This document shows, in pieces, positions 1 to 62,083 of a stretch of 62,083 nucleotides of DNA. The translations under genes were made by a program, and so were the position numbers. Source of the DNA: a virus. Its lineage: Duplodnaviria; Caudoviricetes. The notes beneath the pieces were generated by a model, which saw nothing but the letters and a program-made list of their open reading frames with translations, searched no databases and was not told where the DNA came from. Numbering within the stretch: the stretch's first letter is position 1; each line of letters starts with the position of its first letter. Where the stretch lies: positions 1 through 62,083 of IMG/VR virus record IMGVR_UViG_3300003471_000084. One strand, given 5' to 3'.

Positions 1-388
1 CTATATTTCCACTGCCGGGTTGTCAGTCAGGAACCCATTGACCAGAGTTAAACATTCCGGCAGCTTTTCTTTCATCCATTTAAGCTGCATTGCCAGAAGA
101 TCGCCGGCAGTCTTTCCCACATCGCCTCCAAGGAACTCTATGAAATTACGGATCTCATCAGAATATCGGCAGCCTCCATCCTTAGGTCTTGTGCATTGGT
201 GGCATATATGACAGCTTCCCGCAGACAGACCGATACTTCCTGGGTATTCCTTTTCCAAGGCCTGTATTTTTTTTGACAGAACATCCTTTTCCTTTAAGCA
301 CACTTGATTCATATATTCTTCTATTTCTTTTTTCTCTTTTACTCCGACTCCAGCGGTTTGTTCAAAGATAATCTTTGTTCCTATAATA
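1..388 (-). pseudogene. 3' part of host DUF2284-like metal-binding protein gene interrupted by the prophage
   Basis: Minus strand from the att core reads I-I-G-T-K-I-I-F-E-Q...Y-M-N-Q-V into ORF 1..312 (AGSCHICHQC...CRY motif); stop at 1-3. Confidence 0.85.
381..388. other. att core (left junction) CTATAATA
   Basis: Identical to 61897-61904; crossover restores the host reading frame. Confidence 0.9.
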
Positions 389-494
389 GAAACACATTCT
401 GGTGTCTATATGCAGGAAATCCAGTAAAATAGCCATTTTCAGAAGTGGTTAGGAGTGGTTAAATGTAGAGAAATGTATGTAACTCATATATTAT

Positions 495-530
495 TCCTAC
501 ACCACTCCTACACTTCTATTCCTACACATA
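495..530. repeat. Three TCCTACAC repeats, putative integrase arm-type sites
   Basis: TCCTACAC at 495, 506, 520; also at 61850, inverted at 61820, and as a palindrome at 1823-1849. Confidence 0.7.
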
Positions 531-537
531 TTACACC

Positions 538-1776
538 TTATCTTATTTTTTCAATTTCTTCTTTGAGCCATTTTAACTCTCGATCGGTATAGATCTTTTC
601 GGTAATATCCGATATTTTATGGCCTACTATATATTTGATCGCGTACTCATCAACCTCATATCTTTTAGCAGTCGTTACGAAATGTTTACGCCCATCATGA
701 GGTCTATGTTCCGGATTCAAGTTCAACTCATCGCGAATCCGATCAAATACATTTTTATATCGGCTATAAGTCAACTTGGTATTCTTTCGATTGCTATTTT
801 CATCAACATAATTTAGTAAGTATTTGCTTCCCAACTCCTGGGCCTCTTTATATTTTCTCTCCACAAGAGATTTAATACGAGAATGAATTGGAACAACTCT
901 ATCGGTTCCAGCGTCGGTTTTTATACCTCCGCTAAATGTTTCTTTTTCCAAATCAACATTAGCGAGTTCGATTAAACCGAGTTCTTGAGGTCTCCATCCA
1001 GAATAGCATTGAATAAGCACATCGTCAATAAAACGCTTATCATTTACATGCTGCCAAAGCAGTTCCATTTCTGCATCACTGAATGGTATATGCTCCTTCT
1101 TGACCGTCTGAATTTCTTTAATCGTTTCATCGGACAGAGTAAAGGTTCTGGAGTAGTTCCGATCTACGAGTTCATATTCCACGGCATAATCGAGCATTTG
1201 GTTAAACAGTGTTTTGATCTTGTTTTTCATAGAGGCATTTGGAGTTTGCTCTTTACCTTTAACTACGGCTTTACCTTCTTCCATACATCCCTTTATGTGC
1301 CGGGCTCTAATATCGACAACTCTCATATTGTAAATAGCCGTACAATATCTCCAAGCATCTTCAGTTCCTCGTTGACTGGATTCCCCAATTGTCTTGAAGT
1401 ATTCTACAGTCCATTTGTCGTAGAGCTCCTGAGCTGTAATCGACGGATTCAAATCATACGGATTCTTGTTATATTCGACCAAGGCTGTATATGCGTCATT
1501 ATATGTCGGAAAGTAGGATTCCGGTTTAAGAGGCTTGCAAATCGGCTTCCCTTTATCTGTTTTCCCAACCGTAACCATTGCCCGAAAAGGGTTTCGAAGG
1601 TTGCGGTTTTTTATTTCACTAATTTGGCCAAATCCATTTGGCAGCCTTCTTCTCTTGTTGTTGGTTTTACGAGGTTTCCTTGAGGATGCGTTTTCCTGCA
1701 TAGGATAACCACAATGAGGACAAGACAAAGCCTTATCACTAACCTGTAATTCACATTCGAGGCATTTAATTAACAT
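538..1776 (-). CDS. int: Tyrosine integrase with N-terminal zinc ribbon
   Basis: Catalytic R (SGWRPQEL), HDGRKH, VGH, Y (KIYT); N-terminal CLEC...CPHC; adjacent to att. Confidence 0.95.
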   Translation of the reverse strand: MLIKCLECELQVSDKALSCPHCGYPMQENASSRKPRKTNNKRRRLPNGFGQISEIKNRNLRNPFRAMVTVGKTDKGKPICKPLKPESYFPTYNDAYTALVEYNKNPYDLNPSITAQELYDKWTVEYFKTIGESSQRGTEDAWRYCTAIYNMRVVDIRARHIKGCMEEGKAVVKGKEQTPNASMKNKIKTLFNQMLDYAVEYELVDRNYSRTFTLSDETIKEIQTVKKEHIPFSDAEMELLWQHVNDKRFIDDVLIQCYSGWRPQELGLIELANVDLEKETFSGGIKTDAGTDRVVPIHSRIKSLVERKYKEAQELGSKYLLNYVDENSNRKNTKLTYSRYKNVFDRIRDELNLNPEHRPHDGRKHFVTTAKRYEVDEYAIKYIVGHKISDITEKIYTDRELKWLKEEIEKIR

Positions 1777-1822
1777 GATTTTCCTCCTTTCCGTTGATTT
1801 ACCATTAGTAATAATATATCAT

Positions 1823-1849
1823 AGTGTAGGAATTGTCAACTCCTACACT
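1823..1849. promoter_or_regulatory. Palindrome AGTGTAGGA-N9-TCCTACACT between integrase and first early gene
   Basis: Perfect 9-bp inverted repeat built from the arm-site motif. Confidence 0.6.
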
Positions 1850-1866
1850 TAAATTTTTTTTTGGTA

Positions 1867-1883
1867 TTTTTAACCTAGAATAG
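1867..1883 (+). promoter_or_regulatory. 17-bp repeat TTTTTAACCTAGAATAG (copy 1)
   Basis: Identical copy at 2235-2251; inverted partial copy TTCTAGGTTA at 3402-3411; contains -10-like TAGAAT; both full copies precede genes. Confidence 0.6.
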
Positions 1884-1896
1884 ACGAGGCCGATAT

Positions 1897-2214
1897 ATGA
1901 TTAATAATGATGAATCAACCTGTCCCGTTTGTGGCGGGAACTTGAAGTATTACGACAAAGTTAAAAGAATTGTACGGACAAAAAATCAGGTCGTTAATTA
2001 TATCCAAATACGCAGGTTCCAATGTGAAAAGTGCTGCGCCGTACATAGAGAGATTCCAGAAGAGCTCCTTCCTTATAAGCAATACGAGGCCGAGATTATA
2101 TTTGGAGTAATCGAAGGTTTAATAACCTGTGAGACTCTCGGTTTTGAAGATTGCCCCTGTGAGATGACCATGAATCGATGGCGCTCTCAGAAAATTCGAC
2201 TCATTTCCACTTGA
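1897..2214 (+). CDS. Zinc-ribbon protein (DUF6431-like)
   Basis: CPVC...CEKC, LLPYKQY motif. Confidence 0.6.
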   Translation: MINNDESTCPVCGGNLKYYDKVKRIVRTKNQVVNYIQIRRFQCEKCCAVHREIPEELLPYKQYEAEIIFGVIEGLITCETLGFEDCPCEMTMNRWRSQKIRLIST

Positions 2215-2234
2215 GTTGTTTTAACAAACAGCAG

Positions 2235-2251
2235 TTTTTAACCTAGAATAG
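2235..2251 (+). promoter_or_regulatory. 17-bp repeat TTTTTAACCTAGAATAG (copy 2)
   Basis: Identical to 1867-1883; upstream of the RBS of 2275. Confidence 0.6.
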
Positions 2252-2274
2252 CCTCTAGAAGGAGGTGGAAGCAA

Positions 2275-2523
2275 ATGGATGTGGATTTTGCAAAAGGTTC
2301 GGTCCCAGTATGTGTCGCCGCCAGGATATATGGAAAAGACGCTTCTTGGGTTCGAGCCGGCATTATATCTGGATGGTTGCCAATTGGAAAAGCAACCAGA
2401 AACGGTAAACTTGTGACGAATGTTGATGACATGAACTCGAAGCTTGGACGGATTAACTTTTATATTTCCCCGAAATTGCTTTGGGAGGAAACAGGATACA
2501 TATGGAAAGGAGAGAAGCGCTAA
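2275..2523 (+). CDS. Small HTH-like DNA-binding protein, possible excisionase/regulator
   Basis: Strong RBS GGAGG; VCVAARIYGKDASWVR helix-turn-helix-like segment; near integrase. Confidence 0.5.
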   Translation: MDVDFAKGSVPVCVAARIYGKDASWVRAGIISGWLPIGKATRNGKLVTNVDDMNSKLGRINFYISPKLLWEETGYIWKGEKR

Positions 2524-2943
2524 ATGGGAACCGTAATACGCCCAGAATTGTCTGGTAAAAACAAGTATTTTATTGAGAAACACCGCTACTATGAGCTGAA
2601 ACATTTTTGCTTGCAGTATTCGATTTGGAAAAAAGCCTATGCTGCCTTAGACGGTTTGAGTAATCGCCCTTTCGATTTGGCGATTCTCTCCAGAACAAAT
2701 GTCATAAGCGACCCAACTGCTAAGTGTGCTGAAGCTAAGATGTTTTATTCTGAAAGAATTGAACTGATCGAGCGAGTTGCCGTCGAAGCTGCTGAGGACC
2801 TATCGAGTTATATTTTAAGAGGCGTTACCGAAGAGGCTTCGTACGACCACCTTAAAGCTAGATTAGATATTCCATGTTGCAGAGACGTCTACTACACCTT
2901 ATACAGAAGATTCTTTTGGTTGTTAAATAAGGAGAGAAAGTGA
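2524..2943 (+). CDS. Putative ArpU/RinA-like transcriptional regulator
   Basis: Size and C-terminal YYTLYRRFFWLL segment resemble phage activators. Confidence 0.45.
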   Translation: MGTVIRPELSGKNKYFIEKHRYYELKHFCLQYSIWKKAYAALDGLSNRPFDLAILSRTNVISDPTAKCAEAKMFYSERIELIERVAVEAAEDLSSYILRGVTEEASYDHLKARLDIPCCRDVYYTLYRRFFWLLNKERK

Positions 2944-2944
2944 G

Positions 2945-3151
2945 ATGAAGATATTAGGAAAAGCTGTTCGAAAACTGTATCGATTTAATTGTCCGAATTG
3001 CGGGAGCCGGTTAGAAGCCGAGTATCAAGAGATGGAGGATATCGGCGGTAAGATTAATAAGTTCTTCTGCCCCATCTGCCGTAAAGACCGTTTTATCAAT
3101 TGGTCATCTCTAAGTAAGAAAATCGTCTATGAGGATGATGCTCCGCAATAA
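2945..3151 (+). CDS. Small zinc-finger protein
   Basis: CPNC...CPIC. Confidence 0.6.
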   Translation: MKILGKAVRKLYRFNCPNCGSRLEAEYQEMEDIGGKINKFFCPICRKDRFINWSSLSKKIVYEDDAPQ

Positions 3152-3171
3152 TTACACTCCCTATTATGAAA
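3144..3171 (+). promoter_or_regulatory. Phage-specific promoter-like motif CGC-N7-ACA-N4-CTWTWAYGRRR (first of 9 copies)
   Basis: Fixed-spacing copies start at 3144, 3725, 4216, 5053, 5260, 5514, 7692, 9723, 29932, each upstream of a gene or RNA. Confidence 0.75.
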
Positions 3172-3182
3172 GGAGTGGGATT

Positions 3183-3374
3183 ATGGATAAATTAATAGTA
3201 AAACAAGGTATCAGAATGATCGGAGGTCTTGCTATGTTATGCATTGGTGTCCGGCTTATTTATAAGTCTGGTTGTCAACAAGGCGTACTTATAAGCGAGA
3301 TGGTTGTCGAAAAATATGAACCAGAAGCATACGAACGTTTATGTAAAATCGTTACTAATTATAAAAAGGACTGA
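3183..3374 (+). CDS. Small hypothetical protein with one hydrophobic segment
   Basis: RBS AAAGGAG before ATG 3183; followed by hairpin terminator. Confidence 0.65.
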   Translation: MDKLIVKQGIRMIGGLAMLCIGVRLIYKSGCQQGVLISEMVVEKYEPEAYERLCKIVTNYKKD

Positions 3375-3403
3375 GCCCCTAACAAGGGCTCTTTCTTTTT
3401 TTT
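3373..3403 (+). terminator. Rho-independent terminator of the CCTAACAAGG family
   Basis: GAGCCCCT-AACA-AGGGCTC followed by T tract; related hairpins at 5229, 7891 and 10068. Confidence 0.75.
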
Positions 3404-3418
3404 CTAGGTTAGAATCCG

Positions 3419-3448
3419 TACGGAGGTAACAGAAAACTGTGTTATCTT
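3419..3448 (+). promoter_or_regulatory. Second promoter-like motif TAYGNAGGTWACRGAAA..TGnTAT (copy 1 of 3)
   Basis: Aligned gap-free copies at 28306-28335 and 56090-56119; ends in an extended -10-like element. Confidence 0.55.
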
Positions 3449-3510
3449 GATATATGGAAAAATCCCGGGTGGGAAAATTTGAGAAAACTTTTTAAAAAGG
3501 AGGTTGTGCT

Positions 3511-3735
3511 ATGGTGATTTTCATGATCGGAATGTTGACTGGGATGTTGGTTGGTTGTGTCTTGTGGACTCTTATATTAAGGCATAGATCAATTGGATCG
3601 CTACGAGTGGATACTTCAGACCCGGACGATGGTCCATATTTGTTCTTGGAACTATCAAAGAATATTGACGATGTTTATCGGAAGAAGTACATAACTCTAA
3701 AGGTTAATACTCAAAGCTATCTTCCGCATAAATAA
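3511..3735 (+). CDS. Small membrane-anchored hypothetical protein
   Basis: RBS AAGGAGG; N-terminal TM helix. Confidence 0.7.
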   Translation: MVIFMIGMLTGMLVGCVLWTLILRHRSIGSLRVDTSDPDDGPYLFLELSKNIDDVYRKKYITLKVNTQSYLPHK

Positions 3736-3778
3736 CAGCTCCTTTTATGGAACTGAATATTTTGAAAGGAGAACAACA

Positions 3779-4165
3779 ATGGAAGAAATCAAAAGTTTGT
3801 TAGAGGAGGAGATTAAGCTGGAAATTCAAAGCTTGGCCTCTCTTCAACCAGGAAGCGATGAAAAATCAACAGCCATTGACGACCTTGCTAAGCTCTATAA
3901 GCTGAATCTCGATCAGGCCAAAGCGCAATGGGAAATTAATGAGAAGTACGACTGCCGCGATAGCGAAGTACAACTCAAAAAGGACCAGTTAACCGAACAG
4001 GTCAAAGATCGATATTTTAGATTGGGGATTGAAGCAGCGGGAATCATACTACCGTTGATATTCTATGCTTGCTGGATGAGAAGAGGGTTCAAGTTTGAGG
4101 AAAACGGAACTTATACTTCCACGACATTCAGAGGATTGTTCAATCGTTTTAAACCTACGAAGTAA
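3779..4165 (+). CDS. Hypothetical protein with C-terminal TM segment
   Basis: RBS TTGAAAGGAGAA; preceded by promoter motif at 3725; followed by hairpin 4177-4215. Confidence 0.7.
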   Translation: MEEIKSLLEEEIKLEIQSLASLQPGSDEKSTAIDDLAKLYKLNLDQAKAQWEINEKYDCRDSEVQLKKDQLTEQVKDRYFRLGIEAAGIILPLIFYACWMRRGFKFEENGTYTSTTFRGLFNRFKPTK

Positions 4166-4266
4166 TCGTTTATAAACGAGGAGTCCGTGTAAATTACATA
4201 GGCTCTTCGTTTTTTCGCGTTAATAACATGGGCTTTTACGGAACGGAGTAAAAAGCTTTTTATCTC

Positions 4267-4296
4267 TTGACTTAATGCCGGGGAGTATCGTATAAT
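4267..4296 (+). promoter_or_regulatory. Sigma-A type promoter TTGACT-N18-TATAAT
   Basis: Near-consensus hexamers upstream of 4334. Confidence 0.7.
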
Positions 4297-4333
4297 ATAT
4301 GATTACTTTCCGAGTTAACAAGGAGGTAATGAT

Positions 4334-4627
4334 ATGGGCTTATTTAAGTTCGGTAAAAAGGAAGAGACAATTAACAACTCGATGGAGAATGGTTATAACG
4401 ACGTCCCTGATTACGCCGGATATAATCCCGATTGCCCTCAGTGTGGGGCGACTATGAGGTATAGTTATAATAAATCGGAATTTAGGTGTTTTGAATGTAA
4501 TCATGTAATGGACGAGGATGATTGGGACCATCAGAGCGAAGACTCGGGCGGTATGCCGTTTGTGTGCTCTACTTGCGGCGGGCCGTGGCCGAGCTGTCAA
4601 ACAAGTTGTAAAATGTTTGACGAGTAG
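4334..4627 (+). CDS. Cys-rich zinc-binding protein, moron-like
   Basis: CPQC, CFEC, CSTC, CQTSC; own host-type promoter and terminator hairpin 4645-4680. Confidence 0.7.
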   Translation: MGLFKFGKKEETINNSMENGYNDVPDYAGYNPDCPQCGATMRYSYNKSEFRCFECNHVMDEDDWDHQSEDSGGMPFVCSTCGGPWPSCQTSCKMFDE

Positions 4628-4691
4628 CAACATATTAAAAAAAGAAAGTCTATGTCTACATGGCATGGGCTTTTTTCTTTTGGAGAGAACT

Positions 4692-5051
4692 ATGCGATAT
4701 CACTATGAAAAGCCTGACATTTATGCCTCCATGTACGGAAAACTTTATATTTGTGAACATCCAGTTTATAGCGCCTGTACGCTATTTGAGATAGAAGATA
4801 AAGGCTTAGCAGTGATTCAGCAGCGTTTCGATTCCGATACAAAGAGTACATGGTGGTGCGAACTGGACCCTTGGTTGACGGATGACTTATACGTTCATCC
4901 CGGATTCAAGGAATATTTTGACCAACGTGCTAGAGAGTGTACGGACGGGTTATACCCTACCGTTACGGTCAGACAAATTATGTGGGCGTTAAAAATAAAA
5001 CCAATTCCTAAAGAACGGTGGGAGACAGTGTTTGATAGACGTGATATTTAA
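4692..5051 (+). CDS. Hypothetical phage protein
   Basis: RBS GGAG before ATG 4692 within ORF 4518..5051. Confidence 0.65.
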   Translation: MRYHYEKPDIYASMYGKLYICEHPVYSACTLFEIEDKGLAVIQQRFDSDTKSTWWCELDPWLTDDLYVHPGFKEYFDQRARECTDGLYPTVTVRQIMWALKIKPIPKERWETVFDRRDI

Positions 5052-5094
5052 GCGCAGATTTTACATTCCCTATTATGGAAGGATGGTGTATCTA

Positions 5095-5241
5095 ATGAAT
5101 AAGACGAAACTGATGTTAAAATGGCAAATGTTTATTGGTATGGCTAAGAAAAGAGGCGCTACCGAGGAGGAATTGTCCGTTTTAGTAAAAGCGGCTGATT
5201 TGATCAGAAAATATTGTCCCGAAATAAAAGAGGAGTCCTAA
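5095..5241 (+). CDS. Small hypothetical protein
   Basis: Between promoter motif 5053 and terminator 5229. Confidence 0.55.
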   Translation: MNKTKLMLKWQMFIGMAKKRGATEEELSVLVKAADLIRKYCPEIKEES

Positions 5242-5258
5242 CAAGGGCTCTTTCTTTT
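5229..5258 (+). terminator. Terminator, 27 bp identical to 7891-7917
   Basis: AGAGGAGTCCTAACAAGGGCTCTTTCT hairpin plus T tract. Confidence 0.75.
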
Positions 5259-5307
5259 ACGCTAAAATAACAACCTCTATTATGAAAACAATTTAGGAGG
5301 TAATGTT

Positions 5308-5484
5308 ATGAAAATCACCGATATGGTTATATCCGCTATTTTGAAGAAGGGTATTTTATACGAAGCTAGGAATGTAGACACAGATGTTGAAATTCCAATG
5401 GTTATAGAAAATCAGGAACGCAAAATTAAGATTAATATTAAATGTGAACACATGACACTGAGGATTGAAAAGGATGATAAGTAG
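5308..5484 (+). CDS. 58-aa hypothetical protein (MKITDMVISAILKKG...), not in ORF track
   Basis: RBS AGGAGG; between promoter motif 5260 and hairpin 5481-5506. Confidence 0.7.
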   Translation: MKITDMVISAILKKGILYEARNVDTDVEIPMVIENQERKIKINIKCEHMTLRIEKDDK

Positions 5485-5537
5485 GAGGCTTAGGCCTCTT
5501 ACTTTTGCATTTACGCGAAACTTACAAGGACTATTAT

Positions 5538-5616
5538 GAGAAACAGTTAGCTCAGTGGTAAGAGCGCAACACAACCGTTGAGGTCACGGGTTCGAATCCC
5601 GTACAGTTTCTCACCA
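5538..5616 (+). ncRNA. Atypical tRNA-like RNA (10-bp acceptor stem, 14-nt anticodon arm, encoded CCA)
   Basis: D arm GCTC-AGTGGTAA-GAGC; T arm ACGGG-TTCGAAT-CCCGT; 3' ACCA; anticodon arm CAAC-ACAACC-GTTG. Confidence 0.8.
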
Positions 5617-5666
5617 ACTTCTGGAGCTTACAAAGGCTCTTTAATTTTATGAAAGGAGACAGATAC

Positions 5667-6902
5667 ATGGAGAAGCTAATCGAAAAGCTTAACGCTGCAT
5701 CCAGAGCTTATTATAGCGGAACAGGCGAAATCATGTCAGACAAAGAGTTTGATACTCTATATGATGAGTTGAAAAAGCTGGAACATGAGACAGGAATAGT
5801 CTTACCAAATAGCCCGACACGAAATGTTGGGTATGAAGTTGTGTCTTCACTTTCAAAAACGCAACATGAGTATCCTTCCCTGTCTCTGGACAAGACCAAA
5901 GACCGGGATGACATGGTTCGTTGGCTTGGAGATCATCAAGGGGTTTTGTCTTGGAAATTAGATGGTTTAACTGTCATTCTGACTTACGATAACGGTAAGC
6001 TGGTAAAAGCTGCAACTCGTGGTGACGGAAATATTGGCGAGAACATCATCCACAATGCGCTATATTTCAAAGGCGTCCCCCATCGTATTGAGGATAAACG
6101 CCATATTGTTATTCGTGGCGAAGCTGTTATCCAACACGATACGTTTGAACGCATCAATGAATCCCTACCAGGCGATAAGCAATATAAGAATCCTCGAAGC
6201 ATGGTTTCGGGAGCAACAAGACTTCTTGATTCAAAGAAATCTTCCACATACGAAATAATCTTTATCCCCTTCGATTTGGTTAACGCTAGAGAGCTTGGGT
6301 TTGATTGTGTCGTAGAGAGTTTGATGCATATTTCCAGTATTGGAATGACACCTGTCGATTGGACGCCTGTCCGTGATAAGGATATTTCCGAGATTATTGA
6401 CCTCAAAGAACAAGAGGTGAAATTTTTTCCATATTCTACGGACGGCTTGGTTATAGTGTTCGATGATTTGTCTATCTGTGAAAAACTCGGAGCAACAGGT
6501 AAACATCCAAGATATGCAAAAGCTTTTAAATGGCCTGATACTCTTAAAACTACTGTTCTTCGAGGAGTTGATTGGTCAGTGGCAAAGAGCGGATTAATTA
6601 GCCCCGTTGCTATATTTGATCCGGTGGAACTTGAAGGAACTACTGTCAGAAGAGCCGGACTCCATAATCTTAGCATCATGCAAGAGCTAGGTCTCGGAAT
6701 CGGTGACCATATTAAAGTTTACAAAGCCAATATGATAATTCCTCAGATTTATGAGGATGTCGAGAAGACAACCAACATCCCTATTCCAACCGTATGCCCA
6801 GCGTGCGGTTCAGAGATAGAACGTCGAATTGGTGCAAATGGGAGGTCGGAATTCCTATATTGCATAAACAAGTCTTGCTCAGCGAAAGGAGAAAATAAAT
6901 GA
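5667..6902 (+). CDS. ligA: NAD-dependent DNA ligase, short form without HhH/BRCT
   Basis: AYY...SDKEFD (domain Ia), KLDG adenylation motif, TRGDG, OB fold, C-x2-C...C-x4-C zinc finger at the C-terminus. Confidence 0.9.
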   Translation: MEKLIEKLNAASRAYYSGTGEIMSDKEFDTLYDELKKLEHETGIVLPNSPTRNVGYEVVSSLSKTQHEYPSLSLDKTKDRDDMVRWLGDHQGVLSWKLDGLTVILTYDNGKLVKAATRGDGNIGENIIHNALYFKGVPHRIEDKRHIVIRGEAVIQHDTFERINESLPGDKQYKNPRSMVSGATRLLDSKKSSTYEIIFIPFDLVNARELGFDCVVESLMHISSIGMTPVDWTPVRDKDISEIIDLKEQEVKFFPYSTDGLVIVFDDLSICEKLGATGKHPRYAKAFKWPDTLKTTVLRGVDWSVAKSGLISPVAIFDPVELEGTTVRRAGLHNLSIMQELGLGIGDHIKVYKANMIIPQIYEDVEKTTNIPIPTVCPACGSEIERRIGANGRSEFLYCINKSCSAKGENK

Positions 6903-7684
6903 AAGGAATGCAAAAACTGTTCTACAGATCGACGCTATATTTTAAGCGTCATACTTCTACCATCCTAACCTGCATTGGTGCGGCCGGGGTGGTAGCAACT
7001 GCCGTAATGGCGGTAAAGGCGACTCCAAAGGCTATTCATCTTTTGGAGGAGGCTACAGACGAAAAAGGTGAAGAACTCACCAAACTGGAGGTTGTCTGTG
7101 TGGCAGGTCCGGTTTATATTCCGGCAGCCGCTGTTGGACTATCGACTATAGTCTGTATATTTGGGGCGAATGTCCTGAACCATCGGAATCAGGCAACATT
7201 GACAAGTGCCTATGCTATGTTGGACCAATCATTCAAACGATATCGAGAGGCTGCTAAGTCGGTCTACGGCGAAGATGCCGACTCTCGAATTAGGGCCGAA
7301 GTTGCTAAAAAGATTTCTGTTTATGACCCAGCATTCGGATATTCTGTCTTGAATGAGGATGCAGAGGAAAATGAAAGATTGTTCTATGACAGTTTCTCTC
7401 AGCGATATTTCTCATCGACGATGGCCTCGGTATTAAACGCTCAATACCATTTGAATCGAAACTTCGCTTTACGTGGTTGGGTTGATGTCAACGAGTTTTA
7501 TGAGTTTCTTGGACTCGAAGAGATCAATGGATGTGACGCCATTGGATGGTCGAGCGATGAGATGCTCGAAGGTGGGTTAATGCCTTGGGTTGATTTCAAC
7601 AATGAACTCGTCAAGATGGACGACGGGTTGGAGTGTTATATCGTATCGCCCTGTTGGGAACCGACCGTAATCGCCGTTGAATAA
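6899..7684 (+). CDS. DUF6353-like phage protein, paralog 1
   Basis: KRHTSTILTCIGAAGVVATAVMAVKATPK and NEFYEFLG motifs shared with 8949 and 10964. Confidence 0.75.
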   Translation: MKGMQKLFYRSTLYFKRHTSTILTCIGAAGVVATAVMAVKATPKAIHLLEEATDEKGEELTKLEVVCVAGPVYIPAAAVGLSTIVCIFGANVLNHRNQATLTSAYAMLDQSFKRYREAAKSVYGEDADSRIRAEVAKKISVYDPAFGYSVLNEDAEENERLFYDSFSQRYFSSTMASVLNAQYHLNRNFALRGWVDVNEFYEFLGLEEINGCDAIGWSSDEMLEGGLMPWVDFNNELVKMDDGLECYIVSPCWEPTVIAVE

Positions 7685-7735
7685 GCAAGTACGCATAAAT
7701 CACAAACACTATTATGAAAGGGAGGTGATTGCTTT

Positions 7736-7903
7736 ATGAACAGTAAATGGATTAAAGTTCTCGGAATTGTCGCAACTGCGATCGGAATGGGTGCAACACT
7801 CTTGACCGATTGGGTTAATGACAAGAAGACGGATGAAAAGATCGAAGAAAAAGTCAACGAAGCGCTTGCTAAACAGGCAAATAGAAATGGAGAGGAGTCC
7901 TAA
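7736..7903 (+). CDS. 55-aa small membrane protein (MNSKWIKVLGIVATAIGMG...), not in ORF track
   Basis: RBS GGGAGGTGA after promoter motif 7692; stop lies in terminator 7891-7917. Confidence 0.7.
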   Translation: MNSKWIKVLGIVATAIGMGATLLTDWVNDKKTDEKIEEKVNEALAKQANRNGEES

Positions 7904-8294
7904 CAAGGGCTCTTTCTATTTGCGCGAAAGGAGGGAGGCGGTCCGAATCCGTAACAATGAAATGTGTGACATAGCGATTTCTGTCATCAGCGAGTACATA
8001 AATAAACACTTTCCAGAAGATCCAGATCCAAAGTATCTGGAAGAATGCTTCGAAAATCAGAGCTATGCGAAGTGGGCGGCTTACGAATTGATCGATCGTC
8101 TTAACGCTGAAGCGGAAAGACTGCCTCCACATATCACAGAGTCATGGCGAGAACCTATACCACCGGTTGACATCATCGCAAGTTTCTTAGATGAAATCGA
8201 GTGCTGCATATACGAAGGATGCAATGAAAAACTCGAACACATCTTAACCATTGCCAAGGACGTTGGTGATGAGCTTATACTACTATTTTTGTAA
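7818..8294 (+). CDS. Hypothetical protein (true start probably near 7945-7962)
   Basis: ORF with strong RBS at 7929-7938; 5' part overlaps the upstream gene and terminator. Confidence 0.55.
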   Translation: MTRRRMKRSKKKSTKRLLNRQIEMERSPNKGSFYLRERREAVRIRNNEMCDIAISVISEYINKHFPEDPDPKYLEECFENQSYAKWAAYELIDRLNAEAERLPPHITESWREPIPPVDIIASFLDEIECCIYEGCNEKLEHILTIAKDVGDELILLFL

Positions 8295-8331
8295 CATCAA
8301 CTAAAGTTCTAAATTTGAAAGGAGAAAAATC

Positions 8332-8883
8332 ATGAAGGTATTAAGACAAAGAGAATTGGAAGTTAAGAATATTCGGGTTGGTGACCAGATCGTCATCCCG
8401 TTGGCTGAGCTTGGTGAATTTACCGCAACTGCGCAGAAAATCACAGACAAAGGACCGTTGTTCTTGTTTGACGAATGCATTGCAAAGCAGCCTATGAATA
8501 AGAAATGGACCAACAAAGGCGGTTATGAAAAATCGGATCTCCGAAAGTGGATCAACACGACGTTGCTGGATGCATTTCCGGAAGAATTGAAGAACAGGAT
8601 GAACAATCTTACCATTCCTACATACGGCCAGATATTCGGCCATGACGATTGGTATGATCGTGCTATAGAGCCTGACAGTGACGAGCAGTTTCCTCTCATG
8701 GTAATAAGAAAAAACCGTATTGCCGACTTCAACAACGACTACGAATGGTACTGGCTGGCAAACGCAACGAGAGAAGAAGTGTCTGCGTCTTCTTTCGCTC
8801 GTGTGTACCACGATGGCGGTACGTACTACGACGGCGCGTCGATCTCTCTTGGGGTTCGTCCGGCATTCGTGTTGGTTGACTAG
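8332..8883 (+). CDS. Remote DGR target: stand-alone DUF6273/C-type-lectin-like protein
   Basis: C-terminal VR matches TR; GGYEKSDL, IPTYGQIFG, QFPL, WYWL and GVRPAF motifs parallel those of 55076..56050. Confidence 0.88.
   Translation: MKVLRQRELEVKNIRVGDQIVIPLAELGEFTATAQKITDKGPLFLFDECIAKQPMNKKWTNKGGYEKSDLRKWINTTLLDAFPEELKNRMNNLTIPTYGQIFGHDDWYDRAIEPDSDEQFPLMVIRKNRIADFNNDYEWYWLANATREEVSASSFARVYHDGGTYYDGASISLGVRPAFVLVD
8780..8863 (+). repeat. DGR variable repeat VR2
   Basis: 84 bp colinear with TR 57119-57202; 15 mismatches, all at TR adenines. Confidence 0.95.
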
Positions 8884-8908
8884 ATCTCCGCCCCTCGTGG
8901 GCGGGATC
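8883..8908 (+). other. Post-VR2 GC-rich hairpin (DGR homing element)
   Basis: GATC-T-CCGCCC-CTCGT-GGGCGG-GATC; same position and loop type as the hairpin after VR1. Confidence 0.75.
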
Positions 8909-8948
8909 AACGAAGTACGAATAAATCAAGTAAAGAAGGAGAACAAAT

Positions 8949-9710
8949 ATGGGCAAATTTAACATATCAAACATTGCTAAAAGTGTACGGACGGCAATGA
9001 AAAAACATAGTCCGGAGATTCTTACTGGCATTGGGGTTGCTGGTATGATCACCACCGCTGTACTGGCGGTAAGAGCTACGCCAAAAGCCCTTATTCTCAT
9101 TGAAGAGAAAAAAGATGAGCTGGAAGTGGACGAGCTTACACCTGTCGAAACGGTCAAGGCTGCGTGGCCTTGTTATATTCCGGCGGCTATCACTGGCGTT
9201 CTATCAACAGCTTGCCTTATCGGTGCAAGCTCTGTAAATGTTCGACGAAACGCTGCGCTAGCAACTGCCTATACTCTTTCCGAGTCCGCTCTCAAGACCT
9301 ATCAGGAAAAGGTTATCGAAACGATCGGTGAGAAAAAGGAGCAGGATGTTAGGGACGCCGTAGCCAAGGATCATGTTACAAGAAATCCGGTTCGCAGCAA
9401 CGAAGTCATAATAACCGAGAGGGGTAATACGCTCTGCTTGGATGTTCTTTCTAAGCGATATTTCAGATCCGATATCGACAAATTGAAAAAGGCTGAGAAT
9501 GAACTTAACCGTCAGATGAGAAACGATATGTTTATATCACTCAATGAGTTCTATGACGAACTTGGGTTAGACCACATCGATATAGGTGACGATTTTGGAT
9601 GGGATATCGATAAGGGGTATATCGAGTTGGATTTCAGCTCGCAGCTTGCTTCTGATGGAACTCCGTGCCTTGTCATAGGACATAGTAATCGACCAGATTA
9701 TCGTCGCTGA
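8949..9710 (+). CDS. DUF6353-like phage protein, paralog 2
   Basis: KKHSPEILTGIGVAG...LNEFYDELG. Confidence 0.75.
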   Translation: MGKFNISNIAKSVRTAMKKHSPEILTGIGVAGMITTAVLAVRATPKALILIEEKKDELEVDELTPVETVKAAWPCYIPAAITGVLSTACLIGASSVNVRRNAALATAYTLSESALKTYQEKVIETIGEKKEQDVRDAVAKDHVTRNPVRSNEVIITERGNTLCLDVLSKRYFRSDIDKLKKAENELNRQMRNDMFISLNEFYDELGLDHIDIGDDFGWDIDKGYIELDFSSQLASDGTPCLVIGHSNRPDYRR

Positions 9711-9791
9711 GGTTCTTCTCTTCGCGAAAATAACACAGCCTTTAATGGAAGAACAAAGTAAACTTTTCTAAATTTGAAAGGAGAAATAACA

Positions 9792-10043
9792 ATGGAAACC
9801 AACGAAATCATGAACAATGAAGAGGTTATTGAAGTAACTGAGGGAATCGCAACTGCGAGTTCTGGTAAAGGTTTAAAGATTGCTGTCGGCATTGGTTTGG
9901 CTGTACTTGCGAGCGGACTCGCTTATCGGTACATCGTCAAGCCGATGGTGGCAAAAATCAAGACCGGTAAGGAAGAGCGGAAGATTTTCGTAGTGAACGA
10001 TGATCGATTCAACAATGACGAAGAGGAACCGGAGGAAAACTGA
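9792..10043 (+). CDS. Small membrane protein
   Basis: RBS TTGAAAGGAGAAA; TM segment; between promoter motif 9723 and terminator 10068-10102. Confidence 0.65.
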   Translation: METNEIMNNEEVIEVTEGIATASSGKGLKIAVGIGLAVLASGLAYRYIVKPMVAKIKTGKEERKIFVVNDDRFNNDEEEPEEN

Positions 10044-10126
10044 ATTAGAAAAACAGAGTTCGGATAAGGGAGAGTACCTATAACAAGGTGCTTTCCCTTT
10101 TTCGTTTCCTGGAGAGGAGGAAATCT

Positions 10127-10318
10127 ATGAATCGATATACATACGACGGACCGGTTATGGAGTTTGAGAATTGTATTTACGATCGTTGGAAAGCTTCTAC
10201 GTACGCCGTATCTGAAAGCAAAGCAAAGAGCAATCTTGCTTACCAATTCAAGAAAAATCACAATAGAGTACCTAACACAAAGATTACTCTGCCCGGGAAA
10301 CTTGTTTTGGTTCAGTGA
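10127..10318 (+). CDS. Hypothetical phage protein
   Basis: RBS GAGGAGG before ATG 10127. Confidence 0.65.
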   Translation: MNRYTYDGPVMEFENCIYDRWKASTYAVSESKAKSNLAYQFKKNHNRVPNTKITLPGKLVLVQ

Positions 10319-10333
10319 AAGGAGACTATATAG

Positions 10334-10948
10334 ATGCAAGAATACAAGGCAAATTCCCATAAATCCAAAGAAGAGCAGAGCGATCCTGTTCCTGAAAAGA
10401 AAGTGGAAAAGGTAATTGCTGGAACAGTCAAGTCCAAAAAGAAAGGCGAGCTTCAAAAATTTACTGACGTCTTTATTTCAGAAGATGTCGGCAAGGTAAA
10501 GTCTTATATTCTGATGGACGTACTGATTCCAGCATTGAAAAAAGCCATATCAGACATCGTAACAAACGGTATTGATATGATTCTTTATGGCGAAACCGGA
10601 AACACAAAGAAAAATACCCCCGGATCTAAGGTGTCCTATAGGAGCTATTACGACCGGGCCAATGATCGCAGAGACGATAGACGTGACAATGACAGGACAA
10701 GATCCGGCTACAACTACGACGATATCATTTTGGATAATCGTGGTGAAGCGGAGGATGTTCTTTCCAGCATGGATGAGCTGGTGTCTACTTACGGTTTGGT
10801 TAGCGTCGCAGATTTGTATGATTTGGTCGGTATCACCGGCAATTATACGGATAACAAGTACGGATGGACTAATCTACAGAGTGCCTCCGTGGTTCGAGTA
10901 AGAGAAGGCTACATGCTCAAACTCCCCAAAGCACTACCATTAAAATAA
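10334..10948 (+). CDS. Hypothetical phage protein
   Basis: RBS AAAGGAG; C-terminal SVADLYDLVG...YGW resembles the DUF6353 C-terminal motif. Confidence 0.7.
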   Translation: MQEYKANSHKSKEEQSDPVPEKKVEKVIAGTVKSKKKGELQKFTDVFISEDVGKVKSYILMDVLIPALKKAISDIVTNGIDMILYGETGNTKKNTPGSKVSYRSYYDRANDRRDDRRDNDRTRSGYNYDDIILDNRGEAEDVLSSMDELVSTYGLVSVADLYDLVGITGNYTDNKYGWTNLQSASVVRVREGYMLKLPKALPLK

Positions 10949-10963
10949 AAGGAGATTTTAACC

Positions 10964-11893
10964 ATGAAAACAGCAGGTATTATGAATAGCGTTAGCAAGA
11001 CCTTTAACAAGGTCGGCTTCCAGCTTAAAAAACATAGCCCGGAGATTTTAGTCATTGCGGGCGTTGTTGGTGTTGTTACCAGTGCCGTTATGGCTTGTAA
11101 GGCTACCACCAAGGTAAGCGAAATTCTGGACCAGACCAAGGAAGACGTCGATAAGATTCACGGAGTTCTGGCTGATGAATCCTTGAGCGAAGAGTACACC
11201 ATCGAAGATAGCAGAAAAGATTTAGCGGTTGTTTACGCCCAGACAGGTATCAAGCTGGTGAAGCTTTACGGTCCTTCGGTGCTGCTCGGTGCCCTATCGA
11301 TTACTGGAATTCTGGCATCCAACAATATTCTTCGCAAGAGGAATGTGGCTCTGGCGGCGGCATATGCAACCATTGACAAAGGTTTCAAAGAGTACAGAAG
11401 CCGCGTAGTCGAGCGTTTTGGTGAAGAAATTGACCGTGAGCTGAAATACAACATTAAAGCCAAGAAGATCGAGGAAATTGTCGTTGACGAAAACGGCAAG
11501 GAAAAGAAGGTCAAGAGCACTATCAACGTGGCTGACCCTAACACTTACAGCGACTACGCTCGTTTCTTTGACGATGGATGCAAGTATTGGGAGAAAAATT
11601 CAGAATCTAATCTGTTTTTCCTTAAATCAGAACAGAACTTCGCCAATGACCGCCTCAGAGCGAGGGGTTATTTGTTCTTGAACGAAGTCTACGAACGACT
11701 TGGTATTCCGACAACGAAGGCTGGTCAGATTGTCGGTTGGGTATATAATCCCGATCAGCCCAACGGTGATAACTACGTTGATTTCGGAATCTATGATATT
11801 TTCAAAGAGAAGGCTCGTGATTTTGTAAACGGTTACGAGCGGTCAATTCTTCTTGACTTCAACGTTGATGGTAACATCCTGGACTTGATGTAA
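10964..11893 (+). CDS. DUF6353-like phage protein, paralog 3
   Basis: KKHSPEILVIAGVVG...LNEVYERLG...VGW. Confidence 0.75.
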   Translation: MKTAGIMNSVSKTFNKVGFQLKKHSPEILVIAGVVGVVTSAVMACKATTKVSEILDQTKEDVDKIHGVLADESLSEEYTIEDSRKDLAVVYAQTGIKLVKLYGPSVLLGALSITGILASNNILRKRNVALAAAYATIDKGFKEYRSRVVERFGEEIDRELKYNIKAKKIEEIVVDENGKEKKVKSTINVADPNTYSDYARFFDDGCKYWEKNSESNLFFLKSEQNFANDRLRARGYLFLNEVYERLGIPTTKAGQIVGWVYNPDQPNGDNYVDFGIYDIFKEKARDFVNGYERSILLDFNVDGNILDLM

Positions 11894-11968
11894 ATGTCCA
11901 GATACTCTTGACTACCCTTGGGTCTTTCATATGGCCTGAGGGTAGTTCTTTATTTAAGGAGACTTTAC

Positions 11969-12484
11969 ATGCGAAGGACAATTCAAATACTCATCATCTC
12001 TTTGATGGTCGGTTTAGTATTCGCATCATGTGCGAAGCCTGAAACCCAGACAAATGAGATGGTACAAGAATCGGTGGTGATCGCAGAGCCTGTTAACTCG
12101 ATCATTCCTACTCACATTAGTCGTCCACAAGAAACGGTGATTCCAAAAGAGGAACCTTTTTCAGACGAAGAAGTTGAAGCTATATCAAAAACCTTAGCTG
12201 GAGAATGCTACGATGATAAATTGAACGATAAGCGAAAAGTCGTCGAGGTTATTCTTAACCGTGTTTCCGATGGTCGATTCGGAGATAGCGTTATCGAAGT
12301 AGTCACGGCGAAAGGTCAATTTAACGGCTATTGGAAACAAAGTCGTTCTGTCAGCGACAGTGATATTCGGATTGCCAAGGAAACTCTCCGTGATTGGTAT
12401 AGCAATGATTGTAAAAAGTTATCCGAATATCTATTCTTCTGCGCTGGATCAAACCGGGAAAACAAATTTCGAACGAAATATTAG
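11969..12484 (+). CDS. SleB-like cell wall hydrolase, putative lipoprotein
   Basis: Signal peptide with FASC lipobox-like motif; LAGE catalytic Glu, VILNRV, EVV..KGQF. Confidence 0.75.
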   Translation: MRRTIQILIISLMVGLVFASCAKPETQTNEMVQESVVIAEPVNSIIPTHISRPQETVIPKEEPFSDEEVEAISKTLAGECYDDKLNDKRKVVEVILNRVSDGRFGDSVIEVVTAKGQFNGYWKQSRSVSDSDIRIAKETLRDWYSNDCKKLSEYLFFCAGSNRENKFRTKY

Positions 12485-12500
12485 GAAGGAGCAAATAACA

Positions 12501-12617
12501 ATGACTAGAGGGTTAGCATTTATATCTTACATGTTATCGGCTATGGCCGGTATCTGTTTTGTCGGCGGTATCGCCGTATTATCTGGAGGAGGTAAAGTCA
12601 AGAATGGATGGGCTTGA
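12501..12617 (+). CDS. Small hydrophobic protein
   Basis: RBS AAGGAG; single TM. Confidence 0.55.
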   Translation: MTRGLAFISYMLSAMAGICFVGGIAVLSGGGKVKNGWA

Positions 12618-12762
12618 AAACCTCATAGCAACTTTCGACTACATACTGGATACCAAACGTAAAAGACATATTATGGGCGGTATCCTGTTGAGTGTTTCCT
12701 TCCTATTCGGAGGGTTGGCTCTTACAGTCATGACTATCAAAAAGGAGAATAACGATGAATAA
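12604..12762 (+). CDS. Small membrane protein
   Basis: RBS GGAGG; TM segment. Confidence 0.6.
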   Translation: MDGLENLIATFDYILDTKRKRHIMGGILLSVSFLFGGLALTVMTIKKENNDE

Positions 12763-13363
12763 ATTTGGAAGTTTTCTGATGTTTGTCATCGGTGCTGCTG
12801 TCGGCTCTGTTGCAACATGGCAAATCGTCAAGAAAAAATACGAGCAAATCGCTCAGGATGAGATCGACTCGGTCAAAGAGGTATTCTCTAACAAGAAAAC
12901 TAATGAAGCCGATAACGCCGATGTCCGCAATAAGGCTAATCAGGCGAAAGAAAAACCTGGGGTAGCCGAATACGCGGCAATGCTGAATAAGCAGGGGTAT
13001 ACCAACTATTCAAACAAGGAAGCGAATGTAAAAGACGCTTCTGTCAAAAAAGAGGAGGGTCAAGTGTCAATGGCAGCAGACAAACCTTATGTAATCGAGC
13101 CGGAAGAGTTTGGCGAAGCTGACGGTTATGAGCAAATCAGCCTCACCTACTACGCCGATCAGGTTCTGGCCGACGAGGACGATGACTTAGTCGAAGACGT
13201 TGAGAACGTCGTCGGATTCGAGTCTCTGGAAAGCTTTGGAAAGTTTGAGGACGATTCGGTATTTGTCAGGAATGACAGACTGAAATGCGATTTCGAGATT
13301 CTCCTTGACCAAAGAAATTATTCAGATGTCCGTAAGCTAAAGCCGCATCAGAGGGAGGATTAA
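12755..13363 (+). CDS. Hypothetical protein, N-terminal membrane anchor, acidic C-terminal domain
   Basis: RBS AAGGAG; overlaps upstream stop. Confidence 0.7.
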   Translation: MNKFGSFLMFVIGAAVGSVATWQIVKKKYEQIAQDEIDSVKEVFSNKKTNEADNADVRNKANQAKEKPGVAEYAAMLNKQGYTNYSNKEANVKDASVKKEEGQVSMAADKPYVIEPEEFGEADGYEQISLTYYADQVLADEDDDLVEDVENVVGFESLESFGKFEDDSVFVRNDRLKCDFEILLDQRNYSDVRKLKPHQRED

Positions 13364-13927
13364 ATGACCAGAGACGAGCTGAACAACGAATATTTCGATT
13401 GGATGTACCAGCTCGTATGCAATGAGAACTATTTTAAGGGCCTGTCCCATCGGAAGCTTTTAAGTTATTTGCATAGCGTGGATTTCACATACACGATTGC
13501 GATGGATGGTAATAGAGCTGAAGATGGGATAGACCTTAGATATCGATTTGGTTACGAGCGTGGTTACGCCGGGCCTATAATTGCGTCATATTTGGATGAT
13601 CGGGCTTGCAGTGTCTTAGAGATGCTGGTGGCTCTAACCATTCGATGTGAGGAACATATTATGGACGATCCCGATGTAGGCAATCGAACAGGACAATGGT
13701 TCTGGAACATGATCGTAAATCTTGGTTTAGGACGAATGAACGATATTCAGTTTTTAAAGACCTACGTGGATGGTGTCATATCGAAATTCCTTGACCGAGG
13801 ATACGAACGAAATGGTGCTGGCGGACTATTTGTTCTCAAGCACTGTAACCGCGACATGAGGTCTATCGAAATTTGGTACCAGATGTGTTGGTACTTGGAC
13901 GAAGTTTTGGGAAGCAGGAGGTGTTAA
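13364..13927 (+). CDS. Hypothetical phage protein
   Basis: RBS GGAGG; directly follows upstream stop. Confidence 0.7.
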   Translation: MTRDELNNEYFDWMYQLVCNENYFKGLSHRKLLSYLHSVDFTYTIAMDGNRAEDGIDLRYRFGYERGYAGPIIASYLDDRACSVLEMLVALTIRCEEHIMDDPDVGNRTGQWFWNMIVNLGLGRMNDIQFLKTYVDGVISKFLDRGYERNGAGGLFVLKHCNRDMRSIEIWYQMCWYLDEVLGSRRC

Positions 13928-13929
13928 TA

Positions 13930-14124
13930 ATGATCAGTTATATTTTAGGAAGCCTACAAGCTACTGAAAAAGCACTCAGGCGTCAAACGAGGATTACAGC
14001 CGTAGCCCTCTTAGTCGCAAATATCGGGTTTTGGGTTATGACGACCCGTTTGAAAGAAAAAGACAAACAAATTGAAAAGCTCAACAATGAACTTGAGGAG
14101 CTTAAGCGCGCCGAAGGAGAATAA
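13930..14124 (+). CDS. Small membrane/coiled-coil protein
   Basis: RBS AGGAGG before ATG 13930. Confidence 0.6.
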   Translation: MISYILGSLQATEKALRRQTRITAVALLVANIGFWVMTTRLKEKDKQIEKLNNELEELKRAEGE

Positions 14125-14130
14125 CATGCA

Positions 14131-17100
14131 ATGATAGACTTTCTATTGATTTCAACACGCAGTACCAAGCGTGGCGTCATTGAAATCTATCCAAAGTTCA
14201 TCATTAAAAAAAGCCACGATCTAATGATACGAGGAGGTGACTTCTACGCTATCTGGATCGAAGAACGTGGCTTATGGTCTACAGACGAGCAAGATGCCTT
14301 GCAGTTAATAGATCGCGAACTGGATAGATACGCAGAAGAAAACCGCCAGCGCTTCGACTCCGATATTCGAGTCCTTCACATGTGGGATGCGGAAACAGGC
14401 ATGATTGACACATGGCATAAGTATTGCCAAAGGCAGATGCGAGATTCCTTTCATATGCTGGATGAGAAACTTATATTCTCCAACACCAACACCAATAGGA
14501 AAGATTACGCCAGTAAAAAGCTGAGTTATCCGCTTGAAGCTGGCGATTTTTCTGCTTATAACAAGTTGATGTCTACTCTATACACTGAGGAGGAACGTCA
14601 CAAAATTGAATGGGCAGTTGGTTCAATTGTGTGCGGTGAGTCTAAGAAATTGCAGAAGTTTATGGTTCTGTATGGCGCTGCTGGAACTGGTAAATCCACC
14701 GTGCTGAATATTATCCAACAGCTATTCGAGGGATATTACTCTGTGTTCGATGCAAAAGCTCTTGGTTCTTCTAATAATTCATTTGCATTAGAGGCTTTCA
14801 AGAGCAACCCTCTTGTAGCGATTCAACATGACGGGGACCTTTCTAAAATTGAAGACAACACGCGGCTTAACAGCTTGGTTTCTCACGAGCTTATGACGGT
14901 GAACGAAAAGTTCAAGTCGGCATACTCTAATCGGTTTAAATGCTTTCTATTCATGGGCACCAACAAACCAGTCAAGATTACGGATGCAAAATCAGGTCTT
15001 ATCCGAAGATTGATTGACGTGTCCCCTTCTGGCAACAAATTGAGTGCCGGCGAGTACAAAAAAACCGTTAAGCAGGTCGATTTTGAAATCGGGGCTATCG
15101 CTTATCACTGCCAAGAGGTTTATTTGAGCGACCCCGGTAAGTACGACGACTATATTCCGATGGCGATGCTTGGCGCGTCGAATGATTTTTACAACTTTAT
15201 CATCGACTCATACCATGTGTTTAAAAAGGAAAACGGAACAACTCTAAAAGCCGCTTGGGAGATGTACAAGACATATTGTGATGACGCAAAGGTAACATTT
15301 CCATTTTCACAACGAATCTTTAAAGAGGAACTTAAAAACTATTTCCGGGACTACAAGGAGCGGTTCAACTTCGATGATGGTACTCGTGTTCGAAGCTATT
15401 ATGAAGGGTTCCGAACTGAAAAGTTTGAGGATCAAAAAGCCGATGGCGAAGTAAAAAAAAACGATATTTCGCTGATTCAATTCAGCAGTCAGAAATCCAT
15501 ATTTGACAAGGAGTGTGGGGATTGCTTCGCTCAGTACGCTACTGACAAGGAAATACCATCTAAAAAGTGGGAAAAGATCACTTCAAAACTGTCAGAACTA
15601 AATACGTCCAGGATTCACTATGTTCGAGTTCCTGAAAACCATATCGTCATTGATTTCGACATTACGGACGAAGCGGGTCAAAAATCCTTCGAAAAGAATG
15701 TCGAGGAAGCAAGCAAATGGCCGCCTACATATGCGGAACTTAGTAAAGGTGGTGCGGGTATTCATCTGCATTATATTTACACCGGGGATGTATCCAAGCT
15801 TAGCCGGGTTTATGACGACCATATAGAAGTTAAGGTGTTCGCTGGCAATAGTTCATTGAGGAGGAAACTTACAAAATGTAACAACTTGCCTATCGCGACG
15901 ATTAGCTCCGGATTACCACTAAAAGGAGAAAAAATGGTAAATTTCGAAGGGATCAAAAGCGAGAAAGGGCTTAGAACATCGATTAAAAAGAATCTCAACA
16001 AGGAGGTTCATCCGGGTACTAAGCCCAGTATCGATTTCATTTACAAGATTCTCGAAGATGCATACGCTAGTGAACTGAAATACGATATCACAGACATGCG
16101 AAATGCTGTCTTAGCGTTTGCAGCGAGCAGCACAAATCAAGCTGACTACTGTATTAAACTCGTTAACAAGATGCAGTTTAAATCGGCTGACATTTCTGCT
16201 GGAGTAAAAAACGAAGACGCAAAGCTGGTGTTCTACGACATTGAGGTCTTCCCTAATCTATTCTTGGTGAACTGGAAGATTGAAGGCGAAGGAAAGCCGA
16301 TTGTGCGTATGATTAACCCCTCTCCATCCGAGGTTGAAGATCTGATGAGGTTCAGACTGGTCGGATTCAACTGCCGCCGGTACGATAATCATATTCTGTA
16401 CGCAAGGCTGATGGGTTACACAAACGAACAGCTCTATAACCTTTCACAGAGAATCATCTCGGGTAGCGCAAATTGCTTCTTTGGTGAAGCCTATAACGTT
16501 TCTTATACGGACGTTTATGATTTCGCATCTGCTGGTAATAAGATGAGTCTTAAAAAATGGGAGATTAAACTTTGTATTCATCACCAAGAACTTGGTCTTC
16601 CGTGGGATCAGCCGGTTGCTGAGGATTTGTGGGTTAAGGTTGCTGAGTATTGCGACAACGATGTCATAGCAACTGAAGCGGTGTTTAATCATTTGTCTGG
16701 GGATTGGACAGCAAGACAGATTCTGGCCGATTTGGCTGGTATGACAGTTAATGACACCACTAACACTCTGACAACGAGAATTATATTTGGAACCAATAGA
16801 AAACCACAAGAACAGTTTAACTACCGGGATCTGTCACAGCCAGTTTATCATCTTGATTCGGATGTAAAAAAATTCTTGGAAGAAGCAAAACCCGAGATGA
16901 TGGCCCAGACTCATGGAGAGGCTCAAAGTCTACTTCCGTATTTTCCGGGCTACAAATATGAGCGTGGAAAGTCTACTTATCGTGGTATTGAAGTTGGAGA
17001 AGGCGGATGTGTTCGAGCCAAGCCGGGTATGTATGGGAATGTGGCGCTCCTTGATGTGGGATCGCAACACCCAAACAGCGCCATTTGTGAAGTCCTTTTT

Positions 17101-18111
17101 GGGGTTGGGTTCACTAAGCGGTTTAAGGAGATTGTGGACGGACGCGTTAACATCAAGCATGAAGCGTGGGAGATCGTTAATAAAATGCTGGATGGAAAGT
17201 TAACTCCTTATATTCAAAAGGTTCTCAATGGCGAAATGACCTCAAAACAGTTGGCAGATGCTTTAAAAACAGCCATCAACTCGGTATACGGCTTAACTGC
17301 GGCATCGTTTGAAAATGCGTTTAGAGATCCTCGCAACAAGGATAATATAGTGGCTAAACGTGGTGCGTTATTCATGATTGATTTAGAACACGCCGTCAAA
17401 GAGCAGGGGTTCGAGGTGGCTCACATCAAGACAGACTCTATTAAGATTCCTGATGCAACGCCGGAGATTATTCAGTTTGTCATGGATTTTGGGAAGCGGT
17501 ACGGTTACGACTTTGAACACGAGGCTACATATGACAAAATGTGTCTTGTAAACGATGCAGTCTATATTGCTAAGACTGCGTCAAAGGAAAAGTGTGAAGA
17601 ACTGTATGGTTATGTCCCAGGGGATAATAAAAAAAAACCCGAAAAATGGACTGCGACCGGAACACAATTTGCTGTACCCTACGTGTTTAAGAAGCTGTTT
17701 AGCAAAGAAGATATTGTCTTCGAAGATCTCTGTGAAACCAAATCTGTAAGCTCCGCTTTATATTTGGATATGAATGAAAGCCTTTCGGTTGATGATCACA
17801 ACTACATCTTTATCGGAAAGGTTGGTCAGTTCTGTCCGATTAAGGAGGGCTGCGGTGGGGGTCTACTCATGCGACAGACCACTTCTAAGACTGGAGAAAT
17901 CAGCTATGCCGCTGCTACAGGCTCAAAGGGTCATCGGTGGCTGGAGTCCGAGATGGTTAAGGTTCTTGAAAAAGAATCAGATATTGATCGCTCTTACTAC
18001 GACAAAATGGTAGATGATTCTGTCAAAACCATTGACAACTGGGGTGATTTTGAATGGTTTGCCTCTGACCAGCCTTATGATCGGTATAACAACGAAATAC
18101 TACCATTCTAA
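14131..18111 (+). CDS. SF3 helicase / AEP primase / 3'-5' exonuclease / family B DNA polymerase fusion
   Basis: Walker A GAAGTGKS; AEP motifs VIDFD and ELSKGGAGIHLHY; Exo YDIE, GFNCRRYD, YCDND; PolB LDVGSQHPN, KTAINSVYG, HIKTDS. Confidence 0.85.
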   Translation: MIDFLLISTRSTKRGVIEIYPKFIIKKSHDLMIRGGDFYAIWIEERGLWSTDEQDALQLIDRELDRYAEENRQRFDSDIRVLHMWDAETGMIDTWHKYCQRQMRDSFHMLDEKLIFSNTNTNRKDYASKKLSYPLEAGDFSAYNKLMSTLYTEEERHKIEWAVGSIVCGESKKLQKFMVLYGAAGTGKSTVLNIIQQLFEGYYSVFDAKALGSSNNSFALEAFKSNPLVAIQHDGDLSKIEDNTRLNSLVSHELMTVNEKFKSAYSNRFKCFLFMGTNKPVKITDAKSGLIRRLIDVSPSGNKLSAGEYKKTVKQVDFEIGAIAYHCQEVYLSDPGKYDDYIPMAMLGASNDFYNFIIDSYHVFKKENGTTLKAAWEMYKTYCDDAKVTFPFSQRIFKEELKNYFRDYKERFNFDDGTRVRSYYEGFRTEKFEDQKADGEVKKNDISLIQFSSQKSIFDKECGDCFAQYATDKEIPSKKWEKITSKLSELNTSRIHYVRVPENHIVIDFDITDEAGQKSFEKNVEEASKWPPTYAELSKGGAGIHLHYIYTGDVSKLSRVYDDHIEVKVFAGNSSLRRKLTKCNNLPIATISSGLPLKGEKMVNFEGIKSEKGLRTSIKKNLNKEVHPGTKPSIDFIYKILEDAYASELKYDITDMRNAVLAFAASSTNQADYCIKLVNKMQFKSADISAGVKNEDAKLVFYDIEVFPNLFLVNWKIEGEGKPIVRMINPSPSEVEDLMRFRLVGFNCRRYDNHILYARLMGYTNEQLYNLSQRIISGSANCFFGEAYNVSYTDVYDFASAGNKMSLKKWEIKLCIHHQELGLPWDQPVAEDLWVKVAEYCDNDVIATEAVFNHLSGDWTARQILADLAGMTVNDTTNTLTTRIIFGTNRKPQEQFNYRDLSQPVYHLDSDVKKFLEEAKPEMMAQTHGEAQSLLPYFPGYKYERGKSTYRGIEVGEGGCVRAKPGMYGNVALLDVGSQHPNSAICEVLFGVGFTKRFKEIVDGRVNIKHEAWEIVNKMLDGKLTPYIQKVLNGEMTSKQLADALKTAINSVYGLTAASFENAFRDPRNKDNIVAKRGALFMIDLEHAVKEQGFEVAHIKTDSIKIPDATPEIIQFVMDFGKRYGYDFEHEATYDKMCLVNDAVYIAKTASKEKCEELYGYVPGDNKKKPEKWTATGTQFAVPYVFKKLFSKEDIVFEDLCETKSVSSALYLDMNESLSVDDHNYIFIGKVGQFCPIKEGCGGGLLMRQTTSKTGEISYAAATGSKGHRWLESEMVKVLEKESDIDRSYYDKMVDDSVKTIDNWGDFEWFASDQPYDRYNNEILPF

Positions 18112-18132
18112 TAAAAGAAAAGGAGAATTATC

Positions 18133-18975
18133 ATGGCACAAAAAGTAAACGAAAAGGATCTGGAGAATGTCCAGTCCGTCGAGGTGTTAAATACTAACTT
18201 TAACATGTACGGAACCATCGACAATCCTTTATTCTTGGCGATTGATGTCGCCGAACTTATTGAGTATTCGGCCGACAAGGTCGGTCAGATGCTCGAACAG
18301 GTCGACGATGACGAAAAGCTGACCGATACAATATATCGGGCAGGTCAAAAGCGTGAGATGTGGTTTTTGACTGAGAACGGTTTGTATGAGCTTCTCATGC
18401 AGTCTCGCAAGCCACTCGCAAAGAGGTTCAAACTCGAAATCAAGAAGATCCTTAGACAGATTCGCATGGGAAAGATTCAGCAGCGTCATCGCGTTATTTC
18501 TGATAAGGGCGGTAACTTAATGATCGAGAATGCTCGAATTATCTTCCGCAACTTTTCTGGAAAGGAAACGAAGTTCAACCGCGAGGGTGACCGCAACTTC
18601 TGTGTTATCATCGATGATGCGGAGCAAGCACAGATGCTAATTAACGATGGTTGGAATGTGAAAATTCTTAAACCTCGTGACGAAGGTGATGAAGTAAAGC
18701 ATTCCATTCAGGTTGCGGTCCGATTCGATAATTTTCCGCCCAAGGTGGTTATGGTCACTCGCAAGACCCAGACCGTCTTGGATGAGGAGTCTGTCGGGAC
18801 TTTGGACTTTGCGGAAATTAAAAGTGTCGATTTGACTATTAACCCGTCCAAGTGGGAGGTCAATGGTAAGACTGGATTAAAAGCTTACCTGAAGAACATG
18901 TATGTCACAATCGATGAGGACGTGTTCGCGGCTAAGTACGCTGACATGGAAGAGGACGACCTTCCATGGCAATAG
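18133..18975 (+). CDS. BRO-N domain fused to putative single-stranded DNA-binding protein
   Basis: PLFLAIDVA...[17 protein letters not shown] (BRO-N); beta-rich C-domain with acidic tail EEDDLPW. Confidence 0.65.
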
Positions 18976-19017
18976 TTCGTTGATGAGGAACTTATTTAAG
19001 AGAACCAATACAACTTA

Positions 19018-19056
19018 GGAGCGCTGGTTAGAGATGGCTGGCGCTCCATTTCTTTT
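19018..19056 (+). terminator. Rho-independent terminator
   Basis: GGAGCGC...GCGCTCC followed by T-rich tract. Confidence 0.65.
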
Positions 19057-19071
19057 GAAAGGAGAAAGACA

Positions 19072-19980
19072 TTGTCGTTTTGGAAAGATTTCTTTGGAAA
19101 TTCTAAAGTAAGGCAGCGGAGGGCACAATCACAAGCAACCATGTCCCACACATCAAAGCCGATTTTGTCGCCAGAACCTGATCCAGACATTCAAGGAAGA
19201 CCGAAGCCAGAGCCTAAACCCGATATTCCTAAACGTGAACCGAAACTTGTTCCTAAAAGGCGAAGCGAAGCCATTCATGATCATGAAAAGGAGTTCTTGC
19301 AGATATTTAAGCAGCTTACCTATCAGCATAGATCGTGGGATGTCTGGAAGGACTTTGTCGTTATGGCTGCCTGCGCTTTGTCCAACCCAGTTGACTCATC
19401 TCATTATGATGAGCGAGAAGCTATTTACATGCAAATAATCAAGACATACAAAAAGTCTGAACAGGAACTTTTTCCTCAACTACTCGCCGAGGTCGTTATG
19501 GCTCTGGAGAAAAATCCTGAGCAGGACTTCTTAGGTCATATTTTCATGGGACTTGACCTTGGCAGTGATTCGAAAAAACAGATCTTCACACCATACCATG
19601 TTTGTCAGCTTATGGCTGAGGTAACAATGGGCGACTTTGTCCAGGAAGTTAAAGATAAAGGCTACATCACAATTTGCGATCCGTGCTGCGGAGCTGGAGC
19701 AACTTTGATCGCCAGTCTTAATGTGGCGAAAGAGAAGTTAGGAAAAGAAAGACTTAACTTCCAGAACCACGTTCTCTTTGCTGCTCAAGACATCGACCAG
19801 ACGGCGGCGCTTATGTGCTATATTCAGCTATCGCTTCTTGGAGTGGCGGCTTACATAAAAATTGGTAATACGCTGACAGATCCGATGGTATCTGGCGATT
19901 CGCTTGAAAACTATTGGTTTACACCGATGTACTTTTCTGACGTGTGGGTTATGCGTCGGCTTATTAGAGGGTCGAAGTGA
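19072..19980 (+). CDS. N6-methyltransferase-like SAM-binding protein lacking motif IV
   Basis: QIFTPYHV, DPCCGAGATL and AQDID motifs; no NPPY/F before the stop. Confidence 0.7.
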   Translation: MSFWKDFFGNSKVRQRRAQSQATMSHTSKPILSPEPDPDIQGRPKPEPKPDIPKREPKLVPKRRSEAIHDHEKEFLQIFKQLTYQHRSWDVWKDFVVMAACALSNPVDSSHYDEREAIYMQIIKTYKKSEQELFPQLLAEVVMALEKNPEQDFLGHIFMGLDLGSDSKKQIFTPYHVCQLMAEVTMGDFVQEVKDKGYITICDPCCGAGATLIASLNVAKEKLGKERLNFQNHVLFAAQDIDQTAALMCYIQLSLLGVAAYIKIGNTLTDPMVSGDSLENYWFTPMYFSDVWVMRRLIRGSK

Positions 19981-20021
19981 CGCTACGTTTACCCTCCCCT
20001 ATTCATTAGAAAGGAGAAAAA

Positions 20022-20147
20022 ATGGATAAAAACAAACTTAATGAATTCGGATACAAAGTTGGTTATATCTTGGCTACCGTTATAGCTATTTGTTTAATGG
20101 TAGCGGCTATTGCTCTAACGGTTAAATTTCTGTTTTGGTTATTCTGA
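20022..20147 (+). CDS. 41-aa membrane peptide, not in ORF track
   Basis: RBS GAAAGGAG; hydrophobic. Confidence 0.6.
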   Translation: MDKNKLNEFGYKVGYILATVIAICLMVAAIALTVKFLFWLF

Positions 20148-20169
20148 AACCATAAAAAGATGAAAAAAG

Positions 20170-21462
20170 GTGGTGAAAACCATAGCGAGACTAGAGTTAT
20201 TTGATTACCAAATCAAGGCTGTCAATCAGATGAAGAACGGATCGATATTATGTGGAGGTGTCGGTTCGGGAAAAAGCTTAACGGCTTTAGCATATTACTA
20301 CCTCCAAAACGGCGGCAATCCGGATACTTTGACTGGTGGCGACTATATTCCTATGGGTGATCCACCTCAAGACCTCTATATTATCACAACGGCTCAAAAG
20401 CGGGATAAGTTAGAATGGGAGGGCGAGCTTATACCCTTCCTTCTTTCTACTCATAAAGAATTTAATCTATACCATAACAAAGTGGTTGTAGATTCGTGGA
20501 ATAACATCAAGAAGTATAAGGACATTACGAACGCCTTCTTCATATTTGATGAGCAGCGTGTTGTCGGTTCTGGTGTTTGGGTTAAGTCTTTCCTGAAAAT
20601 CGCAAAAAACAACCAATGGGTGCTGCTGTCGGCTACCCCTGGGGATACATGGCAAGATTATATCCCAGTATTCATTGCTAATGAATTCTACAAAAATCGA
20701 ACTGAGTTTCTAAGAGAGCATGTTATCTACAGCAGATTCAGTAAGTTTCCAAAGATAGATCGCTATATTAACACCGGGCGATTGATAAGGCTGCGTGACC
20801 GCATTTTAGTCCATATGGACTTTGATCGGAAAACAGTATCGCACCATGATGATGTTTACGTTCAATACGATATCTCAACTTATAAGGACGTTTCGAGAAA
20901 CCGTTGGAATCCGTACAAAAACGAGCCAATCGTTAATGCCGGTGAGCTTTGTTATTTATGGAGAAAGATCGTTAACTCGGACCAGTCAAGACAAATTGCT
21001 TTGTTGGAGCTCTTTGAAAAACATCCTAAAATGATCGTCTTTTACAACTTTGACTATGAGCTTGATATTCTTAAGAGCTTGTATTATGGCGAAGATGTGG
21101 AAGTTGCGGAGTGGAATGGTCATAAGCATCAGCCTTTACCAGATGGAGAACGGTGGGTGTATTTAGTTCAGTATACCGCAGGATGCGAGGGATGGAACTG
21201 TATCAAGACGGACACAATTGTCTTCTACTCGCAGAACTACTCTTACAAGGTGATGACACAGGCAGCGGGGAGAACCGATAGACTCAATACGCCTTATACC
21301 GACTTACATTATTATCATCTGAAAACTAGATCCGGAATTGATTTGGCGATCAGCCGATCTTTGAAGAACAAAAAGGATTTCAATGAAACGAGATATGTTA
21401 AAAGTAGTTCTAACTTGTCGGTTATTAAAAATAACCCATCTATTCTACCGAAAGCAGCATAG
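20170..21462 (+). CDS. SF2 (SNF2-like) helicase
   Basis: Q motif FDYQ, GVGSGKS, FDE, LSATP, EGWN, QAAGRTDR. Confidence 0.88.
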   Translation: MVKTIARLELFDYQIKAVNQMKNGSILCGGVGSGKSLTALAYYYLQNGGNPDTLTGGDYIPMGDPPQDLYIITTAQKRDKLEWEGELIPFLLSTHKEFNLYHNKVVVDSWNNIKKYKDITNAFFIFDEQRVVGSGVWVKSFLKIAKNNQWVLLSATPGDTWQDYIPVFIANEFYKNRTEFLREHVIYSRFSKFPKIDRYINTGRLIRLRDRILVHMDFDRKTVSHHDDVYVQYDISTYKDVSRNRWNPYKNEPIVNAGELCYLWRKIVNSDQSRQIALLELFEKHPKMIVFYNFDYELDILKSLYYGEDVEVAEWNGHKHQPLPDGERWVYLVQYTAGCEGWNCIKTDTIVFYSQNYSYKVMTQAAGRTDRLNTPYTDLHYYHLKTRSGIDLAISRSLKNKKDFNETRYVKSSSNLSVIKNNPSILPKAA

Positions 21463-21479
21463 CGGAGAAAGGAGAAAAC

Positions 21480-21656
21480 ATGCGTGTAAATGAAAGTGTC
21501 ATAGTCGGCGTTGATTTTACGAAGGGTGAAGATGTCGGGGTTTTGATTGTCGGACGTCAACAGAACGGAAAAGTCGATATCATAAATGCGTTTCAAGGAA
21601 AAGAGGCTTTGGACCTTTACCTGAAGCTAACGACGGTTAAAAAGAAGGAGGAGTAA
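21480..21656 (+). CDS. 58-aa hypothetical protein, not in ORF track
   Basis: RBS GAAAGGAG; MRVNESVIVGVDF... Confidence 0.65.
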   Translation: MRVNESVIVGVDFTKGEDVGVLIVGRQQNGKVDIINAFQGKEALDLYLKLTTVKKKEE

Positions 21657-21657
21657 T

Positions 21658-21918
21658 ATGGCTACGAATGATTGGGCGAAGCTTCTTAATACTATGACCG
21701 ATGCTTGGAAACAGATTTCAGAACAAATAAAAGAGTTAGTGGATGCATTGGTAAAAGTTTTCGGCTCTTTAAGACAAGCAAGGGATCGGTCCTATAAGAA
21801 TCCAAACACCTATTACAACCCTCATAAGAACAAACACCTTAGGGGTAAAATGCTCCCATTATATAAGGTATATATAAAACCTCAAAAGCATCTCCCATAT
21901 CAGCGACGAGCTTATTGA
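21658..21918 (+). CDS. Hypothetical protein
   Basis: RBS GGAGGAG. Confidence 0.6.
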   Translation: MATNDWAKLLNTMTDAWKQISEQIKELVDALVKVFGSLRQARDRSYKNPNTYYNPHKNKHLRGKMLPLYKVYIKPQKHLPYQRRAY

Positions 21919-21958
21919 TCGTTTCTGAATGGGGTTTCTATTTTGAAAGGAGAAAATC

Positions 21959-22417
21959 ATGAACATTGTAGGAACTATATCTTTTGGCAAAAGAATTCTC
22001 GATGTATATTCTTCCGTCGACGAGCCTTTGTTCCGGGCTTCCGATGTAGCTAATATTGTCGAGTACAGTCCGGGTAATACGTGGTCGATGTTGAGGATGT
22101 GCGAAGAAGACGAAAAGCTGAACCTACCAATGGTAGTTGCAGGTCAGAGACGATCTGTAAGCTTTATCACCGAATCGGGTCTGTATAACATATTGGCCCA
22201 GAGCCGCACTCCTATTGCCCGCGGATGGAGAAGAATCATTCACGATGAGCTTATCCGACTAAGACATTCTCGAGGTAAGAATATTATCGAGCAGTTCGAA
22301 GATTGGGATCACGAGCTGGATACGATATTTATTGATCCAGAAACCGGCATAATGATGCAATCTGTCACTGTCCAAGGTGGGGACGTCATTCAAGTGCCTT
22401 ATAAAAAGGAGGCGTGA
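21959..22417 (+). CDS. BRO-N family protein (antirepressor-like)
   Basis: PLFRASDVA...FITESGLYNILAQSRTP. Confidence 0.8.
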   Translation: MNIVGTISFGKRILDVYSSVDEPLFRASDVANIVEYSPGNTWSMLRMCEEDEKLNLPMVVAGQRRSVSFITESGLYNILAQSRTPIARGWRRIIHDELIRLRHSRGKNIIEQFEDWDHELDTIFIDPETGIMMQSVTVQGGDVIQVPYKKEA

Positions 22418-22418
22418 C

Positions 22419-22571
22419 ATGGAAAACGATTATAAGGAAGTCTACTTCCACGAGTATTGCAAAACATGCAAGTACGAGAAAACGCCAGAAAATAAGGAAC
22501 CTTGTAATGAGTGTTTGGACGATCCGGTTAATCTGAATTCTCACAAACCCGTGAAGTGGGAAGAGAAATAG
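22419..22571 (+). CDS. Small Cys-rich protein
   Basis: CKTC...CNEC; RBS AAGGAGG. Confidence 0.65.
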   Translation: MENDYKEVYFHEYCKTCKYEKTPENKEPCNECLDDPVNLNSHKPVKWEEK

Positions 22572-22596
22572 TTTTTCTTTTGAAAGGAGAAATAGC

Positions 22597-23127
22597 ATGA
22601 GTTATCAATATGACCAATACCTTGCTCGACATAAAGAAAATGTGAAAAAAGGGTTTGATTGGATTCATCAACATCTTCCAGATTTGGTTAAAGAGGCCGA
22701 TAATGCGGAATGGTTGACAGGGTTTGCTCACGATCAGTCCAAGTCGGAACCGGATGAGTACGACGCTTATGATAAATATTTTTATGGAGGAAATCGTTCC
22801 TTCGCTGTTGTCCAGGCTTTCAATAAGGCCTGGCTTTTTCACATTCATCGTAACCCTCATCACTGGCAATATTGGGTTCTTATCCACGATGACCCCAACG
22901 AGCCCGAAGAATGCATTGAAATGCCGTACAACTATATTATCGAAATGATTTGCGACTGGTGGGCATTCAGTTGGGCCAAAGGAGATCTGACTGAAATATT
23001 TAAGTGGTGGGATGAGCACAAGGAATATATCAAGTTACATCCCAATAGTCGCAGAATGGTGGAGAATATCCTTAACCAAATCGATAAGAGACTGATCGAA
23101 AAGGAGAATAATAATGGTCAAGCTTGA
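22597..23127 (+). CDS. DUF5662-like HD-fold phosphohydrolase
   Basis: H...HDQSK...HIHRNPHHW...EMICDW. Confidence 0.7.
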   Translation: MSYQYDQYLARHKENVKKGFDWIHQHLPDLVKEADNAEWLTGFAHDQSKSEPDEYDAYDKYFYGGNRSFAVVQAFNKAWLFHIHRNPHHWQYWVLIHDDPNEPEECIEMPYNYIIEMICDWWAFSWAKGDLTEIFKWWDEHKEYIKLHPNSRRMVENILNQIDKRLIEKENNNGQA

Positions 23128-23479
23128 TTTTAATACAGTTGGAGCAACTTGCAACAGTCTTAACGCCCTTGAAGGTAGATATCGATTTTTGGAGTCTGAC
23201 CAGGGTACGTCCTCAATTCTTCACAATGCTCAGGAACTTATTTGGTTGTTATGGGCTGCTCTTGAAGAATCTAAAGGTGTTCCAATATGCCATCAAATGA
23301 AAGAGATACTAAATAGATGTGACTATATTCATTCCGGGAAGCCGATAGGTGTTGTGTTGCATAGGGATGACGCCATCACAGTTCAATTAACAGACGAGGC
23401 AAAACATGACCCCCAAATAATGGAGTTGTTCGGATTTAATCGAGTCACATCTATGAGTTTTGAAGTAAAAGGAGAATAA
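23114..23479 (+). CDS. Hypothetical protein
   Basis: RBS AAGGAG. Confidence 0.6.
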   Translation: MVKLDFNTVGATCNSLNALEGRYRFLESDQGTSSILHNAQELIWLLWAALEESKGVPICHQMKEILNRCDYIHSGKPIGVVLHRDDAITVQLTDEAKHDPQIMELFGFNRVTSMSFEVKGE

Positions 23480-23481
23480 CA

Positions 23482-24486
23482 ATGATTCTAATTGAAAAAA
23501 CCGAAGTTATTGGATTAGAGCAAACCATCCGTGGTATGCGAAACCCAATGAATAGCTGGGAAAAATCCGACAGTGGTATTTGTAAGGGTGGTGATGATGG
23601 GATTGGTTGTCCAAACTGTGCCCACTATGACTGCGAGCATACATACGATCACTCTTTCCAAATCGGTAAGAATGACTATGAGCTGATGATGAAGCTTGTT
23701 AAAGGTGGTCCGGTTCACGCCAAGTTTCGCAGGATGATTGCGGTGTATGTGGATATTACGGCGCCTTTGTATTGGTGGAAAGAGTTCGATACTTATAAAG
23801 TTGGTACGGTCGCCAACTCCTGCTCCACCATGCACAAAATTCAAGCAAAAGAATTCGAATACGGAGACTTTAGCTGTGAGCATTTAATAGGCGATTGGTG
23901 CGGGGATAACTGCGAGTCATTCATATACTACCCTACCGATGCCGATCCTATGAGCCCGCAAAACGGACTCGAAGTAATTGTAGGCCTTCTTAACGCAAAT
24001 CGCGAAGCGTTCCTTAAAACTGGTGATAAGAAATATTGGTGGCAGATGATTCAGCTTCTCCCCTCTTCTTACAACCAGAAGCGCACGGTCATGCTGAACT
24101 ATGAGGTTCTGGCCGGCATGTATTTGCATAGATGCAAGATCCGACATAAACTTGACGAATGGCACGAGGTAGGTTCTTGGATCGAGGGGCTGCCGTATAG
24201 TGAAGTGATTATCGGCGAAAAAGATCAATGCAAAACCTTTAATGAAATTCGAGCTGAACATGGGCTTCCACCAATTACGAAAGCCGAGCGCGTATTCAGA
24301 ATAGACACATTTATTCTTGAGCTAAAGAAGCACATTAAACTTCTTCCTTATCAAGAAGAAATAGTTCGAGAAATGCTTTTAAACAAAAACGAGATAAGAA
24401 TTGTTTTTGGGCGTCAAAACGGAATAACACATTTACGTAATATGTACAAAAATATTATGGAAGGAGTTGAACCTAATGCTGATTGA
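23482..24486 (+). CDS. Divergent ThyX-like protein
   Basis: HAKFRRM, APLYWWKEFDTY, NSCSTMH, LLPSSY, LNYE...HKLDEW layout; lies in the nucleotide metabolism cluster. Confidence 0.55.
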   Translation: MILIEKTEVIGLEQTIRGMRNPMNSWEKSDSGICKGGDDGIGCPNCAHYDCEHTYDHSFQIGKNDYELMMKLVKGGPVHAKFRRMIAVYVDITAPLYWWKEFDTYKVGTVANSCSTMHKIQAKEFEYGDFSCEHLIGDWCGDNCESFIYYPTDADPMSPQNGLEVIVGLLNANREAFLKTGDKKYWWQMIQLLPSSYNQKRTVMLNYEVLAGMYLHRCKIRHKLDEWHEVGSWIEGLPYSEVIIGEKDQCKTFNEIRAEHGLPPITKAERVFRIDTFILELKKHIKLLPYQEEIVREMLLNKNEIRIVFGRQNGITHLRNMYKNIMEGVEPNAD

Positions 24487-24718
24487 AAAAAGGCCCTACA
24501 ACGAAAGACTTGTTGAACAAGTCAAAGCTCTTGGTCAGGATGTAATTGACAGGGCTGAAGATTTAGTCGGAAGTGGCGATCTAATTACAGATTTTGATAT
24601 TTGGCTTCGGTTTCCACAAGATGGTTTTCCTACTATTGAGATGACTCGTTCTCACGCGAGTCGTAGATACCTAGATATTCTAAACAAGAAGGAGGATTCC
24701 AGTGAAGCGAATCTCTAA
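24476..24718 (+). CDS. Hypothetical protein
   Basis: RBS AAGGAG before ATG 24476. Confidence 0.6.
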   Translation: MLIEKRPYNERLVEQVKALGQDVIDRAEDLVGSGDLITDFDIWLRFPQDGFPTIEMTRSHASRRYLDILNKKEDSSEANL

Positions 24719-25130
24719 AACTGAATACTACCTTGGCATCGCGGAAGCAGTCTCTAAACGCAGCACTTGTCTTCGCAGGCAGTACGGTGCCATTATCGTT
24801 AAGAATGATGAGATAATTGCAACTGGATATAATGGTTCTCCTCGAGGTACTGACAACTGTTGTGATGTAGGTTATTGCTGGCGAGAAGAAAATAATATCC
24901 CTCATGGTGAGCAGTATGAAGCCTGCCTTGCCGTACACGCTGAGCAGAATGCTATCATATCGGCATCCAGACGTGATGTCATTGGTTCTATCTTATATTT
25001 GGTAGGGTTCGAAAACGAAAAGCGAATACCTTCCGAGCAGGTTAAACCATGCAAAATCTGCGAAAAGATGATCATCAACTCCGGAATTAGACTAGTCGTG
25101 ACAGAATCACGGAAAGGAGATTCTATATGA
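24702..25130 (+). CDS. dCMP deaminase
   Basis: RSTC, GYNG, HAEQNA, PCKIC. Confidence 0.92.
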   Translation: MKRISKTEYYLGIAEAVSKRSTCLRRQYGAIIVKNDEIIATGYNGSPRGTDNCCDVGYCWREENNIPHGEQYEACLAVHAEQNAIISASRRDVIGSILYLVGFENEKRIPSEQVKPCKICEKMIINSGIRLVVTESRKGDSI

Positions 25131-25774
25131 AAACTGAACAATTCAACACTATTATCGAGGATCAGCAGAAACACTGCACTGATATCCTCATTACCAAGGC
25201 CAAGGAATACGCCACGGCAGATCGCCTGCATAATTTCAAAGTGGCAGCCGAACTTCAAATGACAACGCCTATCAACGCTTTGGCAGGTATGCTGGCTAAA
25301 CACACGGTAAGCATCTATGACATGTGTCGCTCAGGTAATAACTACCCTCAGAAGATACGGGATGAAAAGATCACAGACCACATCAACTACCTTCTTCTGC
25401 TTAAAGCCCTTACCGTTGAGGAAGCAGAAAAGAACACAACGTCTTGTATGGTGACAATCAGGCGTTTCACCTCTCAAATGAAGGAGGACGCAATGTGGAA
25501 GCGCGAATTGCTGAAGAATAAAATTTATTCGTTTCTCTTCATTTTATTAGGTGCTCTGAGTGTTCTTATTGAATACGACGGCACCTTTTTTGTTTTAACT
25601 TTGATGTTTGGTATTCCTATGTTCTTCTCAAAAGAAAACTGGATTGTAGAAGGAGGTAACGATAATGCGGATAGCAGGAACTACGTCTTGTTCTCTCGTC
25701 AACGGTCTCGGCGTCCGCTACGTCGTGTTCTGCCAGGGATGCGCACATCAATGCGTCGGATGTCAAAACCCTGA
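25127..25774 (+). CDS. Hypothetical protein with in-frame internal start for a membrane domain
   Basis: KAKEYA...DRLHNFK...DHINYL domain; internal RBS AAGGAGG and ATG 25493. Confidence 0.55.
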   Translation: MKTEQFNTIIEDQQKHCTDILITKAKEYATADRLHNFKVAAELQMTTPINALAGMLAKHTVSIYDMCRSGNNYPQKIRDEKITDHINYLLLLKALTVEEAEKNTTSCMVTIRRFTSQMKEDAMWKRELLKNKIYSFLFILLGALSVLIEYDGTFFVLTLMFGIPMFFSKENWIVEGGNDNADSRNYVLFSRQRSRRPLRRVLPGMRTSMRRMSKP

Positions 25775-26102
25775 AACATGGGACTTCGACGGTGGAAAAG
25801 AAGTTACCCCAGAAGAGCTGGCGCAAGATATTAAGAAACATAGATACATAGACGGGGTTACCTTATCAGGAGGTGACCCTTTCTTTCAACAAGAAGAATG
25901 TGTAGCTCTTTTGAAGCTTCTTCCTAGATATTTCAATATCTGGATTTACACAGGCTTCCGTTATGACGAGATCAAAAACACGCAGCTCGCACAGATGGCG
26001 GACTATATTGTTGATGGTAAATTTGAGATAGACAAGATTGTCCAAGGCCAGATGTACGGAAGCAGTAACCAACAGATTATCAACGTAAAAAGGAGCATTT
26101 AA
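25665..26102 (+). CDS. nrdG: Anaerobic ribonucleotide reductase activase
   Basis: GCAHQCVGCQN radical SAM motif, SGGDP, YTG, DGKF, GSSNQ. Confidence 0.92.
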   Translation: MRIAGTTSCSLVNGLGVRYVVFCQGCAHQCVGCQNPETWDFDGGKEVTPEELAQDIKKHRYIDGVTLSGGDPFFQQEECVALLKLLPRYFNIWIYTGFRYDEIKNTQLAQMADYIVDGKFEIDKIVQGQMYGSSNQQIINVKRSI

Positions 26103-26105
26103 TTT

Positions 26106-28103
26106 ATGGACAATGTTTTAAACTTTCAAGAACTGATTGATGGCTATGTACAGCTTAACGACTGGCGGGTTAAAGAGAATTCTACAGTGAGCTACTCAGT
26201 AGGCGGCCTTATTCTCTCAAACTCTGGCGCAGTCACCGCTAACTATTGGCTGTCGAACGTTTATGATAAAGAAATTGCGGACGCGCATCGAAACGCTGCA
26301 CTTCATTTGCATGACCTGTCCATGTTGACTGGTTATTGCGCCGGTTGGAGTTTGAAGCAGCTTATTCAGGAGGGTCTTGGCGGTGTCGCAAGTAAAATCT
26401 CGTCAACTCCGGCAAGTCATCTGTCTACGCTCTGCAATCAAATGGTTAACTTCATCGGCATTTTGCAGAATGAATGGGCTGGAGCACAAGCTTTCTCTTC
26501 CTTTGACACTTATCTTTCACCTTTTGTCAAGATTGATAAGCTTACTCAAAAGGAGATTAAGCAGTGCATCCAGTCTTTTGTCTTCGGTATCAACACCCCA
26601 TCACGCTGGGGAACTCAGGCTCCTTTCTGTAACATCACTTTGGATTGGACGGTCCCGAATGACTTGAAGCATCTCCCAGCTATCGTTGGCGGACGAGAGA
26701 TGGACTTTACTTATGGCGATTGCCAGAATGAAATGGACATGGTCAACAAAGCCTTCATAGAGATTATGATTGAGGGTGACGCCAACGGCCGGGGTTTTCA
26801 ATATCCTATTCCCACTTACTCCATTACTAAAGACTTTGACTGGGGTGAAACCGAGAACAACAAACTCCTTTTTGAAATGACAGCGAAATATGGCACTCCC
26901 TATTTCTCCAACTACGTCAATTCTGATATGGAACCGAGCGATGTTCGCTCCATGTGCTGCCGCCTGAGACTCGACTTGCGTGAACTTCGCAAAAAATCCG
27001 GTGGATTCTTCGGCTCAGGCGAGTCTACTGGTTCTGTTGGAGTGGTCACTATCAACTTGCCGAGAATCGCATATTTGGCTAAGAACGAACATGACTTCTA
27101 TGCGAAGTTGAACGAGTTGATGGATGTTGCGGCTCGCTCCCTCAAGGTGAAACGTACATTTATAACGCAGCTTCTTGAAGCTGGTCTATATCCTTACACT
27201 CGGCAGTACCTCGGCACGTTCAACAACCACTTCTCCACTATCGGTCTGGTTGGTATGAATGAGACCGGGCTCAACGCTAACTGGCTGCGTAAGGATTTGT
27301 CCACTCCAGAGGTTCGGAAGTTTGCTAAGGATGTTCTCAATCACATGAGGGAACGCCTAAGCGACTATCAAGAGCAGTATGGTGACCTTTACAACCTGGA
27401 GGCGACACCGGCCGAGTCTACAGCCTATCGCTTTGCAAAGTCGGATAAGAAACAATACCCGGACATCATCACTGCGAATGAAGACGGTACTCCTTACTAT
27501 ACCAACTCCAGCCATCTCCCTGTCGGGTATACGGACGATATATTTGCAGCCCTCGATATTCAGGACGGTCTTCAGACTTTATACACCTCTGGGACCGTAT
27601 TTCATGCTTTCCTTGGTGAGCAACTTTCTGATTGGAGGCAGGCTGCCCACTTAGTTCGCAAGATTGCTGAGAATTATAAGTTGCCGTATTACACCCTGTC
27701 TCCCACCTACTCCATCTGTAAGCATCACGGCTATCTGAATGGTAAAGCTTCGAATTGTCCGGTTTGTGGCGAGAAAACCGAAATCTACAGCCGTATCACT
27801 GGTTATTATCGTCCGGTTCAGAATTGGAATGACGGTAAGGTGCAGGAATTTGAGGATCGACAGACATATACGGCAACTCAGACGCTTATGTTAATCGGAA
27901 CTAACACCTGTCCAAAGTGTAAGCAAGCGGAGAAGATTTTAAACGATGCTGGAATTACCTTTACAAAACTTTTAGCCGAAGATAATGCCGAGCTCGTATC
28001 TAGGCTTGGAATCAGACAGGCGCCTACTTTAGTAGACGAAAAAAACAAATATATAGGACTTAGTGAAATTTATAACTTTGTTTCGGAGGTGAATGAAAAA
28101 TGA
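26106..28103 (+). CDS. nrdD: Anaerobic ribonucleoside-triphosphate reductase with C-terminal glutaredoxin-like domain
   Basis: HLHDL, SMCCRL, EATPAES, YTNS, CPVC, YSRITGYY glycyl loop; C-terminal TCPKC...IRQAPTL. Confidence 0.95.
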   Translation: MDNVLNFQELIDGYVQLNDWRVKENSTVSYSVGGLILSNSGAVTANYWLSNVYDKEIADAHRNAALHLHDLSMLTGYCAGWSLKQLIQEGLGGVASKISSTPASHLSTLCNQMVNFIGILQNEWAGAQAFSSFDTYLSPFVKIDKLTQKEIKQCIQSFVFGINTPSRWGTQAPFCNITLDWTVPNDLKHLPAIVGGREMDFTYGDCQNEMDMVNKAFIEIMIEGDANGRGFQYPIPTYSITKDFDWGETENNKLLFEMTAKYGTPYFSNYVNSDMEPSDVRSMCCRLRLDLRELRKKSGGFFGSGESTGSVGVVTINLPRIAYLAKNEHDFYAKLNELMDVAARSLKVKRTFITQLLEAGLYPYTRQYLGTFNNHFSTIGLVGMNETGLNANWLRKDLSTPEVRKFAKDVLNHMRERLSDYQEQYGDLYNLEATPAESTAYRFAKSDKKQYPDIITANEDGTPYYTNSSHLPVGYTDDIFAALDIQDGLQTLYTSGTVFHAFLGEQLSDWRQAAHLVRKIAENYKLPYYTLSPTYSICKHHGYLNGKASNCPVCGEKTEIYSRITGYYRPVQNWNDGKVQEFEDRQTYTATQTLMLIGTNTCPKCKQAEKILNDAGITFTKLLAEDNAELVSRLGIRQAPTLVDEKNKYIGLSEIYNFVSEVNEK

Positions 28104-28300
28104 GTTGTAGAGATCCTAGAAAAAATGCTTCAGGTTGTTTTGATCCTACAGCTTATGAAGCAATCAAAAACCTTGAGAAAGAAGATGAGACATTTCACAA
28201 ACTTCTACATACAATCTTCAATATCTGTGAGCTTTCGGGTTTTCAAATAGAAGGTCGTATCGTTTTGATCGACAAGCATTCTGGTAAAGTTTGGCGATGA
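28100..28300 (+). CDS. Hypothetical phage protein
   Basis: RBS GGAGGTG; DPTAYEA motif. Confidence 0.65.
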   Translation: MSCRDPRKNASGCFDPTAYEAIKNLEKEDETFHKLLHTIFNICELSGFQIEGRIVLIDKHSGKVWR

Positions 28301-28367
28301 CAAAGTATGTAGGTTACAGAAAGGTGTGATATATTGATTGTGTGACTATAAAGTAGAGCTTGGGTAA

Positions 28368-28396
28368 TTGAAATGGTAATCATTGGGTAGTATAAT
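28368..28396 (+). promoter_or_regulatory. Sigma-A promoter TTGAAA-N17-TATAAT
   Basis: Near-consensus with optimal spacing. Confidence 0.75.
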
Positions 28397-28417
28397 CTCT
28401 GTGGAAGGAGTGATAAT

Positions 28418-28540
28418 TTGAGCAGAGGAAATAAGAAGCGTAGCACGCTTGGCATTCTACTGGACGTTATTCTGACGCTGTGTACCGGCGGGCTATGGCT
28501 CCTTTGGATATTGATTCGGTATCTAAGGAATAATAGCTAA
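28418..28540 (+). CDS. 40-aa membrane peptide (TTG start), moron-like, not in ORF track
   Basis: RBS AAGGAG; MSRGNKKRSTLGILLDVILTLCTGGLWLLWILIRYLRNNS; own promoter and terminator. Confidence 0.7.
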   Translation: MSRGNKKRSTLGILLDVILTLCTGGLWLLWILIRYLRNNS

Positions 28541-28560
28541 TGATGAAAAGCGCATATTAG

Positions 28561-28601
28561 TAGCCCGAGTTTTGTCTATTGGATAAGATTCGGGCTATTT
28601 T
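28561..28601 (+). terminator. Rho-independent terminator
   Basis: TAGCCCGAGT...ATTCGGGCTA followed by T tract. Confidence 0.7.
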
Positions 28602-28603
28602 AT

Positions 28604-28934
28604 GCCCACTTTTTGAAAATAGGAAGTTGGTCTTTTTGGAATTTGGACCGATTTTGGCAAAGTATACGGACGAAAAACGCCTTTACTTTTCATTTTTGCC
28701 CACTTTGTATGGGTTTTTACCCATCTTTGAGAGATGAAAGTGGGCTTGAAAATTTGGACCCATTTTCTGAAAACGGGGGTTTTGTGGATCTTTTTTGTGA
28801 AAAAAGGCTGATTTGCGCAAATTTATTTTGAAGAAGAATGAAAAAGCCCACTTGCCCACTTTTATTTCTATTTAATTGTGATAAAAAGATTAAAGATATT
28901 AAAGAGTTTGGTCAATAAAAGTGGGTAAATGGGC
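28604..28934. other. Candidate replication origin with GCCCACTT iterons
   Basis: GCCCACTT at 28604, 28698, 28846, 28854; inverted copies at 28738, 28919, 28927 (the last two imperfect); AT-rich core 28862-28916. Confidence 0.6.
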
Positions 28935-29077
28935 AGAAGGTATTTTGAGGGTTCTGGGAGCTCATATCACGAATAATAGAAAAAGTCAATAGTCTTTCAA
29001 AAATGGTTTCTTTTTCATGCAGTTTATGGTATACTGTTAGCTAAATATGATTTCACATCACGGAGGATTGAAAATAA

Positions 29078-29866
29078 ATGAAACGAAAAATTTTAGCGAT
29101 GCTAGTCGCTTTGACATTCGTAATATCGTTAGTTGGATGTAGTGGGTCGGCTCTATCCGATGATCAAATTAATATGCCCTCTTCGTCTAAGAAGATGAAG
29201 GGTGTTAACTACCAAGAAGTTATCGCTCAACTGCAAGAAGCTGGTTTTACAAATGTTGAAACAGAAGTTTTAAACGATTTGGTTCTTGGATTGACGACCA
29301 AAGATGGCGAAGTCGAGAAAGTAGCTGTAGATGGTGATACTCTCTTTAGCACCGATGATAAGTTTTCCAAGGATGCGAATATTATAGTGACTTATCATAC
29401 ATTCCCTGCTAAAGAGGAAAATACAAATAAGGAATCGGAAGCAACTCAACAACCTACAGAAAAACTCGAAACTAAAGACGAACATCTTACTGTTGACAAT
29501 AGTGATGATCTCTCTGCTCTCTTACAGCTCAAAGATCCAACGGATTCAAGTGTAGAAGAGTTTGCCGATAAACATTATGGACAAACAGTAGAATTTAATG
29601 GTCGTATCGATTACATCACAAATCACGGTGATTATAAAACTCGATGGGATCTTTTAGTGTCTTCTGGAGATTACGACGAGAACACTCAAACAGGCCCTAC
29701 TTTTAAATTTAACGATGTTGGATTACAACAGTTAGGGATTAAGGATTTGTTCCTTCCGGACTTTGTTAAAGTCGGAACCAACATCAGCATAGTTGCAAAG
29801 ATTGGTAAATATGACCCAACGTCTGGAATTTTCATTCTTAACCCAATATCGATAACAGAAAGATAA
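29078..29866 (+). CDS. Lipoprotein (DUF4839-like), moron
   Basis: Signal peptide with LVGC lipobox; upstream TGGTATACT extended -10; terminator 29881-29917. Confidence 0.75.
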   Translation: MKRKILAMLVALTFVISLVGCSGSALSDDQINMPSSSKKMKGVNYQEVIAQLQEAGFTNVETEVLNDLVLGLTTKDGEVEKVAVDGDTLFSTDDKFSKDANIIVTYHTFPAKEENTNKESEATQQPTEKLETKDEHLTVDNSDDLSALLQLKDPTDSSVEEFADKHYGQTVEFNGRIDYITNHGDYKTRWDLLVSSGDYDENTQTGPTFKFNDVGLQQLGIKDLFLPDFVKVGTNISIVAKIGKYDPTSGIFILNPISITER

Positions 29867-30035
29867 ATCAATCAATTTATAAAGCCTGTGCCTTAACCGG
29901 TATGGGCTTTTTCTTTTGTCATTTTTAGTCACGCGAAAAAAACATACCCTTTTATGAAGAGAGAAGGATAAAATGCGACCTGCATTTACTTTCTCTTTTC
30001 TTTTGTTCAAAAAATTGAAAGGAGGCTCAAGAAAA

Positions 30036-30353
30036 ATGTTAGAAAACAGATTTAAAACAAAATTGATTCGGGAACTAAAAAAAATGTTCCCAGGGTGTAT
30101 GGTAATCCATACTGATCCAAATGAAATTCAAGGTATACCCGATTTGATCGTGTTATATGAGGACACGTGGGCCGCCTTAGAAGGTAAAAAAAGTGAAGAC
30201 GCACCATGTCAACCAAATCAGCCTTACTATGTTGATTTAATGAACAAAATGTCATTTGCAGATTTTATTTATCCAGAAAATAAAGAGGAGGTGCTGTATG
30301 AACTTCAACAAACATTTGAATCTAGAAGGGCAACACGCTTTTCTCGGTGCTAG
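30036..30353 (+). CDS. VRR-NUC-like PD-(D/E)xK nuclease / resolvase
   Basis: LE...QGIPDL...LEGK...Q motifs. Confidence 0.75.
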   Translation: MLENRFKTKLIRELKKMFPGCMVIHTDPNEIQGIPDLIVLYEDTWAALEGKKSEDAPCQPNQPYYVDLMNKMSFADFIYPENKEEVLYELQQTFESRRATRFSRC

Positions 30354-30855
30354 CAAGTATCATTGGATAAACTACAGTCCTGAAAAAGTTGCCGAGTCCT
30401 ATTCGAAATTCTTGGCTACCCAAAAAGGAACCATACTTCACGAGTTTGCTGAACAGTGTATCAGGCTCGGGCAGAAATTACCTAAGTCTCAGAAGACACT
30501 TAATATGTACGTAAATGATGCCATTGGTTTCAAAATGATTACTGAGCAAACTCTATTCTATTCTGAAAATTGCTTCGGAACAGCAGATGCTATCTCGTTC
30601 AGGAATGGGCGTCTGAGAATTCACGATTTGAAGACTGGCGTAACCCCGGCACATATGGAGCAGCTTTTGGTTTATGTAGCCCTTTTCTGTTTGGAGTATA
30701 AGGTTAAACCATCAGAAATTGATATTGAATTACGATTATATCAAAACGATCAAATTTTGTATCTCGAACCAACAGCCGAAGAAATCGTCCCAATTATGGA
30801 CAAGATTATCACTTTTGACAAGGTGATTTCAAAAATTAAAGCAGAGGAGGAATAA
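30298..30855 (+). CDS. DUF2800-like PD-(D/E)xK nuclease
   Basis: GTILHE, FGTADAI, IHDLKTG, QLLVY. Confidence 0.75.
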   Translation: MNFNKHLNLEGQHAFLGASKYHWINYSPEKVAESYSKFLATQKGTILHEFAEQCIRLGQKLPKSQKTLNMYVNDAIGFKMITEQTLFYSENCFGTADAISFRNGRLRIHDLKTGVTPAHMEQLLVYVALFCLEYKVKPSEIDIELRLYQNDQILYLEPTAEEIVPIMDKIITFDKVISKIKAEEE

Positions 30856-30858
30856 GCC

Positions 30859-33543
30859 ATGAATCCCATAGCGGAAGACATTTTAAAGCATTATGGAACG
30901 CCAAAACGTTCTGGTCGCTATCCTTGGGGTTCGGGCGACAATCCTTACCAACACAGCGGAGACTTTCTTAGTCGAGTTGAAGAGCTTAAAAAGAAAGGAT
31001 TGACCGAAAAGCAGATAGCGGAAACTTTTGGTCTTACCACCTCCCAACTAAGAACTCAGCGATCTTTAGCAAAAGATGAACGACGTGCTCTTGATGTTGC
31101 TACAGCCAGAGGTCTTCGCGAAAAAGGATATAGTCTAAACGAGATTGCGGAAAAGATGGGTTACAACAATGACTCGTCTGTGCGTTCTCTTCTCGATGAG
31201 GGTTCCGAAGCTCGTATGAATCAGGCGAAGAAAACTGCTGACTTTCTGAGAAAGCAGATCGATGAAAAAGGGATGATCGATGTTGGCGTTGGTGTTGAGA
31301 GGGAATTAGGTATTTCTAAAGAGAAACTTAGTCAAGCTCTGTACATATTGGAAATGGAAGGCTATCCCGTTTATGGTGGCGGCGTTCCACAGGTTACCAA
31401 TGCCGGAAAGCAAACCAACATCAAAGTTATCTGTCCTCCGGGAACAGAACACAAAGAAATATATCAGTTTGATAAGATCAATTCTGTCACTGATTATGTG
31501 TCTCACGATGGAGGCGATACTTTCGACACTTTTGTCTATCCAAAAAGCATGGATTCTAAACGTGTTCAGATTCGTTATAAGGAAGAAGGCGGCGCAGACA
31601 AAGACGGAGTTATCGAACTTCGCAGAGGTGTCGACGATCTGGCCTTAGGTGATTCTCATTATGCTCAAGTTCGAATTCTGGTAGATGGAAAGAAGTATAT
31701 CAAAGGAATGGCTATCTATTCAGATGATCTTCCGGATGGTGTTGATGTAATGTTTAACACAAATAAGAAAGTTGGAACTCCGAAAGGCGATGTTCTTAAA
31801 AACATTACTGCGGACCCTGACAATCCGTTCGGTTCTCTAATCAAAGCCGGTGGACAAAGTTATTACATCGACAAAAATGGAGAACGCCAGCTTTCCCTAA
31901 TTAATAAGAGAGCAGAAGAAGGCGATTGGGGTGAATGGGCGGACAAGTTACCATCTCAGTTTCTATCAAAACAGAGTATGACTCTGATAAAGAAACAGCT
32001 TGGTTTGGCGGCTGCCGACAAAATAGCTGAATTTGATGAGATTTGTTCTCTTACGAATCCTACTGTTAAAAAGGCTCTCTTGAAATCTTTTGCTGATGAT
32101 TGTGATTCGGCTGCCGTGCATCTACAGGCTGCTGCTTTACCACGACAGAAGTATCAGGTTATCCTCCCGATCACATCGATGAAAGATACTGAGGTCTATG
32201 CTCCGAATTACGAAAACGGAGAGAAAGTAGCATTGGTAAGATTTCCTCATGGTGGAACGTTTGAGATTCCTGTATTGACCGTGAACAACAAGCAGTCCGA
32301 TGCTCGACGAATTCTTGGAAATGCTCTCGATGCGGTTGGTATCAATAGTAAAGTTGCAGAGCGTTTGTCCGGCGCTGATTTTGATGGTGATACAGTCATG
32401 GTCATTCCTATGAGCGGTAAAGTCAAGATCACTTCTACAAAACCGCTTGAAGGTCTTGAAGGATTCGATTCTAAAATGACTTATGGTCCTGGATCGTATA
32501 AAGAAGGTAGTATCAGGTTGATGAAAAACACCCAGACAGAAATGGGAAAAATCTCAAACCTGATTACTGACATGACTTTGAAAGGCGCCACAGATAAAGA
32601 ACTCGCAAGAGCCGTCCGCCATAGTATGGTTGTCATTGATGCCGAGAAACACAAACTCAATTATAAACAAAGCGAGATAGATAACGGAATCTCTTCTCTT
32701 AAGAAAAAGTATCAAGGAACTGTCGATGAAGATGGTAAATACCATGAAGGCGCCGCTACTCTAATTTCGAGAGCTAAGTCTGAGACTACTGTTCTTAAAA
32801 GAAAAGGAAGCCCAATCATCGATAAAGAAACCGGTGAACAAAGTTACAAAGAAGTCCGTGAGGAGTACATCGATAAGAAGACGGGTAAGGTGAAAATCAG
32901 AACTCAAGGCAGCACAAAGATGGCAGAAACAAGAGATGCTTATACCCTATCTTCAGGAACACCCCAGGAAGAAGCCTATGCTGACTACGCCAATCGAATG
33001 AAGGCCCTTGCCAACCAAGCTCGCAAAGAAATGATGAATACTGGTAAGATTGCCTATTCTTCTTCGGCTAAGGCGACCTATCAAAGGGAAGTAGACTCCC
33101 TAACAGCCCAACTCAATATAGCTTTAAAGAATGCCCCACGTGAACGGCAGGCCCAGGTTTCTGCAAATGCAACCGTTGATGCGAAAAAGCAAGCCAATCC
33201 CGACATGACAAATAGCGAGATAAAGAAAGCTAAACAACAAGAGCTAACAAAAGCTCGTGCTGCTGTTGGTGCTAGGCGTGAACCGATTAAGGTCTCCGAT
33301 CGCGAATGGGAAGCTATTCAAGCAGGCGCAATAAGTGAGAACAAGTTGAATCAGATCATCAACAATGTTGACATTGATAGTCTTCGTCAGCGAGCAACTC
33401 CTCGTGCCACGACAAAGCTTAGCTCGGCTAAGGTGAATAAGATTTCGTCGATGAGTGCTTCTGGTTACAACACCGCCGAGATAGCGAAAGCTCTAGGTGT
33501 GTCCCCATCTACTGTGTCCAACTACCTAAAAGGAAAGGAGTGA
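30859..33543 (+). CDS. Putative single-chain two-barrel (YonO/RdRP-like) RNA polymerase with terminal HTH domains
   Basis: KDGVI, QVR...KG, VRFP, SGADFDGD (32371-32391), MGKISN, VIDAEK in the order seen in cellular RdRP-like enzymes. Confidence 0.78.
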   Translation: MNPIAEDILKHYGTPKRSGRYPWGSGDNPYQHSGDFLSRVEELKKKGLTEKQIAETFGLTTSQLRTQRSLAKDERRALDVATARGLREKGYSLNEIAEKMGYNNDSSVRSLLDEGSEARMNQAKKTADFLRKQIDEKGMIDVGVGVERELGISKEKLSQALYILEMEGYPVYGGGVPQVTNAGKQTNIKVICPPGTEHKEIYQFDKINSVTDYVSHDGGDTFDTFVYPKSMDSKRVQIRYKEEGGADKDGVIELRRGVDDLALGDSHYAQVRILVDGKKYIKGMAIYSDDLPDGVDVMFNTNKKVGTPKGDVLKNITADPDNPFGSLIKAGGQSYYIDKNGERQLSLINKRAEEGDWGEWADKLPSQFLSKQSMTLIKKQLGLAAADKIAEFDEICSLTNPTVKKALLKSFADDCDSAAVHLQAAALPRQKYQVILPITSMKDTEVYAPNYENGEKVALVRFPHGGTFEIPVLTVNNKQSDARRILGNALDAVGINSKVAERLSGADFDGDTVMVIPMSGKVKITSTKPLEGLEGFDSKMTYGPGSYKEGSIRLMKNTQTEMGKISNLITDMTLKGATDKELARAVRHSMVVIDAEKHKLNYKQSEIDNGISSLKKKYQGTVDEDGKYHEGAATLISRAKSETTVLKRKGSPIIDKETGEQSYKEVREEYIDKKTGKVKIRTQGSTKMAETRDAYTLSSGTPQEEAYADYANRMKALANQARKEMMNTGKIAYSSSAKATYQREVDSLTAQLNIALKNAPRERQAQVSANATVDAKKQANPDMTNSEIKKAKQQELTKARAAVGARREPIKVSDREWEAIQAGAISENKLNQIINNVDIDSLRQRATPRATTKLSSAKVNKISSMSASGYNTAEIAKALGVSPSTVSNYLKGKE

Positions 33544-33550
33544 ACTAACC

Positions 33551-33802
33551 ATGCAAAACACATGCATGTTAACTACGTTTGACAATCCTTTCAATCCGTT
33601 CGAACAGTTCACTTCTTGGCTTTTGTTCGACATGGAAAAAGGATACAACTCTTGTGCTTACTTGGCAAGAATTGCTCGAACTTCTGATCAGCTTTCGGAA
33701 GAAGAAAACAATTTGGAAGTTGAAAGAGCGATTGATGAGATAGTCAAGCATGACTTCCGTAATATCTACAAGAAAGTAAAACAACAAGTTACAAGTGCTT
33801 AA
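33551..33802 (+). CDS. Hypothetical phage protein
   Basis: RBS AAAGGAG; LTTFDNPFNPF motif. Confidence 0.7.
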   Translation: MQNTCMLTTFDNPFNPFEQFTSWLLFDMEKGYNSCAYLARIARTSDQLSEEENNLEVERAIDEIVKHDFRNIYKKVKQQVTSA

Positions 33803-33883
33803 ACGGATTGTTTACTTGTTTCGAAAAGTGTTTAGTTTATTTCTTTATTAGAATTTACTACAACATCCAACTACTGATAACTA

Positions 33884-33952
33884 TGGGGAGGGGTCCGTAA
33901 AAAGCACACCCCCCTCCGTCATCGCGGCCCTCCTCAAAAATTCCCCGGAGGA
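33884..33952. other. Candidate genome-end/packaging (cos-like) region
   Basis: GC-rich non-coding G- and C-tracts upstream of the terminase/HNH module. Confidence 0.4.
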
Positions 33953-33972
33953 CATATTTGAGAGGGGTTTTC

Positions 33973-34107
33973 GGTTTCTGTATAGCATTTAAAAGAGCTC
34001 GCAAGGTTTGTCAATGGTCAAAAACCATTTTTTTCAATCCTCCTTTTCTCCTTTCAAGTTTTGTTTAGGATGAACCTTGTGAGTTCTTTTAAATGCTATG
34101 CAAAACC
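33973..34107 (+). ncRNA. Long hairpin RNA with anti-Shine-Dalgarno loop
   Basis: 33-bp stem 33980-34012 / 34069-34101 in which all 5 non-Watson-Crick pairs are G-U on the + strand; loop contains TCCTCCTTTTCTCCTTTCAA. Confidence 0.7.
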
Positions 34108-34182
34108 AATACTAAAGTCCTCCAAAGCCAAACAGGACTACTACCAAAGTCCACGATATTTCACAGAGAGGAGGTAGTAAGG

Positions 34183-34524
34183 ATGAGGAAAGCTAAAGTC
34201 GTTAGCTCTTCTTCGGAACCTTCGCGAATGATGAGACCGGCTTTATCTCCTGAAGCTAGGGAAAACCAATTGGTATCCTTGGCTGTCGACCTTGCTGAAC
34301 AACAATTGAGAGACGGAACAGCCTCCTCTCAGGTTATTACACACTACCTAAAGATAGGGTCAACGAAAGAAAAGGTCGAAAAGGAGATTCTTGAAAAGCA
34401 GAAAGAATTGATGGAAGCAAAGACACAAGCCATTAAATCTCAACAAAGAAGCGAAGAGTTATTTTCAGAAGCTATCAGAGCCTTCGGCGTTTACAGTGGA
34501 CGTGGTGATTCCCATGATGATTAA
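34183..34524 (+). CDS. Putative terminase small subunit
   Basis: Position upstream of HNH and terL; size; RBS GGAGG. Confidence 0.5.
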   Translation: MRKAKVVSSSSEPSRMMRPALSPEARENQLVSLAVDLAEQQLRDGTASSQVITHYLKIGSTKEKVEKEILEKQKELMEAKTQAIKSQQRSEELFSEAIRAFGVYSGRGDSHDD

Positions 34525-34930
34525 AACATATTCGGAATTATCCAGACTGCAAACTTTTGAAGAACGGTACAAATACTTACGGCTTCGCGGATCTGTCGGA
34601 GAAGAAACATTCGGTTTCGATAGATTCATCAATCAAAACTTCTATAAATCTCGAGAGTGGCAATCCATCCGAGATTTTGTAATCGTTAGAGACAACGGAT
34701 GTGATCTTGGTGTCGAGGGTTATGAGATTTATGGAACAATATTGATTCATCACATGAATCCACTTTTGACAAAAGACATCCTCGATAAAAGCGAATTTTT
34801 GTTGAACCCAGAGTATCTGATATCAACAATTCTTACAACTCACAATGCAATTCACTATGGTGATGAAGGTCTTCTAATAAAAGCACCCATTCAAAGAACC
34901 AAAAACGATATGTGTCCATGGAGGCACTAA
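34514..34930 (+). CDS. HNH endonuclease (packaging associated)
   Basis: FYKSREW...RDNGC...IHHMNP...N...THNAIH. Confidence 0.8.
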   Translation: MMIKTYSELSRLQTFEERYKYLRLRGSVGEETFGFDRFINQNFYKSREWQSIRDFVIVRDNGCDLGVEGYEIYGTILIHHMNPLLTKDILDKSEFLLNPEYLISTILTTHNAIHYGDEGLLIKAPIQRTKNDMCPWRH

Positions 34931-34948
34931 TAAAAGGAGGAACAGTAA

Positions 34949-35248
34949 ATGTATCAGGAAAATTCCACTAGAGAAACCGGTTCGGTTGTTGAGCAACAGA
35001 CTGAGCTGGAAGTCAGCAGGAATGAGTTCGAGGAATTCAATGACATCCTGCTTGGCATCGTAACTGGATGTGAGAAACTCAATGTACGTAAAGAGCCTAG
35101 CTCGACGGCCGCCATTATCTGCGAGATTGAGAATCGAACCGAAGTCATGATCGAAGAGGTGGAGTCCACAGAAGACTTCTACAAAGTCTGCACTGCTTCT
35201 GGGATCGATGGTTTCTGCATGAGGAAGTTTATCGAGATTCAGTCATAA
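34949..35248 (+). CDS. SH3b-domain protein
   Basis: LNVRKEPS...FYKV...GFC motif. Confidence 0.7.
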   Translation: MYQENSTRETGSVVEQQTELEVSRNEFEEFNDILLGIVTGCEKLNVRKEPSSTAAIICEIENRTEVMIEEVESTEDFYKVCTASGIDGFCMRKFIEIQS

Positions 35249-35260
35249 AGGAGGAACATT

Positions 35261-35629
35261 ATGGAGAGTATCCTGACTTCAATTAAGAAGTTACTCGGAA
35301 TTGCAGAAGAGTACACACATTTCGATGCGGATCTCATTATGCACATCAATTCTGCGTTCTCAATTCTGACTCAGATTGGTGTAGGTCCGACCGAAGGATT
35401 CTCCATTCAGGATGAAGATGCCAAGTGGACAGACTTTATACCCAAGACTCCGAAGTTGGAAATGATAAAGTCATACATACATCAGAAAGTTAAGCTTCTC
35501 TTTGATCCTCCTACCAGTTCCGCAGTAATCGAGGCCACGAATCGGATGACGAGCGAGCTTGAGTGGAGAATTCAGGTTGCAGTCGATCCGATTAAATCTG
35601 AGAGTAAGGAGGAAATTCAAAATGAGTAA
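35261..35629 (+). CDS. Head-tail connector protein
   Basis: SILTSIKKLLG...FDADL...ELEWRI; position. Confidence 0.65.
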   Translation: MESILTSIKKLLGIAEEYTHFDADLIMHINSAFSILTQIGVGPTEGFSIQDEDAKWTDFIPKTPKLEMIKSYIHQKVKLLFDPPTSSAVIEATNRMTSELEWRIQVAVDPIKSESKEEIQNE

Positions 35630-35990
35630 TAACTTTATAGCTCACCACGGCATCCTCGGAATGAAATGGGGAGTCCGAAGAACCCAAGCTCAGCTCACAA
35701 GATCCAGAGGACGTTCTTCAACCGAAGAATCGCATGAGGATTACAAGAAATCCCATACATCGAAGAGCGTTAAATCTATGAGTGATACTGAGCTTCGTAG
35801 TAGGCTCAATCGTATCCAGATGGAGCGACAGTATTCTCAGTTGTCCGAAGCAAATGTTAGCCAGGGAAAAGCATTTGCACAAAAATTCCTTAAAGGTGCT
35901 ACTACTGTCGCTACCGTCACAACAACTGCTATCACGCTCTACAACAATTACGAGAAAATCAAGGGAATTCTTGAGAAGATCAAGAATTAG
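35622..35990 (+). CDS. HHGILGMKWG-motif (DUF7211-like) protein 1
   Basis: N-terminal IAHHGILGMKWGVRR. Confidence 0.75.
   Translation: MSNNFIAHHGILGMKWGVRRTQAQLTRSRGRSSTEESHEDYKKSHTSKSVKSMSDTELRSRLNRIQMERQYSQLSEANVSQGKAFAQKFLKGATTVATVTTTAITLYNNYEKIKGILEKIKN
35641..35696 (+). repeat. 56-bp perfect direct repeat, copy 1
   Basis: Identical to 37780-37835. Confidence 0.9.
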
Positions 35991-36000
35991 GTGAACAATC

Positions 36001-37746
36001 ATGGCGTTATCGAACACTGCCGTACCAAAATATTACGGCATGTTTCGAGATGCCGTAATTCGAGGAGAGATACCGGTATGTAAGGAAATCTCTATGGAGA
36101 TGAATCGTATCGACGATCTCATAGCCAATCCAGGTGTTTTCTACGATGATCAAGCTGTCGAGGGATTTATCGAGTATTGTGAGAATGAACTGACTTTGAC
36201 AGATGGCGCAGACCTCACTCTTCTCGACACTTTCAAAGTATGGGCTGAGCAAATCTTCGGATGGTATTATTTCGAAGAACGAAGTGTCTATGAGCCGTAT
36301 CCAGATGGGCACGGTGGCCGCTACGTCAACAAGACTATCAAGCGTAGGCTCATCAACAAACAATATCTGATCGTTGCCAGAGGTGCAGCGAAGTCGATGT
36401 ATGGGTCCTGTATTCAGAACTACGGTTTGAACGTGGACACAGCAACAACGCATCAGATAACCACTGCTCCAACAATGAAGCTGGCCGAAGAGGTTTTGTC
36501 TCCAATACGAACTGCTATCGTGCGATCGCGTGGTCCACTTTACAAGTTTCTAACCGATGGCTCATTGCAGAATACCACGGGATCAAAAGCGAATCGAGTG
36601 AAGCTTGCCGCCACAAAAAAGGGTGTTGAGAATTTTCTAACTGGTTCTTTGCTAGAAATCCGACCAATGAGTATCAATAAGCTTCAAGGTCTAAGGTCTA
36701 AGTACAACACGGTAGATGAATGGCTTTCGGGCGACATTCGAGAGGATGTTGTTGGCGCTATCGAACAAGGAGCATCCAAGGTTGACGACTACCTCATCGT
36801 TGCAATGAGTTCCGAAGGTACGGTCCGTAATGGAGCCGGCGATACAATCAAAATGGAGTTGATGGAAATCCTTAAGGGCGACTACATAGCCCCTAATGTG
36901 TCCATTTGGTACTATAAGCTCGATTCTATCGACGAGGTATCTGATCCTGATATGTGGCCGAAAGCCAATCCAAATATCGGAAAGACTGTCAGCTACGAGA
37001 CTTATCAGCGTGACGTCGAAAGAGCGGAAAAAGCTCCAGCAGCACGGAACGACATTTTAGCAAAGCGCTTCGGTATTCCCATGGAAGGCTACACTTATTA
37101 TTTTACATATGAGGAGACCCTTCCACACAAGAGACGGAAATACTGGCAAATGCCTTGTTCGCTCGGTGCGGATCTTTCGCAGGGTGACGACTTCTGTGCG
37201 TTTACATTTCTATTTCCTCTACCAAGAGGTGCTTTCGGGATAAAAACTCGAAACTACATTTCTTCATTAACCCTGATGAAACTCCCAGCCGCGATGCGAA
37301 TTAAATATGATAAATTCATGGCTGAGGGCAGTCTCGTTGTTCTTGAGGGAACAGTGTTAGACATGATGCAGGTTTATGAAGACTTGGATAATCATATAAC
37401 CGAATGTAATTACGATGTTCGATGTTTTGGATTTGACCCCTACAACGCCAAAGAGTTCGTTGAAAGGTGGCAATCCGAAAACGGTCCATTCGGTATCGAG
37501 AAAGTTATACAGGGAGCCAAAACAGAATCCGTTCCTTTGGGTGAGTTAAAGAAACTTTCCGAGGAGCGGATGCTTTTATTTGACGAGGATTTAATGACCT
37601 TCGCCATGGGCAACTGTATAACTCTTGAGGACACGAATGGAAATCGAAAACTGCTTAAAAAGCGATATGATCAGAAAATCGATGCGGTTGCCGCTATGAT
37701 GGATGCTTATATCGCTTACAAGCTTAACAAAGATGCTTTTGAGTAA
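36001..37746 (+). CDS. terL: Terminase large subunit
   Basis: ARGAAKS Walker A, VDEW Walker B, GADLS nuclease motif, FDPYN, KIDAVAA. Confidence 0.92.
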   Translation: MALSNTAVPKYYGMFRDAVIRGEIPVCKEISMEMNRIDDLIANPGVFYDDQAVEGFIEYCENELTLTDGADLTLLDTFKVWAEQIFGWYYFEERSVYEPYPDGHGGRYVNKTIKRRLINKQYLIVARGAAKSMYGSCIQNYGLNVDTATTHQITTAPTMKLAEEVLSPIRTAIVRSRGPLYKFLTDGSLQNTTGSKANRVKLAATKKGVENFLTGSLLEIRPMSINKLQGLRSKYNTVDEWLSGDIREDVVGAIEQGASKVDDYLIVAMSSEGTVRNGAGDTIKMELMEILKGDYIAPNVSIWYYKLDSIDEVSDPDMWPKANPNIGKTVSYETYQRDVERAEKAPAARNDILAKRFGIPMEGYTYYFTYEETLPHKRRKYWQMPCSLGADLSQGDDFCAFTFLFPLPRGAFGIKTRNYISSLTLMKLPAAMRIKYDKFMAEGSLVVLEGTVLDMMQVYEDLDNHITECNYDVRCFGFDPYNAKEFVERWQSENGPFGIEKVIQGAKTESVPLGELKKLSEERMLLFDEDLMTFAMGNCITLEDTNGNRKLLKKRYDQKIDAVAAMMDAYIAYKLNKDAFE

Positions 37747-37763
37747 AGGAGGTGGTGATTAAG

Positions 37764-38231
37764 ATGGATAATGCTTTGACTCACCACGGCATCCTCGGAA
37801 TGAAATGGGGAGTCCGAAGAACCCAAGCTCAGCTCGGTGGTCTTAGTAAAAAGGATAACCGATGGGTAAATCGCAACAGCGACAAGATAACCGATAAAGC
37901 TAAAAGAAAGTCTTCCACAGAGTTGGATAAGTATGCTAGCGAGCTTTTAAAAGATCCAAATGCCATAAACAAATCTGGAAAGCTCAGTGCTGCAACTATT
38001 AATTCTTATAATCGGAAGATGGCTTCGCTAATGAGCGAGAAGGTTTCCGGATTGACATCGCCTTCTGGAAAAGTGGTGCAATTCGTAGCTAAACGAGGAG
38101 AAGTCGGTGTCTTTATGGCGCTTGCCGATCAAGGCTACAACATGAATCAACTTCGAAATGGCATCTACGATTCGGGTAAAGTTGCCTACAAGAAAACCCT
38201 TATCGATAAAGTTGAAACCAGAAGGAGGTGA
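37764..38231 (+). CDS. HHGILGMKWG-motif (DUF7211-like) protein 2
   Basis: N-terminal LTHHGILGMKWGVRR. Confidence 0.75.
   Translation: MDNALTHHGILGMKWGVRRTQAQLGGLSKKDNRWVNRNSDKITDKAKRKSSTELDKYASELLKDPNAINKSGKLSAATINSYNRKMASLMSEKVSGLTSPSGKVVQFVAKRGEVGVFMALADQGYNMNQLRNGIYDSGKVAYKKTLIDKVETRRR
37780..37835 (+). repeat. 56-bp perfect direct repeat, copy 2
   Basis: Identical to 35641-35696. Confidence 0.9.
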
Positions 38232-38240
38232 TGATTCAAA

Positions 38241-40181
38241 ATGGAAATGCCGATTAGTTCCAGGCTGAAACATGCTTGGAACATTTTTATCAACAAAGAG
38301 CCTCCGAATTATCATCAGGATTCGGGAGCTGGCTACTACTCGAGACCGGATAGACCTAGACTTACTAGAGGTAACGAACAATCTATTGTAACTGCTGTCT
38401 ATAACCGTATCGCATTAGATGCCTCCTCAATAAATATCCGACACGTTCGGTTGGACGAAAACGGTCGCTACATATCCGGCATCAACTCTGGATTAAACGG
38501 CTGTCTCTCTTTGGAAGCAAACATGGATCAGACAGGTCGTTCTTTTATTCAAGACGTAGTAATGTCAATGCTGGACGAAGGAAGTGTCGCTATTGTTCCG
38601 ATCGATACAACTTTCAACCCGACGCTCACCAGTGCTTACGACATCAATTCGATGCGAACTGGTAAAATCTTGGAATGGTATCCAAAACATATCAAGGTTA
38701 GGCTCTATAATGACACAACAGGGTTGAAAGAAGACAAGCTGGTTCCGAAAAGTATAGCGGCGATTATAGAGAATCCCCTATATGCGGTTATCAACGAATC
38801 AAATTCTACAATGAAGCGCTTGGTTCGAAAACTGAATCTTTTGGATTTGATCGATGAGCAGAGCGGTTCTGGTAAATTAGATTTGATTATCCAGCTACCC
38901 TATGTTATCAAGACCGAAGCAAGGCGTCAACAAGCCGATAATCGGCGTAAAGATATCGAAGATCAGTTGTCTGGTTCGAAGTATGGTATTGCTTATACCG
39001 ATGGTACAGAGCGTATCACACAGTTGAATCGTCCCGTCGAGAACAATCTAATGAAGCAGATTGAATACCTAACGAGTATGCTATATAGCCAGTTAGGAAT
39101 CACTCAGAGCATCTTGGATGGTACTGCTGACGATAAAACGATGCTCAACTACTATAACCGAACGATTGAGCCTATTCTTTCGGCTATTGTTGATGAAATG
39201 AAGCGAAAGTTTCTAACAAAAACAGCTCGGTCACAATTCCAATCGATTTCCTTCTTTAGAGACCCGTTCAAACTTGTTCCTGTCTCGGAAATTTCTGAAA
39301 TCGCCGACAAGTTTACAAGAAACGAGATCATGTCTTCCAATGAAATCCGACAGATTATCGGTCTAAAACCGTCTGACGATCCAAAAGCCGATGAACTCAG
39401 AAATAAGAATCTGAACCAATCTGCGGAGACTCTGGCGGAAGAGGAAACCAAAGGGGGAGAAATCGACGAAGATCAAGGAATGACAAGAGAAGAATACGAA
39501 GCGGCCATTTCGGATTTGGACGATTTGGATGCACAACTGGATGAAATCGAACAGGAGCTTGATGACGATGAAAAAGATCTAAAACACTATGCGAGCCCGT
39601 ACTACGATCCTGTAAAAGCTCATGAATATTATCTGAAAAACCGGGAATTGACAGGTCGGAAATCCACCGCCAAACTTAACGACGCTGGAAAAAATGCAGC
39701 TCAATATGTTAAGGAGAGGCTTACGACCGAACGGAAAAGCCGAGTTCAATCCCATAAAGATCAGACGGATTCTCAAATTGAGCGTCTACGAGATCAAAAA
39801 CAGGCCAACGTAGAATCTCATCGTAACGCCATGCAAGGTAAGATTGATGATTTGAGAAATTTTCTTAAAGGTATGAGCAAAGAGCAAAGAGCTCAGAACA
39901 AGGAGAAAATTTACAATGTCATTGCTTCCCTTCGCGAGGACAACAAGCGAGAGCGTATTCGCTTACAGGCGGAGTTCAAAGCTTCTAGCAATTCTTTGCG
40001 TTCTGATCACAAAACCGAGCGAACTCGTTTGAAAGATGAGTACGACGAAAAGTACATCCAGGAGTTGGACAAGATTCGTTCGGACTCAAGCTTTAAAAAA
40101 GCTTCGAAGAAAAGCGGAAAGTCCAAAGATCCCAAATCGAAGTTGGCTAAATACATGATAAAAGGAGGAAATTCAAAATGA
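38241..40181 (+). CDS. Portal protein with ~250-aa C-terminal extension
   Basis: HK97-like portal ending SSNEIRQIIGLKP; acidic linker, then LKHYASPYYDP and a basic coiled coil. Confidence 0.85.
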   Translation: MEMPISSRLKHAWNIFINKEPPNYHQDSGAGYYSRPDRPRLTRGNEQSIVTAVYNRIALDASSINIRHVRLDENGRYISGINSGLNGCLSLEANMDQTGRSFIQDVVMSMLDEGSVAIVPIDTTFNPTLTSAYDINSMRTGKILEWYPKHIKVRLYNDTTGLKEDKLVPKSIAAIIENPLYAVINESNSTMKRLVRKLNLLDLIDEQSGSGKLDLIIQLPYVIKTEARRQQADNRRKDIEDQLSGSKYGIAYTDGTERITQLNRPVENNLMKQIEYLTSMLYSQLGITQSILDGTADDKTMLNYYNRTIEPILSAIVDEMKRKFLTKTARSQFQSISFFRDPFKLVPVSEISEIADKFTRNEIMSSNEIRQIIGLKPSDDPKADELRNKNLNQSAETLAEEETKGGEIDEDQGMTREEYEAAISDLDDLDAQLDEIEQELDDDEKDLKHYASPYYDPVKAHEYYLKNRELTGRKSTAKLNDAGKNAAQYVKERLTTERKSRVQSHKDQTDSQIERLRDQKQANVESHRNAMQGKIDDLRNFLKGMSKEQRAQNKEKIYNVIASLREDNKRERIRLQAEFKASSNSLRSDHKTERTRLKDEYDEKYIQELDKIRSDSSFKKASKKSGKSKDPKSKLAKYMIKGGNSK

Positions 40182-41980
40182 AGAAATTCGATTTCAGTGG
40201 CTGGGCTACTCGAAATAATCTTAAATGCTCAGATGGGCGAACCATCATGAAAGATGCATTTAAGCATCTTGACGGGAAGACGGTTCCTATTGTGTGGAAC
40301 CACCAGCACAACGACCCTCTTAACGTTCTTGGGCACGCTTTACTCGAGAATCGCGACGAGGGTGTTTATACTTACGGCACGTTTAATGACACAGAATCCG
40401 GAAGAAATGCAAAGCTTTTGGTCGAGCATGGGGACGTAACCGCGCTTTCCATTTGGGCAAACCAACTAAAACAGCAAGGGGCGAACGTGCTTCACGGGGA
40501 AATTCGTGAACTGAGCCTTGTTCTGGCCGGGGCAAACCCCGGGGCATTCATCGATTCTGTGATGGCTCATGGAGAGGAATCTGAAGAGGAAGCTATCATC
40601 TACACAGGTGAGAATATTTCTCTGTTCCATGCCGAAGAGCAAAAAGCTCCTCCTTCTGAGGAGAAGAAAGAACCTGAAAAGCAGGAAAAGAAGCCTGAGG
40701 GCGAAAAAACAGTCGCCGATGTATTCAACACGCTCAATGAAGAGCAAAAGACCGTTGTTTATGCAATGATCGGACAAGCCCTTGAGAGTGATAACAATGA
40801 AGAATCTAAAGGAGGAAACGAAACTATGAAACACAATCTCTTTGATAAGGACACTCAGACGGACAAAAACGTGCTGAGCCATTCTGACCAGCAGGACATC
40901 ATTACCTTGGCCAAGTCTAACAGCGTGGGAAGTTTTAGCCGTGCTATGGACATTTATGTCGAGAACAATAAGGAAACCATGGCACATGGGATCGACAGCA
41001 TCGAAACTTTGTTCCCGGATTTCAAGGATGTTCGTCCTGGCGCTCCGGAAATGCTTACCACCGACCAGGGCTGGATTGCCAGAGTTATGGCCAAGGTTCA
41101 CAAGAGCCCTATCTCTCGTATCCGTACTCGTCAAGCTGACGTTCGTGACATCACAAACCTTCGTGCGAAGGGTTACGTGAAGAGCGCTGAAAAGAAGTAC
41201 GCCGGCAACATCAAACTGGTGTCTCGTACTACTGATCCGCAGACCGTCTATGTTAAGTCGAAACTGGATCGCGATGATATCATCGACATTGTTGATTTCG
41301 ACGTTGTTCAGTATATGTACGGCATTGATCGTATGAATATGAACGAGGAACTTGCTCGTGCCATTATGCTTGGCGATGGGCGTGAAGACGGTGAAGACGG
41401 AAAGATTAGTGCGGATCATATTCGTCCGGTCTGGACCGATGACGAACTTTACACGATCCACGCCGATGTTGATGTTGCGAAGATGCGCACTGAGCTTCAG
41501 GGCACGAGTACCGCGGCTAACTTCGGTGACAACTACATCTATGCCGAAACCATCATCCAGACCTTGCTCTATGCCCGCGAGAAGTATAAGGGCTCTGGCT
41601 CTCCCGACTTCTACTGCACACCGCACCTTCTGAACGTGATGCTGCTTGCGAGAGACCTGAACGGCCGTCGCATTTACGACAATGTCAATGAGCTGAAGGC
41701 TGCGCTGAATGTCGGCGAAATCATCACTGCTGAGCAGTTTGAAGGTCAGATTCGTACTACGGCTGACAATAAGAAAAAGAAGCTGCTCGGTATCATGTAC
41801 AACCTGGCAGATTACTCTCTTGGCGCGACAAAGGGTGGCGAGATCACACATTTCACTGATTTTGATATCGACTTCAACCAGCAGAAGAGTCTTCTGGAAA
41901 CCCGTTGTTCCGGCGCCAACACTCGCGTCCTCTCTGCCATCGCTCTTGAAGAGGACGTTACAGGCGGAGCCCAAGGTTAA
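40178..41980 (+). CDS. Prohead protease - major capsid protein fusion
   Basis: WNHQH, ALSI, ELSLVLAGANPGA protease motifs; capsid-like C-terminal part; in-frame internal RBS and ATG at 40826. Confidence 0.88.
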   Translation: MKKFDFSGWATRNNLKCSDGRTIMKDAFKHLDGKTVPIVWNHQHNDPLNVLGHALLENRDEGVYTYGTFNDTESGRNAKLLVEHGDVTALSIWANQLKQQGANVLHGEIRELSLVLAGANPGAFIDSVMAHGEESEEEAIIYTGENISLFHAEEQKAPPSEEKKEPEKQEKKPEGEKTVADVFNTLNEEQKTVVYAMIGQALESDNNEESKGGNETMKHNLFDKDTQTDKNVLSHSDQQDIITLAKSNSVGSFSRAMDIYVENNKETMAHGIDSIETLFPDFKDVRPGAPEMLTTDQGWIARVMAKVHKSPISRIRTRQADVRDITNLRAKGYVKSAEKKYAGNIKLVSRTTDPQTVYVKSKLDRDDIIDIVDFDVVQYMYGIDRMNMNEELARAIMLGDGREDGEDGKISADHIRPVWTDDELYTIHADVDVAKMRTELQGTSTAANFGDNYIYAETIIQTLLYAREKYKGSGSPDFYCTPHLLNVMLLARDLNGRRIYDNVNELKAALNVGEIITAEQFEGQIRTTADNKKKKLLGIMYNLADYSLGATKGGEITHFTDFDIDFNQQKSLLETRCSGANTRVLSAIALEEDVTGGAQG

Positions 41981-41999
41981 ACAGTAAAGGAGATTCAAA

Positions 42000-42317
42000 A
42001 TGGCGAAATGGTATGGAGTAATCGGCTTCAATGAAATGGTCGAGACTGTTCCTGGCGTGTATGAAGGACAAATCACCGAGCATCCGTACTATGGTGATTT
42101 GATTCGAAACGCAAGAAAGCTTCAGTCTTCCGATCAACTCAACGACAACATCAATGTTGCGAATGATATTAGCATTGTGGCCGATCCATTCGCCAATCAG
42201 AACTTCCATTCAATGTTGTACGTTGAGTTTATGGGTGCTAAATGGAAAATAACCAACGTTGAAGTTCAGTATCCAAGACTTATTCTCAGTATTGGGGGTG
42301 TTTATAATGGCGGATAG
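42000..42317 (+). CDS. Head closure / head-tail adaptor
   Basis: Position, size, WKITNVE beta-rich motif. Confidence 0.6.
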   Translation: MAKWYGVIGFNEMVETVPGVYEGQITEHPYYGDLIRNARKLQSSDQLNDNINVANDISIVADPFANQNFHSMLYVEFMGAKWKITNVEVQYPRLILSIGGVYNGG

Positions 42318-42612
42318 ACTTCAACTTCATGAGGTCTTGTGCGGAATTCTTAGTACAAGAAACGCCTATTTTCAACCCCCAGCATCAGTTCAGATGAAAT
42401 ACCCCGCCATCGTTTACGGTCTTGATGATATCAAGAACACGTTCGCGAATGACGGGGTTTATTCGTCTTTAAGGAGATATTCGGTTACGGTCATTGACAA
42501 AAATCCGGATAGTCCTATTGTTGGTCGAGTTGCTGCTCTTCCGACTTGCCGTTTTAATCGGCATTACGAAAAAGACAATCTAAATCATGATGTCTTTACC
42601 ATCTACTTTTAA
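42307..42612 (+). CDS. Tail terminator-like protein
   Basis: YFQPP...YPAIVY motif; position. Confidence 0.6.
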   Translation: MADRLQLHEVLCGILSTRNAYFQPPASVQMKYPAIVYGLDDIKNTFANDGVYSSLRRYSVTVIDKNPDSPIVGRVAALPTCRFNRHYEKDNLNHDVFTIYF

Positions 42613-42626
42613 AGGAGGAACTAAAA

Positions 42627-43286
42627 ATGGCAAAACTTATTTGGGATGAAATCAGTAAGCGTTTTTACGAAACTGGTGTTAGCCAAGGCGTTCTTTACCC
42701 GACTAAGACCGGGGGAACATATGACAAGGGTGTGGTTTGGAACGGTTTGATTTCCGTTACCGAGAGCCCCACTGGCGCGGAGCCGACTAAGCTTTACGCG
42801 AGCAATATCAACTATTTGACGATGGTGTCGGCGGAAGAACTCGGCGTTACCATCGAGGCATACACATATCCCGACGAATTCATGGCGTGTGATGGTTCCG
42901 CAGAAATTGCTCTCGGTGTTACGATTGGACAGCAGAATCGCAAAACTTTTGGTCTGTCCTATAAGACGCTCCTTGGCAACGATACTGAGGGGAACGAATA
43001 CGGCTACAAGCTGCATCTTCTTTATGGCGGTTTGGCTTCTCCTTCCGAAAAGGGTTATTCCAGTATCAACGATAGCCCCGAAGCTATCACCTTCTCTTGG
43101 GAAGTCGCAACCACCCCGGTTCCTGTAACTGGATTCAAACCTACCGCTCTCTTGACGATCGATTCCACGAAAGTTGAAGCTGTGAAGTTGAAAGCTATCG
43201 AAGACGTTCTCTATGGTAGCGAGAGCGAAGAGCCGAAACTTCTGCTGCCCGACGAAATTATCACTATGCTTGGAGCAGCGGGCTAA
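42627..43286 (+). CDS. Major tail protein
   Basis: YETGV...WNGL...EAYTYP...FGLSY...GYKLHL; followed by terminator 43317-43360. Confidence 0.85.
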   Translation: MAKLIWDEISKRFYETGVSQGVLYPTKTGGTYDKGVVWNGLISVTESPTGAEPTKLYASNINYLTMVSAEELGVTIEAYTYPDEFMACDGSAEIALGVTIGQQNRKTFGLSYKTLLGNDTEGNEYGYKLHLLYGGLASPSEKGYSSINDSPEAITFSWEVATTPVPVTGFKPTALLTIDSTKVEAVKLKAIEDVLYGSESEEPKLLLPDEIITMLGAAG

Positions 43287-43377
43287 TATCAAAATTCTAA
43301 TATTCAAAACCATCATGGGAGTCGTATTCAGTTTGGCTGGCGGCTCCCTCTTTTTTATTTTAAAGGAGAAATTTACC

Positions 43378-43770
43378 ATGTTGAAAAAAACTATTACCTA
43401 CCCCGATTACAACGGTGTCGAGAGGACCGAAGACTTTTACTTCAATCTTTCCGAGGCTGAGGTCATGGAGATGGAGATGAGCACCAGCGGTGGAGTCACC
43501 GAAATGCTCAATAGGATTGTTGCGGCACAAGATCAGCCTTCGCTCATTAAATTCTTCAAAGAGTTTATCCTCAAGACCTACGGCGAGAAGAGTCCTGATG
43601 GCAAGAGGTTCGTCAAGTCTGACGAGATTTCTGCGGCATTTTCTCAGACAGAGGCGTATTCTCAACTCTTTATGGAGTTGGCCTCAAGTGTAGAGGCCGC
43701 CTCAAATTTTGCAAATGGCGTCCTTCCTCAAGGAAAAGCCGCCAAACCGACGCTACTTCCGACCACTTAA
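43378..43770 (+). CDS. Tail assembly chaperone
   Basis: Position after major tail protein; YGEKSPDGKRF motif. Confidence 0.65.
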   Translation: MLKKTITYPDYNGVERTEDFYFNLSEAEVMEMEMSTSGGVTEMLNRIVAAQDQPSLIKFFKEFILKTYGEKSPDGKRFVKSDEISAAFSQTEAYSQLFMELASSVEAASNFANGVLPQGKAAKPTLLPTT

Positions 43771-43797
43771 TCAGAACAATGACAGGAGGTTTGAGAG

Positions 43798-44340
43798 ATG
43801 CTTCAACTCACGATATCAGCCGTCGAACAATGGGACGAACAAAAGCAAGAGTTCGTCCACTCAAAAGGGCAGACGTTGCAATTGGAGCATTCTCTCGTCT
43901 CCCTTTCAAAATGGGAATCCAAATGGTGCAAAGCGTTTCTCTCCAAAAAGGAAAAATCGTTCGAAGAAACCCTGGATTACATTAAAAGCATGACAATCAC
44001 ACAGAACGTCGATCCAGAGGTGTACCAATACCTCACAAACGCAAACATCGACCAAGTGAACAAATACATCGAAGCTCCAATGACTGCTACTTATTTCTTA
44101 GAGGATAAGAGCGGCCGGTCCAGTAATGAGCAGGTCACAGCGGAGCTTATTTATTATTGGATGATCGCATTGAACATCCCATTTGAGTGCCAGAAATGGC
44201 ATCTTAACCGTCTTCTTACTCTTATTAGGGTTTGCAATCTTAAAAACAAGACCCCCAAAAAAATGAGTAAGAAAGAAATTATGAACCGCAATACAGCTTT
44301 GAATGCGGCTCGTAGACAGCAATTAAATACGAAAGGGTGA
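43798..44340 (+). CDS. Second tail assembly chaperone-like protein
   Basis: LEHSLVSLSKWE...WHLNRLLTLI; position. Confidence 0.55.
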   Translation: MLQLTISAVEQWDEQKQEFVHSKGQTLQLEHSLVSLSKWESKWCKAFLSKKEKSFEETLDYIKSMTITQNVDPEVYQYLTNANIDQVNKYIEAPMTATYFLEDKSGRSSNEQVTAELIYYWMIALNIPFECQKWHLNRLLTLIRVCNLKNKTPKKMSKKEIMNRNTALNAARRQQLNTKG

Positions 44341-44522
44341 TAACTATGAAACTCAATTATCGTTACCACAACGGCGAAATTGACGACGATTTGCCATATG
44401 TGGGCGAATTAAAATTGGATACAGAAAGTGGAAAAGTTTATGACGAAGATGGTGACGTATTGGACGCTGAAACTTTTCTAAGCTTCTGCGCAGGCGGAGA
44501 TGGGAGGGATAAAGATGAGTAA
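44337..44522 (+). CDS. Small acidic hypothetical protein
   Basis: Coupled between neighbours. Confidence 0.5.
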   Translation: MITMKLNYRYHNGEIDDDLPYVGELKLDTESGKVYDEDGDVLDAETFLSFCAGGDGRDKDE

Positions 44523-45291
44523 TAGTCCCTTAGTGGCATACACAAAGATATCCGCATTTAAGAGTACGCCACGCAACAAGACAATAACAAAAATCACTCC
44601 GCACCATGTTGCCGGCAATCTCACAGTCGAATCGACGGGGCAGGTATTCCAAACCCCCGGACGAAATGCCTCCTCGAATTATGGCATCGGCTCGGATGGG
44701 CGAATTGGAATGTACGTAGAAGAGAAAGATCGCTCTTGGTGCAGCAGCAGTGCAGCGAATGATAATGCCGCCTTGACGATTGAGGTGGCTAATAATAGCG
44801 GAAGTCCTAACTGGACCGTATCAGACGCAGCTTGGGAAGCCCTGGTAAAACTATGCGTCGATATGTGTAAAAGAAATCCCGGTATCAAGCAAAAGGACGG
44901 CCGGCCCGGTATTTATTGCGATGACACACCAAATGCTTCGCTTACCTTTCATCGATATTTTTCAGCCACTGGTTGTGCGCAACCGTATATCTGGAATAAA
45001 CGCCAGCAACTATGCGAGGAAGTCAATAAGCGGCTCGGTGCAACTGGCTCGTCTGCTCCACCTACTTCTCCAGTCGAAAACAATAAAATTATTCCATATC
45101 TCGTTAACGTAACTGCAAACGTCCTTAACATTCGAAAAGGGCCAGGAACAAACTACGGTCTTACTGGAAGTATCAAGGATAAAGGAACCTATACCATTGT
45201 CGAGGAAAGCAATGGTCCCGGGGCTAAGAAGTGGGGGAAACTCAAAAGCGGCGCCGGCTGGATCAGCCTTGATTATTGTCAGCGCAGATAA
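44515..45291 (+). CDS. N-acetylmuramoyl-L-alanine amidase (Amidase_2) with C-terminal SH3b
   Basis: ITPHH, SSNYGIG, RSWCS, TIEV, HR...TGC; LNIRKGPGT...GWISL. Confidence 0.85.
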   Translation: MSNSPLVAYTKISAFKSTPRNKTITKITPHHVAGNLTVESTGQVFQTPGRNASSNYGIGSDGRIGMYVEEKDRSWCSSSAANDNAALTIEVANNSGSPNWTVSDAAWEALVKLCVDMCKRNPGIKQKDGRPGIYCDDTPNASLTFHRYFSATGCAQPYIWNKRQQLCEEVNKRLGATGSSAPPTSPVENNKIIPYLVNVTANVLNIRKGPGTNYGLTGSIKDKGTYTIVEESNGPGAKKWGKLKSGAGWISLDYCQRR

Positions 45292-45303
45292 GGAGAATTC
45301 AAC

Positions 45304-45681
45304 ATGATAAGTTTCAGACAAAAAGGCGACTTTTCCAAACTGACCAGTTTCTTAGAGAAAGCCAAAGGGGCTGTACGTCTCGGAGATCTCGACAAGTACG
45401 GTCGGGAGGGAGTGGCCGCCCTTGCGTCTGCAACACCTGTTGACTCCGGACAAACAGCAAATTCGTGGTATTACAAGATTGTAAACCGAAATGGAATGGC
45501 GACAATTACCTTTTATAACTCAAACATTCAAAATGGAGTTCCAATAGCCATTATTCTACAGTATGGACATGGAACCGGAACCGGAGGCTGGGTACAGGGG
45601 CGAGATTACATCAATCCTGCTATCCAGCCTATTTTTGATCAAATTGCAAATAACGCATGGAAGGAGGTTACTAAGCTATGA
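45304..45681 (+). CDS. HK97 gp10-like tail completion protein
   Basis: TPVDSG...LQYGHGT...G.DYINPA. Confidence 0.7.
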   Translation: MISFRQKGDFSKLTSFLEKAKGAVRLGDLDKYGREGVAALASATPVDSGQTANSWYYKIVNRNGMATITFYNSNIQNGVPIAIILQYGHGTGTGGWVQGRDYINPAIQPIFDQIANNAWKEVTKL

Positions 45682-48600
45682 GTACAACCGTCGACCAAAG
45701 AGTTGTAGAAATGCGTTTTGACAACAAACAATTCGAAAGCAATATTCAGACCAGTTTATCTACGATTGATAAACTAAAAAAGGGGTTAAATCTTGAAGGC
45801 GCATCCAAAGGTTTTGAGAACGTAAGTAAAGCCGCTCAAAACGTCAACATGTCCGGTATACAAGGAGCAGTCGAAACGGTTCGTTTGAAGTTTTCGGCTC
45901 TCGAGGTCATGGCAGTAACCGCCCTCGCTAACATAACAAACTCAGCACTGAACGCTGGTAAAAAGATTGTTTCAGCCCTTACTATCGACCCGATTAAGAC
46001 CGGTTTTCAGGAGTATGAAACTCAAATCAACGCTATTCAGACTGTTCTTGCAAATACTTCTTCAAAAGGAACAACTTTAAAGGATGTCAATGAAGCTCTG
46101 AACGAGTTGAATACCTATGCTGATAAGACTATCTATAACTTTACGGAAATGACTCGTAACATTGGTACTTTTACGGCTGCTGGTATTGATCTGGACACCT
46201 CAGTATCCGCGATAAAAGGTATCGCGAACCTCGCTGCTGTATCCGGCTCAACCTCACAGCAGGCTAGCACGGCGATGTATCAGCTTTCTCAGGCTCTTGC
46301 TTCTGGCACTGTAAAACTAATGGACTGGAACTCGGTTGTTAATGCCGGCATGGGCGGTCAAGTGTTCCAAGATGCTCTAAAAGAGACTGCAAAGGTACAC
46401 GGAATTGCCATTGATGAGATGATTAAAGACGAAGGCAGCTTCCGTGAATCGTTGAAAAATGGATGGCTTACTTCCGAGGTCTTAACGGAGACATTGGCGA
46501 AGTTCACAGGTGACCTTAACGAGCAGCAGCTAAAAACGATGGGTTACACCGATGAGCAGATCAAATCTATAATTAAAATGGGTCAAACTGCGAATGATGC
46601 AGCGACTAAAGTTAAGACGTTCTCGCAGTTGTGGGATACTCTTAAGGAGGCCGCTCAGTCCGGTTGGACTCAGAGCTGGATGATCATCGTCGGCGACTTT
46701 GAAGAGGCTAAAGAGCTTCTAACCGAAGTCAGTAATATCTTCGGCGATATAATTAACAATGCTTCTTCGGCAAGAAATGAGATGCTTCAAGGGTGGAAAG
46801 ATCTTGGTGGGCGGAAAGCTCTTATTGATTCTTTCAGAAATGCCTTTGAGGGCATCATGTCGATAGTAAAGCCAATTAGTGAAGCTTTTCGAGAGATATT
46901 TCCCCCAATAACGGCTAAGCAGTTGGTGGCGTTCACCGAAGGTCTTAGGGATTTAACAGCTAAACTCAAACTGAGCGATACAACTTCTGCGAATCTTAAA
47001 TCGACTTTCAAAGGGTTGTTTGCTGTTCTGGATATCATCAAACAAGCTTTTACTGCCGTCTGGAACGCTATTAGTCCCCTATTTGGCGGTCTTGGAACTC
47101 TTGGAGGAGGAATTCTTGGTGTAACCGCATCTTGGGGTGACTGGCTTGTAAAACTTAACGAAACGATTAAGACAAGCGATATATTCAACAAAGCCTTACA
47201 AGGAATCATCGGTTTTGTAAAGCTGGCGGCTACCGAAGTTAAAAACTTCTTCCTTGCGGTGAAAGAAAAGTTCAACTTCCCTGGGTTAGAAGTCTTCCAT
47301 TCATTCCTCGAAAGAGTTCACGAAAGAATGGGACAAGTCGGAGAAGCTGCCGGAAGTATGAAGTCTGGCGTTGTCACGGCTATTCAGCTCATGGGTGAAG
47401 CAATAGCTAATAGTCATTTTTATCAAGCACTACAAGCTTTATGGAAAGGTGTAGAAACCATCTGTGGAGGTATTGTCAAAGCGCTTGGAGAGATGATGAA
47501 CTGGATTGTCGATAAAGTTGGTAAAGCCGACTTTAAAGGCATCTTCGACTTCATTAACACTGCTTCTCTAGGAGCTATCGCTTTCGGAATCACCAAGTTC
47601 CTTAAGAGTCTGAGTCAACCACTTGAGGGTTTCAAAGGAATTCTCGATGGTGTAACAGGTATTCTTGACGGAGTCAGAGGCTGTTTCGAAGCCTACCAGA
47701 CCCAGCTAAAAGCAGGTACACTACTTAAAATCGCAACCGCAATCGGTATTCTCGCCGCATCTATCTTGGTTATTTCCTTGATCGATAGTGAAAAACTTTC
47801 TGCTTCTCTTGGCGCTATTACGGTACTATTTGCTGATTTGATGGGATCTATGGCCCTGTTTGGTAAAATCAGTGGGAACTTAACTGGTGTTACCAAAACC
47901 TGTGCTGCTATGATTAGCATTTCGGTTGCTGTCCTTATTCTGGCTTCGGCTTTGAAGAAGATCGGTGAACTTGATTTCGATGAAATGGTGATCGGGTTAG
48001 TCGGCGTCGTAGGTCTGACTGCAACCATGATAGCGGCAGCCAAAGTCATGGGTAGTGGTGGTCCGACAATGATCAAAGGCGCAACCCAAATGGTTATATT
48101 TGCAGCAGCTATCAAAATTTTAGCCTCTGCTTGTGAAGACCTGGCTCAATTAAGTTGGAACGAACTTGCTAAGGGTTTGGTTGGCGTTGGGGTGTTGATG
48201 GCAGAGATTTCTCTGTTTTTAAACACGGCAAAGTTCAGCGGTAAATCCATCACAACCGCAACAGGTATCGTTATTCTGGCGGCGGCAATGAAGATTCTTG
48301 CTTCCGCTTGTGAAGACTTTGCTCAAATGAAGTGGAGTGAAATAGCAAAAGGACTTACTGCTATCGGTGTGCTTCTTGCCGAAATCGCCATATTTACAAA
48401 TGTCACAGGTAACGCAAAACATGTTATCTCGACAGGTATAGCGTTAATTGCTATTGGCACGGCTATGAAGATATTTGCGTCCGCTGTTCAAGATATGGCA
48501 GCGATGAGTTGGGGGGAACTTGCGAAGGGCCTTACGGGTATGGCTGGGGCATTACTTGCTGTGACCGTAGCTGTTAACTTCATGCCTAAAAACATGATTG

Positions 48601-51600
48601 GTATCGGCGTAGGTCTTATAGCAGTCTCTACCGCACTTGTTATCTTGGCGAATGCTCTGGAAAAGATGGGCGGAATGAGTTGGGAGGAAATTGCAAAGGG
48701 TCTTGTCGCTTTAGGTGGCTCTATTGCTATTTTGGCTATTGGTCTGAATGCTATGAACGGCACTCTTGCTGGATCAGCAGCAATGCTCGTAGCCGTTGTG
48801 GCTTTGGCAGCCTTAACTCCGATACTCAGCGTTCTTGGGGCAATGAGTTGGGAGTCCATTGCAAAAGGCCTCATCACCATTGCAGGAGCATTTGCTGTAA
48901 TCGGTGTAGCTGGTGCTGTGCTTACCCCTCTAGTACCTACAATATTGGCACTAGCAGGGGCATTTGCTCTTATTGGTCTTGGTGTTCTGGGGATCGGTGT
49001 TGGTCTTCTTGCCGCTGGTGCTGGTTTATCGGCTTTGGCTATCGGTATCACCGCTGTAGCCGCAGCAGGAATTGCTGGAGCAACAGCTCTTGTGGCTTCT
49101 TTGACGGTGATCATTACAGGCGTCGCAGCTCTTATTCCCGCCATCATCGAAAAGATTGGCGAAGGTATCATTGCGTTTTGTAATGTCATCGCTGAAGGAG
49201 CACCGGCTATCGGTAAGGCTGTGAAAGCGGTTGTCTTAACACTTATTGATGTGTTGGTAGAATGTGTTCCGGCAATCGCTAAAGGCGCTTTAGAACTTAT
49301 TGCTGGAGTGTTAAAAGCGCTCGTTGAGTATACTCCACAGATCGTAGATTCCTTACTACAATTCGTAATTGAAGTTCTCAAAGGAATAGCAAGAAACCTT
49401 CCCACCCTTATCCAAGCCGCTGTTGATGTTATCATGGCATTCTTCTCTGGTATTGTGGACGCTCTAAGTGGTATCGATACTAAAGTATTACTCAAAGGTA
49501 TCGTAGGTATAGGTCTGCTGTCAGCTATCATGGTGGCTCTAGCGGCAGTAGCTGCATTGGTTCCTGGTGCTATGGTCGGCGTTCTTGGAATGGGCGTTGT
49601 CATAGCTGAGCTCGCGCTTGTGTTAGCCGCCATTGGAGCTTTGGCACAAATTCCAGGTTTGAAATGGCTTATCAATGAGGGCGCCCAGTTGATGGAGGGA
49701 ATCGGAAATGCAATAGGTTCATTTATCGGCGGTATCGTAGGCGGATTTATGAGCGGTATCTCTGGTCAATTCCCTCAAATTGGTTCAGATCTATCAGCTT
49801 TCATGACCAATGTTCAACCGTTCATTGAAGGCGCAAAAATGGTAGACAAGTCTGCTATGGATGGTGTCAAAGCTCTGGCTGAGACTATCCTTATTCTCAC
49901 AGCAGCAAACATTCTCGATGGTCTAACCTCATGGTTCACCGGAAGTTCCTCTATGACTAAGTTCGGTAAGGAACTCGCCGAATTTGCCCCTCATTTCAAG
50001 GCCTACTATGAATCCATAAAGGGTATTGATGGTTCTGTCATCGAAGCATCTGCCAACGCGGCAAAATCTCTTGCTGAGATGGCAAACAATCTCCCGAATC
50101 AGGGTGGGGTTGTTGGTTGGTTTATGGGTGAAAACAGCCTTTCGGCGTTTGCTGATGAACTTTCCGAATTCGGTCCTAAGCTTAAAGCATATGCGGACAG
50201 CGTAAAGGGCCTGGATGCAAGCGTAGTAATCAACTCTGCTAATGCGGCTAAGGCTCTTGCCGAAATGGCCTCCAATCTGCCTAACCAAGGCGGGGTTGTT
50301 GGTTGGTTTATGGGCGAGAACAGCCTATCCGTATTTGCTGATGAACTCGCTGAATTCGGTCCTGTGTTGAAAACCTACGCCGACAGTGTCAGAGGGTTAG
50401 ACCCCAATGTAATACTCAACTCTGCGAATGCTGCGAAAGCTTTGGCCGAGATGAGTAACAACCTTCCGAATCAAGGCGGGGCTGTAAGTTGGTTTACCGG
50501 TGATAACACACTTTCTGTATTTGGAAAGGAGCTACAAACATTTGGACCAATGCTTAAGGCGTATGCCGATAGTGTAAGAGGTCTTGATGCCAACGTGGTT
50601 ACGAACTCGGCGAACGCCGCAAGAGCTCTCTCAGAGCTTGCGACAAATCTACCTAATAGTGGCGGTATTGTAAGCTGGTTTACTGGCGATAACGATATTG
50701 CTACATTTGGGACAAAGTTGGTTTCTTTCGGACAGTCGTTTGCCTCGTATTATGCGAGTGTAAGCACCGTTAATACAACCCTTTTGTCTGGCGTTATTGC
50801 TGAGTTCAAGAAGCTTGTAGACCTTGCAAAGGGAATAAGCAGTGTAGACACAAGTGGAATGTCAAGATTTAGTAACGATTTAACGTCTCTCGGTAAAACC
50901 GGAATTGACGGGTTTATTAAAGCATTCACAGATTCGAATTCCAGAGTGACAACTGCTGCTACAACCATGTTGACCACGTTTATTAATGCGGCCAATGCTA
51001 AAAAGACAACGCTGACCACAACGTTTACGGCACTTGTTCAAGCTGTCTTAACTGCAATTAATGCGAAACAATATGAGTTCCAAACTGCTGGAAATAACCT
51101 GATGATTAAATTTATTGCCGGGGTTAAATCCCAAGACAATAATGCGAGAATGACATTTGTTAACATCTTAAGCGGATGTTTGACGGCGATCAAAAATAAG
51201 TATTACGAATTCGAGAACGCTGGACAAGAGTGCATGATCAAATTTATTGCTGGGATAAAATCCAAAGAAGCCGCCGTCAAAGAGGCTTTTCTATCGAGTC
51301 TTTCTGGAGTTGTAAATGCGATTAGAGGTTACTACGATCAATTTTATGCAGCCGGTAGGTATCTTGTAGAAGGTTTTGCGGCAGGAATTTCGGCGTACAC
51401 CTACCTTGCGGAAGCCCGAGCCAGAGCCATGGCCGCGGCGGCTGCAAGAGCAGCGGAAAGAGAACTTGATGAACATTCACCTTCTAGGGTTGGGTATAGA
51501 ATTGGAGATTATTTTGGTTTGGCTTTTGTAAATGCAATTGGTGATTATGAAGCTAGGGCATATAAGGCTGGTTCTAACATGGCCGAATCTGCGAAAATCG

Positions 51601-51935
51601 GTTTGACTAACGCTGTTTCGAAAATTGCAGATTTTATCAATAGTGATATCGACACCCAACCTGTAATCAAACCGGTACTTGATCTATCAAATGTGGAATC
51701 CGGAACAACTAGACTTAGTGCTTTATTCAGTAGAACACAAGCAATGTCTATTAGTACCGGAATGGATCGTCAAGTTGACGATGTGGAAATTCAAAATGGA
51801 GATAGTTCTCTGAAGAATGGAAGCACATTCAGCTTCACACAAAACAACTATTCGCCTAAAGCACTGTCGAGAGTTGATATTTATCGACAGACAAAGAATC
51901 AATTCTCGGCGATGGAAAGGATGGTGACAACGTGA
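45678..51935 (+). CDS. Tape measure protein
   Basis: 2085 aa, Ala/Gly-rich helical repeats, AMYQLSQAL tape-measure domain. Confidence 0.93.
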   Translation: MSTTVDQRVVEMRFDNKQFESNIQTSLSTIDKLKKGLNLEGASKGFENVSKAAQNVNMSGIQGAVETVRLKFSALEVMAVTALANITNSALNAGKKIVSALTIDPIKTGFQEYETQINAIQTVLANTSSKGTTLKDVNEALNELNTYADKTIYNFTEMTRNIGTFTAAGIDLDTSVSAIKGIANLAAVSGSTSQQASTAMYQLSQALASGTVKLMDWNSVVNAGMGGQVFQDALKETAKVHGIAIDEMIKDEGSFRESLKNGWLTSEVLTETLAKFTGDLNEQQLKTMGYTDEQIKSIIKMGQTANDAATKVKTFSQLWDTLKEAAQSGWTQSWMIIVGDFEEAKELLTEVSNIFGDIINNASSARNEMLQGWKDLGGRKALIDSFRNAFEGIMSIVKPISEAFREIFPPITAKQLVAFTEGLRDLTAKLKLSDTTSANLKSTFKGLFAVLDIIKQAFTAVWNAISPLFGGLGTLGGGILGVTASWGDWLVKLNETIKTSDIFNKALQGIIGFVKLAATEVKNFFLAVKEKFNFPGLEVFHSFLERVHERMGQVGEAAGSMKSGVVTAIQLMGEAIANSHFYQALQALWKGVETICGGIVKALGEMMNWIVDKVGKADFKGIFDFINTASLGAIAFGITKFLKSLSQPLEGFKGILDGVTGILDGVRGCFEAYQTQLKAGTLLKIATAIGILAASILVISLIDSEKLSASLGAITVLFADLMGSMALFGKISGNLTGVTKTCAAMISISVAVLILASALKKIGELDFDEMVIGLVGVVGLTATMIAAAKVMGSGGPTMIKGATQMVIFAAAIKILASACEDLAQLSWNELAKGLVGVGVLMAEISLFLNTAKFSGKSITTATGIVILAAAMKILASACEDFAQMKWSEIAKGLTAIGVLLAEIAIFTNVTGNAKHVISTGIALIAIGTAMKIFASAVQDMAAMSWGELAKGLTGMAGALLAVTVAVNFMPKNMIGIGVGLIAVSTALVILANALEKMGGMSWEEIAKGLVALGGSIAILAIGLNAMNGTLAGSAAMLVAVVALAALTPILSVLGAMSWESIAKGLITIAGAFAVIGVAGAVLTPLVPTILALAGAFALIGLGVLGIGVGLLAAGAGLSALAIGITAVAAAGIAGATALVASLTVIITGVAALIPAIIEKIGEGIIAFCNVIAEGAPAIGKAVKAVVLTLIDVLVECVPAIAKGALELIAGVLKALVEYTPQIVDSLLQFVIEVLKGIARNLPTLIQAAVDVIMAFFSGIVDALSGIDTKVLLKGIVGIGLLSAIMVALAAVAALVPGAMVGVLGMGVVIAELALVLAAIGALAQIPGLKWLINEGAQLMEGIGNAIGSFIGGIVGGFMSGISGQFPQIGSDLSAFMTNVQPFIEGAKMVDKSAMDGVKALAETILILTAANILDGLTSWFTGSSSMTKFGKELAEFAPHFKAYYESIKGIDGSVIEASANAAKSLAEMANNLPNQGGVVGWFMGENSLSAFADELSEFGPKLKAYADSVKGLDASVVINSANAAKALAEMASNLPNQGGVVGWFMGENSLSVFADELAEFGPVLKTYADSVRGLDPNVILNSANAAKALAEMSNNLPNQGGAVSWFTGDNTLSVFGKELQTFGPMLKAYADSVRGLDANVVTNSANAARALSELATNLPNSGGIVSWFTGDNDIATFGTKLVSFGQSFASYYASVSTVNTTLLSGVIAEFKKLVDLAKGISSVDTSGMSRFSNDLTSLGKTGIDGFIKAFTDSNSRVTTAATTMLTTFINAANAKKTTLTTTFTALVQAVLTAINAKQYEFQTAGNNLMIKFIAGVKSQDNNARMTFVNILSGCLTAIKNKYYEFENAGQECMIKFIAGIKSKEAAVKEAFLSSLSGVVNAIRGYYDQFYAAGRYLVEGFAAGISAYTYLAEARARAMAAAAARAAERELDEHSPSRVGYRIGDYFGLAFVNAIGDYEARAYKAGSNMAESAKIGLTNAVSKIADFINSDIDTQPVIKPVLDLSNVESGTTRLSALFSRTQAMSISTGMDRQVDDVEIQNGDSSLKNGSTFSFTQNNYSPKALSRVDIYRQTKNQFSAMERMVTT

Positions 51936-52846
51936 TTAAATCAATCACCGTGACAAACTATCTTGGCGATAGTATCAAGCTGGACTTAGCGAGGCCGGAG
52001 GAATCTGGCTTCGTGGTTCAGTCTGTTAAAGGTTTGGGGCCGGGAGAAGCGAATATAAATACCACCGAAGTATCAACAAATGATGGTTCATTATTCAACT
52101 CTTCCCGGCTTCCAAGCCGCAACATAGTCATAGGATTAAAGTTCCTATGGAAAAAGTCAATCGAAGATGTTCGTCAATTGTCTTATAAACATTTTCCAAT
52201 CAAGAAAAAACTTACTTTATTTATTGAGACGGATAACAGGCAAGCTGAGATTGACGGATATGTTGAATCTAACGACCCGAATATTTTCAGCCGAGATGAG
52301 GGTTCGGACATTTCGATAATTTGTCCGAATCCCTTCTTTTATTCTGCTGGAAAAAATGGAACAAACACAACCATCTTCTATGGCGTTGAGCCGATGTTCG
52401 AATTCCCTTTCAGTAATGAGTCTTTGTTTGAGTGTTTACTGGAGATGGGCGCTATTCAGAATCAGACGGAAAAGGTTATTACTTACGATGGTGATTCGGA
52501 AGTTGGCGTAACTATCACAATTCATGCTGTAGGCGAAGCAAATAAAATCGCTATCTACAATACGGGAACTCGTGAAATCATGAGAATTGACACCGATAAA
52601 CTGGCCGCATTTACTGGATCAGGAATCATATCGGGTGACGACATCATCATTTGCACGGTGAAAGGTAACAAGTCTATAAGTCTACAACGAGCAGGTAAGT
52701 TAATCAATATTCTTAACTGTTTGGAGAAAAATGCAGATTGGTTTCAACTTACTAAAGGAGACAACATCTTCGCTTACACAGCAGAAACTGGAAGTAGTAA
52801 TCTGCAATTCAAAATTGAAAATCGGATCGTTTACGAGGGGGTATAA
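51932..52846 (+). CDS. Distal tail protein (Dit)
   Basis: Directly after TMP; ICPNPFFY, LTKGDN. Confidence 0.75.
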   Translation: MIKSITVTNYLGDSIKLDLARPEESGFVVQSVKGLGPGEANINTTEVSTNDGSLFNSSRLPSRNIVIGLKFLWKKSIEDVRQLSYKHFPIKKKLTLFIETDNRQAEIDGYVESNDPNIFSRDEGSDISIICPNPFFYSAGKNGTNTTIFYGVEPMFEFPFSNESLFECLLEMGAIQNQTEKVITYDGDSEVGVTITIHAVGEANKIAIYNTGTREIMRIDTDKLAAFTGSGIISGDDIIICTVKGNKSISLQRAGKLINILNCLEKNADWFQLTKGDNIFAYTAETGSSNLQFKIENRIVYEGV

Positions 52847-52849
52847 GCT

Positions 52850-53923
52850 ATGGATTTGACAGTTTTAAACACAAATCTGGATGCCATTGCCATGGTTGAT
52901 ACCTACGTATCGTTCATTTGGACCGATCGATATTATTCGAGTGGCGATTTCGAGTTGTATGCCGGTATGAGATATAACATTCTCAATCACATCATGCAAG
53001 ACTACTATTTGCAAAGTCGAGATTCCGAACATGTCATGATCATAGAGAAAATACTTATCAATTCCGACACAGAAAACGGTAATCACATAACTGTTACAGG
53101 TCGTTCGCTGGAATCCATCTTAGATAGGCGAATTGTTTGGGGGCAGAAAACAATTAGTGGTAATCTTCAAAATGGAATAAAAACATTGTTAGATGAGAAT
53201 GTCATATCTCCCTCTGATAGCAATCGAAGAATCTCCAATTTCATTTTTGAGACATCTACAGATCCTGCTATTACGGCTTTAAAAATTGAAGCTCAATATA
53301 CAGGAGATAATCTATATGATGTGATTCAGAAAATCTGTGAAGAGCGAAGTATCGGTTTCAAGATAACTCTCAATGATAACAAGCAGTTCGTCTTTAAGCT
53401 CTATGCTGGGACCGATAGGTCGTATGAACAGACAGCCGTTCCCTATGTCATTTTTTCCCCCAACTTTGAAAACATCATTAACAGTAGTTATGTTGAGTCT
53501 AAGTCTTCGTTGAAGAATATCACTCTTGTTGGTGGCGAAGGAGAAGGAGCGGCTCGGAAGTATACGACTGTTGGCGACGGTAATGGTTTAAACCGTAGAG
53601 AACTCTTTACCGATGCGAGAGATATTTCGTCAGATGTTGGCGACGATGTCATTTTAACAGATGCCGAGTATACCGCCCTATTGCAGCAGCGAGGGAAAGA
53701 GAAACTTTCAGAACACAAAGATGTAACTTCCTTTGAGGGTCAGGTGGAAACTACCATTATGTTCCGGTATGGGGAAGATTTTTTTAATGGTGACGTTGTC
53801 CAAATTGCCAACGAGTACGGACACGAAACAAAAGCCCGTATTTTGGAGATTGTTATGTCTGAAAACGAGGAAGGAACATCTGTGTATCCGACCTTTAAAA
53901 CAATAACTGAGGAAGGAGAGTAA
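52850..53923 (+). CDS. Baseplate hub / Gp37-like tail protein
   Basis: WTDRYYSSGDFEL, RRELFTDARD, YGEDFFNGD. Confidence 0.75.
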   Translation: MDLTVLNTNLDAIAMVDTYVSFIWTDRYYSSGDFELYAGMRYNILNHIMQDYYLQSRDSEHVMIIEKILINSDTENGNHITVTGRSLESILDRRIVWGQKTISGNLQNGIKTLLDENVISPSDSNRRISNFIFETSTDPAITALKIEAQYTGDNLYDVIQKICEERSIGFKITLNDNKQFVFKLYAGTDRSYEQTAVPYVIFSPNFENIINSSYVESKSSLKNITLVGGEGEGAARKYTTVGDGNGLNRRELFTDARDISSDVGDDVILTDAEYTALLQQRGKEKLSEHKDVTSFEGQVETTIMFRYGEDFFNGDVVQIANEYGHETKARILEIVMSENEEGTSVYPTFKTITEEGE

Positions 53924-53929
53924 AGTTAT

Positions 53930-55060
53930 ATGAGCGTAACGAGTGGATTTTTCAACTCGCTAAATGGTGATAGGCGCTACAATGCTGAACAGATGTCTTC
54001 TATCTTTGATGGAATAATTCGAGATGGTATCTTTGCGAATATTGGTACGGCGTTTGCTGTTAAAGCGGATGTTGGAAATACCGTAATCGTAGGGATTGGA
54101 CGAGCTTGGTTTAACAGCACATGGCTTCTGAATGATGCGCTTTTACCATTGGTAGCGAGCATTTCAGAGATACTTCTCGATCGTATTGATGCTGTCGTGA
54201 TTGAGATTGATCACAGAGATTCTGTCAGAGAAGGCAGTATCAAGATGATTAAAGGTACTCCATCCAGCAGTCCAAAACGACCCACGATGATACAAACGTC
54301 AGATGTAAACCAGTATCCGCTGGCTTATATTTATCGAAAAGCCAATTCCAACTCCATACTCCAAGCTGATATTACCAATATGATCGGCACATCAAGCACC
54401 CCATATATAACTGGTATATTGCAGGTGCAGAATATTGACAACATCGTCGCTCAATGGCAAAATCAATGGTCTGTTTTTTACAACAAAGAGACCGCCGACA
54501 TGGAAGCTACGAATGCTTTCTGGAAGCATCAGTGGACTACTTGGTTTAATTCGCAAACGGCTGAAATTCAAGCGGCATATTTGTTCTGGGAATCTCAATG
54601 GAATAGCTGGTTTGGATCTCAAACGGCTGACATGGAAGCTACGAATGCTTTCTGGAAGCATCAGTGGGAAATGTGGTTCTACAATTACGTAAATAACAAT
54701 ACCGCTGAGATGGCTCAATGGAGAGCAGAAAATCAGGCCACATTTGACGATTGGTTTTCTCAACTCGACGTTACATTATCTGGTGACGTAGCCGCAAATT
54801 TAACCAACCAATTGTTGCAGCTAAAGAAACGAACAGATGTCCTCGAGAAATTTTCTGGAGATCTTACTACCGAGTTTGCGGTATATGACAAGCTCTTTGA
54901 CAATGGATATAGGACTTATGATGATTTGCTTGACTCCGCTGATGGGGTAATTATCGACAATAATGTTGAAGCAATAGTCGGACGTACATATTCCAGCGAG
55001 CTTGTTTTGGACAGTAATGGCGATGCAATCAATGCTAGAGTCATATTTGTAACGAAATAA
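53930..55060 (+). CDS. Minor tail / upper baseplate protein with Trp-rich repeats
   Basis: SGFFNS..GDRRY N-terminus; internal 39-bp exact repeat 54497-54535 / 54629-54667. Confidence 0.65.
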   Translation: MSVTSGFFNSLNGDRRYNAEQMSSIFDGIIRDGIFANIGTAFAVKADVGNTVIVGIGRAWFNSTWLLNDALLPLVASISEILLDRIDAVVIEIDHRDSVREGSIKMIKGTPSSSPKRPTMIQTSDVNQYPLAYIYRKANSNSILQADITNMIGTSSTPYITGILQVQNIDNIVAQWQNQWSVFYNKETADMEATNAFWKHQWTTWFNSQTAEIQAAYLFWESQWNSWFGSQTADMEATNAFWKHQWEMWFYNYVNNNTAEMAQWRAENQATFDDWFSQLDVTLSGDVAANLTNQLLQLKKRTDVLEKFSGDLTTEFAVYDKLFDNGYRTYDDLLDSADGVIIDNNVEAIVGRTYSSELVLDSNGDAINARVIFVTK

Positions 55061-55075
55061 GGAGGAACAACAATC

Positions 55076-56050
55076 ATGAAAATTACAGATTACGAAAAGG
55101 TCTCAAACCTCGCAATAAACAATGTGTTTTTGATTGACGGGGATAATGGTACCAAAACAATCATGGCTTCCGATCTTGCGAAAGCTTTGGTTAAGCTTCT
55201 AAGCTCTAAGGATTTTATTTCAGGGGTAAATCTTTCAGAGCTTGATCAGATCAATGCTCTGTCAGCAAGTGACAAGATTCTTATTGGAACGTCGGCCGGA
55301 AACAAGGCTATCGGAGCAAATGACGCGCTTTTTGCAATGCTTGATGCTTTCATTGCTCCGGAGCAGCGTCGTGTTACTTTCAGAGGAAAGAATTTAGGAT
55401 CAGTCTTTACCCCTGAGCAAAAGACAAACATTCAAAATGGAACATTCAAAGGGTTTTTCCTTGGTGACTATTGGGTTATCGGCGGCCACACCTGGCGTAT
55501 TGTAGACTTTAATTATTGGTATAATTGCGGGGATACTGCATTTACCAATAATCATCTTGTCATTATGCCTGACGTTGCTTTGTATAATGCACAAATGAAT
55601 GCTGAAAATGTAACAACTGGCGGCTATGTTGGATCGCTGATGTATACGACCAATCTTGCAAATGCTAAAACCATTATCAATTCAGCTTTCGGCAGTTCGG
55701 TGCTAACGCATAGAGATCTTCTCGTAAATGCCGTAGCGAATGGCGCTCCTTCAGGTCATGCATGGTACGATTCTTCGGTGGAACTCCCTAACGAAATTAT
55801 GATGTATGGAAGTTATATCTTTTCTCCGGCTGCAAATGGAACCACGATCCCGTATCTTTATACCATCAACAAAACACAATTGGCGCTGTTCCAGGTCGTA
55901 CCAAAATTCATTGTGAATAGATCATACAATCAATGGTTGAGGGATGTCGTGTCTGCGTCTTTTTTCGCTTTTGTGGGCAGCATTGGCCTTACGACCTACC
56001 ACTACGCGTCGAACTCTTTTGGGGTTCGTCCGGCATTCCCTATTGGTTAG
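55076..56050 (+). CDS. DGR target 1: putative receptor-binding tail protein with C-terminal lectin-like domain
   Basis: End of tail module; C-terminal VR; ends GVRPAFPIG. Confidence 0.88.
   Translation: MKITDYEKVSNLAINNVFLIDGDNGTKTIMASDLAKALVKLLSSKDFISGVNLSELDQINALSASDKILIGTSAGNKAIGANDALFAMLDAFIAPEQRRVTFRGKNLGSVFTPEQKTNIQNGTFKGFFLGDYWVIGGHTWRIVDFNYWYNCGDTAFTNNHLVIMPDVALYNAQMNAENVTTGGYVGSLMYTTNLANAKTIINSAFGSSVLTHRDLLVNAVANGAPSGHAWYDSSVELPNEIMMYGSYIFSPAANGTTIPYLYTINKTQLALFQVVPKFIVNRSYNQWLRDVVSASFFAFVGSIGLTTYHYASNSFGVRPAFPIG
55950..56033 (+). repeat. DGR variable repeat VR1
   Basis: 84 bp colinear with TR; 14 mismatches, all at TR adenines. Confidence 0.95.
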
Positions 56051-56052
56051 CT

Positions 56053-56077
56053 AATCTAGGGGCCTTGTGCCCCGATT
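56053..56077 (+). other. Post-VR1 GC-rich hairpin (DGR homing element)
   Basis: AATC-TA-GGGGC-CTTGT-GCCCC-GATT. Confidence 0.75.
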
Positions 56078-56151
56078 TTTTATTTCCAGTACGCAGGTTA
56101 CGGAAATTCATGTTATAACTAAGAAAAACAATGAAAGGAATGGGATTTATA

Positions 56152-56463
56152 ATGGAAGAAAAAATCTATAAAATTACTTTAGCTGACGGTTCGATCATCG
56201 ACAACTTGAAGCTAAACGGCAACAATTTCATTTCCCAAGAAAGCGTTGATCCGGAGATTTTTAATGGGAATTGCTCCCCTGTAATAATCAGCGACGGTTC
56301 TAACGACGAGCTTCATGATCATATGGACCTTGTGCAGATTACTAAGGGTTCTGCTGAGGACTATTGGTTCGTTCTCCGTGATATCTCCATCGAGGAACTT
56401 ACACGGATGAAGATGCAGTCAGACATCGAATACGTAGCAATGATGGCTGGCGTAACACTTTAA
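56152..56463 (+). CDS. Hypothetical tail-associated protein (XkdW-like position)
   Basis: Ends DIEYVAMMAGV; precedes XkdX-like gene. Confidence 0.6.
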   Translation: MEEKIYKITLADGSIIDNLKLNGNNFISQESVDPEIFNGNCSPVIISDGSNDELHDHMDLVQITKGSAEDYWFVLRDISIEELTRMKMQSDIEYVAMMAGVTL

Positions 56464-56478
56464 GAGAGGAGGATCACC

Positions 56479-56619
56479 ATGGAACATAGCAAGAATTACG
56501 GTAAGGTAAAGAGTTGGTACGACCTGAAGATGTGGCCCGAGTCTCGTGTGCGCGATGCTGTTGTAATGAACTGGATTACCGAAGACGAGTTCACTGAAAT
56601 CACCGGTAAGGCGTATTAA
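56479..56619 (+). CDS. XkdX-like small protein, not in ORF track
   Basis: KVKSWY...W...V..AV...WITEDEFTEITG.Y; RBS GGAGG. Confidence 0.75.
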   Translation: MEHSKNYGKVKSWYDLKMWPESRVRDAVVMNWITEDEFTEITGKAY

Positions 56620-57110
56620 TGAGTGTTCTCGTAAGTGACCGAAAAGAGTCCAAATTCGAGGCAATAACTTACTCGGTCGAGTTGAGAAATCTAATCATTG
56701 AACTTATGCAACGGGGATTCGGTATCAAAGATTTGAATGCTGTCGCTCGTCAACGGTATATATTTGGAAAAGACAATATAGAGAATCCAGCGAAATACGT
56801 TTATTTGATACAGACTTTTAAAGAGCGAATCCATTTGACGGCTTCTTTAGTAACGAGTAACGTAAGGGCTGCTAACTCTATTTATCCGACCTCTCTTGCA
56901 GAATACGAACAGAGACGAGGTTATCAGAATATCGCCATAGCCAACTGTGAACAGCTTATTTCTGAGCTACAGCAAATTGTCGAGGTCTTCGACGTTGATA
57001 TCAATATCTATGGCAAATACATCCAAGCTATCGACCGAGAAATCGGTTTGATAAAGAAATGGCGTCAACGCGACAACAAGATTAAGTCACATCTACAGGG
57101 TAACATCTAA
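56619..57110 (+). CDS. avd: DGR accessory variability determinant (Avd-like four-helix bundle)
   Basis: Immediately upstream of TR and RT; helical, ends IGLIKKWRQRD. Confidence 0.75.
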   Translation: MSVLVSDRKESKFEAITYSVELRNLIIELMQRGFGIKDLNAVARQRYIFGKDNIENPAKYVYLIQTFKERIHLTASLVTSNVRAANSIYPTSLAEYEQRRGYQNIAIANCEQLISELQQIVEVFDVDINIYGKYIQAIDREIGLIKKWRQRDNKIKSHLQGNI

Positions 57111-57118
57111 ATCTGCGC

Positions 57119-57202
57119 TGTCTGCGTCTTATTTCGCTAATGTGAACAACAATGGCAATACGAACTACAACAACGCGTCGAACTCTAATGGGGTTCGTCC
57201 GG
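57119..57202 (+). ncRNA. DGR template repeat (TR)
   Basis: Intergenic between avd and RT; ten AAY triplets and 23 adenines; differs from VR1 and VR2 only at A. Confidence 0.95.
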
Positions 57203-57312
57203 ATTCTCTGACTAACCAACAGAGAAGGAGATGTTGTCCTTTCCTACAAGGAGAAATAACAAAGCCGGACGCAATTTACTACGGTAAGTATTGCTATAAC
57301 GGTGAATAATTT

Positions 57313-58509
57313 ATGACTTATGAGGAAATCGCTTGCGATGCCAACAACTTGTATGGGGCTTACAAGGCTTCTGTGAAAGGTAGCAAATGGAAAGAAACTA
57401 CTCAGAAGTTCATGATGAATTTCTTGAGGTACATCTTTTCTATTCAAGAGGACCTTATCAATCGCACTCTTCAAAATAGTGCGACAGATGAGTTTTCGCT
57501 ATCTGAACGAGGCCGAGTAAGACCCATTACAAGTATTCCAACAAGAGATCGCATAATCAGACACGTGCTATGTGACGAAGTTTTACTTCCAGAAGTCCGG
57601 AAGCACATCATATACGATAACGGAGCCTCGATTAAAGGGAGAGGAATCTCTCATTCAAGAAATCGATTCGAGGTTCATCTAAGAAAGTATTATAAGGCAC
57701 ACGGTAGCGAAGGTTATATTCTGTTTGGCGATTTCAGTAAGTTTTACGATAATATTATTCACGAAATTGCCAAGAGGGAGCTTTTGAAGCTGCTCGGAGA
57801 CGACGAGTTCGTAGATTGGTTACTTACTCTGATATTTGACGAATTTAGAATTGACGTTTCTTATATGTCAGATGAAGAGTACACAACTTGTATGACCGAC
57901 ACCTTCAACAAACTTGAATATAGGTTAATCCCTAAAGATCTTCTCACCGGCGAGAAATGGATGGATAAGTCTGTTAACATTGGCGATCAGTTGAGCCAGA
58001 TTATCGGTATCTACTATCCGCATCGAATGGACAATTACGTTAAATACGTAAGAAGCCAGAAGTTCTATGGAAGATATATGGATGACTGGTATATTATGAG
58101 CCCAAGCAAAGAAGAATTGCAGGATTTGCTTGAAAATATTCGAGTAATAACCAGCGAACTTGGCATTCATATCAACGAAAAGAAAACTCATATCGCAAAG
58201 ATTAACAGCACCTACAAATATTTGCAGGTTAAATACTCACTTACGAGTACCGGTAAAATCATCAAGCGAATGAACCCAACACGAGTTACCGCCATGCGTA
58301 GAAAACTTAAGAAGCTGGCCGTTAAAGTTCGAAACGGTGAAATCATCTACGATCATGTCGAGAATATGTTTCGTAGTTGGATGGGAAGTTTCTACAAGCT
58401 GTTATCAAAGCAACAACGACTCAACTTAATATCGCTCTATGAGGACCTCTTCGATAAAAAGATTAAGGTCGTCAACAAAAAACTTATCGTAGAGGAGGTT
58501 CACACATAA
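57313..58509 (+). CDS. DGR reverse transcriptase
   Basis: RDRIIRH, GDFSKFYDNI, IGDQLSQ, YGRYMDD, INEKKT; adjacent to TR. Confidence 0.95.
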   Translation: MTYEEIACDANNLYGAYKASVKGSKWKETTQKFMMNFLRYIFSIQEDLINRTLQNSATDEFSLSERGRVRPITSIPTRDRIIRHVLCDEVLLPEVRKHIIYDNGASIKGRGISHSRNRFEVHLRKYYKAHGSEGYILFGDFSKFYDNIIHEIAKRELLKLLGDDEFVDWLLTLIFDEFRIDVSYMSDEEYTTCMTDTFNKLEYRLIPKDLLTGEKWMDKSVNIGDQLSQIIGIYYPHRMDNYVKYVRSQKFYGRYMDDWYIMSPSKEELQDLLENIRVITSELGIHINEKKTHIAKINSTYKYLQVKYSLTSTGKIIKRMNPTRVTAMRRKLKKLAVKVRNGEIIYDHVENMFRSWMGSFYKLLSKQQRLNLISLYEDLFDKKIKVVNKKLIVEEVHT

Positions 58510-58536
58510 TGGAACCATCGATTCGAACTATATGCA

Positions 58537-58568
58537 GGAGAGGGTCTAAACAGCCCTCTCCCTTTTTT
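58537..58568 (+). terminator. Terminator closing the DGR cassette
   Basis: GGAGAGGG...CCCTCTCC then T tract. Confidence 0.75.
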
Positions 58569-58585
58569 ATTTGGAGGTGGAATGA

Positions 58586-58927
58586 ATGGATCAAACACAA
58601 ATGTTAGCTCTTATCTTGGGAGGGGTGTTCTCAGGTGCATTTCTTTCCAGCCTCGTACAATTGATTATTTGGAAGTGGAATCGCAAAGCTGCCAAAGACG
58701 ATAGGGCTTGTGACGGAGACAAGCATATCAAAAACGCCCTGAGAATCCTAATGTATGATCGTATAAAACATCTCGGTAAGTGCTATATCGAGAAAAAATC
58801 TGTTACAGCCGATGAACTCGAGGATCTTGTTGCGATGCATAAATGCTATCACGATGATTTGGATGGTAACGGTTTTCTAGATACTCTAATGGCACAAGTT
58901 AAGGCTTTGCCGATTCATCAAAAATAG
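58586..58927 (+). CDS. Holin-like membrane protein
   Basis: N-terminal TM; YHDDLDGNG motif; start of lysis module. Confidence 0.55.
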   Translation: MDQTQMLALILGGVFSGAFLSSLVQLIIWKWNRKAAKDDRACDGDKHIKNALRILMYDRIKHLGKCYIEKKSVTADELEDLVAMHKCYHDDLDGNGFLDTLMAQVKALPIHQK

Positions 58928-58939
58928 GAGGTGTTACAT

Positions 58940-59671
58940 ATGCCAAAGATTCAAGCAAAACAGCTCGTTGAATGTTTTCGCCGTTATTGTGCTGAGCACT
59001 GGGGCTACGTATGGGGTTTGAACGGCGAGCTGTATACGCAGGCAAAGGCTAATGAATATAAAGCTACTCAACGTAGCACTTCAAAATGGAGAAATCCTCG
59101 AACATATTGGACCGAGGATTGTAAACGTTGGATTGGGCGAATGGCTGCTGATTGTTCTGGTGGTATTGTATCTGCCATTCGAGAATTTGACAAGAAATAC
59201 AGTGATCGAAACGCCAACACGTTTTACAACCAATGCTCCGAGAAGGGACCAATTAAGACAATTCCTGAAATTCCTGGTTTGTGCGTTTGGAGAGATGGAC
59301 ATATCGGTATTTATGAAGGCGCTGGCTTTGTAATAGAGTTTCGCGGGACGGAATATGGATGTGTCCGTACAAAACTTTCTGAACGCAACTTCACAAATTG
59401 GGGAAAATTGCGAGATGTCGATTATTCAGATATTCCGCAAAAAGAGACACCAAAGACTGCTACATATAAGGTTGATGATATTGTCTTGTTTACCTCCGGC
59501 GCCGTGTTCAGCTCATCCAATGCAGTTACTCCAGCACATAATCGTGGTAAATCTAGATGCAAGGTCACAAAGACCTATAATGGTAAGCATCCATACCATC
59601 TGATCAGTGAAGATGGTGGACGAGTCTATGGGTGGGTCAACGCAAGCGACATTGCCTCGTATGAGCAGTGA
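58940..59671 (+). CDS. Endolysin, NlpC/P60-like peptidase with C-terminal binding domain
   Basis: YVWG, DCSG, GHIGIY; C-terminal HPYHL...VYGWV. Confidence 0.8.
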   Translation: MPKIQAKQLVECFRRYCAEHWGYVWGLNGELYTQAKANEYKATQRSTSKWRNPRTYWTEDCKRWIGRMAADCSGGIVSAIREFDKKYSDRNANTFYNQCSEKGPIKTIPEIPGLCVWRDGHIGIYEGAGFVIEFRGTEYGCVRTKLSERNFTNWGKLRDVDYSDIPQKETPKTATYKVDDIVLFTSGAVFSSSNAVTPAHNRGKSRCKVTKTYNGKHPYHLISEDGGRVYGWVNASDIASYEQ

Positions 59672-59684
59672 GAAGGAGGTTATT

Positions 59685-60035
59685 ATGAGAAAGAAATACG
59701 AAGACCTTCTCGAACGCTCAAAATTTGAAGAGGTCCCAAAAGAAATTCTCCCAAAAGAAGATCCAGTTACGAATGAATCTGAAGACCCGTATCAAAAAGA
59801 ACGAAAGCGGCGCAACAAAGCGGCAAACATATTCGTATCGATCAGCCTTGCGATGTGTATCATTATCACCTTGGTTGTTTTGTATGATTATCATCGTCTT
59901 GACCTGGTTCTTGGATCTGGTGAGATAACGGCTCTAATGGCCTTATGGGGCGGAGAACTACTCATTATCGCTCTTAGACAAATATTTGGGAGCGACGTGA
60001 TAAAAAAACGAAAAGAGGAGGATGAAGATCAATGA
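59685..60035 (+). CDS. Two-TM membrane protein (lysis module)
   Basis: RBS AAGGAGG; two hydrophobic segments. Confidence 0.6.
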   Translation: MRKKYEDLLERSKFEEVPKEILPKEDPVTNESEDPYQKERKRRNKAANIFVSISLAMCIIITLVVLYDYHRLDLVLGSGEITALMALWGGELLIIALRQIFGSDVIKKRKEEDEDQ

Positions 60036-60358
60036 AAATCGTTGAATTTCTATTGGTAAACTGGGATAGCGTAGCTATCGTCGTTCTTATGTTGGGGGTC
60101 ATAACTTTTTTAATCATTAAGAAGCAATGGGGTATCCTCGACAAGATGTTATTTGCATTGGTGACGTGGGCCGAGCGTGAGTACGGCGGCGGAACTGGCA
60201 ATCTCAAGTTGGCTGCGGTTATCGAAAAAGTTTACCCACATATTCCGGCTATTATCCGGCTGTTCTTGTCTACTGGGGCACTCGAAAAGATGATCGAAAA
60301 AGCCTTGGAAGAAGCAAAGAAACGGTGGGAGCAGAACCCCGTATTACTCTCAGTTTGA
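60032..60358 (+). CDS. Holin-like protein
   Basis: N-terminal TM, AEREYGGGTGNLK, IEKAL. Confidence 0.6.
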   Translation: MKIVEFLLVNWDSVAIVVLMLGVITFLIIKKQWGILDKMLFALVTWAEREYGGGTGNLKLAAVIEKVYPHIPAIIRLFLSTGALEKMIEKALEEAKKRWEQNPVLLSV

Positions 60359-60370
60359 AGGAGGTAGATT

Positions 60371-60703
60371 ATGAGCTATAGTGTTTCTGGAACAACTATA
60401 ACCCTTACGAGAGGAGATACATTTATGGCTCTTATCTCGATTACCGATTCGGAAAGTGTTCCGTACGTACCAGTCGAGGGCGATTCTGTGCGATTTGCTA
60501 TGAAGGCTACATATGGAGACACCGAGCCACTCTTGGTAAAAGATATTCCGATCGATACCTTGAAACTGGTCATTGATCCAGAAGATACCAAAAGGCTTCC
60601 ATTTGGCAACTACGTGTACGATATTCAGTTGACAAAGGCCAGCGGAGAGGTGGATACATTCATTCCAACTGCAAAACTAAAATTAACAGAAGAGGTGTAC
60701 TGA
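60371..60703 (+). CDS. BppU-like / Ig-fold structural protein
   Basis: ITLTRGDT...PEDT..L..G.YVYDIQL. Confidence 0.55.
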   Translation: MSYSVSGTTITLTRGDTFMALISITDSESVPYVPVEGDSVRFAMKATYGDTEPLLVKDIPIDTLKLVIDPEDTKRLPFGNYVYDIQLTKASGEVDTFIPTAKLKLTEEVY

Positions 60704-60704
60704 T

Positions 60705-60992
60705 ATGAGCGGAATTCAGGCTTTGGAGTCTTTAACCGGCTCAATTTCATCAGAAAGCACCTTATTTGGAAAGCTATCTTGTAACAGCGGCTTAAAGGGA
60801 AAGCTTTCGATTATGAAAGAGTACGATAAGTATGACGGAGATTACAAAGTTATTCCTCGTGCTTTTATCGAACAGTCCCTCCAAACCGCCAACAAGGTAC
60901 TTAGCGAGGATGTGGTCGTTAAGGAAGTCCCATATTGGGAAACGAGCAACACCTCAAATGGAAAAACCGCTTATATAGCAAAGGAGGTGTAG
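60705..60992 (+). CDS. Hypothetical structural protein
   Basis: C-terminal VPYWETSNTSNGKT resembles the C-terminus of 60994. Confidence 0.55.
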   Translation: MSGIQALESLTGSISSESTLFGKLSCNSGLKGKLSIMKEYDKYDGDYKVIPRAFIEQSLQTANKVLSEDVVVKEVPYWETSNTSNGKTAYIAKEV

Positions 60993-60993
60993 C

Positions 60994-61569
60994 ATGGCAA
61001 TAAATAAAGTGATTTATGGTGGTCAAACGCTGATCGATCTGACTTCGGATTCCGTCATACCTAGCAAACTCCTTGTCGGTGAGACAGCGCACGATAAGAG
61101 CGGCGAAGTCATCATTGGTACTTGTCCTTTTGATGTTGATTCTAAGGACGCTACGGCGGCAGCATCTGAGATCCTAAAGGATAAGACTGCTTATGCTCGA
61201 GGAGCAAAAGTCGTTGGCTCCATGGTCAATAACGGGGCAGTCAATGGCACCATTGCGAATAAGAACTCCGCTTTTACGATTCCCATTGGTTACCACGATG
61301 GGTCTGGAAATGTTACTTTAGATGTTACGGAGAAAGCCAAACTCATCGCGGCAAACATCAAATCGGGAATCAGTCTTCTTGGAGTTACGGGTTCTTATAG
61401 CGGAGAGGCTATCAAAGCCCAGAGTAAATCGTTAACTCCAGGCACAGAAGCTAAGACCGTTTTGCCTGATGCTGGATTTGATTATTTGTCTCAAGTAACG
61501 GTTGAAGCAATTCCATACGTAGAAACAAGTAATGCTGCCGGAGGAACGACGGTAACGATTGCGGGGTGA
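60994..61569 (+). CDS. Tail-fibre/decoration-like protein
   Basis: LIDLT, IPIGYHDGSG, NIKSGISLLGVTG motifs. Confidence 0.55.
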   Translation: MAINKVIYGGQTLIDLTSDSVIPSKLLVGETAHDKSGEVIIGTCPFDVDSKDATAAASEILKDKTAYARGAKVVGSMVNNGAVNGTIANKNSAFTIPIGYHDGSGNVTLDVTEKAKLIAANIKSGISLLGVTGSYSGEAIKAQSKSLTPGTEAKTVLPDAGFDYLSQVTVEAIPYVETSNAAGGTTVTIAG

Positions 61570-61573
61570 TTAA

Positions 61574-61825
61574 ATGGCTATAAACAAAATCGTTTATAAC
61601 CGACAGACGCTGATTGACCTGACAAACGATACCGTTAAAGCAGAAAATTTGCTAAAAGGCTGTACTGCACATCAGGCTGATGGTACACTTATTACTGGAA
61701 CATTATTTGAAGGGTACCCTGCCATGTATTATGTTTATGAGTCCCTACAAGATTCACTTGGACGTAATATTATGGACGGAGCCGGTAACGTAATACAAGG
61801 CAGAATGGCGTATAAAAAAGTGTAG
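61574..61825 (+). CDS. Short paralog of the 60994 N-terminus
   Basis: MAINKIVYNRQTLIDLT vs MAINKVIYGGQTLIDLT. Confidence 0.6.
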   Translation: MAINKIVYNRQTLIDLTNDTVKAENLLKGCTAHQADGTLITGTLFEGYPAMYYVYESLQDSLGRNIMDGAGNVIQGRMAYKKV

Positions 61826-61860
61826 GAAAGTCGTTTAGTTGTTGATTATTCCTACACATA
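61820..61860. repeat. Inverted pair GTGTAGGA / TCCTACAC, putative arm-type sites
   Basis: TATTCCTACACATA at 61847-61860 is identical to 517-530. Confidence 0.7.
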
Positions 61861-61896
61861 GCCATAAAAACGCTGATTTTACGGGGTTTTATGTTT

Positions 61897-61904
61897 CTAT
61901 AATA
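61897..61904. other. att core (right junction) CTATAATA
   Basis: Identical to 381-388. Confidence 0.9.
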
Positions 61905-62083
61905 TAAAAATATTTATATTTCTTCCCATAATCCGCCGGATTGAGGTCATAGAGAGGACAGGACCAGATCTGACCATTGCCCGTGTATCTCCTGCAGTAT
62001 TCCAAAAAGCCTTCCCCATTCATATAATTTCTCTGATAATCCTTCATTGTAGTCCTGTTTTTGATTTTTTCAGTTCTATACAT
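61897..62083 (-). pseudogene. 5' part of the same host DUF2284-like gene
   Basis: MYRTEK...FLEYC...WSCPLYD...KYFYII, then runs into phage DNA and stops (ET*); joins the left fragment in frame at the core. Confidence 0.85.

What the first reader, a model, noticed from the sequence alone, without database searches (positions are those of the whole stretch)
33973..34107. Long hairpin RNA displaying an anti-Shine-Dalgarno loop matched to early-gene RBSs
Seen: a 33-bp stem whose five non-canonical pairs are all G-U on the + strand, which argues for RNA-level selection. The loop contains TTTTCTCCTTTCAA (34044-34057), the reverse complement of TTGAAAGGAGAAAA. That RBS context occurs at 8315 and 21943 (14/14), 9774, 19055 and 22580 (13 nt), 3762 (12 nt), and as GAAAGGAGAAAA at 6884, 20009 and 21467. 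An overlapping TCCTCCTTTT matches AAAAGGAGGA-type RBSs. The element sits at the start of the late region. Inference: a trans-acting RNA that silences early (or host) translation at the early-to-late switch. The remote DGR target is one of the perfect matches.
Basis: partly seen in the sequence, partly recalled or inferred. Interest (0 to 1): 0.78.

Follow-up and report, generated by a model that had tools for sequence, protein, structure and literature searches.

The report
Conserved phage hairpin with anti-RBS loop
A long RNA hairpin just inside the packaging end of this phage genome is kept by compensatory changes in related phages of two bacterial phyla, and its loop is the mirror image of the ribosome-binding sites of the phage's own early genes, which suggests, but does not prove, an RNA switch acting on early protein synthesis.

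Summary
The hairpin at 33973-34107 is real: 37 pairs, five of them G-U, one bulge. It starts 42 nt inside the left cos end, downstream of a YonO-like RNA polymerase gene and upstream of a conserved 113-aa gene, an HNH gene and the terminase gene.

It was found in 45 of 46 distinct intergenic regions of IMG/VR relatives and in 10 of 14 named, more distant phages (Faecalibacterium, Lactococcus, Arthrobacter, Curtobacterium, Bifidobacterium). The arm sequences differ between lineages. In an alignment of 22 sequences, 17 of 30 pairs show compensatory changes and 97% of cells are paired. G-U outnumbers A-C 125 to 9 on the + strand, which points to a + strand RNA.

The loop always carries an accessible CUCCUUUC. 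It is complementary to stereotyped early-gene start regions: 14 nt in the window and up to 38 nt in relatives, with lineage-specific flanks.

It matches no Rfam family, and I found no description of it in the papers searched.

Expression, timing and action in trans are not shown. In the window, the whole loop is predicted to pair with late ribosome-binding sites as well as with early ones. My best reading is a trans-acting RNA against early start regions (confidence about 0.4). The main rival is a cis-acting leader or processing element.

The parts
33973..34107 (+). Long hairpin: 37-pair outer helix (five G-U pairs, C33978 bulged) closing a 60-nt apical region
   Evidence: conserved with compensatory changes
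33976..34008 (+). Left arm of the ungapped 33-nt inverted repeat
34073..34105 (+). Right arm of the ungapped 33-nt inverted repeat
34044..34057 (+). Loop motif TTTTCTCCTTTCAA. Its core CTCCTTTC is invariant in 22 of 22 aligned relatives. It is antisense to the early-gene RBS context TTGAAAGGAGAAAA.
   Evidence: predicted unpaired
34038..34047 (+). Second, window-specific anti-SD motif TCCTCCTTTT. It is complementary to AAAAGGAGGA at two late RBSs (34932, 40160).
33884..33960 (.). cos region. Ten related contigs end exactly at the position equivalent to 33922 (...GTCAT). The inferred 3' overhang is 33923-31 and the left virion end is at 33932. A conserved palindromic motif (AAAAATTCCCCGGAGGA...) lies just to its right.
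30859..33543 (+). 894-aa YonO-like two-barrel RNA polymerase homologue with a GADFDGDTV motif and a C-terminal HTH. It is the last large gene before cos.
   Evidence: family placement from PMC2919709 and bioRxiv 10.1101/842583 (passages read)
33551..33802 (+). 83-aa conserved protein (phrog_4303), the last gene before cos
34183..34524 (+). 113-aa conserved protein (phrog_4259), the first gene after the hairpin. Its homologue is gene 1 to 11 at the left end of actinophage genomes, and an HNH gene follows it.
34496..34930 (+). HNH endonuclease (phrog_4321)
36001..37746 (+). Terminase large subunit
8315..8328 (+). Early RBS context, 14/14 complementary to the loop. It serves gene 8332-8883 (DUF6273), which carries the remote DGR variable repeat.
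21943..21956 (+). Early RBS context, 14/14 complementary to the loop. It serves gene 21959-22417 (Bro-N domain).
19055..19067 (+). Early RBS context, 13 nt. It serves gene 19072-19980 (N6_Mtase hit), the orthologue of the gene behind the 28-29-nt matches in relatives G007 and G008.
6884..6895 (+). Early RBS context, 12 nt. It serves gene 6899-7684, a predicted membrane protein. By BLASTP its orthologues in relative G001 (sites 2801 and 4704) sit behind 14- and 12-nt matches; I infer from the protein sequences, without a test, that the genes behind the 21- and 29-nt matches in G008 belong to the same family.
9774..9786 (+). Early RBS context, 13 nt
22580..22592 (+). Early RBS context, 13 nt (gene 22597-23127, DUF5662)

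Best explanation
The element is a structured RNA read from the + strand, the strand of all neighbouring genes. It lies at the head of the packaging and structural gene block, 42 nt inside the left cos end.

A stem of 30-37 bp holds up an apical region. In that region a short stretch is kept unpaired, and this stretch is the antisense copy of the phage's own stereotyped early-gene translation start region: the Shine-Dalgarno sequence GAAAGGAG plus lineage-specific flanks, and in some lineages the spacer and AUG as well.

Proposed mechanism: once this RNA is made, its loop pairs with those start regions on the mRNAs of non-structural genes. That hides the ribosome-binding site. Where the duplex reaches 20-38 bp, it would also create an RNase III substrate. 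The result is lower translation of a subset of early genes. The long stem itself would protect the RNA, or be cut by RNase III to release a stable stem-loop.

Shown here: the structure, its covariation, its strand bias, the invariance and predicted accessibility of the motif, the complementarity, and the early-biased distribution of the matching RBS type.

Inferred: transcription, timing, action in trans, any RNase III step, and which polymerase makes the RNA. For the last point, the analogy is SPbeta YonO, whose late transcript starts upstream of an unannotated non-coding RNA.
For: Structure:
- A long inverted repeat (score 13 or more) is present in 45 of 46 distinct intergenic regions: the window plus 45 distinct sequences from 46 IMG/VR loci. 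The 46th, L037, shows a gapped hairpin in its fold.
- The RNAalifold consensus has 30 pairs, and 17 of them carry compensatory changes.
- 97.0% of cells are paired against 85.0% in shuffles (0 of 500 as high). There are 101 double-change cells against 31 (0 of 500). Slid controls give 32-46%.

Strand:
- G-U to A-C on the + strand is 125:9 over 42 distinct hairpins and 25:11 in ten distant phages.
- A tRNA-Leu gene on the + strand sits between the hairpin and the 113-aa gene in L046.

Breadth:
- The same design with unrelated arm sequences occurs in FP_oengus and MT835495, in Arthrobacter phages Circum, Darby, Shepard, Shiba and Argan, and in Curtobacterium Eevee, Bifidobacterium BitterVaud1 and Lactococcus CHPC971.

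Loop:
- CTCCTTTC is invariant in 22 of 22 sequences.
- Its opening energy is 0.73 against 3.13 kcal/mol, lower in 37 of 39 hairpins.
- It is almost the only sense-strand copy in each genome. Copies outside the hairpin: 0 in the window, G001, G002, G006, G007 and G009; 1 each in G005 and G008. The antisense (RBS) orientation occurs 8 to 30 times per genome.

Complementarity:
- All 11 exact matches of 12 nt or more in the window lie in the early half.
- Exact matches of the reverse-complemented loop to start regions in the same genome are 38 and 26 nt (G009), 29 nt (G007), 29, 28 and 21 nt (G008) and 27, 22 and 20 nt (G001). The flank variants are lineage-specific on both partners.
- In Circum, CTCTTGAAAGGAG precedes 4 non-structural genes and its reverse complement is in the loop.
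- GAAAGGAG occurs in 15 of 47 early start regions and 0 of 35 late ones (Fisher p 9e-5). The conserved 12-mer is predicted to pair better with early than with late start regions (-11.4 against -9.6 kcal/mol, p 0.007).

Linkage to the gene, not to cos: in Eevee the hairpin sits directly before the 113-aa homologue but 1.9 kb from the genome end.

SPbeta analogy: PMC5467207, passages read.
Against: - There is no expression data. The only public runs that hold the stretch are contigs from wastewater libraries that may be DNA, so they say nothing about strand or ends.
- In the window the whole loop is predicted to pair with late start regions as well as early ones (p 0.47; 13 of the top 20 are early against about 11.5 expected). 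Its second motif matches two late RBSs exactly.
- The core is a generic anti-SD, so it would pair with any strong RBS, including that of the downstream 113-aa gene (-24.6 kcal/mol, rank 11 of 87).
- A phage's own loop gives the strictly longest match in only 4 of 10 loop-versus-genome comparisons.
- Some matched genes are orthologues, so shared start regions may partly reflect descent. Recombination between short repeats could also keep the copies identical.
- FP_oengus keeps the motif but has few matching start regions (longest match 13 nt; 3 GAAAGGAG in 20 kb).
- Stoichiometry is unfavourable: one RNA copy per transcript against many mRNAs.
Confidence: 0.4

Rival explanations
1. Cis-acting leader of the packaging and structural operon. 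The long stem is an RNase III processing site or a 5' (or 3') stabiliser. The anti-SD loop modulates translation of the adjacent 113-aa gene by pairing with its RBS, or has no partner in trans at all.
For: - The element always lies directly upstream of the 113-aa gene, even when that gene is 1.9 kb from cos (Eevee).
- Stems of 30-37 bp are classical RNase III substrates (general knowledge, not tested).
- The RBS of the 113-aa gene is a good predicted partner (-24.6 kcal/mol, rank 11 of 87).
- No + strand terminator was found between the hairpin and the gene.
- The + strand G-U bias fits this reading equally well.
Against: - Complementarity to the start region of the 113-aa gene is limited to the SD core, about 9 pairs (my reading of the sequences printed). 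Matches to other genes reach 14-38 nt.
- A tRNA gene lies between the hairpin and the gene in the L046 lineage, so tRNA processing would separate them.
- This reading does not explain lineage-specific flanks shared with early start regions, or the near-exclusive sense-strand copy of the motif.
Confidence: 0.25
2. A DNA-level element. Either it is part of the packaging recognition site (cosB-like terminase binding with bending), or it is a strand-specific single-stranded DNA hairpin, such as a priming site or a hairpin promoter for the phage polymerase.
For: - It lies 42 nt to the right of the cos cut, between cos and the packaging genes. That is the position of lambda cosB (recalled).
- G-T wobble pairs are also tolerated in single-stranded DNA, so the strand bias alone does not separate RNA from + strand ssDNA.
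- The neighbouring gene encodes an unusual RNA polymerase whose promoter is unknown.
Against: - Protein-binding half-sites would not keep 30-37 bp of pairing through compensatory changes with a one-strand G-U bias.
- Streptomyces DrGrey, Gordonia Avazak and Microbacterium Count share the cos motif and the 113-aa and HNH genes but have no such hairpin.
- In Eevee the hairpin is 1.9 kb from the end.
- A separate palindromic motif conserved across phyla sits next to the cut and can account for terminase recognition.
- A DNA role does not explain 20-38-nt identity to translation start regions.
Confidence: 0.1
3. The - strand is the functional one. The loop carries a real RBS and start codon for a leftward minigene or short ORF, or a ribosome-loading site on an antisense transcript.
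For: - On the - strand the loop reads as a canonical start region identical to those of early genes, including ATG at RBS spacing, in about 8 lineage groups: window MVFDH, 6-aa, 14-44-aa, 22-aa, 3-aa and 65-aa frames.
- In Circum the frame is annotated as gp2.
- ATG at that spacing looks more frequent than I would expect by chance (my estimate, not computed).
Against: - No start codon at 4-12 nt in five lineage groups: the L023, L036 and L017 groups, Darby/Shepard, and Argan.
- The peptides share neither length nor sequence.
- All neighbouring genes are on the + strand.
- On the - strand the G-U pairs become A-C mismatches (125 to 9), and the fold is 11 kcal/mol weaker.
- No - strand promoter was found to the right of the hairpin, and a weak terminator-like site on the - strand at 34152-34135 precedes it.
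Confidence: 0.08
4. A mimic of the 3' tail of 16S rRNA that acts as a decoy for a protein or nuclease that recognises that tail (host defence, maturation enzyme, or a phage factor), rather than pairing with mRNAs.
For: - The invariant core equals the anti-SD core of 16S rRNA (recalled, not from a call).
- It is kept unpaired.
- It is conserved across hosts of two phyla that share that tail.
Against: - No candidate partner was identified.
- The lineage-specific flanks match the phage's own start regions, not rRNA.
- BitterVaud1 has a variant core, CTCCTTAC.
Confidence: 0.07

Closest known systems
Start-associated sequences (SAS) of Cluster K mycobacteriophages (Pope et al. 2011, PMC3203893; passages read)
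   Same: - A conserved motif that includes the SD core sits a few bases upstream of the start codons of many non-structural genes and extends beyond what 16S rRNA can pair with.
- It occurs in one orientation, with a single reverse copy that is not at a gene start.
- In Anaya I found 16 forward copies and one reverse copy at 59870, in the non-coding right end near cos.
- The authors left open whether a phage RNA or protein binds the motif. A 2024 paper still calls its role unknown (PMC11373665; passages read).
   Different: - The motif sequence differs (GGGATAGGAGCCC against TTGAAAGGAG...).
- The phages are unrelated and have no YonO-like polymerase.
- No conserved hairpin around the reverse copy has been described. 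My single fold of the Anaya site is inconclusive: the genome is GC-rich and the - strand folds as well.
Phage antisense RNAs that cover a ribosome-binding site: P22 sar, P1/P7 c4, lambda OOP (recalled, not read here)
   Same: A phage-encoded RNA whose exposed sequence is complementary to the translation start region of a phage mRNA and represses it.
   Different: Those RNAs have one dedicated target and are short. Here a single loop matches many start regions, sits on a 30-37-bp stem, is encoded far from its candidate targets, and is conserved across phyla. Its expression is not shown.
T4 RegB endoribonuclease (recalled)
   Same: In function: a phage device that shuts off early genes by attacking their Shine-Dalgarno sequences (GGAG).
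   Different: RegB is a protein nuclease. Here the agent would be an RNA acting by base pairing.
Late operon of SPbeta transcribed by YonO (Forrest et al. 2017, PMC5467207; passages read)
   Same: A two-barrel single-chain RNA polymerase of the same broad family. [quoted passage not shown]
   Different: The polymerase in the window gave no tblastn hit to Bacillus phages at E 1e-5. The SPbeta non-coding RNA was not examined here, so any likeness between the RNAs is untested.
Gram-positive regulatory RNAs with C/U-rich loops that pair with SD sequences: RNAIII, RsaE/RoxS (recalled)
   Same: An unpaired pyrimidine-rich loop motif presented by a hairpin and complementary to SD regions of several mRNAs.
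   Different: Those are chromosomal, have short stems and UCCC or CCCC motifs, and belong to Rfam families. This element hit no Rfam family.
Lambda cosB (recalled)
   Same: The position: immediately to the right of the cos cut and before the first packaging gene. Inverted sequence elements around a spacer.
   Different: cosB is a set of protein-binding sites in duplex DNA. Here pairing is kept by covariation with a one-strand G-U bias. The element is missing from relatives with the same cos motif and is detached from cos in Eevee.

Membership tests
Any Rfam 15 family | Score at or above the family's gathering threshold | tested here: not met
   Window 33000-35000 at E up to 10: only sub-threshold microRNA-precursor look-alikes (best 25.3 bits against a threshold of 118). 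Seven relatives at gathering thresholds: only a tRNA.
Intrinsic (Rho-independent) terminator | Short G+C-rich stem followed by a run of U | tested here: not met
   No + strand terminator-like site in 33500-34300. The right arm is followed by AAAACCAATACTAAAG.
cosB-type terminase recognition site | Adjacent to the cos cut in every phage that shares the packaging proteins | tested here: not met
   Adjacent in the window and most relatives. It is 1.9 kb away in Eevee, and absent in DrGrey, Avazak and Count, which keep the cos motif and the 113-aa and HNH genes.
cosB-type terminase recognition site | Conservation of the DNA sequence of the half-sites rather than of pairing | tested here: not met
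   Arm sequences differ between lineages while pairing is kept (17 of 30 pairs with compensatory changes). G-U to A-C is 125:9 on one strand.
Trans-acting antisense RNA against a ribosome-binding site | Exposed stretch complementary to the SD or start region of the target mRNAs | tested here: met
   12-14 nt in the window and 20-38 nt in G001 and G007-G009. The motif is predicted unpaired.
Trans-acting antisense RNA against a ribosome-binding site | The RNA is made as a + strand transcript | tested here: inconclusive
   Only Logan contigs of libraries that may be DNA. Two short contigs span 33943-34357 and 33967-34359, with no strand or end information.
Trans-acting antisense RNA against a ribosome-binding site | Represses the targets, with rescue by compensatory mutations | not testable with these tools
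   Needs reporter or phage genetics.
Start-associated sequence (SAS) system | Motif overlapping the SD upstream of many non-structural genes, in one orientation, with a lone reverse copy | tested here: met
   GAAAGGAG: 17 copies upstream and 1 downstream of the hairpin on the + strand, plus one reverse copy in the loop. The same pattern holds in G001, G002 and G005-G009.
Start-associated sequence (SAS) system | The Cluster K consensus sequence | tested here: not met
   The motif here is TTGAAAGGAG(AAAA). The consensus printed in PMC3203893 is different. This is an analogue, not a member.
Invertible promoter segment (inverton) | The segment between the repeats is found in both orientations | tested here: not met
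   The motif is on the gene-sense strand in all 22 aligned relatives and in all ten distant phages that have the element. No contig showed the inverted form.
Protein-coding minigene on the - strand | Conserved start codon and conserved peptide | tested here: not met
   The start codon is absent in five lineage groups. Frames run from 3 to 65 aa without similarity.

The most novel reading that the evidence does not exclude
Phages of the actinophage and Firmicutes supercluster that carry the YonO-like polymerase run a genome-wide translational switch built from two matched parts. One part is a stereotyped 'start-associated' module on a set of non-structural genes. The other is a single master RNA, the hairpin at the head of the packaging operon, whose loop is the antisense of that module. 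The two parts co-evolve, with lineage-specific flanks shared over 20-38 nt. The same logic, many forward motifs plus one reverse copy near cos, would explain the unexplained SAS motifs of Cluster K mycobacteriophages.
Probability: 0.3. Interest if true: 0.85.

Novelty: new variant of a known kind. Interest (0 to 1): 0.72.

Why it matters
If the RNA acts as proposed, it would be a phage timing device of an unusual sort: one conserved structured RNA aimed at a whole class of the phage's own ribosome-binding sites, kept from soil Arthrobacter phages to human-gut Firmicutes phages.

It would give a concrete, testable partner for 'start-associated sequences'. These motifs have been known since 2011, and their role was still called unknown in 2024 (PMC3203893 and PMC11373665, passages read).

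It would also add a regulatory layer to the little-studied phages that carry a YonO-like single-chain RNA polymerase.

Even if the function differs, this is a well-supported structured RNA family that matches nothing in Rfam. It also marks the cos site and the boundary between non-structural and structural genes in hundreds of uncultivated viral contigs.

Tried and rejected
- **Rfam:** no family.
- **PDB sequence search with the polymerase:** no hit at E up to 1.
- **Public runs:** 8 rows listed, none holding half of the sampled words. Four were laid; all are contigs, and the tool marked the two largest as possibly or probably DNA. They give no strand, start or end information. I treat the two short contigs over the hairpin as no evidence of expression.
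- **Whole-loop duplex energies:** no difference between early and late start regions. I kept this as evidence against early-specific targeting.
- **Sigma-70 promoter scan of 33500-34300:** nothing on the + strand. By eye, candidate hexamers between cos and the stem are poor and not conserved, so the transcription start remains unknown.
- **Cis pairing with the RBS of the 113-aa gene:** not modelled, because a loop-to-downstream pairing is a pseudoknot that the folding tools cannot predict. Only a duplex energy was obtained.
- **A single conserved target gene:** rejected. The best matches fall on different genes, only partly orthologous.
- **Inverton, terminator, minigene:** see the membership tests.
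- **Hairpin around the reverse SAS of mycobacteriophage Anaya:** one fold, inconclusive.
- **Papers.** Full-text term searches (hairpin, stem-loop, inverted repeat, promoter, non-coding) found no description of the element in PMC5513430, bioRxiv 10.1101/2020.01.10.891226 or bioRxiv 10.1101/842583. Library searches turned up none either.
- **ReqiPepy6:** only the 11-nt gap before its 113-aa homologue was inspected. The rest of that genome was not scanned.
Full report
**What is there.** The window is a complete 62,083-bp provirus record. Almost all of its genes are on the + strand.

Between the 83-aa gene at 33551-33802 and the 113-aa gene at 34183-34524 lies a 380-nt non-coding stretch. It holds an inverted repeat with arms at 33976-34008 and 34073-34105: 33 nt, 88% complementary, 64 nt apart.

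- As + strand RNA, 33960-34120 folds at -59.8 kcal/mol (z -8.66). As - strand RNA it folds at -48.5 (z -5.46).
- In the fold of 33973-34107 the outer helix has 37 pairs, five of them G-U, with C33978 bulged. In the ungapped register there are three G-U pairs and one C-A mismatch.
- The loop carries TTTTCTCCTTTCAA at 34044-34057 and TCCTCCTTTT at 34038-34047.
- TCTCCTTTC occurs 14 times against 1.0 expected. Thirteen copies are GAAAGGAGA on the + strand, all below 25.2 kb. The only + strand copy is the loop.
- Only 4 long-range inverted repeats in the window reach the score threshold, and only this one has the motif in its loop.

**Genomic setting.** The gene at 30859-33543 encodes an 894-aa protein of phrog_4291, labelled 'RNA-dependent RNA polymerase' (E 0). 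It has a C-terminal HTH and a GADFDGDTV motif.

- Its relatives are the proteins of Faecalibacterium phage FP_oengus, Lactococcus phages, and many Arthrobacter, Gordonia and Streptomyces phages.
- A 2010 review places the phage 1706 protein among YonO-like two-barrel polymerases (PMC2919709; passages).
- A preprint describes this actinophage and Firmicutes supercluster and the DxDGD motif (10.1101/842583; passages).
- Downstream lie the 113-aa protein (phrog_4259), an HNH endonuclease, a connector protein and the large terminase subunit.

In actinophages the polymerase gene is at the extreme right end of the linear genome and the 113-aa gene is near the left end. The cos site must therefore lie in this intergenic stretch. 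Two lines fix it:

- Of 32 related IMG/VR loci that stop short of the 113-aa gene, 10 end exactly at the position equivalent to 33922 (...CAT). One ends ten bases further on.
- The joined right and left ends of Arthrobacter phage Circum align with window ...CATCGCGGCCCT | CCTCAAAAATTCCCC.

The left virion end therefore corresponds to 33932, with an inferred 9-nt overhang at 33923-31. The hairpin starts 42 nt inside it.

**Conservation and strand.**

- Among 46 distinct intergenic sequences (the window plus 45 from 46 loci whose polymerases are 76-82% identical), 45 have a long inverted repeat at the same place: arms 22-34 nt, loops 41-84 nt. The 46th shows a gapped hairpin in its fold.
- The arm sequences differ between lineages. 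In an alignment of 22 sequences, RNAalifold finds a 30-pair stem, and 17 of those pairs carry compensatory double changes.
- With that structure, 97.0% of cells pair against 85.0% in shuffles (0 of 500 as high). There are 101 double-change cells against 31 (0 of 500). Sliding the partner by 1-3 columns drops pairing to 32-46%.
- Transition mismatches between the arms are G-U on the + strand 125 times and A-C 9 times over 42 distinct hairpins. At column level, 18 columns show G-U states and 4 show A-C, all four at the ragged helix ends. These counts are not independent events, but the bias is too large for a mutation asymmetry alone, in my judgement.
- In ten distant phages the ratio is 25:11.

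The pairing is therefore selected in a single strand of + polarity, which is the sense of all neighbouring genes. A + strand tRNA-Leu gene sits between the hairpin and the 113-aa gene in one lineage.

**Breadth.** The same design recurs with unrelated arm sequences in:

- FP_oengus and the gut contig MT835495;
- five Arthrobacter phages of several genera, with arms of 32-37 nt, loops of 53-125 nt, and an invariant CTCCTTTCAAGAG;
- Curtobacterium phage Eevee;
- Bifidobacterium phage BitterVaud1, with a stem of about 40 bp and the variant core CTCCTTAC;
- Lactococcus phage CHPC971, in a shorter, gapped form.

That is 10 of the 14 named phages examined. I did not find it in Streptomyces DrGrey, Gordonia Avazak or Microbacterium Count, nor directly before the homologous gene of Rhodococcus ReqiPepy6.

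In Eevee the hairpin is directly upstream of the 113-aa homologue but 1.9 kb from the genome end. The element therefore goes with that gene block, not with cos.

**The loop.**

- CTCCTTTC is invariant in 22 of 22 aligned sequences.
- The energy needed to open the motif averages 0.73 kcal/mol, against 3.13 for the median 8-mer of the same loops. It is lower in 37 of 39 hairpins; L037 was left out because its arms were mis-set.
- In each complete relative the sense-strand copies of CTCCTTTC are almost only those of the hairpin, while the RBS orientation occurs 21-30 times.
- The RBS copies sit mostly on the polymerase side of the hairpin: 17 to 1 in the window, 16 to 3 in G001, 7 to 1 in G002, and 19:2, 26:4, 23:6, 23:6 and 26:2 in G005-G009 (my count by position).
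- In the window, with my own rough gene calls, GAAAGGAG is in 15 of 47 early start regions and 0 of 35 late ones (Fisher p 9e-5). Overall SD strength is the same in both. So there are two SD 'flavours'.

**Complementarity beyond the SD.**

- The reverse complement of the loop matches the window's own start regions over 12-14 nt at 11 sites, all in the early half.
- In relatives the matches are much longer and include the spacer and ATG or upstream flanks: 27, 22 and 20 nt in G001; 29 and 20 nt in G007; 29, 28 and 21 nt in G008; 38 and 26 nt in G009. The flank variants are shared by the loop and start regions of the same phage.
- In Circum the 13-mer CTCTTGAAAGGAG precedes four non-structural genes and its complement is in the loop.
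- In a 10 x 10 comparison, a phage's own loop gives the strictly longest match for 4 loops and ties or wins for 5.
- The matched genes are only partly orthologous. They include a membrane-protein family and the methylase-like gene at 19072.

**Results against an early-specific silencer.**

- With the whole 64-nt loop of the window, predicted duplex energies are the same for early and late start regions (medians -19.1 and -18.9, p 0.47). The RBS of the 113-aa gene ranks 11th of 87.
- Only the family-conserved 12-mer favours early start regions (-11.4 against -9.6, p 0.007).
- The window's second motif matches two late RBSs 10/10.
- FP_oengus keeps the motif but has few matching start regions.
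- There is no evidence of expression. The runs that hold the stretch are contigs of libraries that may be DNA.

**Other readings.**

- *A - strand minigene.* Not conserved: the start codon is absent in five lineage groups, and frames run from 3 to 65 aa.
- *A cosB-type DNA site.* This is contradicted by the covariation, the strand bias, the Eevee arrangement and the hairpin-less relatives. A separate palindromic motif beside the cut, conserved across phyla, can serve terminase.
- *Terminator, inverton, known RNA family.* All excluded.
- *A cis-acting leader* (RNase III site, stabiliser, control of the 113-aa gene). This remains a serious rival. It shares the structural evidence but does not explain the long matches to distant start regions.

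**Comparison with what is known.**

- The nearest described pattern is the start-associated sequences of Cluster K mycobacteriophages. These are a 13-bp motif containing AGGAG upstream of 11-19 non-structural genes, with a single reverse copy that is not at a gene start, and an unknown partner 'either RNA or protein' (PMC3203893; passages). Their role was still unknown in 2024 (PMC11373665; passages).
- In Anaya I found 16 forward copies and the reverse copy at 59870, in the non-coding right end. Whether it sits in a conserved hairpin is open.
- SPbeta YonO starts its late transcript upstream of an unannotated non-coding RNA (PMC5467207; passages). I did not examine that RNA.
- The comparisons with P22 sar, P1 c4, T4 RegB and Gram-positive SD-targeting RNAs are recalled, not read.

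**Verdict.** This is a real structured element, conserved across two host phyla and read as + strand RNA. It matches no Rfam family, and I found no description of it in the papers searched. Its loop is an exposed antisense copy of the phage's own early translation start module. My preferred mechanism is pairing in trans with those start regions (confidence 0.4). A cis-acting leader role is second (0.25). Expression and function need experiments.

Noticed in passing
window 33884-33960: The cos site can be placed to the base. Related contigs end at the equivalent of 33922, and the Circum right and left ends join at the equivalent of 33931|33932. A G-rich hairpin-like module lies left of the cut. 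A palindromic motif (AAAAATTCCCCGGAGGA) lies right of it, is conserved from Arthrobacter to Firmicutes phages, and is duplicated in Streptomyces DrGrey.
   Followed up: partly
window 57119-57209, 55950-56041, 8780-8868, 57313-58509: A diversity-generating retroelement. The reverse transcriptase ORF is at 57313-58509. A template repeat lies upstream of it. One variable repeat is at the 3' end of ORF 55076-56050. A second, remote variable repeat is at the 3' end of the early gene 8332-8883 (DUF6273). The repeats are 78-83% identical.
   Followed up: partly
window, all + strand start regions: Two Shine-Dalgarno 'flavours' of equal predicted strength. GAAAGGAG-type is found in non-structural genes (15 of 47) and never in structural genes (0 of 35). 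GGAGG-type tends the other way (16 of 47 against 19 of 35).
   Followed up: partly
window 1793-1820 / 1892-1919: Inverted repeat with 28-nt arms and a 71-nt spacer, between the integrase gene (538-1776, - strand) and the first rightward gene. It may be a regulatory or attachment-related element.
   Followed up: no
window 28846-28866 / 28914-28934: Inverted repeat with 21-nt arms and a 47-nt spacer, in the gap before ORF 29078-29866 (DUF4839).
   Followed up: no
window 5540-5612: ARAGORN calls a tRNA-like gene whose anticodon it could not assign.
   Followed up: no
L104 (Mycobacterium phage Anaya) 59870: The single reverse-orientation start-associated sequence of Anaya lies in the non-coding right end, after the last gene and about 960 nt from the genome end. 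That is a similar junction to the one holding the hairpin here. One fold puts it at the edge of a long-range stem, but the genome is GC-rich and the - strand folds as well.
   Followed up: partly
window 33943-34357 and 33967-34359: Two runs of one wastewater study each hold a short contig that starts just inside the cos end or at the foot of the hairpin, and both stop near 34358. Nothing covers 33739-33942. The libraries may be DNA, so this could simply reflect the virion end.
   Followed up: partly
L046 6401-6487: A tRNA-Leu(CAG) gene is inserted between the hairpin and the 113-aa gene in one lineage of relatives. Microbacterium phage Count has a tRNA-Tyr at the equivalent left-end position.
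   Followed up: partly
L006, last 30 nt: One related contig ends with a fold-back copy of the cos-proximal sequence. This is probably an assembly artefact at a physical DNA end.
   Followed up: no

Follow-up and report, generated by a model that had tools for sequence, protein, structure and literature searches.

The unpaired loop of a 23-nt RNA hairpin lying just after the TR of a gut-type phage's DGR is complementary to the IMH region behind both VRs of that element, and comparison with homologous loci indicates that this match is a real, conserved and covarying feature of an ordinary DGR. By analogy to BPP-1 this hairpin most likely constitutes the template:primer duplex, and it is probable that its RNA leader, composed of the loop and the 3′ arm, steers the cDNA onto the IMH.

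The prophage and the parts of its DGR

The stretch of DNA analysed here (62,083 bases at its full length, in the following the window) is a provirus record containing integrase, tape-measure and lysis genes, and it is a prophage carrying an intact and complete DGR. A YxDD reverse transcriptase (RT) lies beside the TR, an Avd-like gene is present, the differences between TR and VRs are confined to TR adenines, the IMH differs from the IMH*, and a GC-rich inverted repeat follows the VRs and is absent after the TR. Close relatives of the RT are found mainly in Lachnospiraceae and other Clostridia. The features discussed below are:

8332..8883, + strand: target gene 2 (remote), an ORF of 183 aa with a profile match to DUF6273, 48 kb from the TR
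8780..8863, + strand: VR2, 15 differences to the TR, 15/15 at TR adenines
8866..8877, + strand: segment of the VR2 IMH that complements loop and arm of the RNA, exact at 8870-8877
8888..8904, + strand: GC-rich target hairpin after VR2
55076..56050, + strand: target gene 1 in the tail region, an ORF of 324 aa with VR1 at its 3′ end, C-terminus matching phrog_21980
55950..56033, + strand: VR1, 14 differences to the TR, 14/14 at TR adenines
56036..56050, + strand: segment of the VR1 IMH that complements RNA 57212-57226; 56043-56050 faces the loop
56059..56073, + strand: GC-rich target hairpin behind VR1 that also resembles a terminator
56619..57110, + strand: avd, 163 aa, matching phrog_3206 'Avd protein of DGR' (E 2.9e-10)
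57097..57108, + strand: 5′ strand of the avd:spacer duplex (cPRT-Stop equivalent), pairing with 57229-57240 and covarying in homologues
57119..57202, + strand: TR with 23 adenines, identified by repeat comparison with the VRs
57204..57226, + strand: hairpin with loop 57211-57219, the predicted template:primer duplex (RNA fold; position as in BPP-1)
57229..57240, + strand: 3′ strand of the avd:spacer duplex, pairing with 57097-57108
57240..57303, + strand: remaining spacer (MFE fold; roles assigned by analogy to BPP-1)
57313..58509, + strand: DGR reverse transcriptase, 398 aa, YMDD (PF00078; phrog_1423, E 1.8e-59)

For the avd product, searches returned no Pfam match and no matching NCBIfam match, and no third VR was found in the whole record. 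VR1 alleles differ among related contigs, which may be read as an indirect sign of RT-dependent mutagenic homing. The window also holds repeats outside the DGR. A 30-nt intergenic motif (CGC...TATTATGAAA-like) recurs seven times, at 3142, 3723, 5258, 5512, 7690, 9721 and 29930, and probably represents phage promoters or operators; three related terminator-like copies lie at 3370, 5229 and 7891. An exact 56-nt duplicate (35641-35696 and 37780-37835) is situated near the starts of two genes, and a 33-nt inverted repeat with 88% complementarity and 64 nt between its arms occupies the intergenic positions 33976-34105.

The hairpin after the TR is read as the template:primer duplex because the avd:spacer duplex begins 2 nt after its last A, as in BPP-1. 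A57226 is followed by GG, after which 57229-57240 pairs with avd 57097-57108, and among homologous combinations the avd duplex starts exactly 2 nt past the last A of the hairpin in 65/67, so that the BPP-1-type order of a duplex ending in A, a G and the avd:spacer duplex 2 nt on recurs in nearly all of them. By position, A57226 is the predicted priming base and A57203 the predicted first template base. The avd:spacer duplex itself covaries, with −16.7 kcal/mol for cognate versus −10.7 kcal/mol for permuted combinations of 31 types (0/20,000 permutations), the set comprising loci with a TR/VR pair plus locus L121; L123, L288, L121 and L296 provide examples. Its location 2 nt before this stop duplex disfavours the hairpin as an Avd-binding stem-loop. 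A separate tetraloop stem of approximately 9-11 bp between the TR end and the primer strand is absent from the hairpin types, which span 20-27 nt and consist of one stem.

Downstream, the MFE fold of the spacer shows a short stem-loop (57240-57254), an A-rich single strand and a long stem-loop (57264-57303), the last being capped by a UACG tetraloop of the UNCG type that also closes the Avd-binding element of BPP-1. By this analogy the long stem-loop may have assumed the Avd-binding role, and Avd may also contact the 57211-57219 loop. RNA contigs of two metatranscriptome studies end at 57241, where DNA contigs run through, and in one RNA run several short contigs pile up at 57100-57241, between the two positions where the avd:spacer duplex has its outer ends. 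As contigs cannot reveal RNA ends, these ends are a weak hint of expression. One 119-nt RNA contig within this interval has 17 differences. No strand-change joint of an RNA-cDNA chimera was found in the matching contigs, the only material searched for it.

Complementarity and covariation of loop and IMH

The sequence-only reading of this DNA had noted that the stem 57204-57210/57220-57226 encloses the loop 57211-57219, that 57212-57219 exactly complements 56043-56050 on the VR1 side and 57214-57221 does so for 8870-8877 on the VR2 side, and that the two target genes read the common TTGGTT in different frames (I-G-stop versus L-V). All of this could be confirmed, the stem-loop being present in the sequence as well as in the RNA fold. 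On the VR1 side the match exceeds the noted 8-mer, as 57212-57226 faces 56036-56050 without gaps at 13/15 bases, and on the VR2 side 8866-8877 forms 11 Watson-Crick pairs plus a one-base RNA bulge. The matched DNA had been placed downstream of the IMH; it actually belongs to the IMH region, located between the GC-rich end of the VR and the target hairpin, and both flanks sit where the homing mechanism requires them. TTGGTTAG occurs four times and TGTTGGTT eleven times in the window (both strands), and only 0.15% of 31,032 sampled 20-nt segments pair as well with the 16-nt loop and arm as either flank does. Together with the permutation and swap tests in homologues described below, this sampling leads us to reject chance 8-mers as the whole story.

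The target hairpin is preceded by a further flank motif, RATC, at 56054-56058 (VR1) and 8884-8887 (VR2). This motif is complementary to the TR end GGAUU (57201-57205), with which it could pair and thereby lengthen the predicted duplex for both VRs. RATC was observed in 55/70 unique flanks and RATC plus C/T in 45/70, in an analysis whose TR side was fixed by the search pattern.

Homologous loci were gathered by their RT and by a DNA pattern that fixed the TR end and the post-hairpin AAGGAG while leaving the loop free. Many metagenome matches to this pattern are chance and not DGRs, and two viral scans with divergent RT queries mostly returned the same contigs. A TR/VR pair was present in 340 of at least 515 sequences gathered, many of them repeat fetches of one contig. 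Anchoring condensed 338 rows to 70 unique hairpin/flank pairs with 26 hairpin types among the matches listed, L121 being added by hand; including L236 gives 71 unique pairs and 27 types. Rows with no anchor motif, truncated flanks or an N were dropped.

The earlier reading had proposed covariation in homologous DGRs as a check, and over the 70-71 unique pairs cognate loop/flank combinations indeed beat all 20,000 permutations. With RNA:RNA parameters as a proxy for all pairing energies and permutations at the level of types, which ignore relatedness, the last 17 nt reach −14.9 with the cognate flank versus −11.0 with permuted flanks (23 types, 0/20,000), and the loop alone −7.0 versus −5.1 (15 types, 0/20,000); for positions −17 to −7 the cognate arrangement likewise exceeds every permutation (18 types). 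The corresponding counts are 26/20,000 for the 3′ arm alone and 3,668/20,000 for the opposite-strand control. A swap test on 17 disjoint pairs, hand-picked off a FastTree RT tree and in some cases spanning unresolved branches, left 14 informative pairs, one side being identical in the other three, and the cognate combination was better in 12 of these 14 (p 0.013) and in 10/12 for the loop side (p 0.039). Single-position tests on the tree gave two independent supported pairs, too few to reach significance. The idea of a guide-like loop is thus backed by covariation as far as the pairing is concerned, but the guide would most likely include the 3′ arm, and the DNA it matches is the IMH region itself. 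Nothing points to the special help in reaching a distant locus that had been suggested, as the same match exists at adjacent and remote VRs alike: the motif is present in 7/7 unique pairs of remote VRs and in most adjacent VRs.

TTGGTT accompanies the AACCAA loop in 58/63 pairs, the other five showing short G or TGG insertions or changes, and 6/8 pairs without AACCAA are also without TTGGTT. As 63/71 pairs have one common loop core, the covariation signal rests on few lineages. Clear changes on both sides are seen in L105, which carries the loop AACCGA and compensating TCGGTT at both of its VRs, in L324 and L121, which contain unrelated loop sequences, each with a matching flank, and in L070, which reaches 13 contiguous base pairs. 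Two reading frames and three offsets (9, 10 and 13) are represented among the occurrences of the flank motif, and the leader pairs better with the IMH than with the TR's own arm in all 27 hairpin types. L110 and L128 show weak loop pairing. In the per-position table, which is inflated at −7 to −14 where the pairs were anchored, positions −5 to −7 pair poorly (Watson-Crick in 36-45/71), and an RNA C stands opposite A at −7 in 21/71 pairs, VR1 of the window among them.

Degenerate VR copies with 5-7 non-A differences occur in three loci (L031:13103-13190, L034:12387-12474 and L069:13106-13193), downstream of the RT and in short frames, those of L034 and L069 being identical. They are devoid of both the motif and the hairpin, and because the hairpin is also missing they do not isolate the contribution of the motif. 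The TR position of three further loci (L121:9790-9890, L001:7538-7619 and L016:8606-8694) is occupied by a copy that is poorer in adenines and shows numerous non-A differences, which could reflect overwriting of the TR by a mutated copy or mis-assembly.

A proposed leader RNA model of homing and its alternatives

In the course of events that we propose, RT-Avd would prime at A57226 and copy the TR from about A57203 upstream, making errors at adenines, until cDNA synthesis stops at the avd:spacer duplex, as judged from BPP-1. The product would be an RNA-cDNA chimera in which the RNA, with the loop and 3′ arm at its end, is covalently joined to the 5′ end of the cDNA, and this leader, running in the same direction as the cDNA, would extend the antisense strand across the IMH. 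Pairing would nucleate where the unpaired loop meets the sense strand of the IMH, which the target hairpin or replication would make accessible, after which the 3′ arm would swap its partner from TR to VR and the cDNA would anneal. Host enzymes would finally remove the RNA and seal the product, as in the model of Naorem et al. Because the loop's complement follows the VRs and not the TR, such pairing would give homing its TR to VR direction as well as an address common to adjacent and remote targets.

A further-reaching version is possible rather than likely, namely that this clade swapped the Avd-binding stem-loop for a minimal programmable guide. Here the 7-9 nt single-stranded loop alone would choose the VRs to be rewritten, possibly assisted by a second clamp formed by the TR end GGAU on RATC, so that a joint change of loop and IMH would retarget the DGR without touching priming.

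Three other explanations of the complementarity were weighed against the leader model. It could be a footprint of homing with little effect on targeting, if leader RNA annealed or copied during integration occasionally converts the IMH. Covariation and motifs common to several VRs would be predicted by such a process as well. Conversion should, however, make the bases nearest to the junction most alike, and these are the most mismatched ones observed; moreover, the distal core opposite the loop remains paired across a register variation of −1 to +3, an impression which anchoring on this core inflates. According to PMC5703328, the boundary of coconversion in BPP-1 is located upstream of the first base copied. 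We regard a mere by-product as unlikely.

Alternatively, the two sides could be held by separate constraints, the flank by the protein end (I/V-G-stop) or by an IMH-reading protein and the loop by Avd or RT binding, leaving the complementarity as a historical remnant. The clade does lack the usual Avd stem-loop, the loop must adjoin Avd if the RNP resembles that of BPP-1, and the long-spacer loci L528, L532 and L536 have similar flanks without a matching RNA. Such independence is difficult to reconcile with L105, L121 and L324, in which both sides changed to new complementary sequences, with a motif kept in two frames, and with RNA position −7, where T faces A in 10/10 tree rows; we give it little credence. 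The two frames and the changes on both sides likewise lead us to reject protein constraint alone, which may still contribute.

Binding of the loop to the 3′ end of the target transcript, tethering the RNP to a transcribed gene or regulating that gene, is very improbable: sense DNA and mRNA are indistinguishable by complementarity and the VR1 hairpin is terminator-like, yet the match abuts the cDNA junction in register for one continuous antisense strand, and the BPP-1 DGR in E. coli favours targets in which the lagging-strand template is the strand complementary to the cDNA (PMC12875486).

If the leader model is true, it explains the TR to VR direction, predicts which VR copies are live and provides a criterion for selecting the targets of DGR-based mutagenesis tools. 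An IMH-matching loop that is unpaired makes the model testable without disturbing the priming duplex, and L105, L121 and L324 are natural compensated loop/IMH pairs, ready to be swapped.

Comparison with known DGRs

The covariation found here lends support at the sequence level to the homing model published in 2017, apparently without an earlier test, and a 20-27 nt primer hairpin that does without the internal stem-loop of its relatives, leaving an unpaired IMH-matching loop, is also new. The work of Handa et al. has reportedly also appeared in a journal, as has, in 2025, a study on DGRs of Bacteroides, and either could bear on primer-IMH pairing. In the literature searched, which covered subscription papers thinly and included PMC6182149, PMC5758913, PMC3240598, 10.1101/2025.03.24.644984 and PMC8867640, no test of primer-IMH pairing or its covariation was found. 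Handa et al. call homing poorly understood (bioRxiv 10.1101/2023.10.23.563531), and Unlu et al. 2026 call the integration step unknown (PMC12875486).

Long-spacer DGRs of Bacillota phages (Acutalibacter phage Fontainebleau, Faecalibacterium phages Toutatis, Brigit and Taranis, Roseburia phage Shimadzu) resemble the window in having AA-GG followed by the avd duplex, but their hairpins span 48-64 nt, contain an inner stem-loop and show a contiguous primer-VR match of only 2-7 nt. Among the 17 unique cases, no loop-type pairing was found; the primer arm matches the VR over a longer stretch than the TR in 11, equally in two and worse in four, never over more than 7 nt. L528, L532 and L536 have an ATCGGTT..ATC flank without an in-register complement beyond these 2-7 nt, and a DNA pattern for long spacers yielded two loci, one with a TR/VR pair. 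These results suggest that the flank may predate the loop and that loop-extended pairing may be specific to the window's clade. An inner stem-loop with the motif GAGTA(G) is common to the long spacers of L135, L138, L139, L140, L141 and L537, and its complement ACTC/CTACTC occurs 10-40 nt downstream in the VR flanks of L139-L141, which could be chance.

The RNA elements described by Handa et al. are a template:primer duplex, a cPRT Stop, and Avd-binding and bRT-binding stem-loops (bioRxiv 10.1101/2023.10.23.563531). As in their bRT-Avd-RNA, the prediction for the window comprises a stop duplex, then a stem-loop accompanied by adenines, and a long stem-loop on the 3′ side. In their survey, hairpins just after the TR are termed 'putative Avd-binding', whereas the first hairpin of the window sits at the position of the primer duplex; their Table S3 may include the window's clade.

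For BPP-1, PMC5703328 describes cDNA priming at SpA56 from a TR:Sp duplex (primer strand Sp47-56) with G57 being required, and Sp59-70 is reported to pair with the avd 3′ end, Sp57-58 separating the two duplexes (bioRxiv 10.1101/2023.10.23.563531). Naorem et al. 2017 noted more extensive pairing of the RNA primer with IMH than with IMH* and proposed that this directs integration (PMC5703328); in our control, Sp40-56 gave −20.0 with IMH and −8.7 with IMH*. The window agrees with BPP-1 in the order avd-TR-spacer-RT, in the priming A followed by G and an avd:spacer duplex 2 nt on, in the preference of the primer RNA for IMH over IMH*, and in the GC-rich VR end and target hairpin. It differs in the size of the element, as BPP-1 places 73 nt with an Avd-binding stem-loop between TR118 and A56, compared to 23 nt in the window and 20-27 nt in its clade, and the window hairpin has a 9-nt loop and no inner stem-loop. 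The target hairpin loop measures 5 nt and is not GRNA as in BPP-1. Most IMH-matching primer bases of BPP-1 also pair with the TR and thus lie in a duplex, whereas those of the window are mostly in the unpaired loop. The basis for the pairing differs as well, being one sequence comparison in the 2017 proposal for BPP-1 and covariation among homologous DGRs here.
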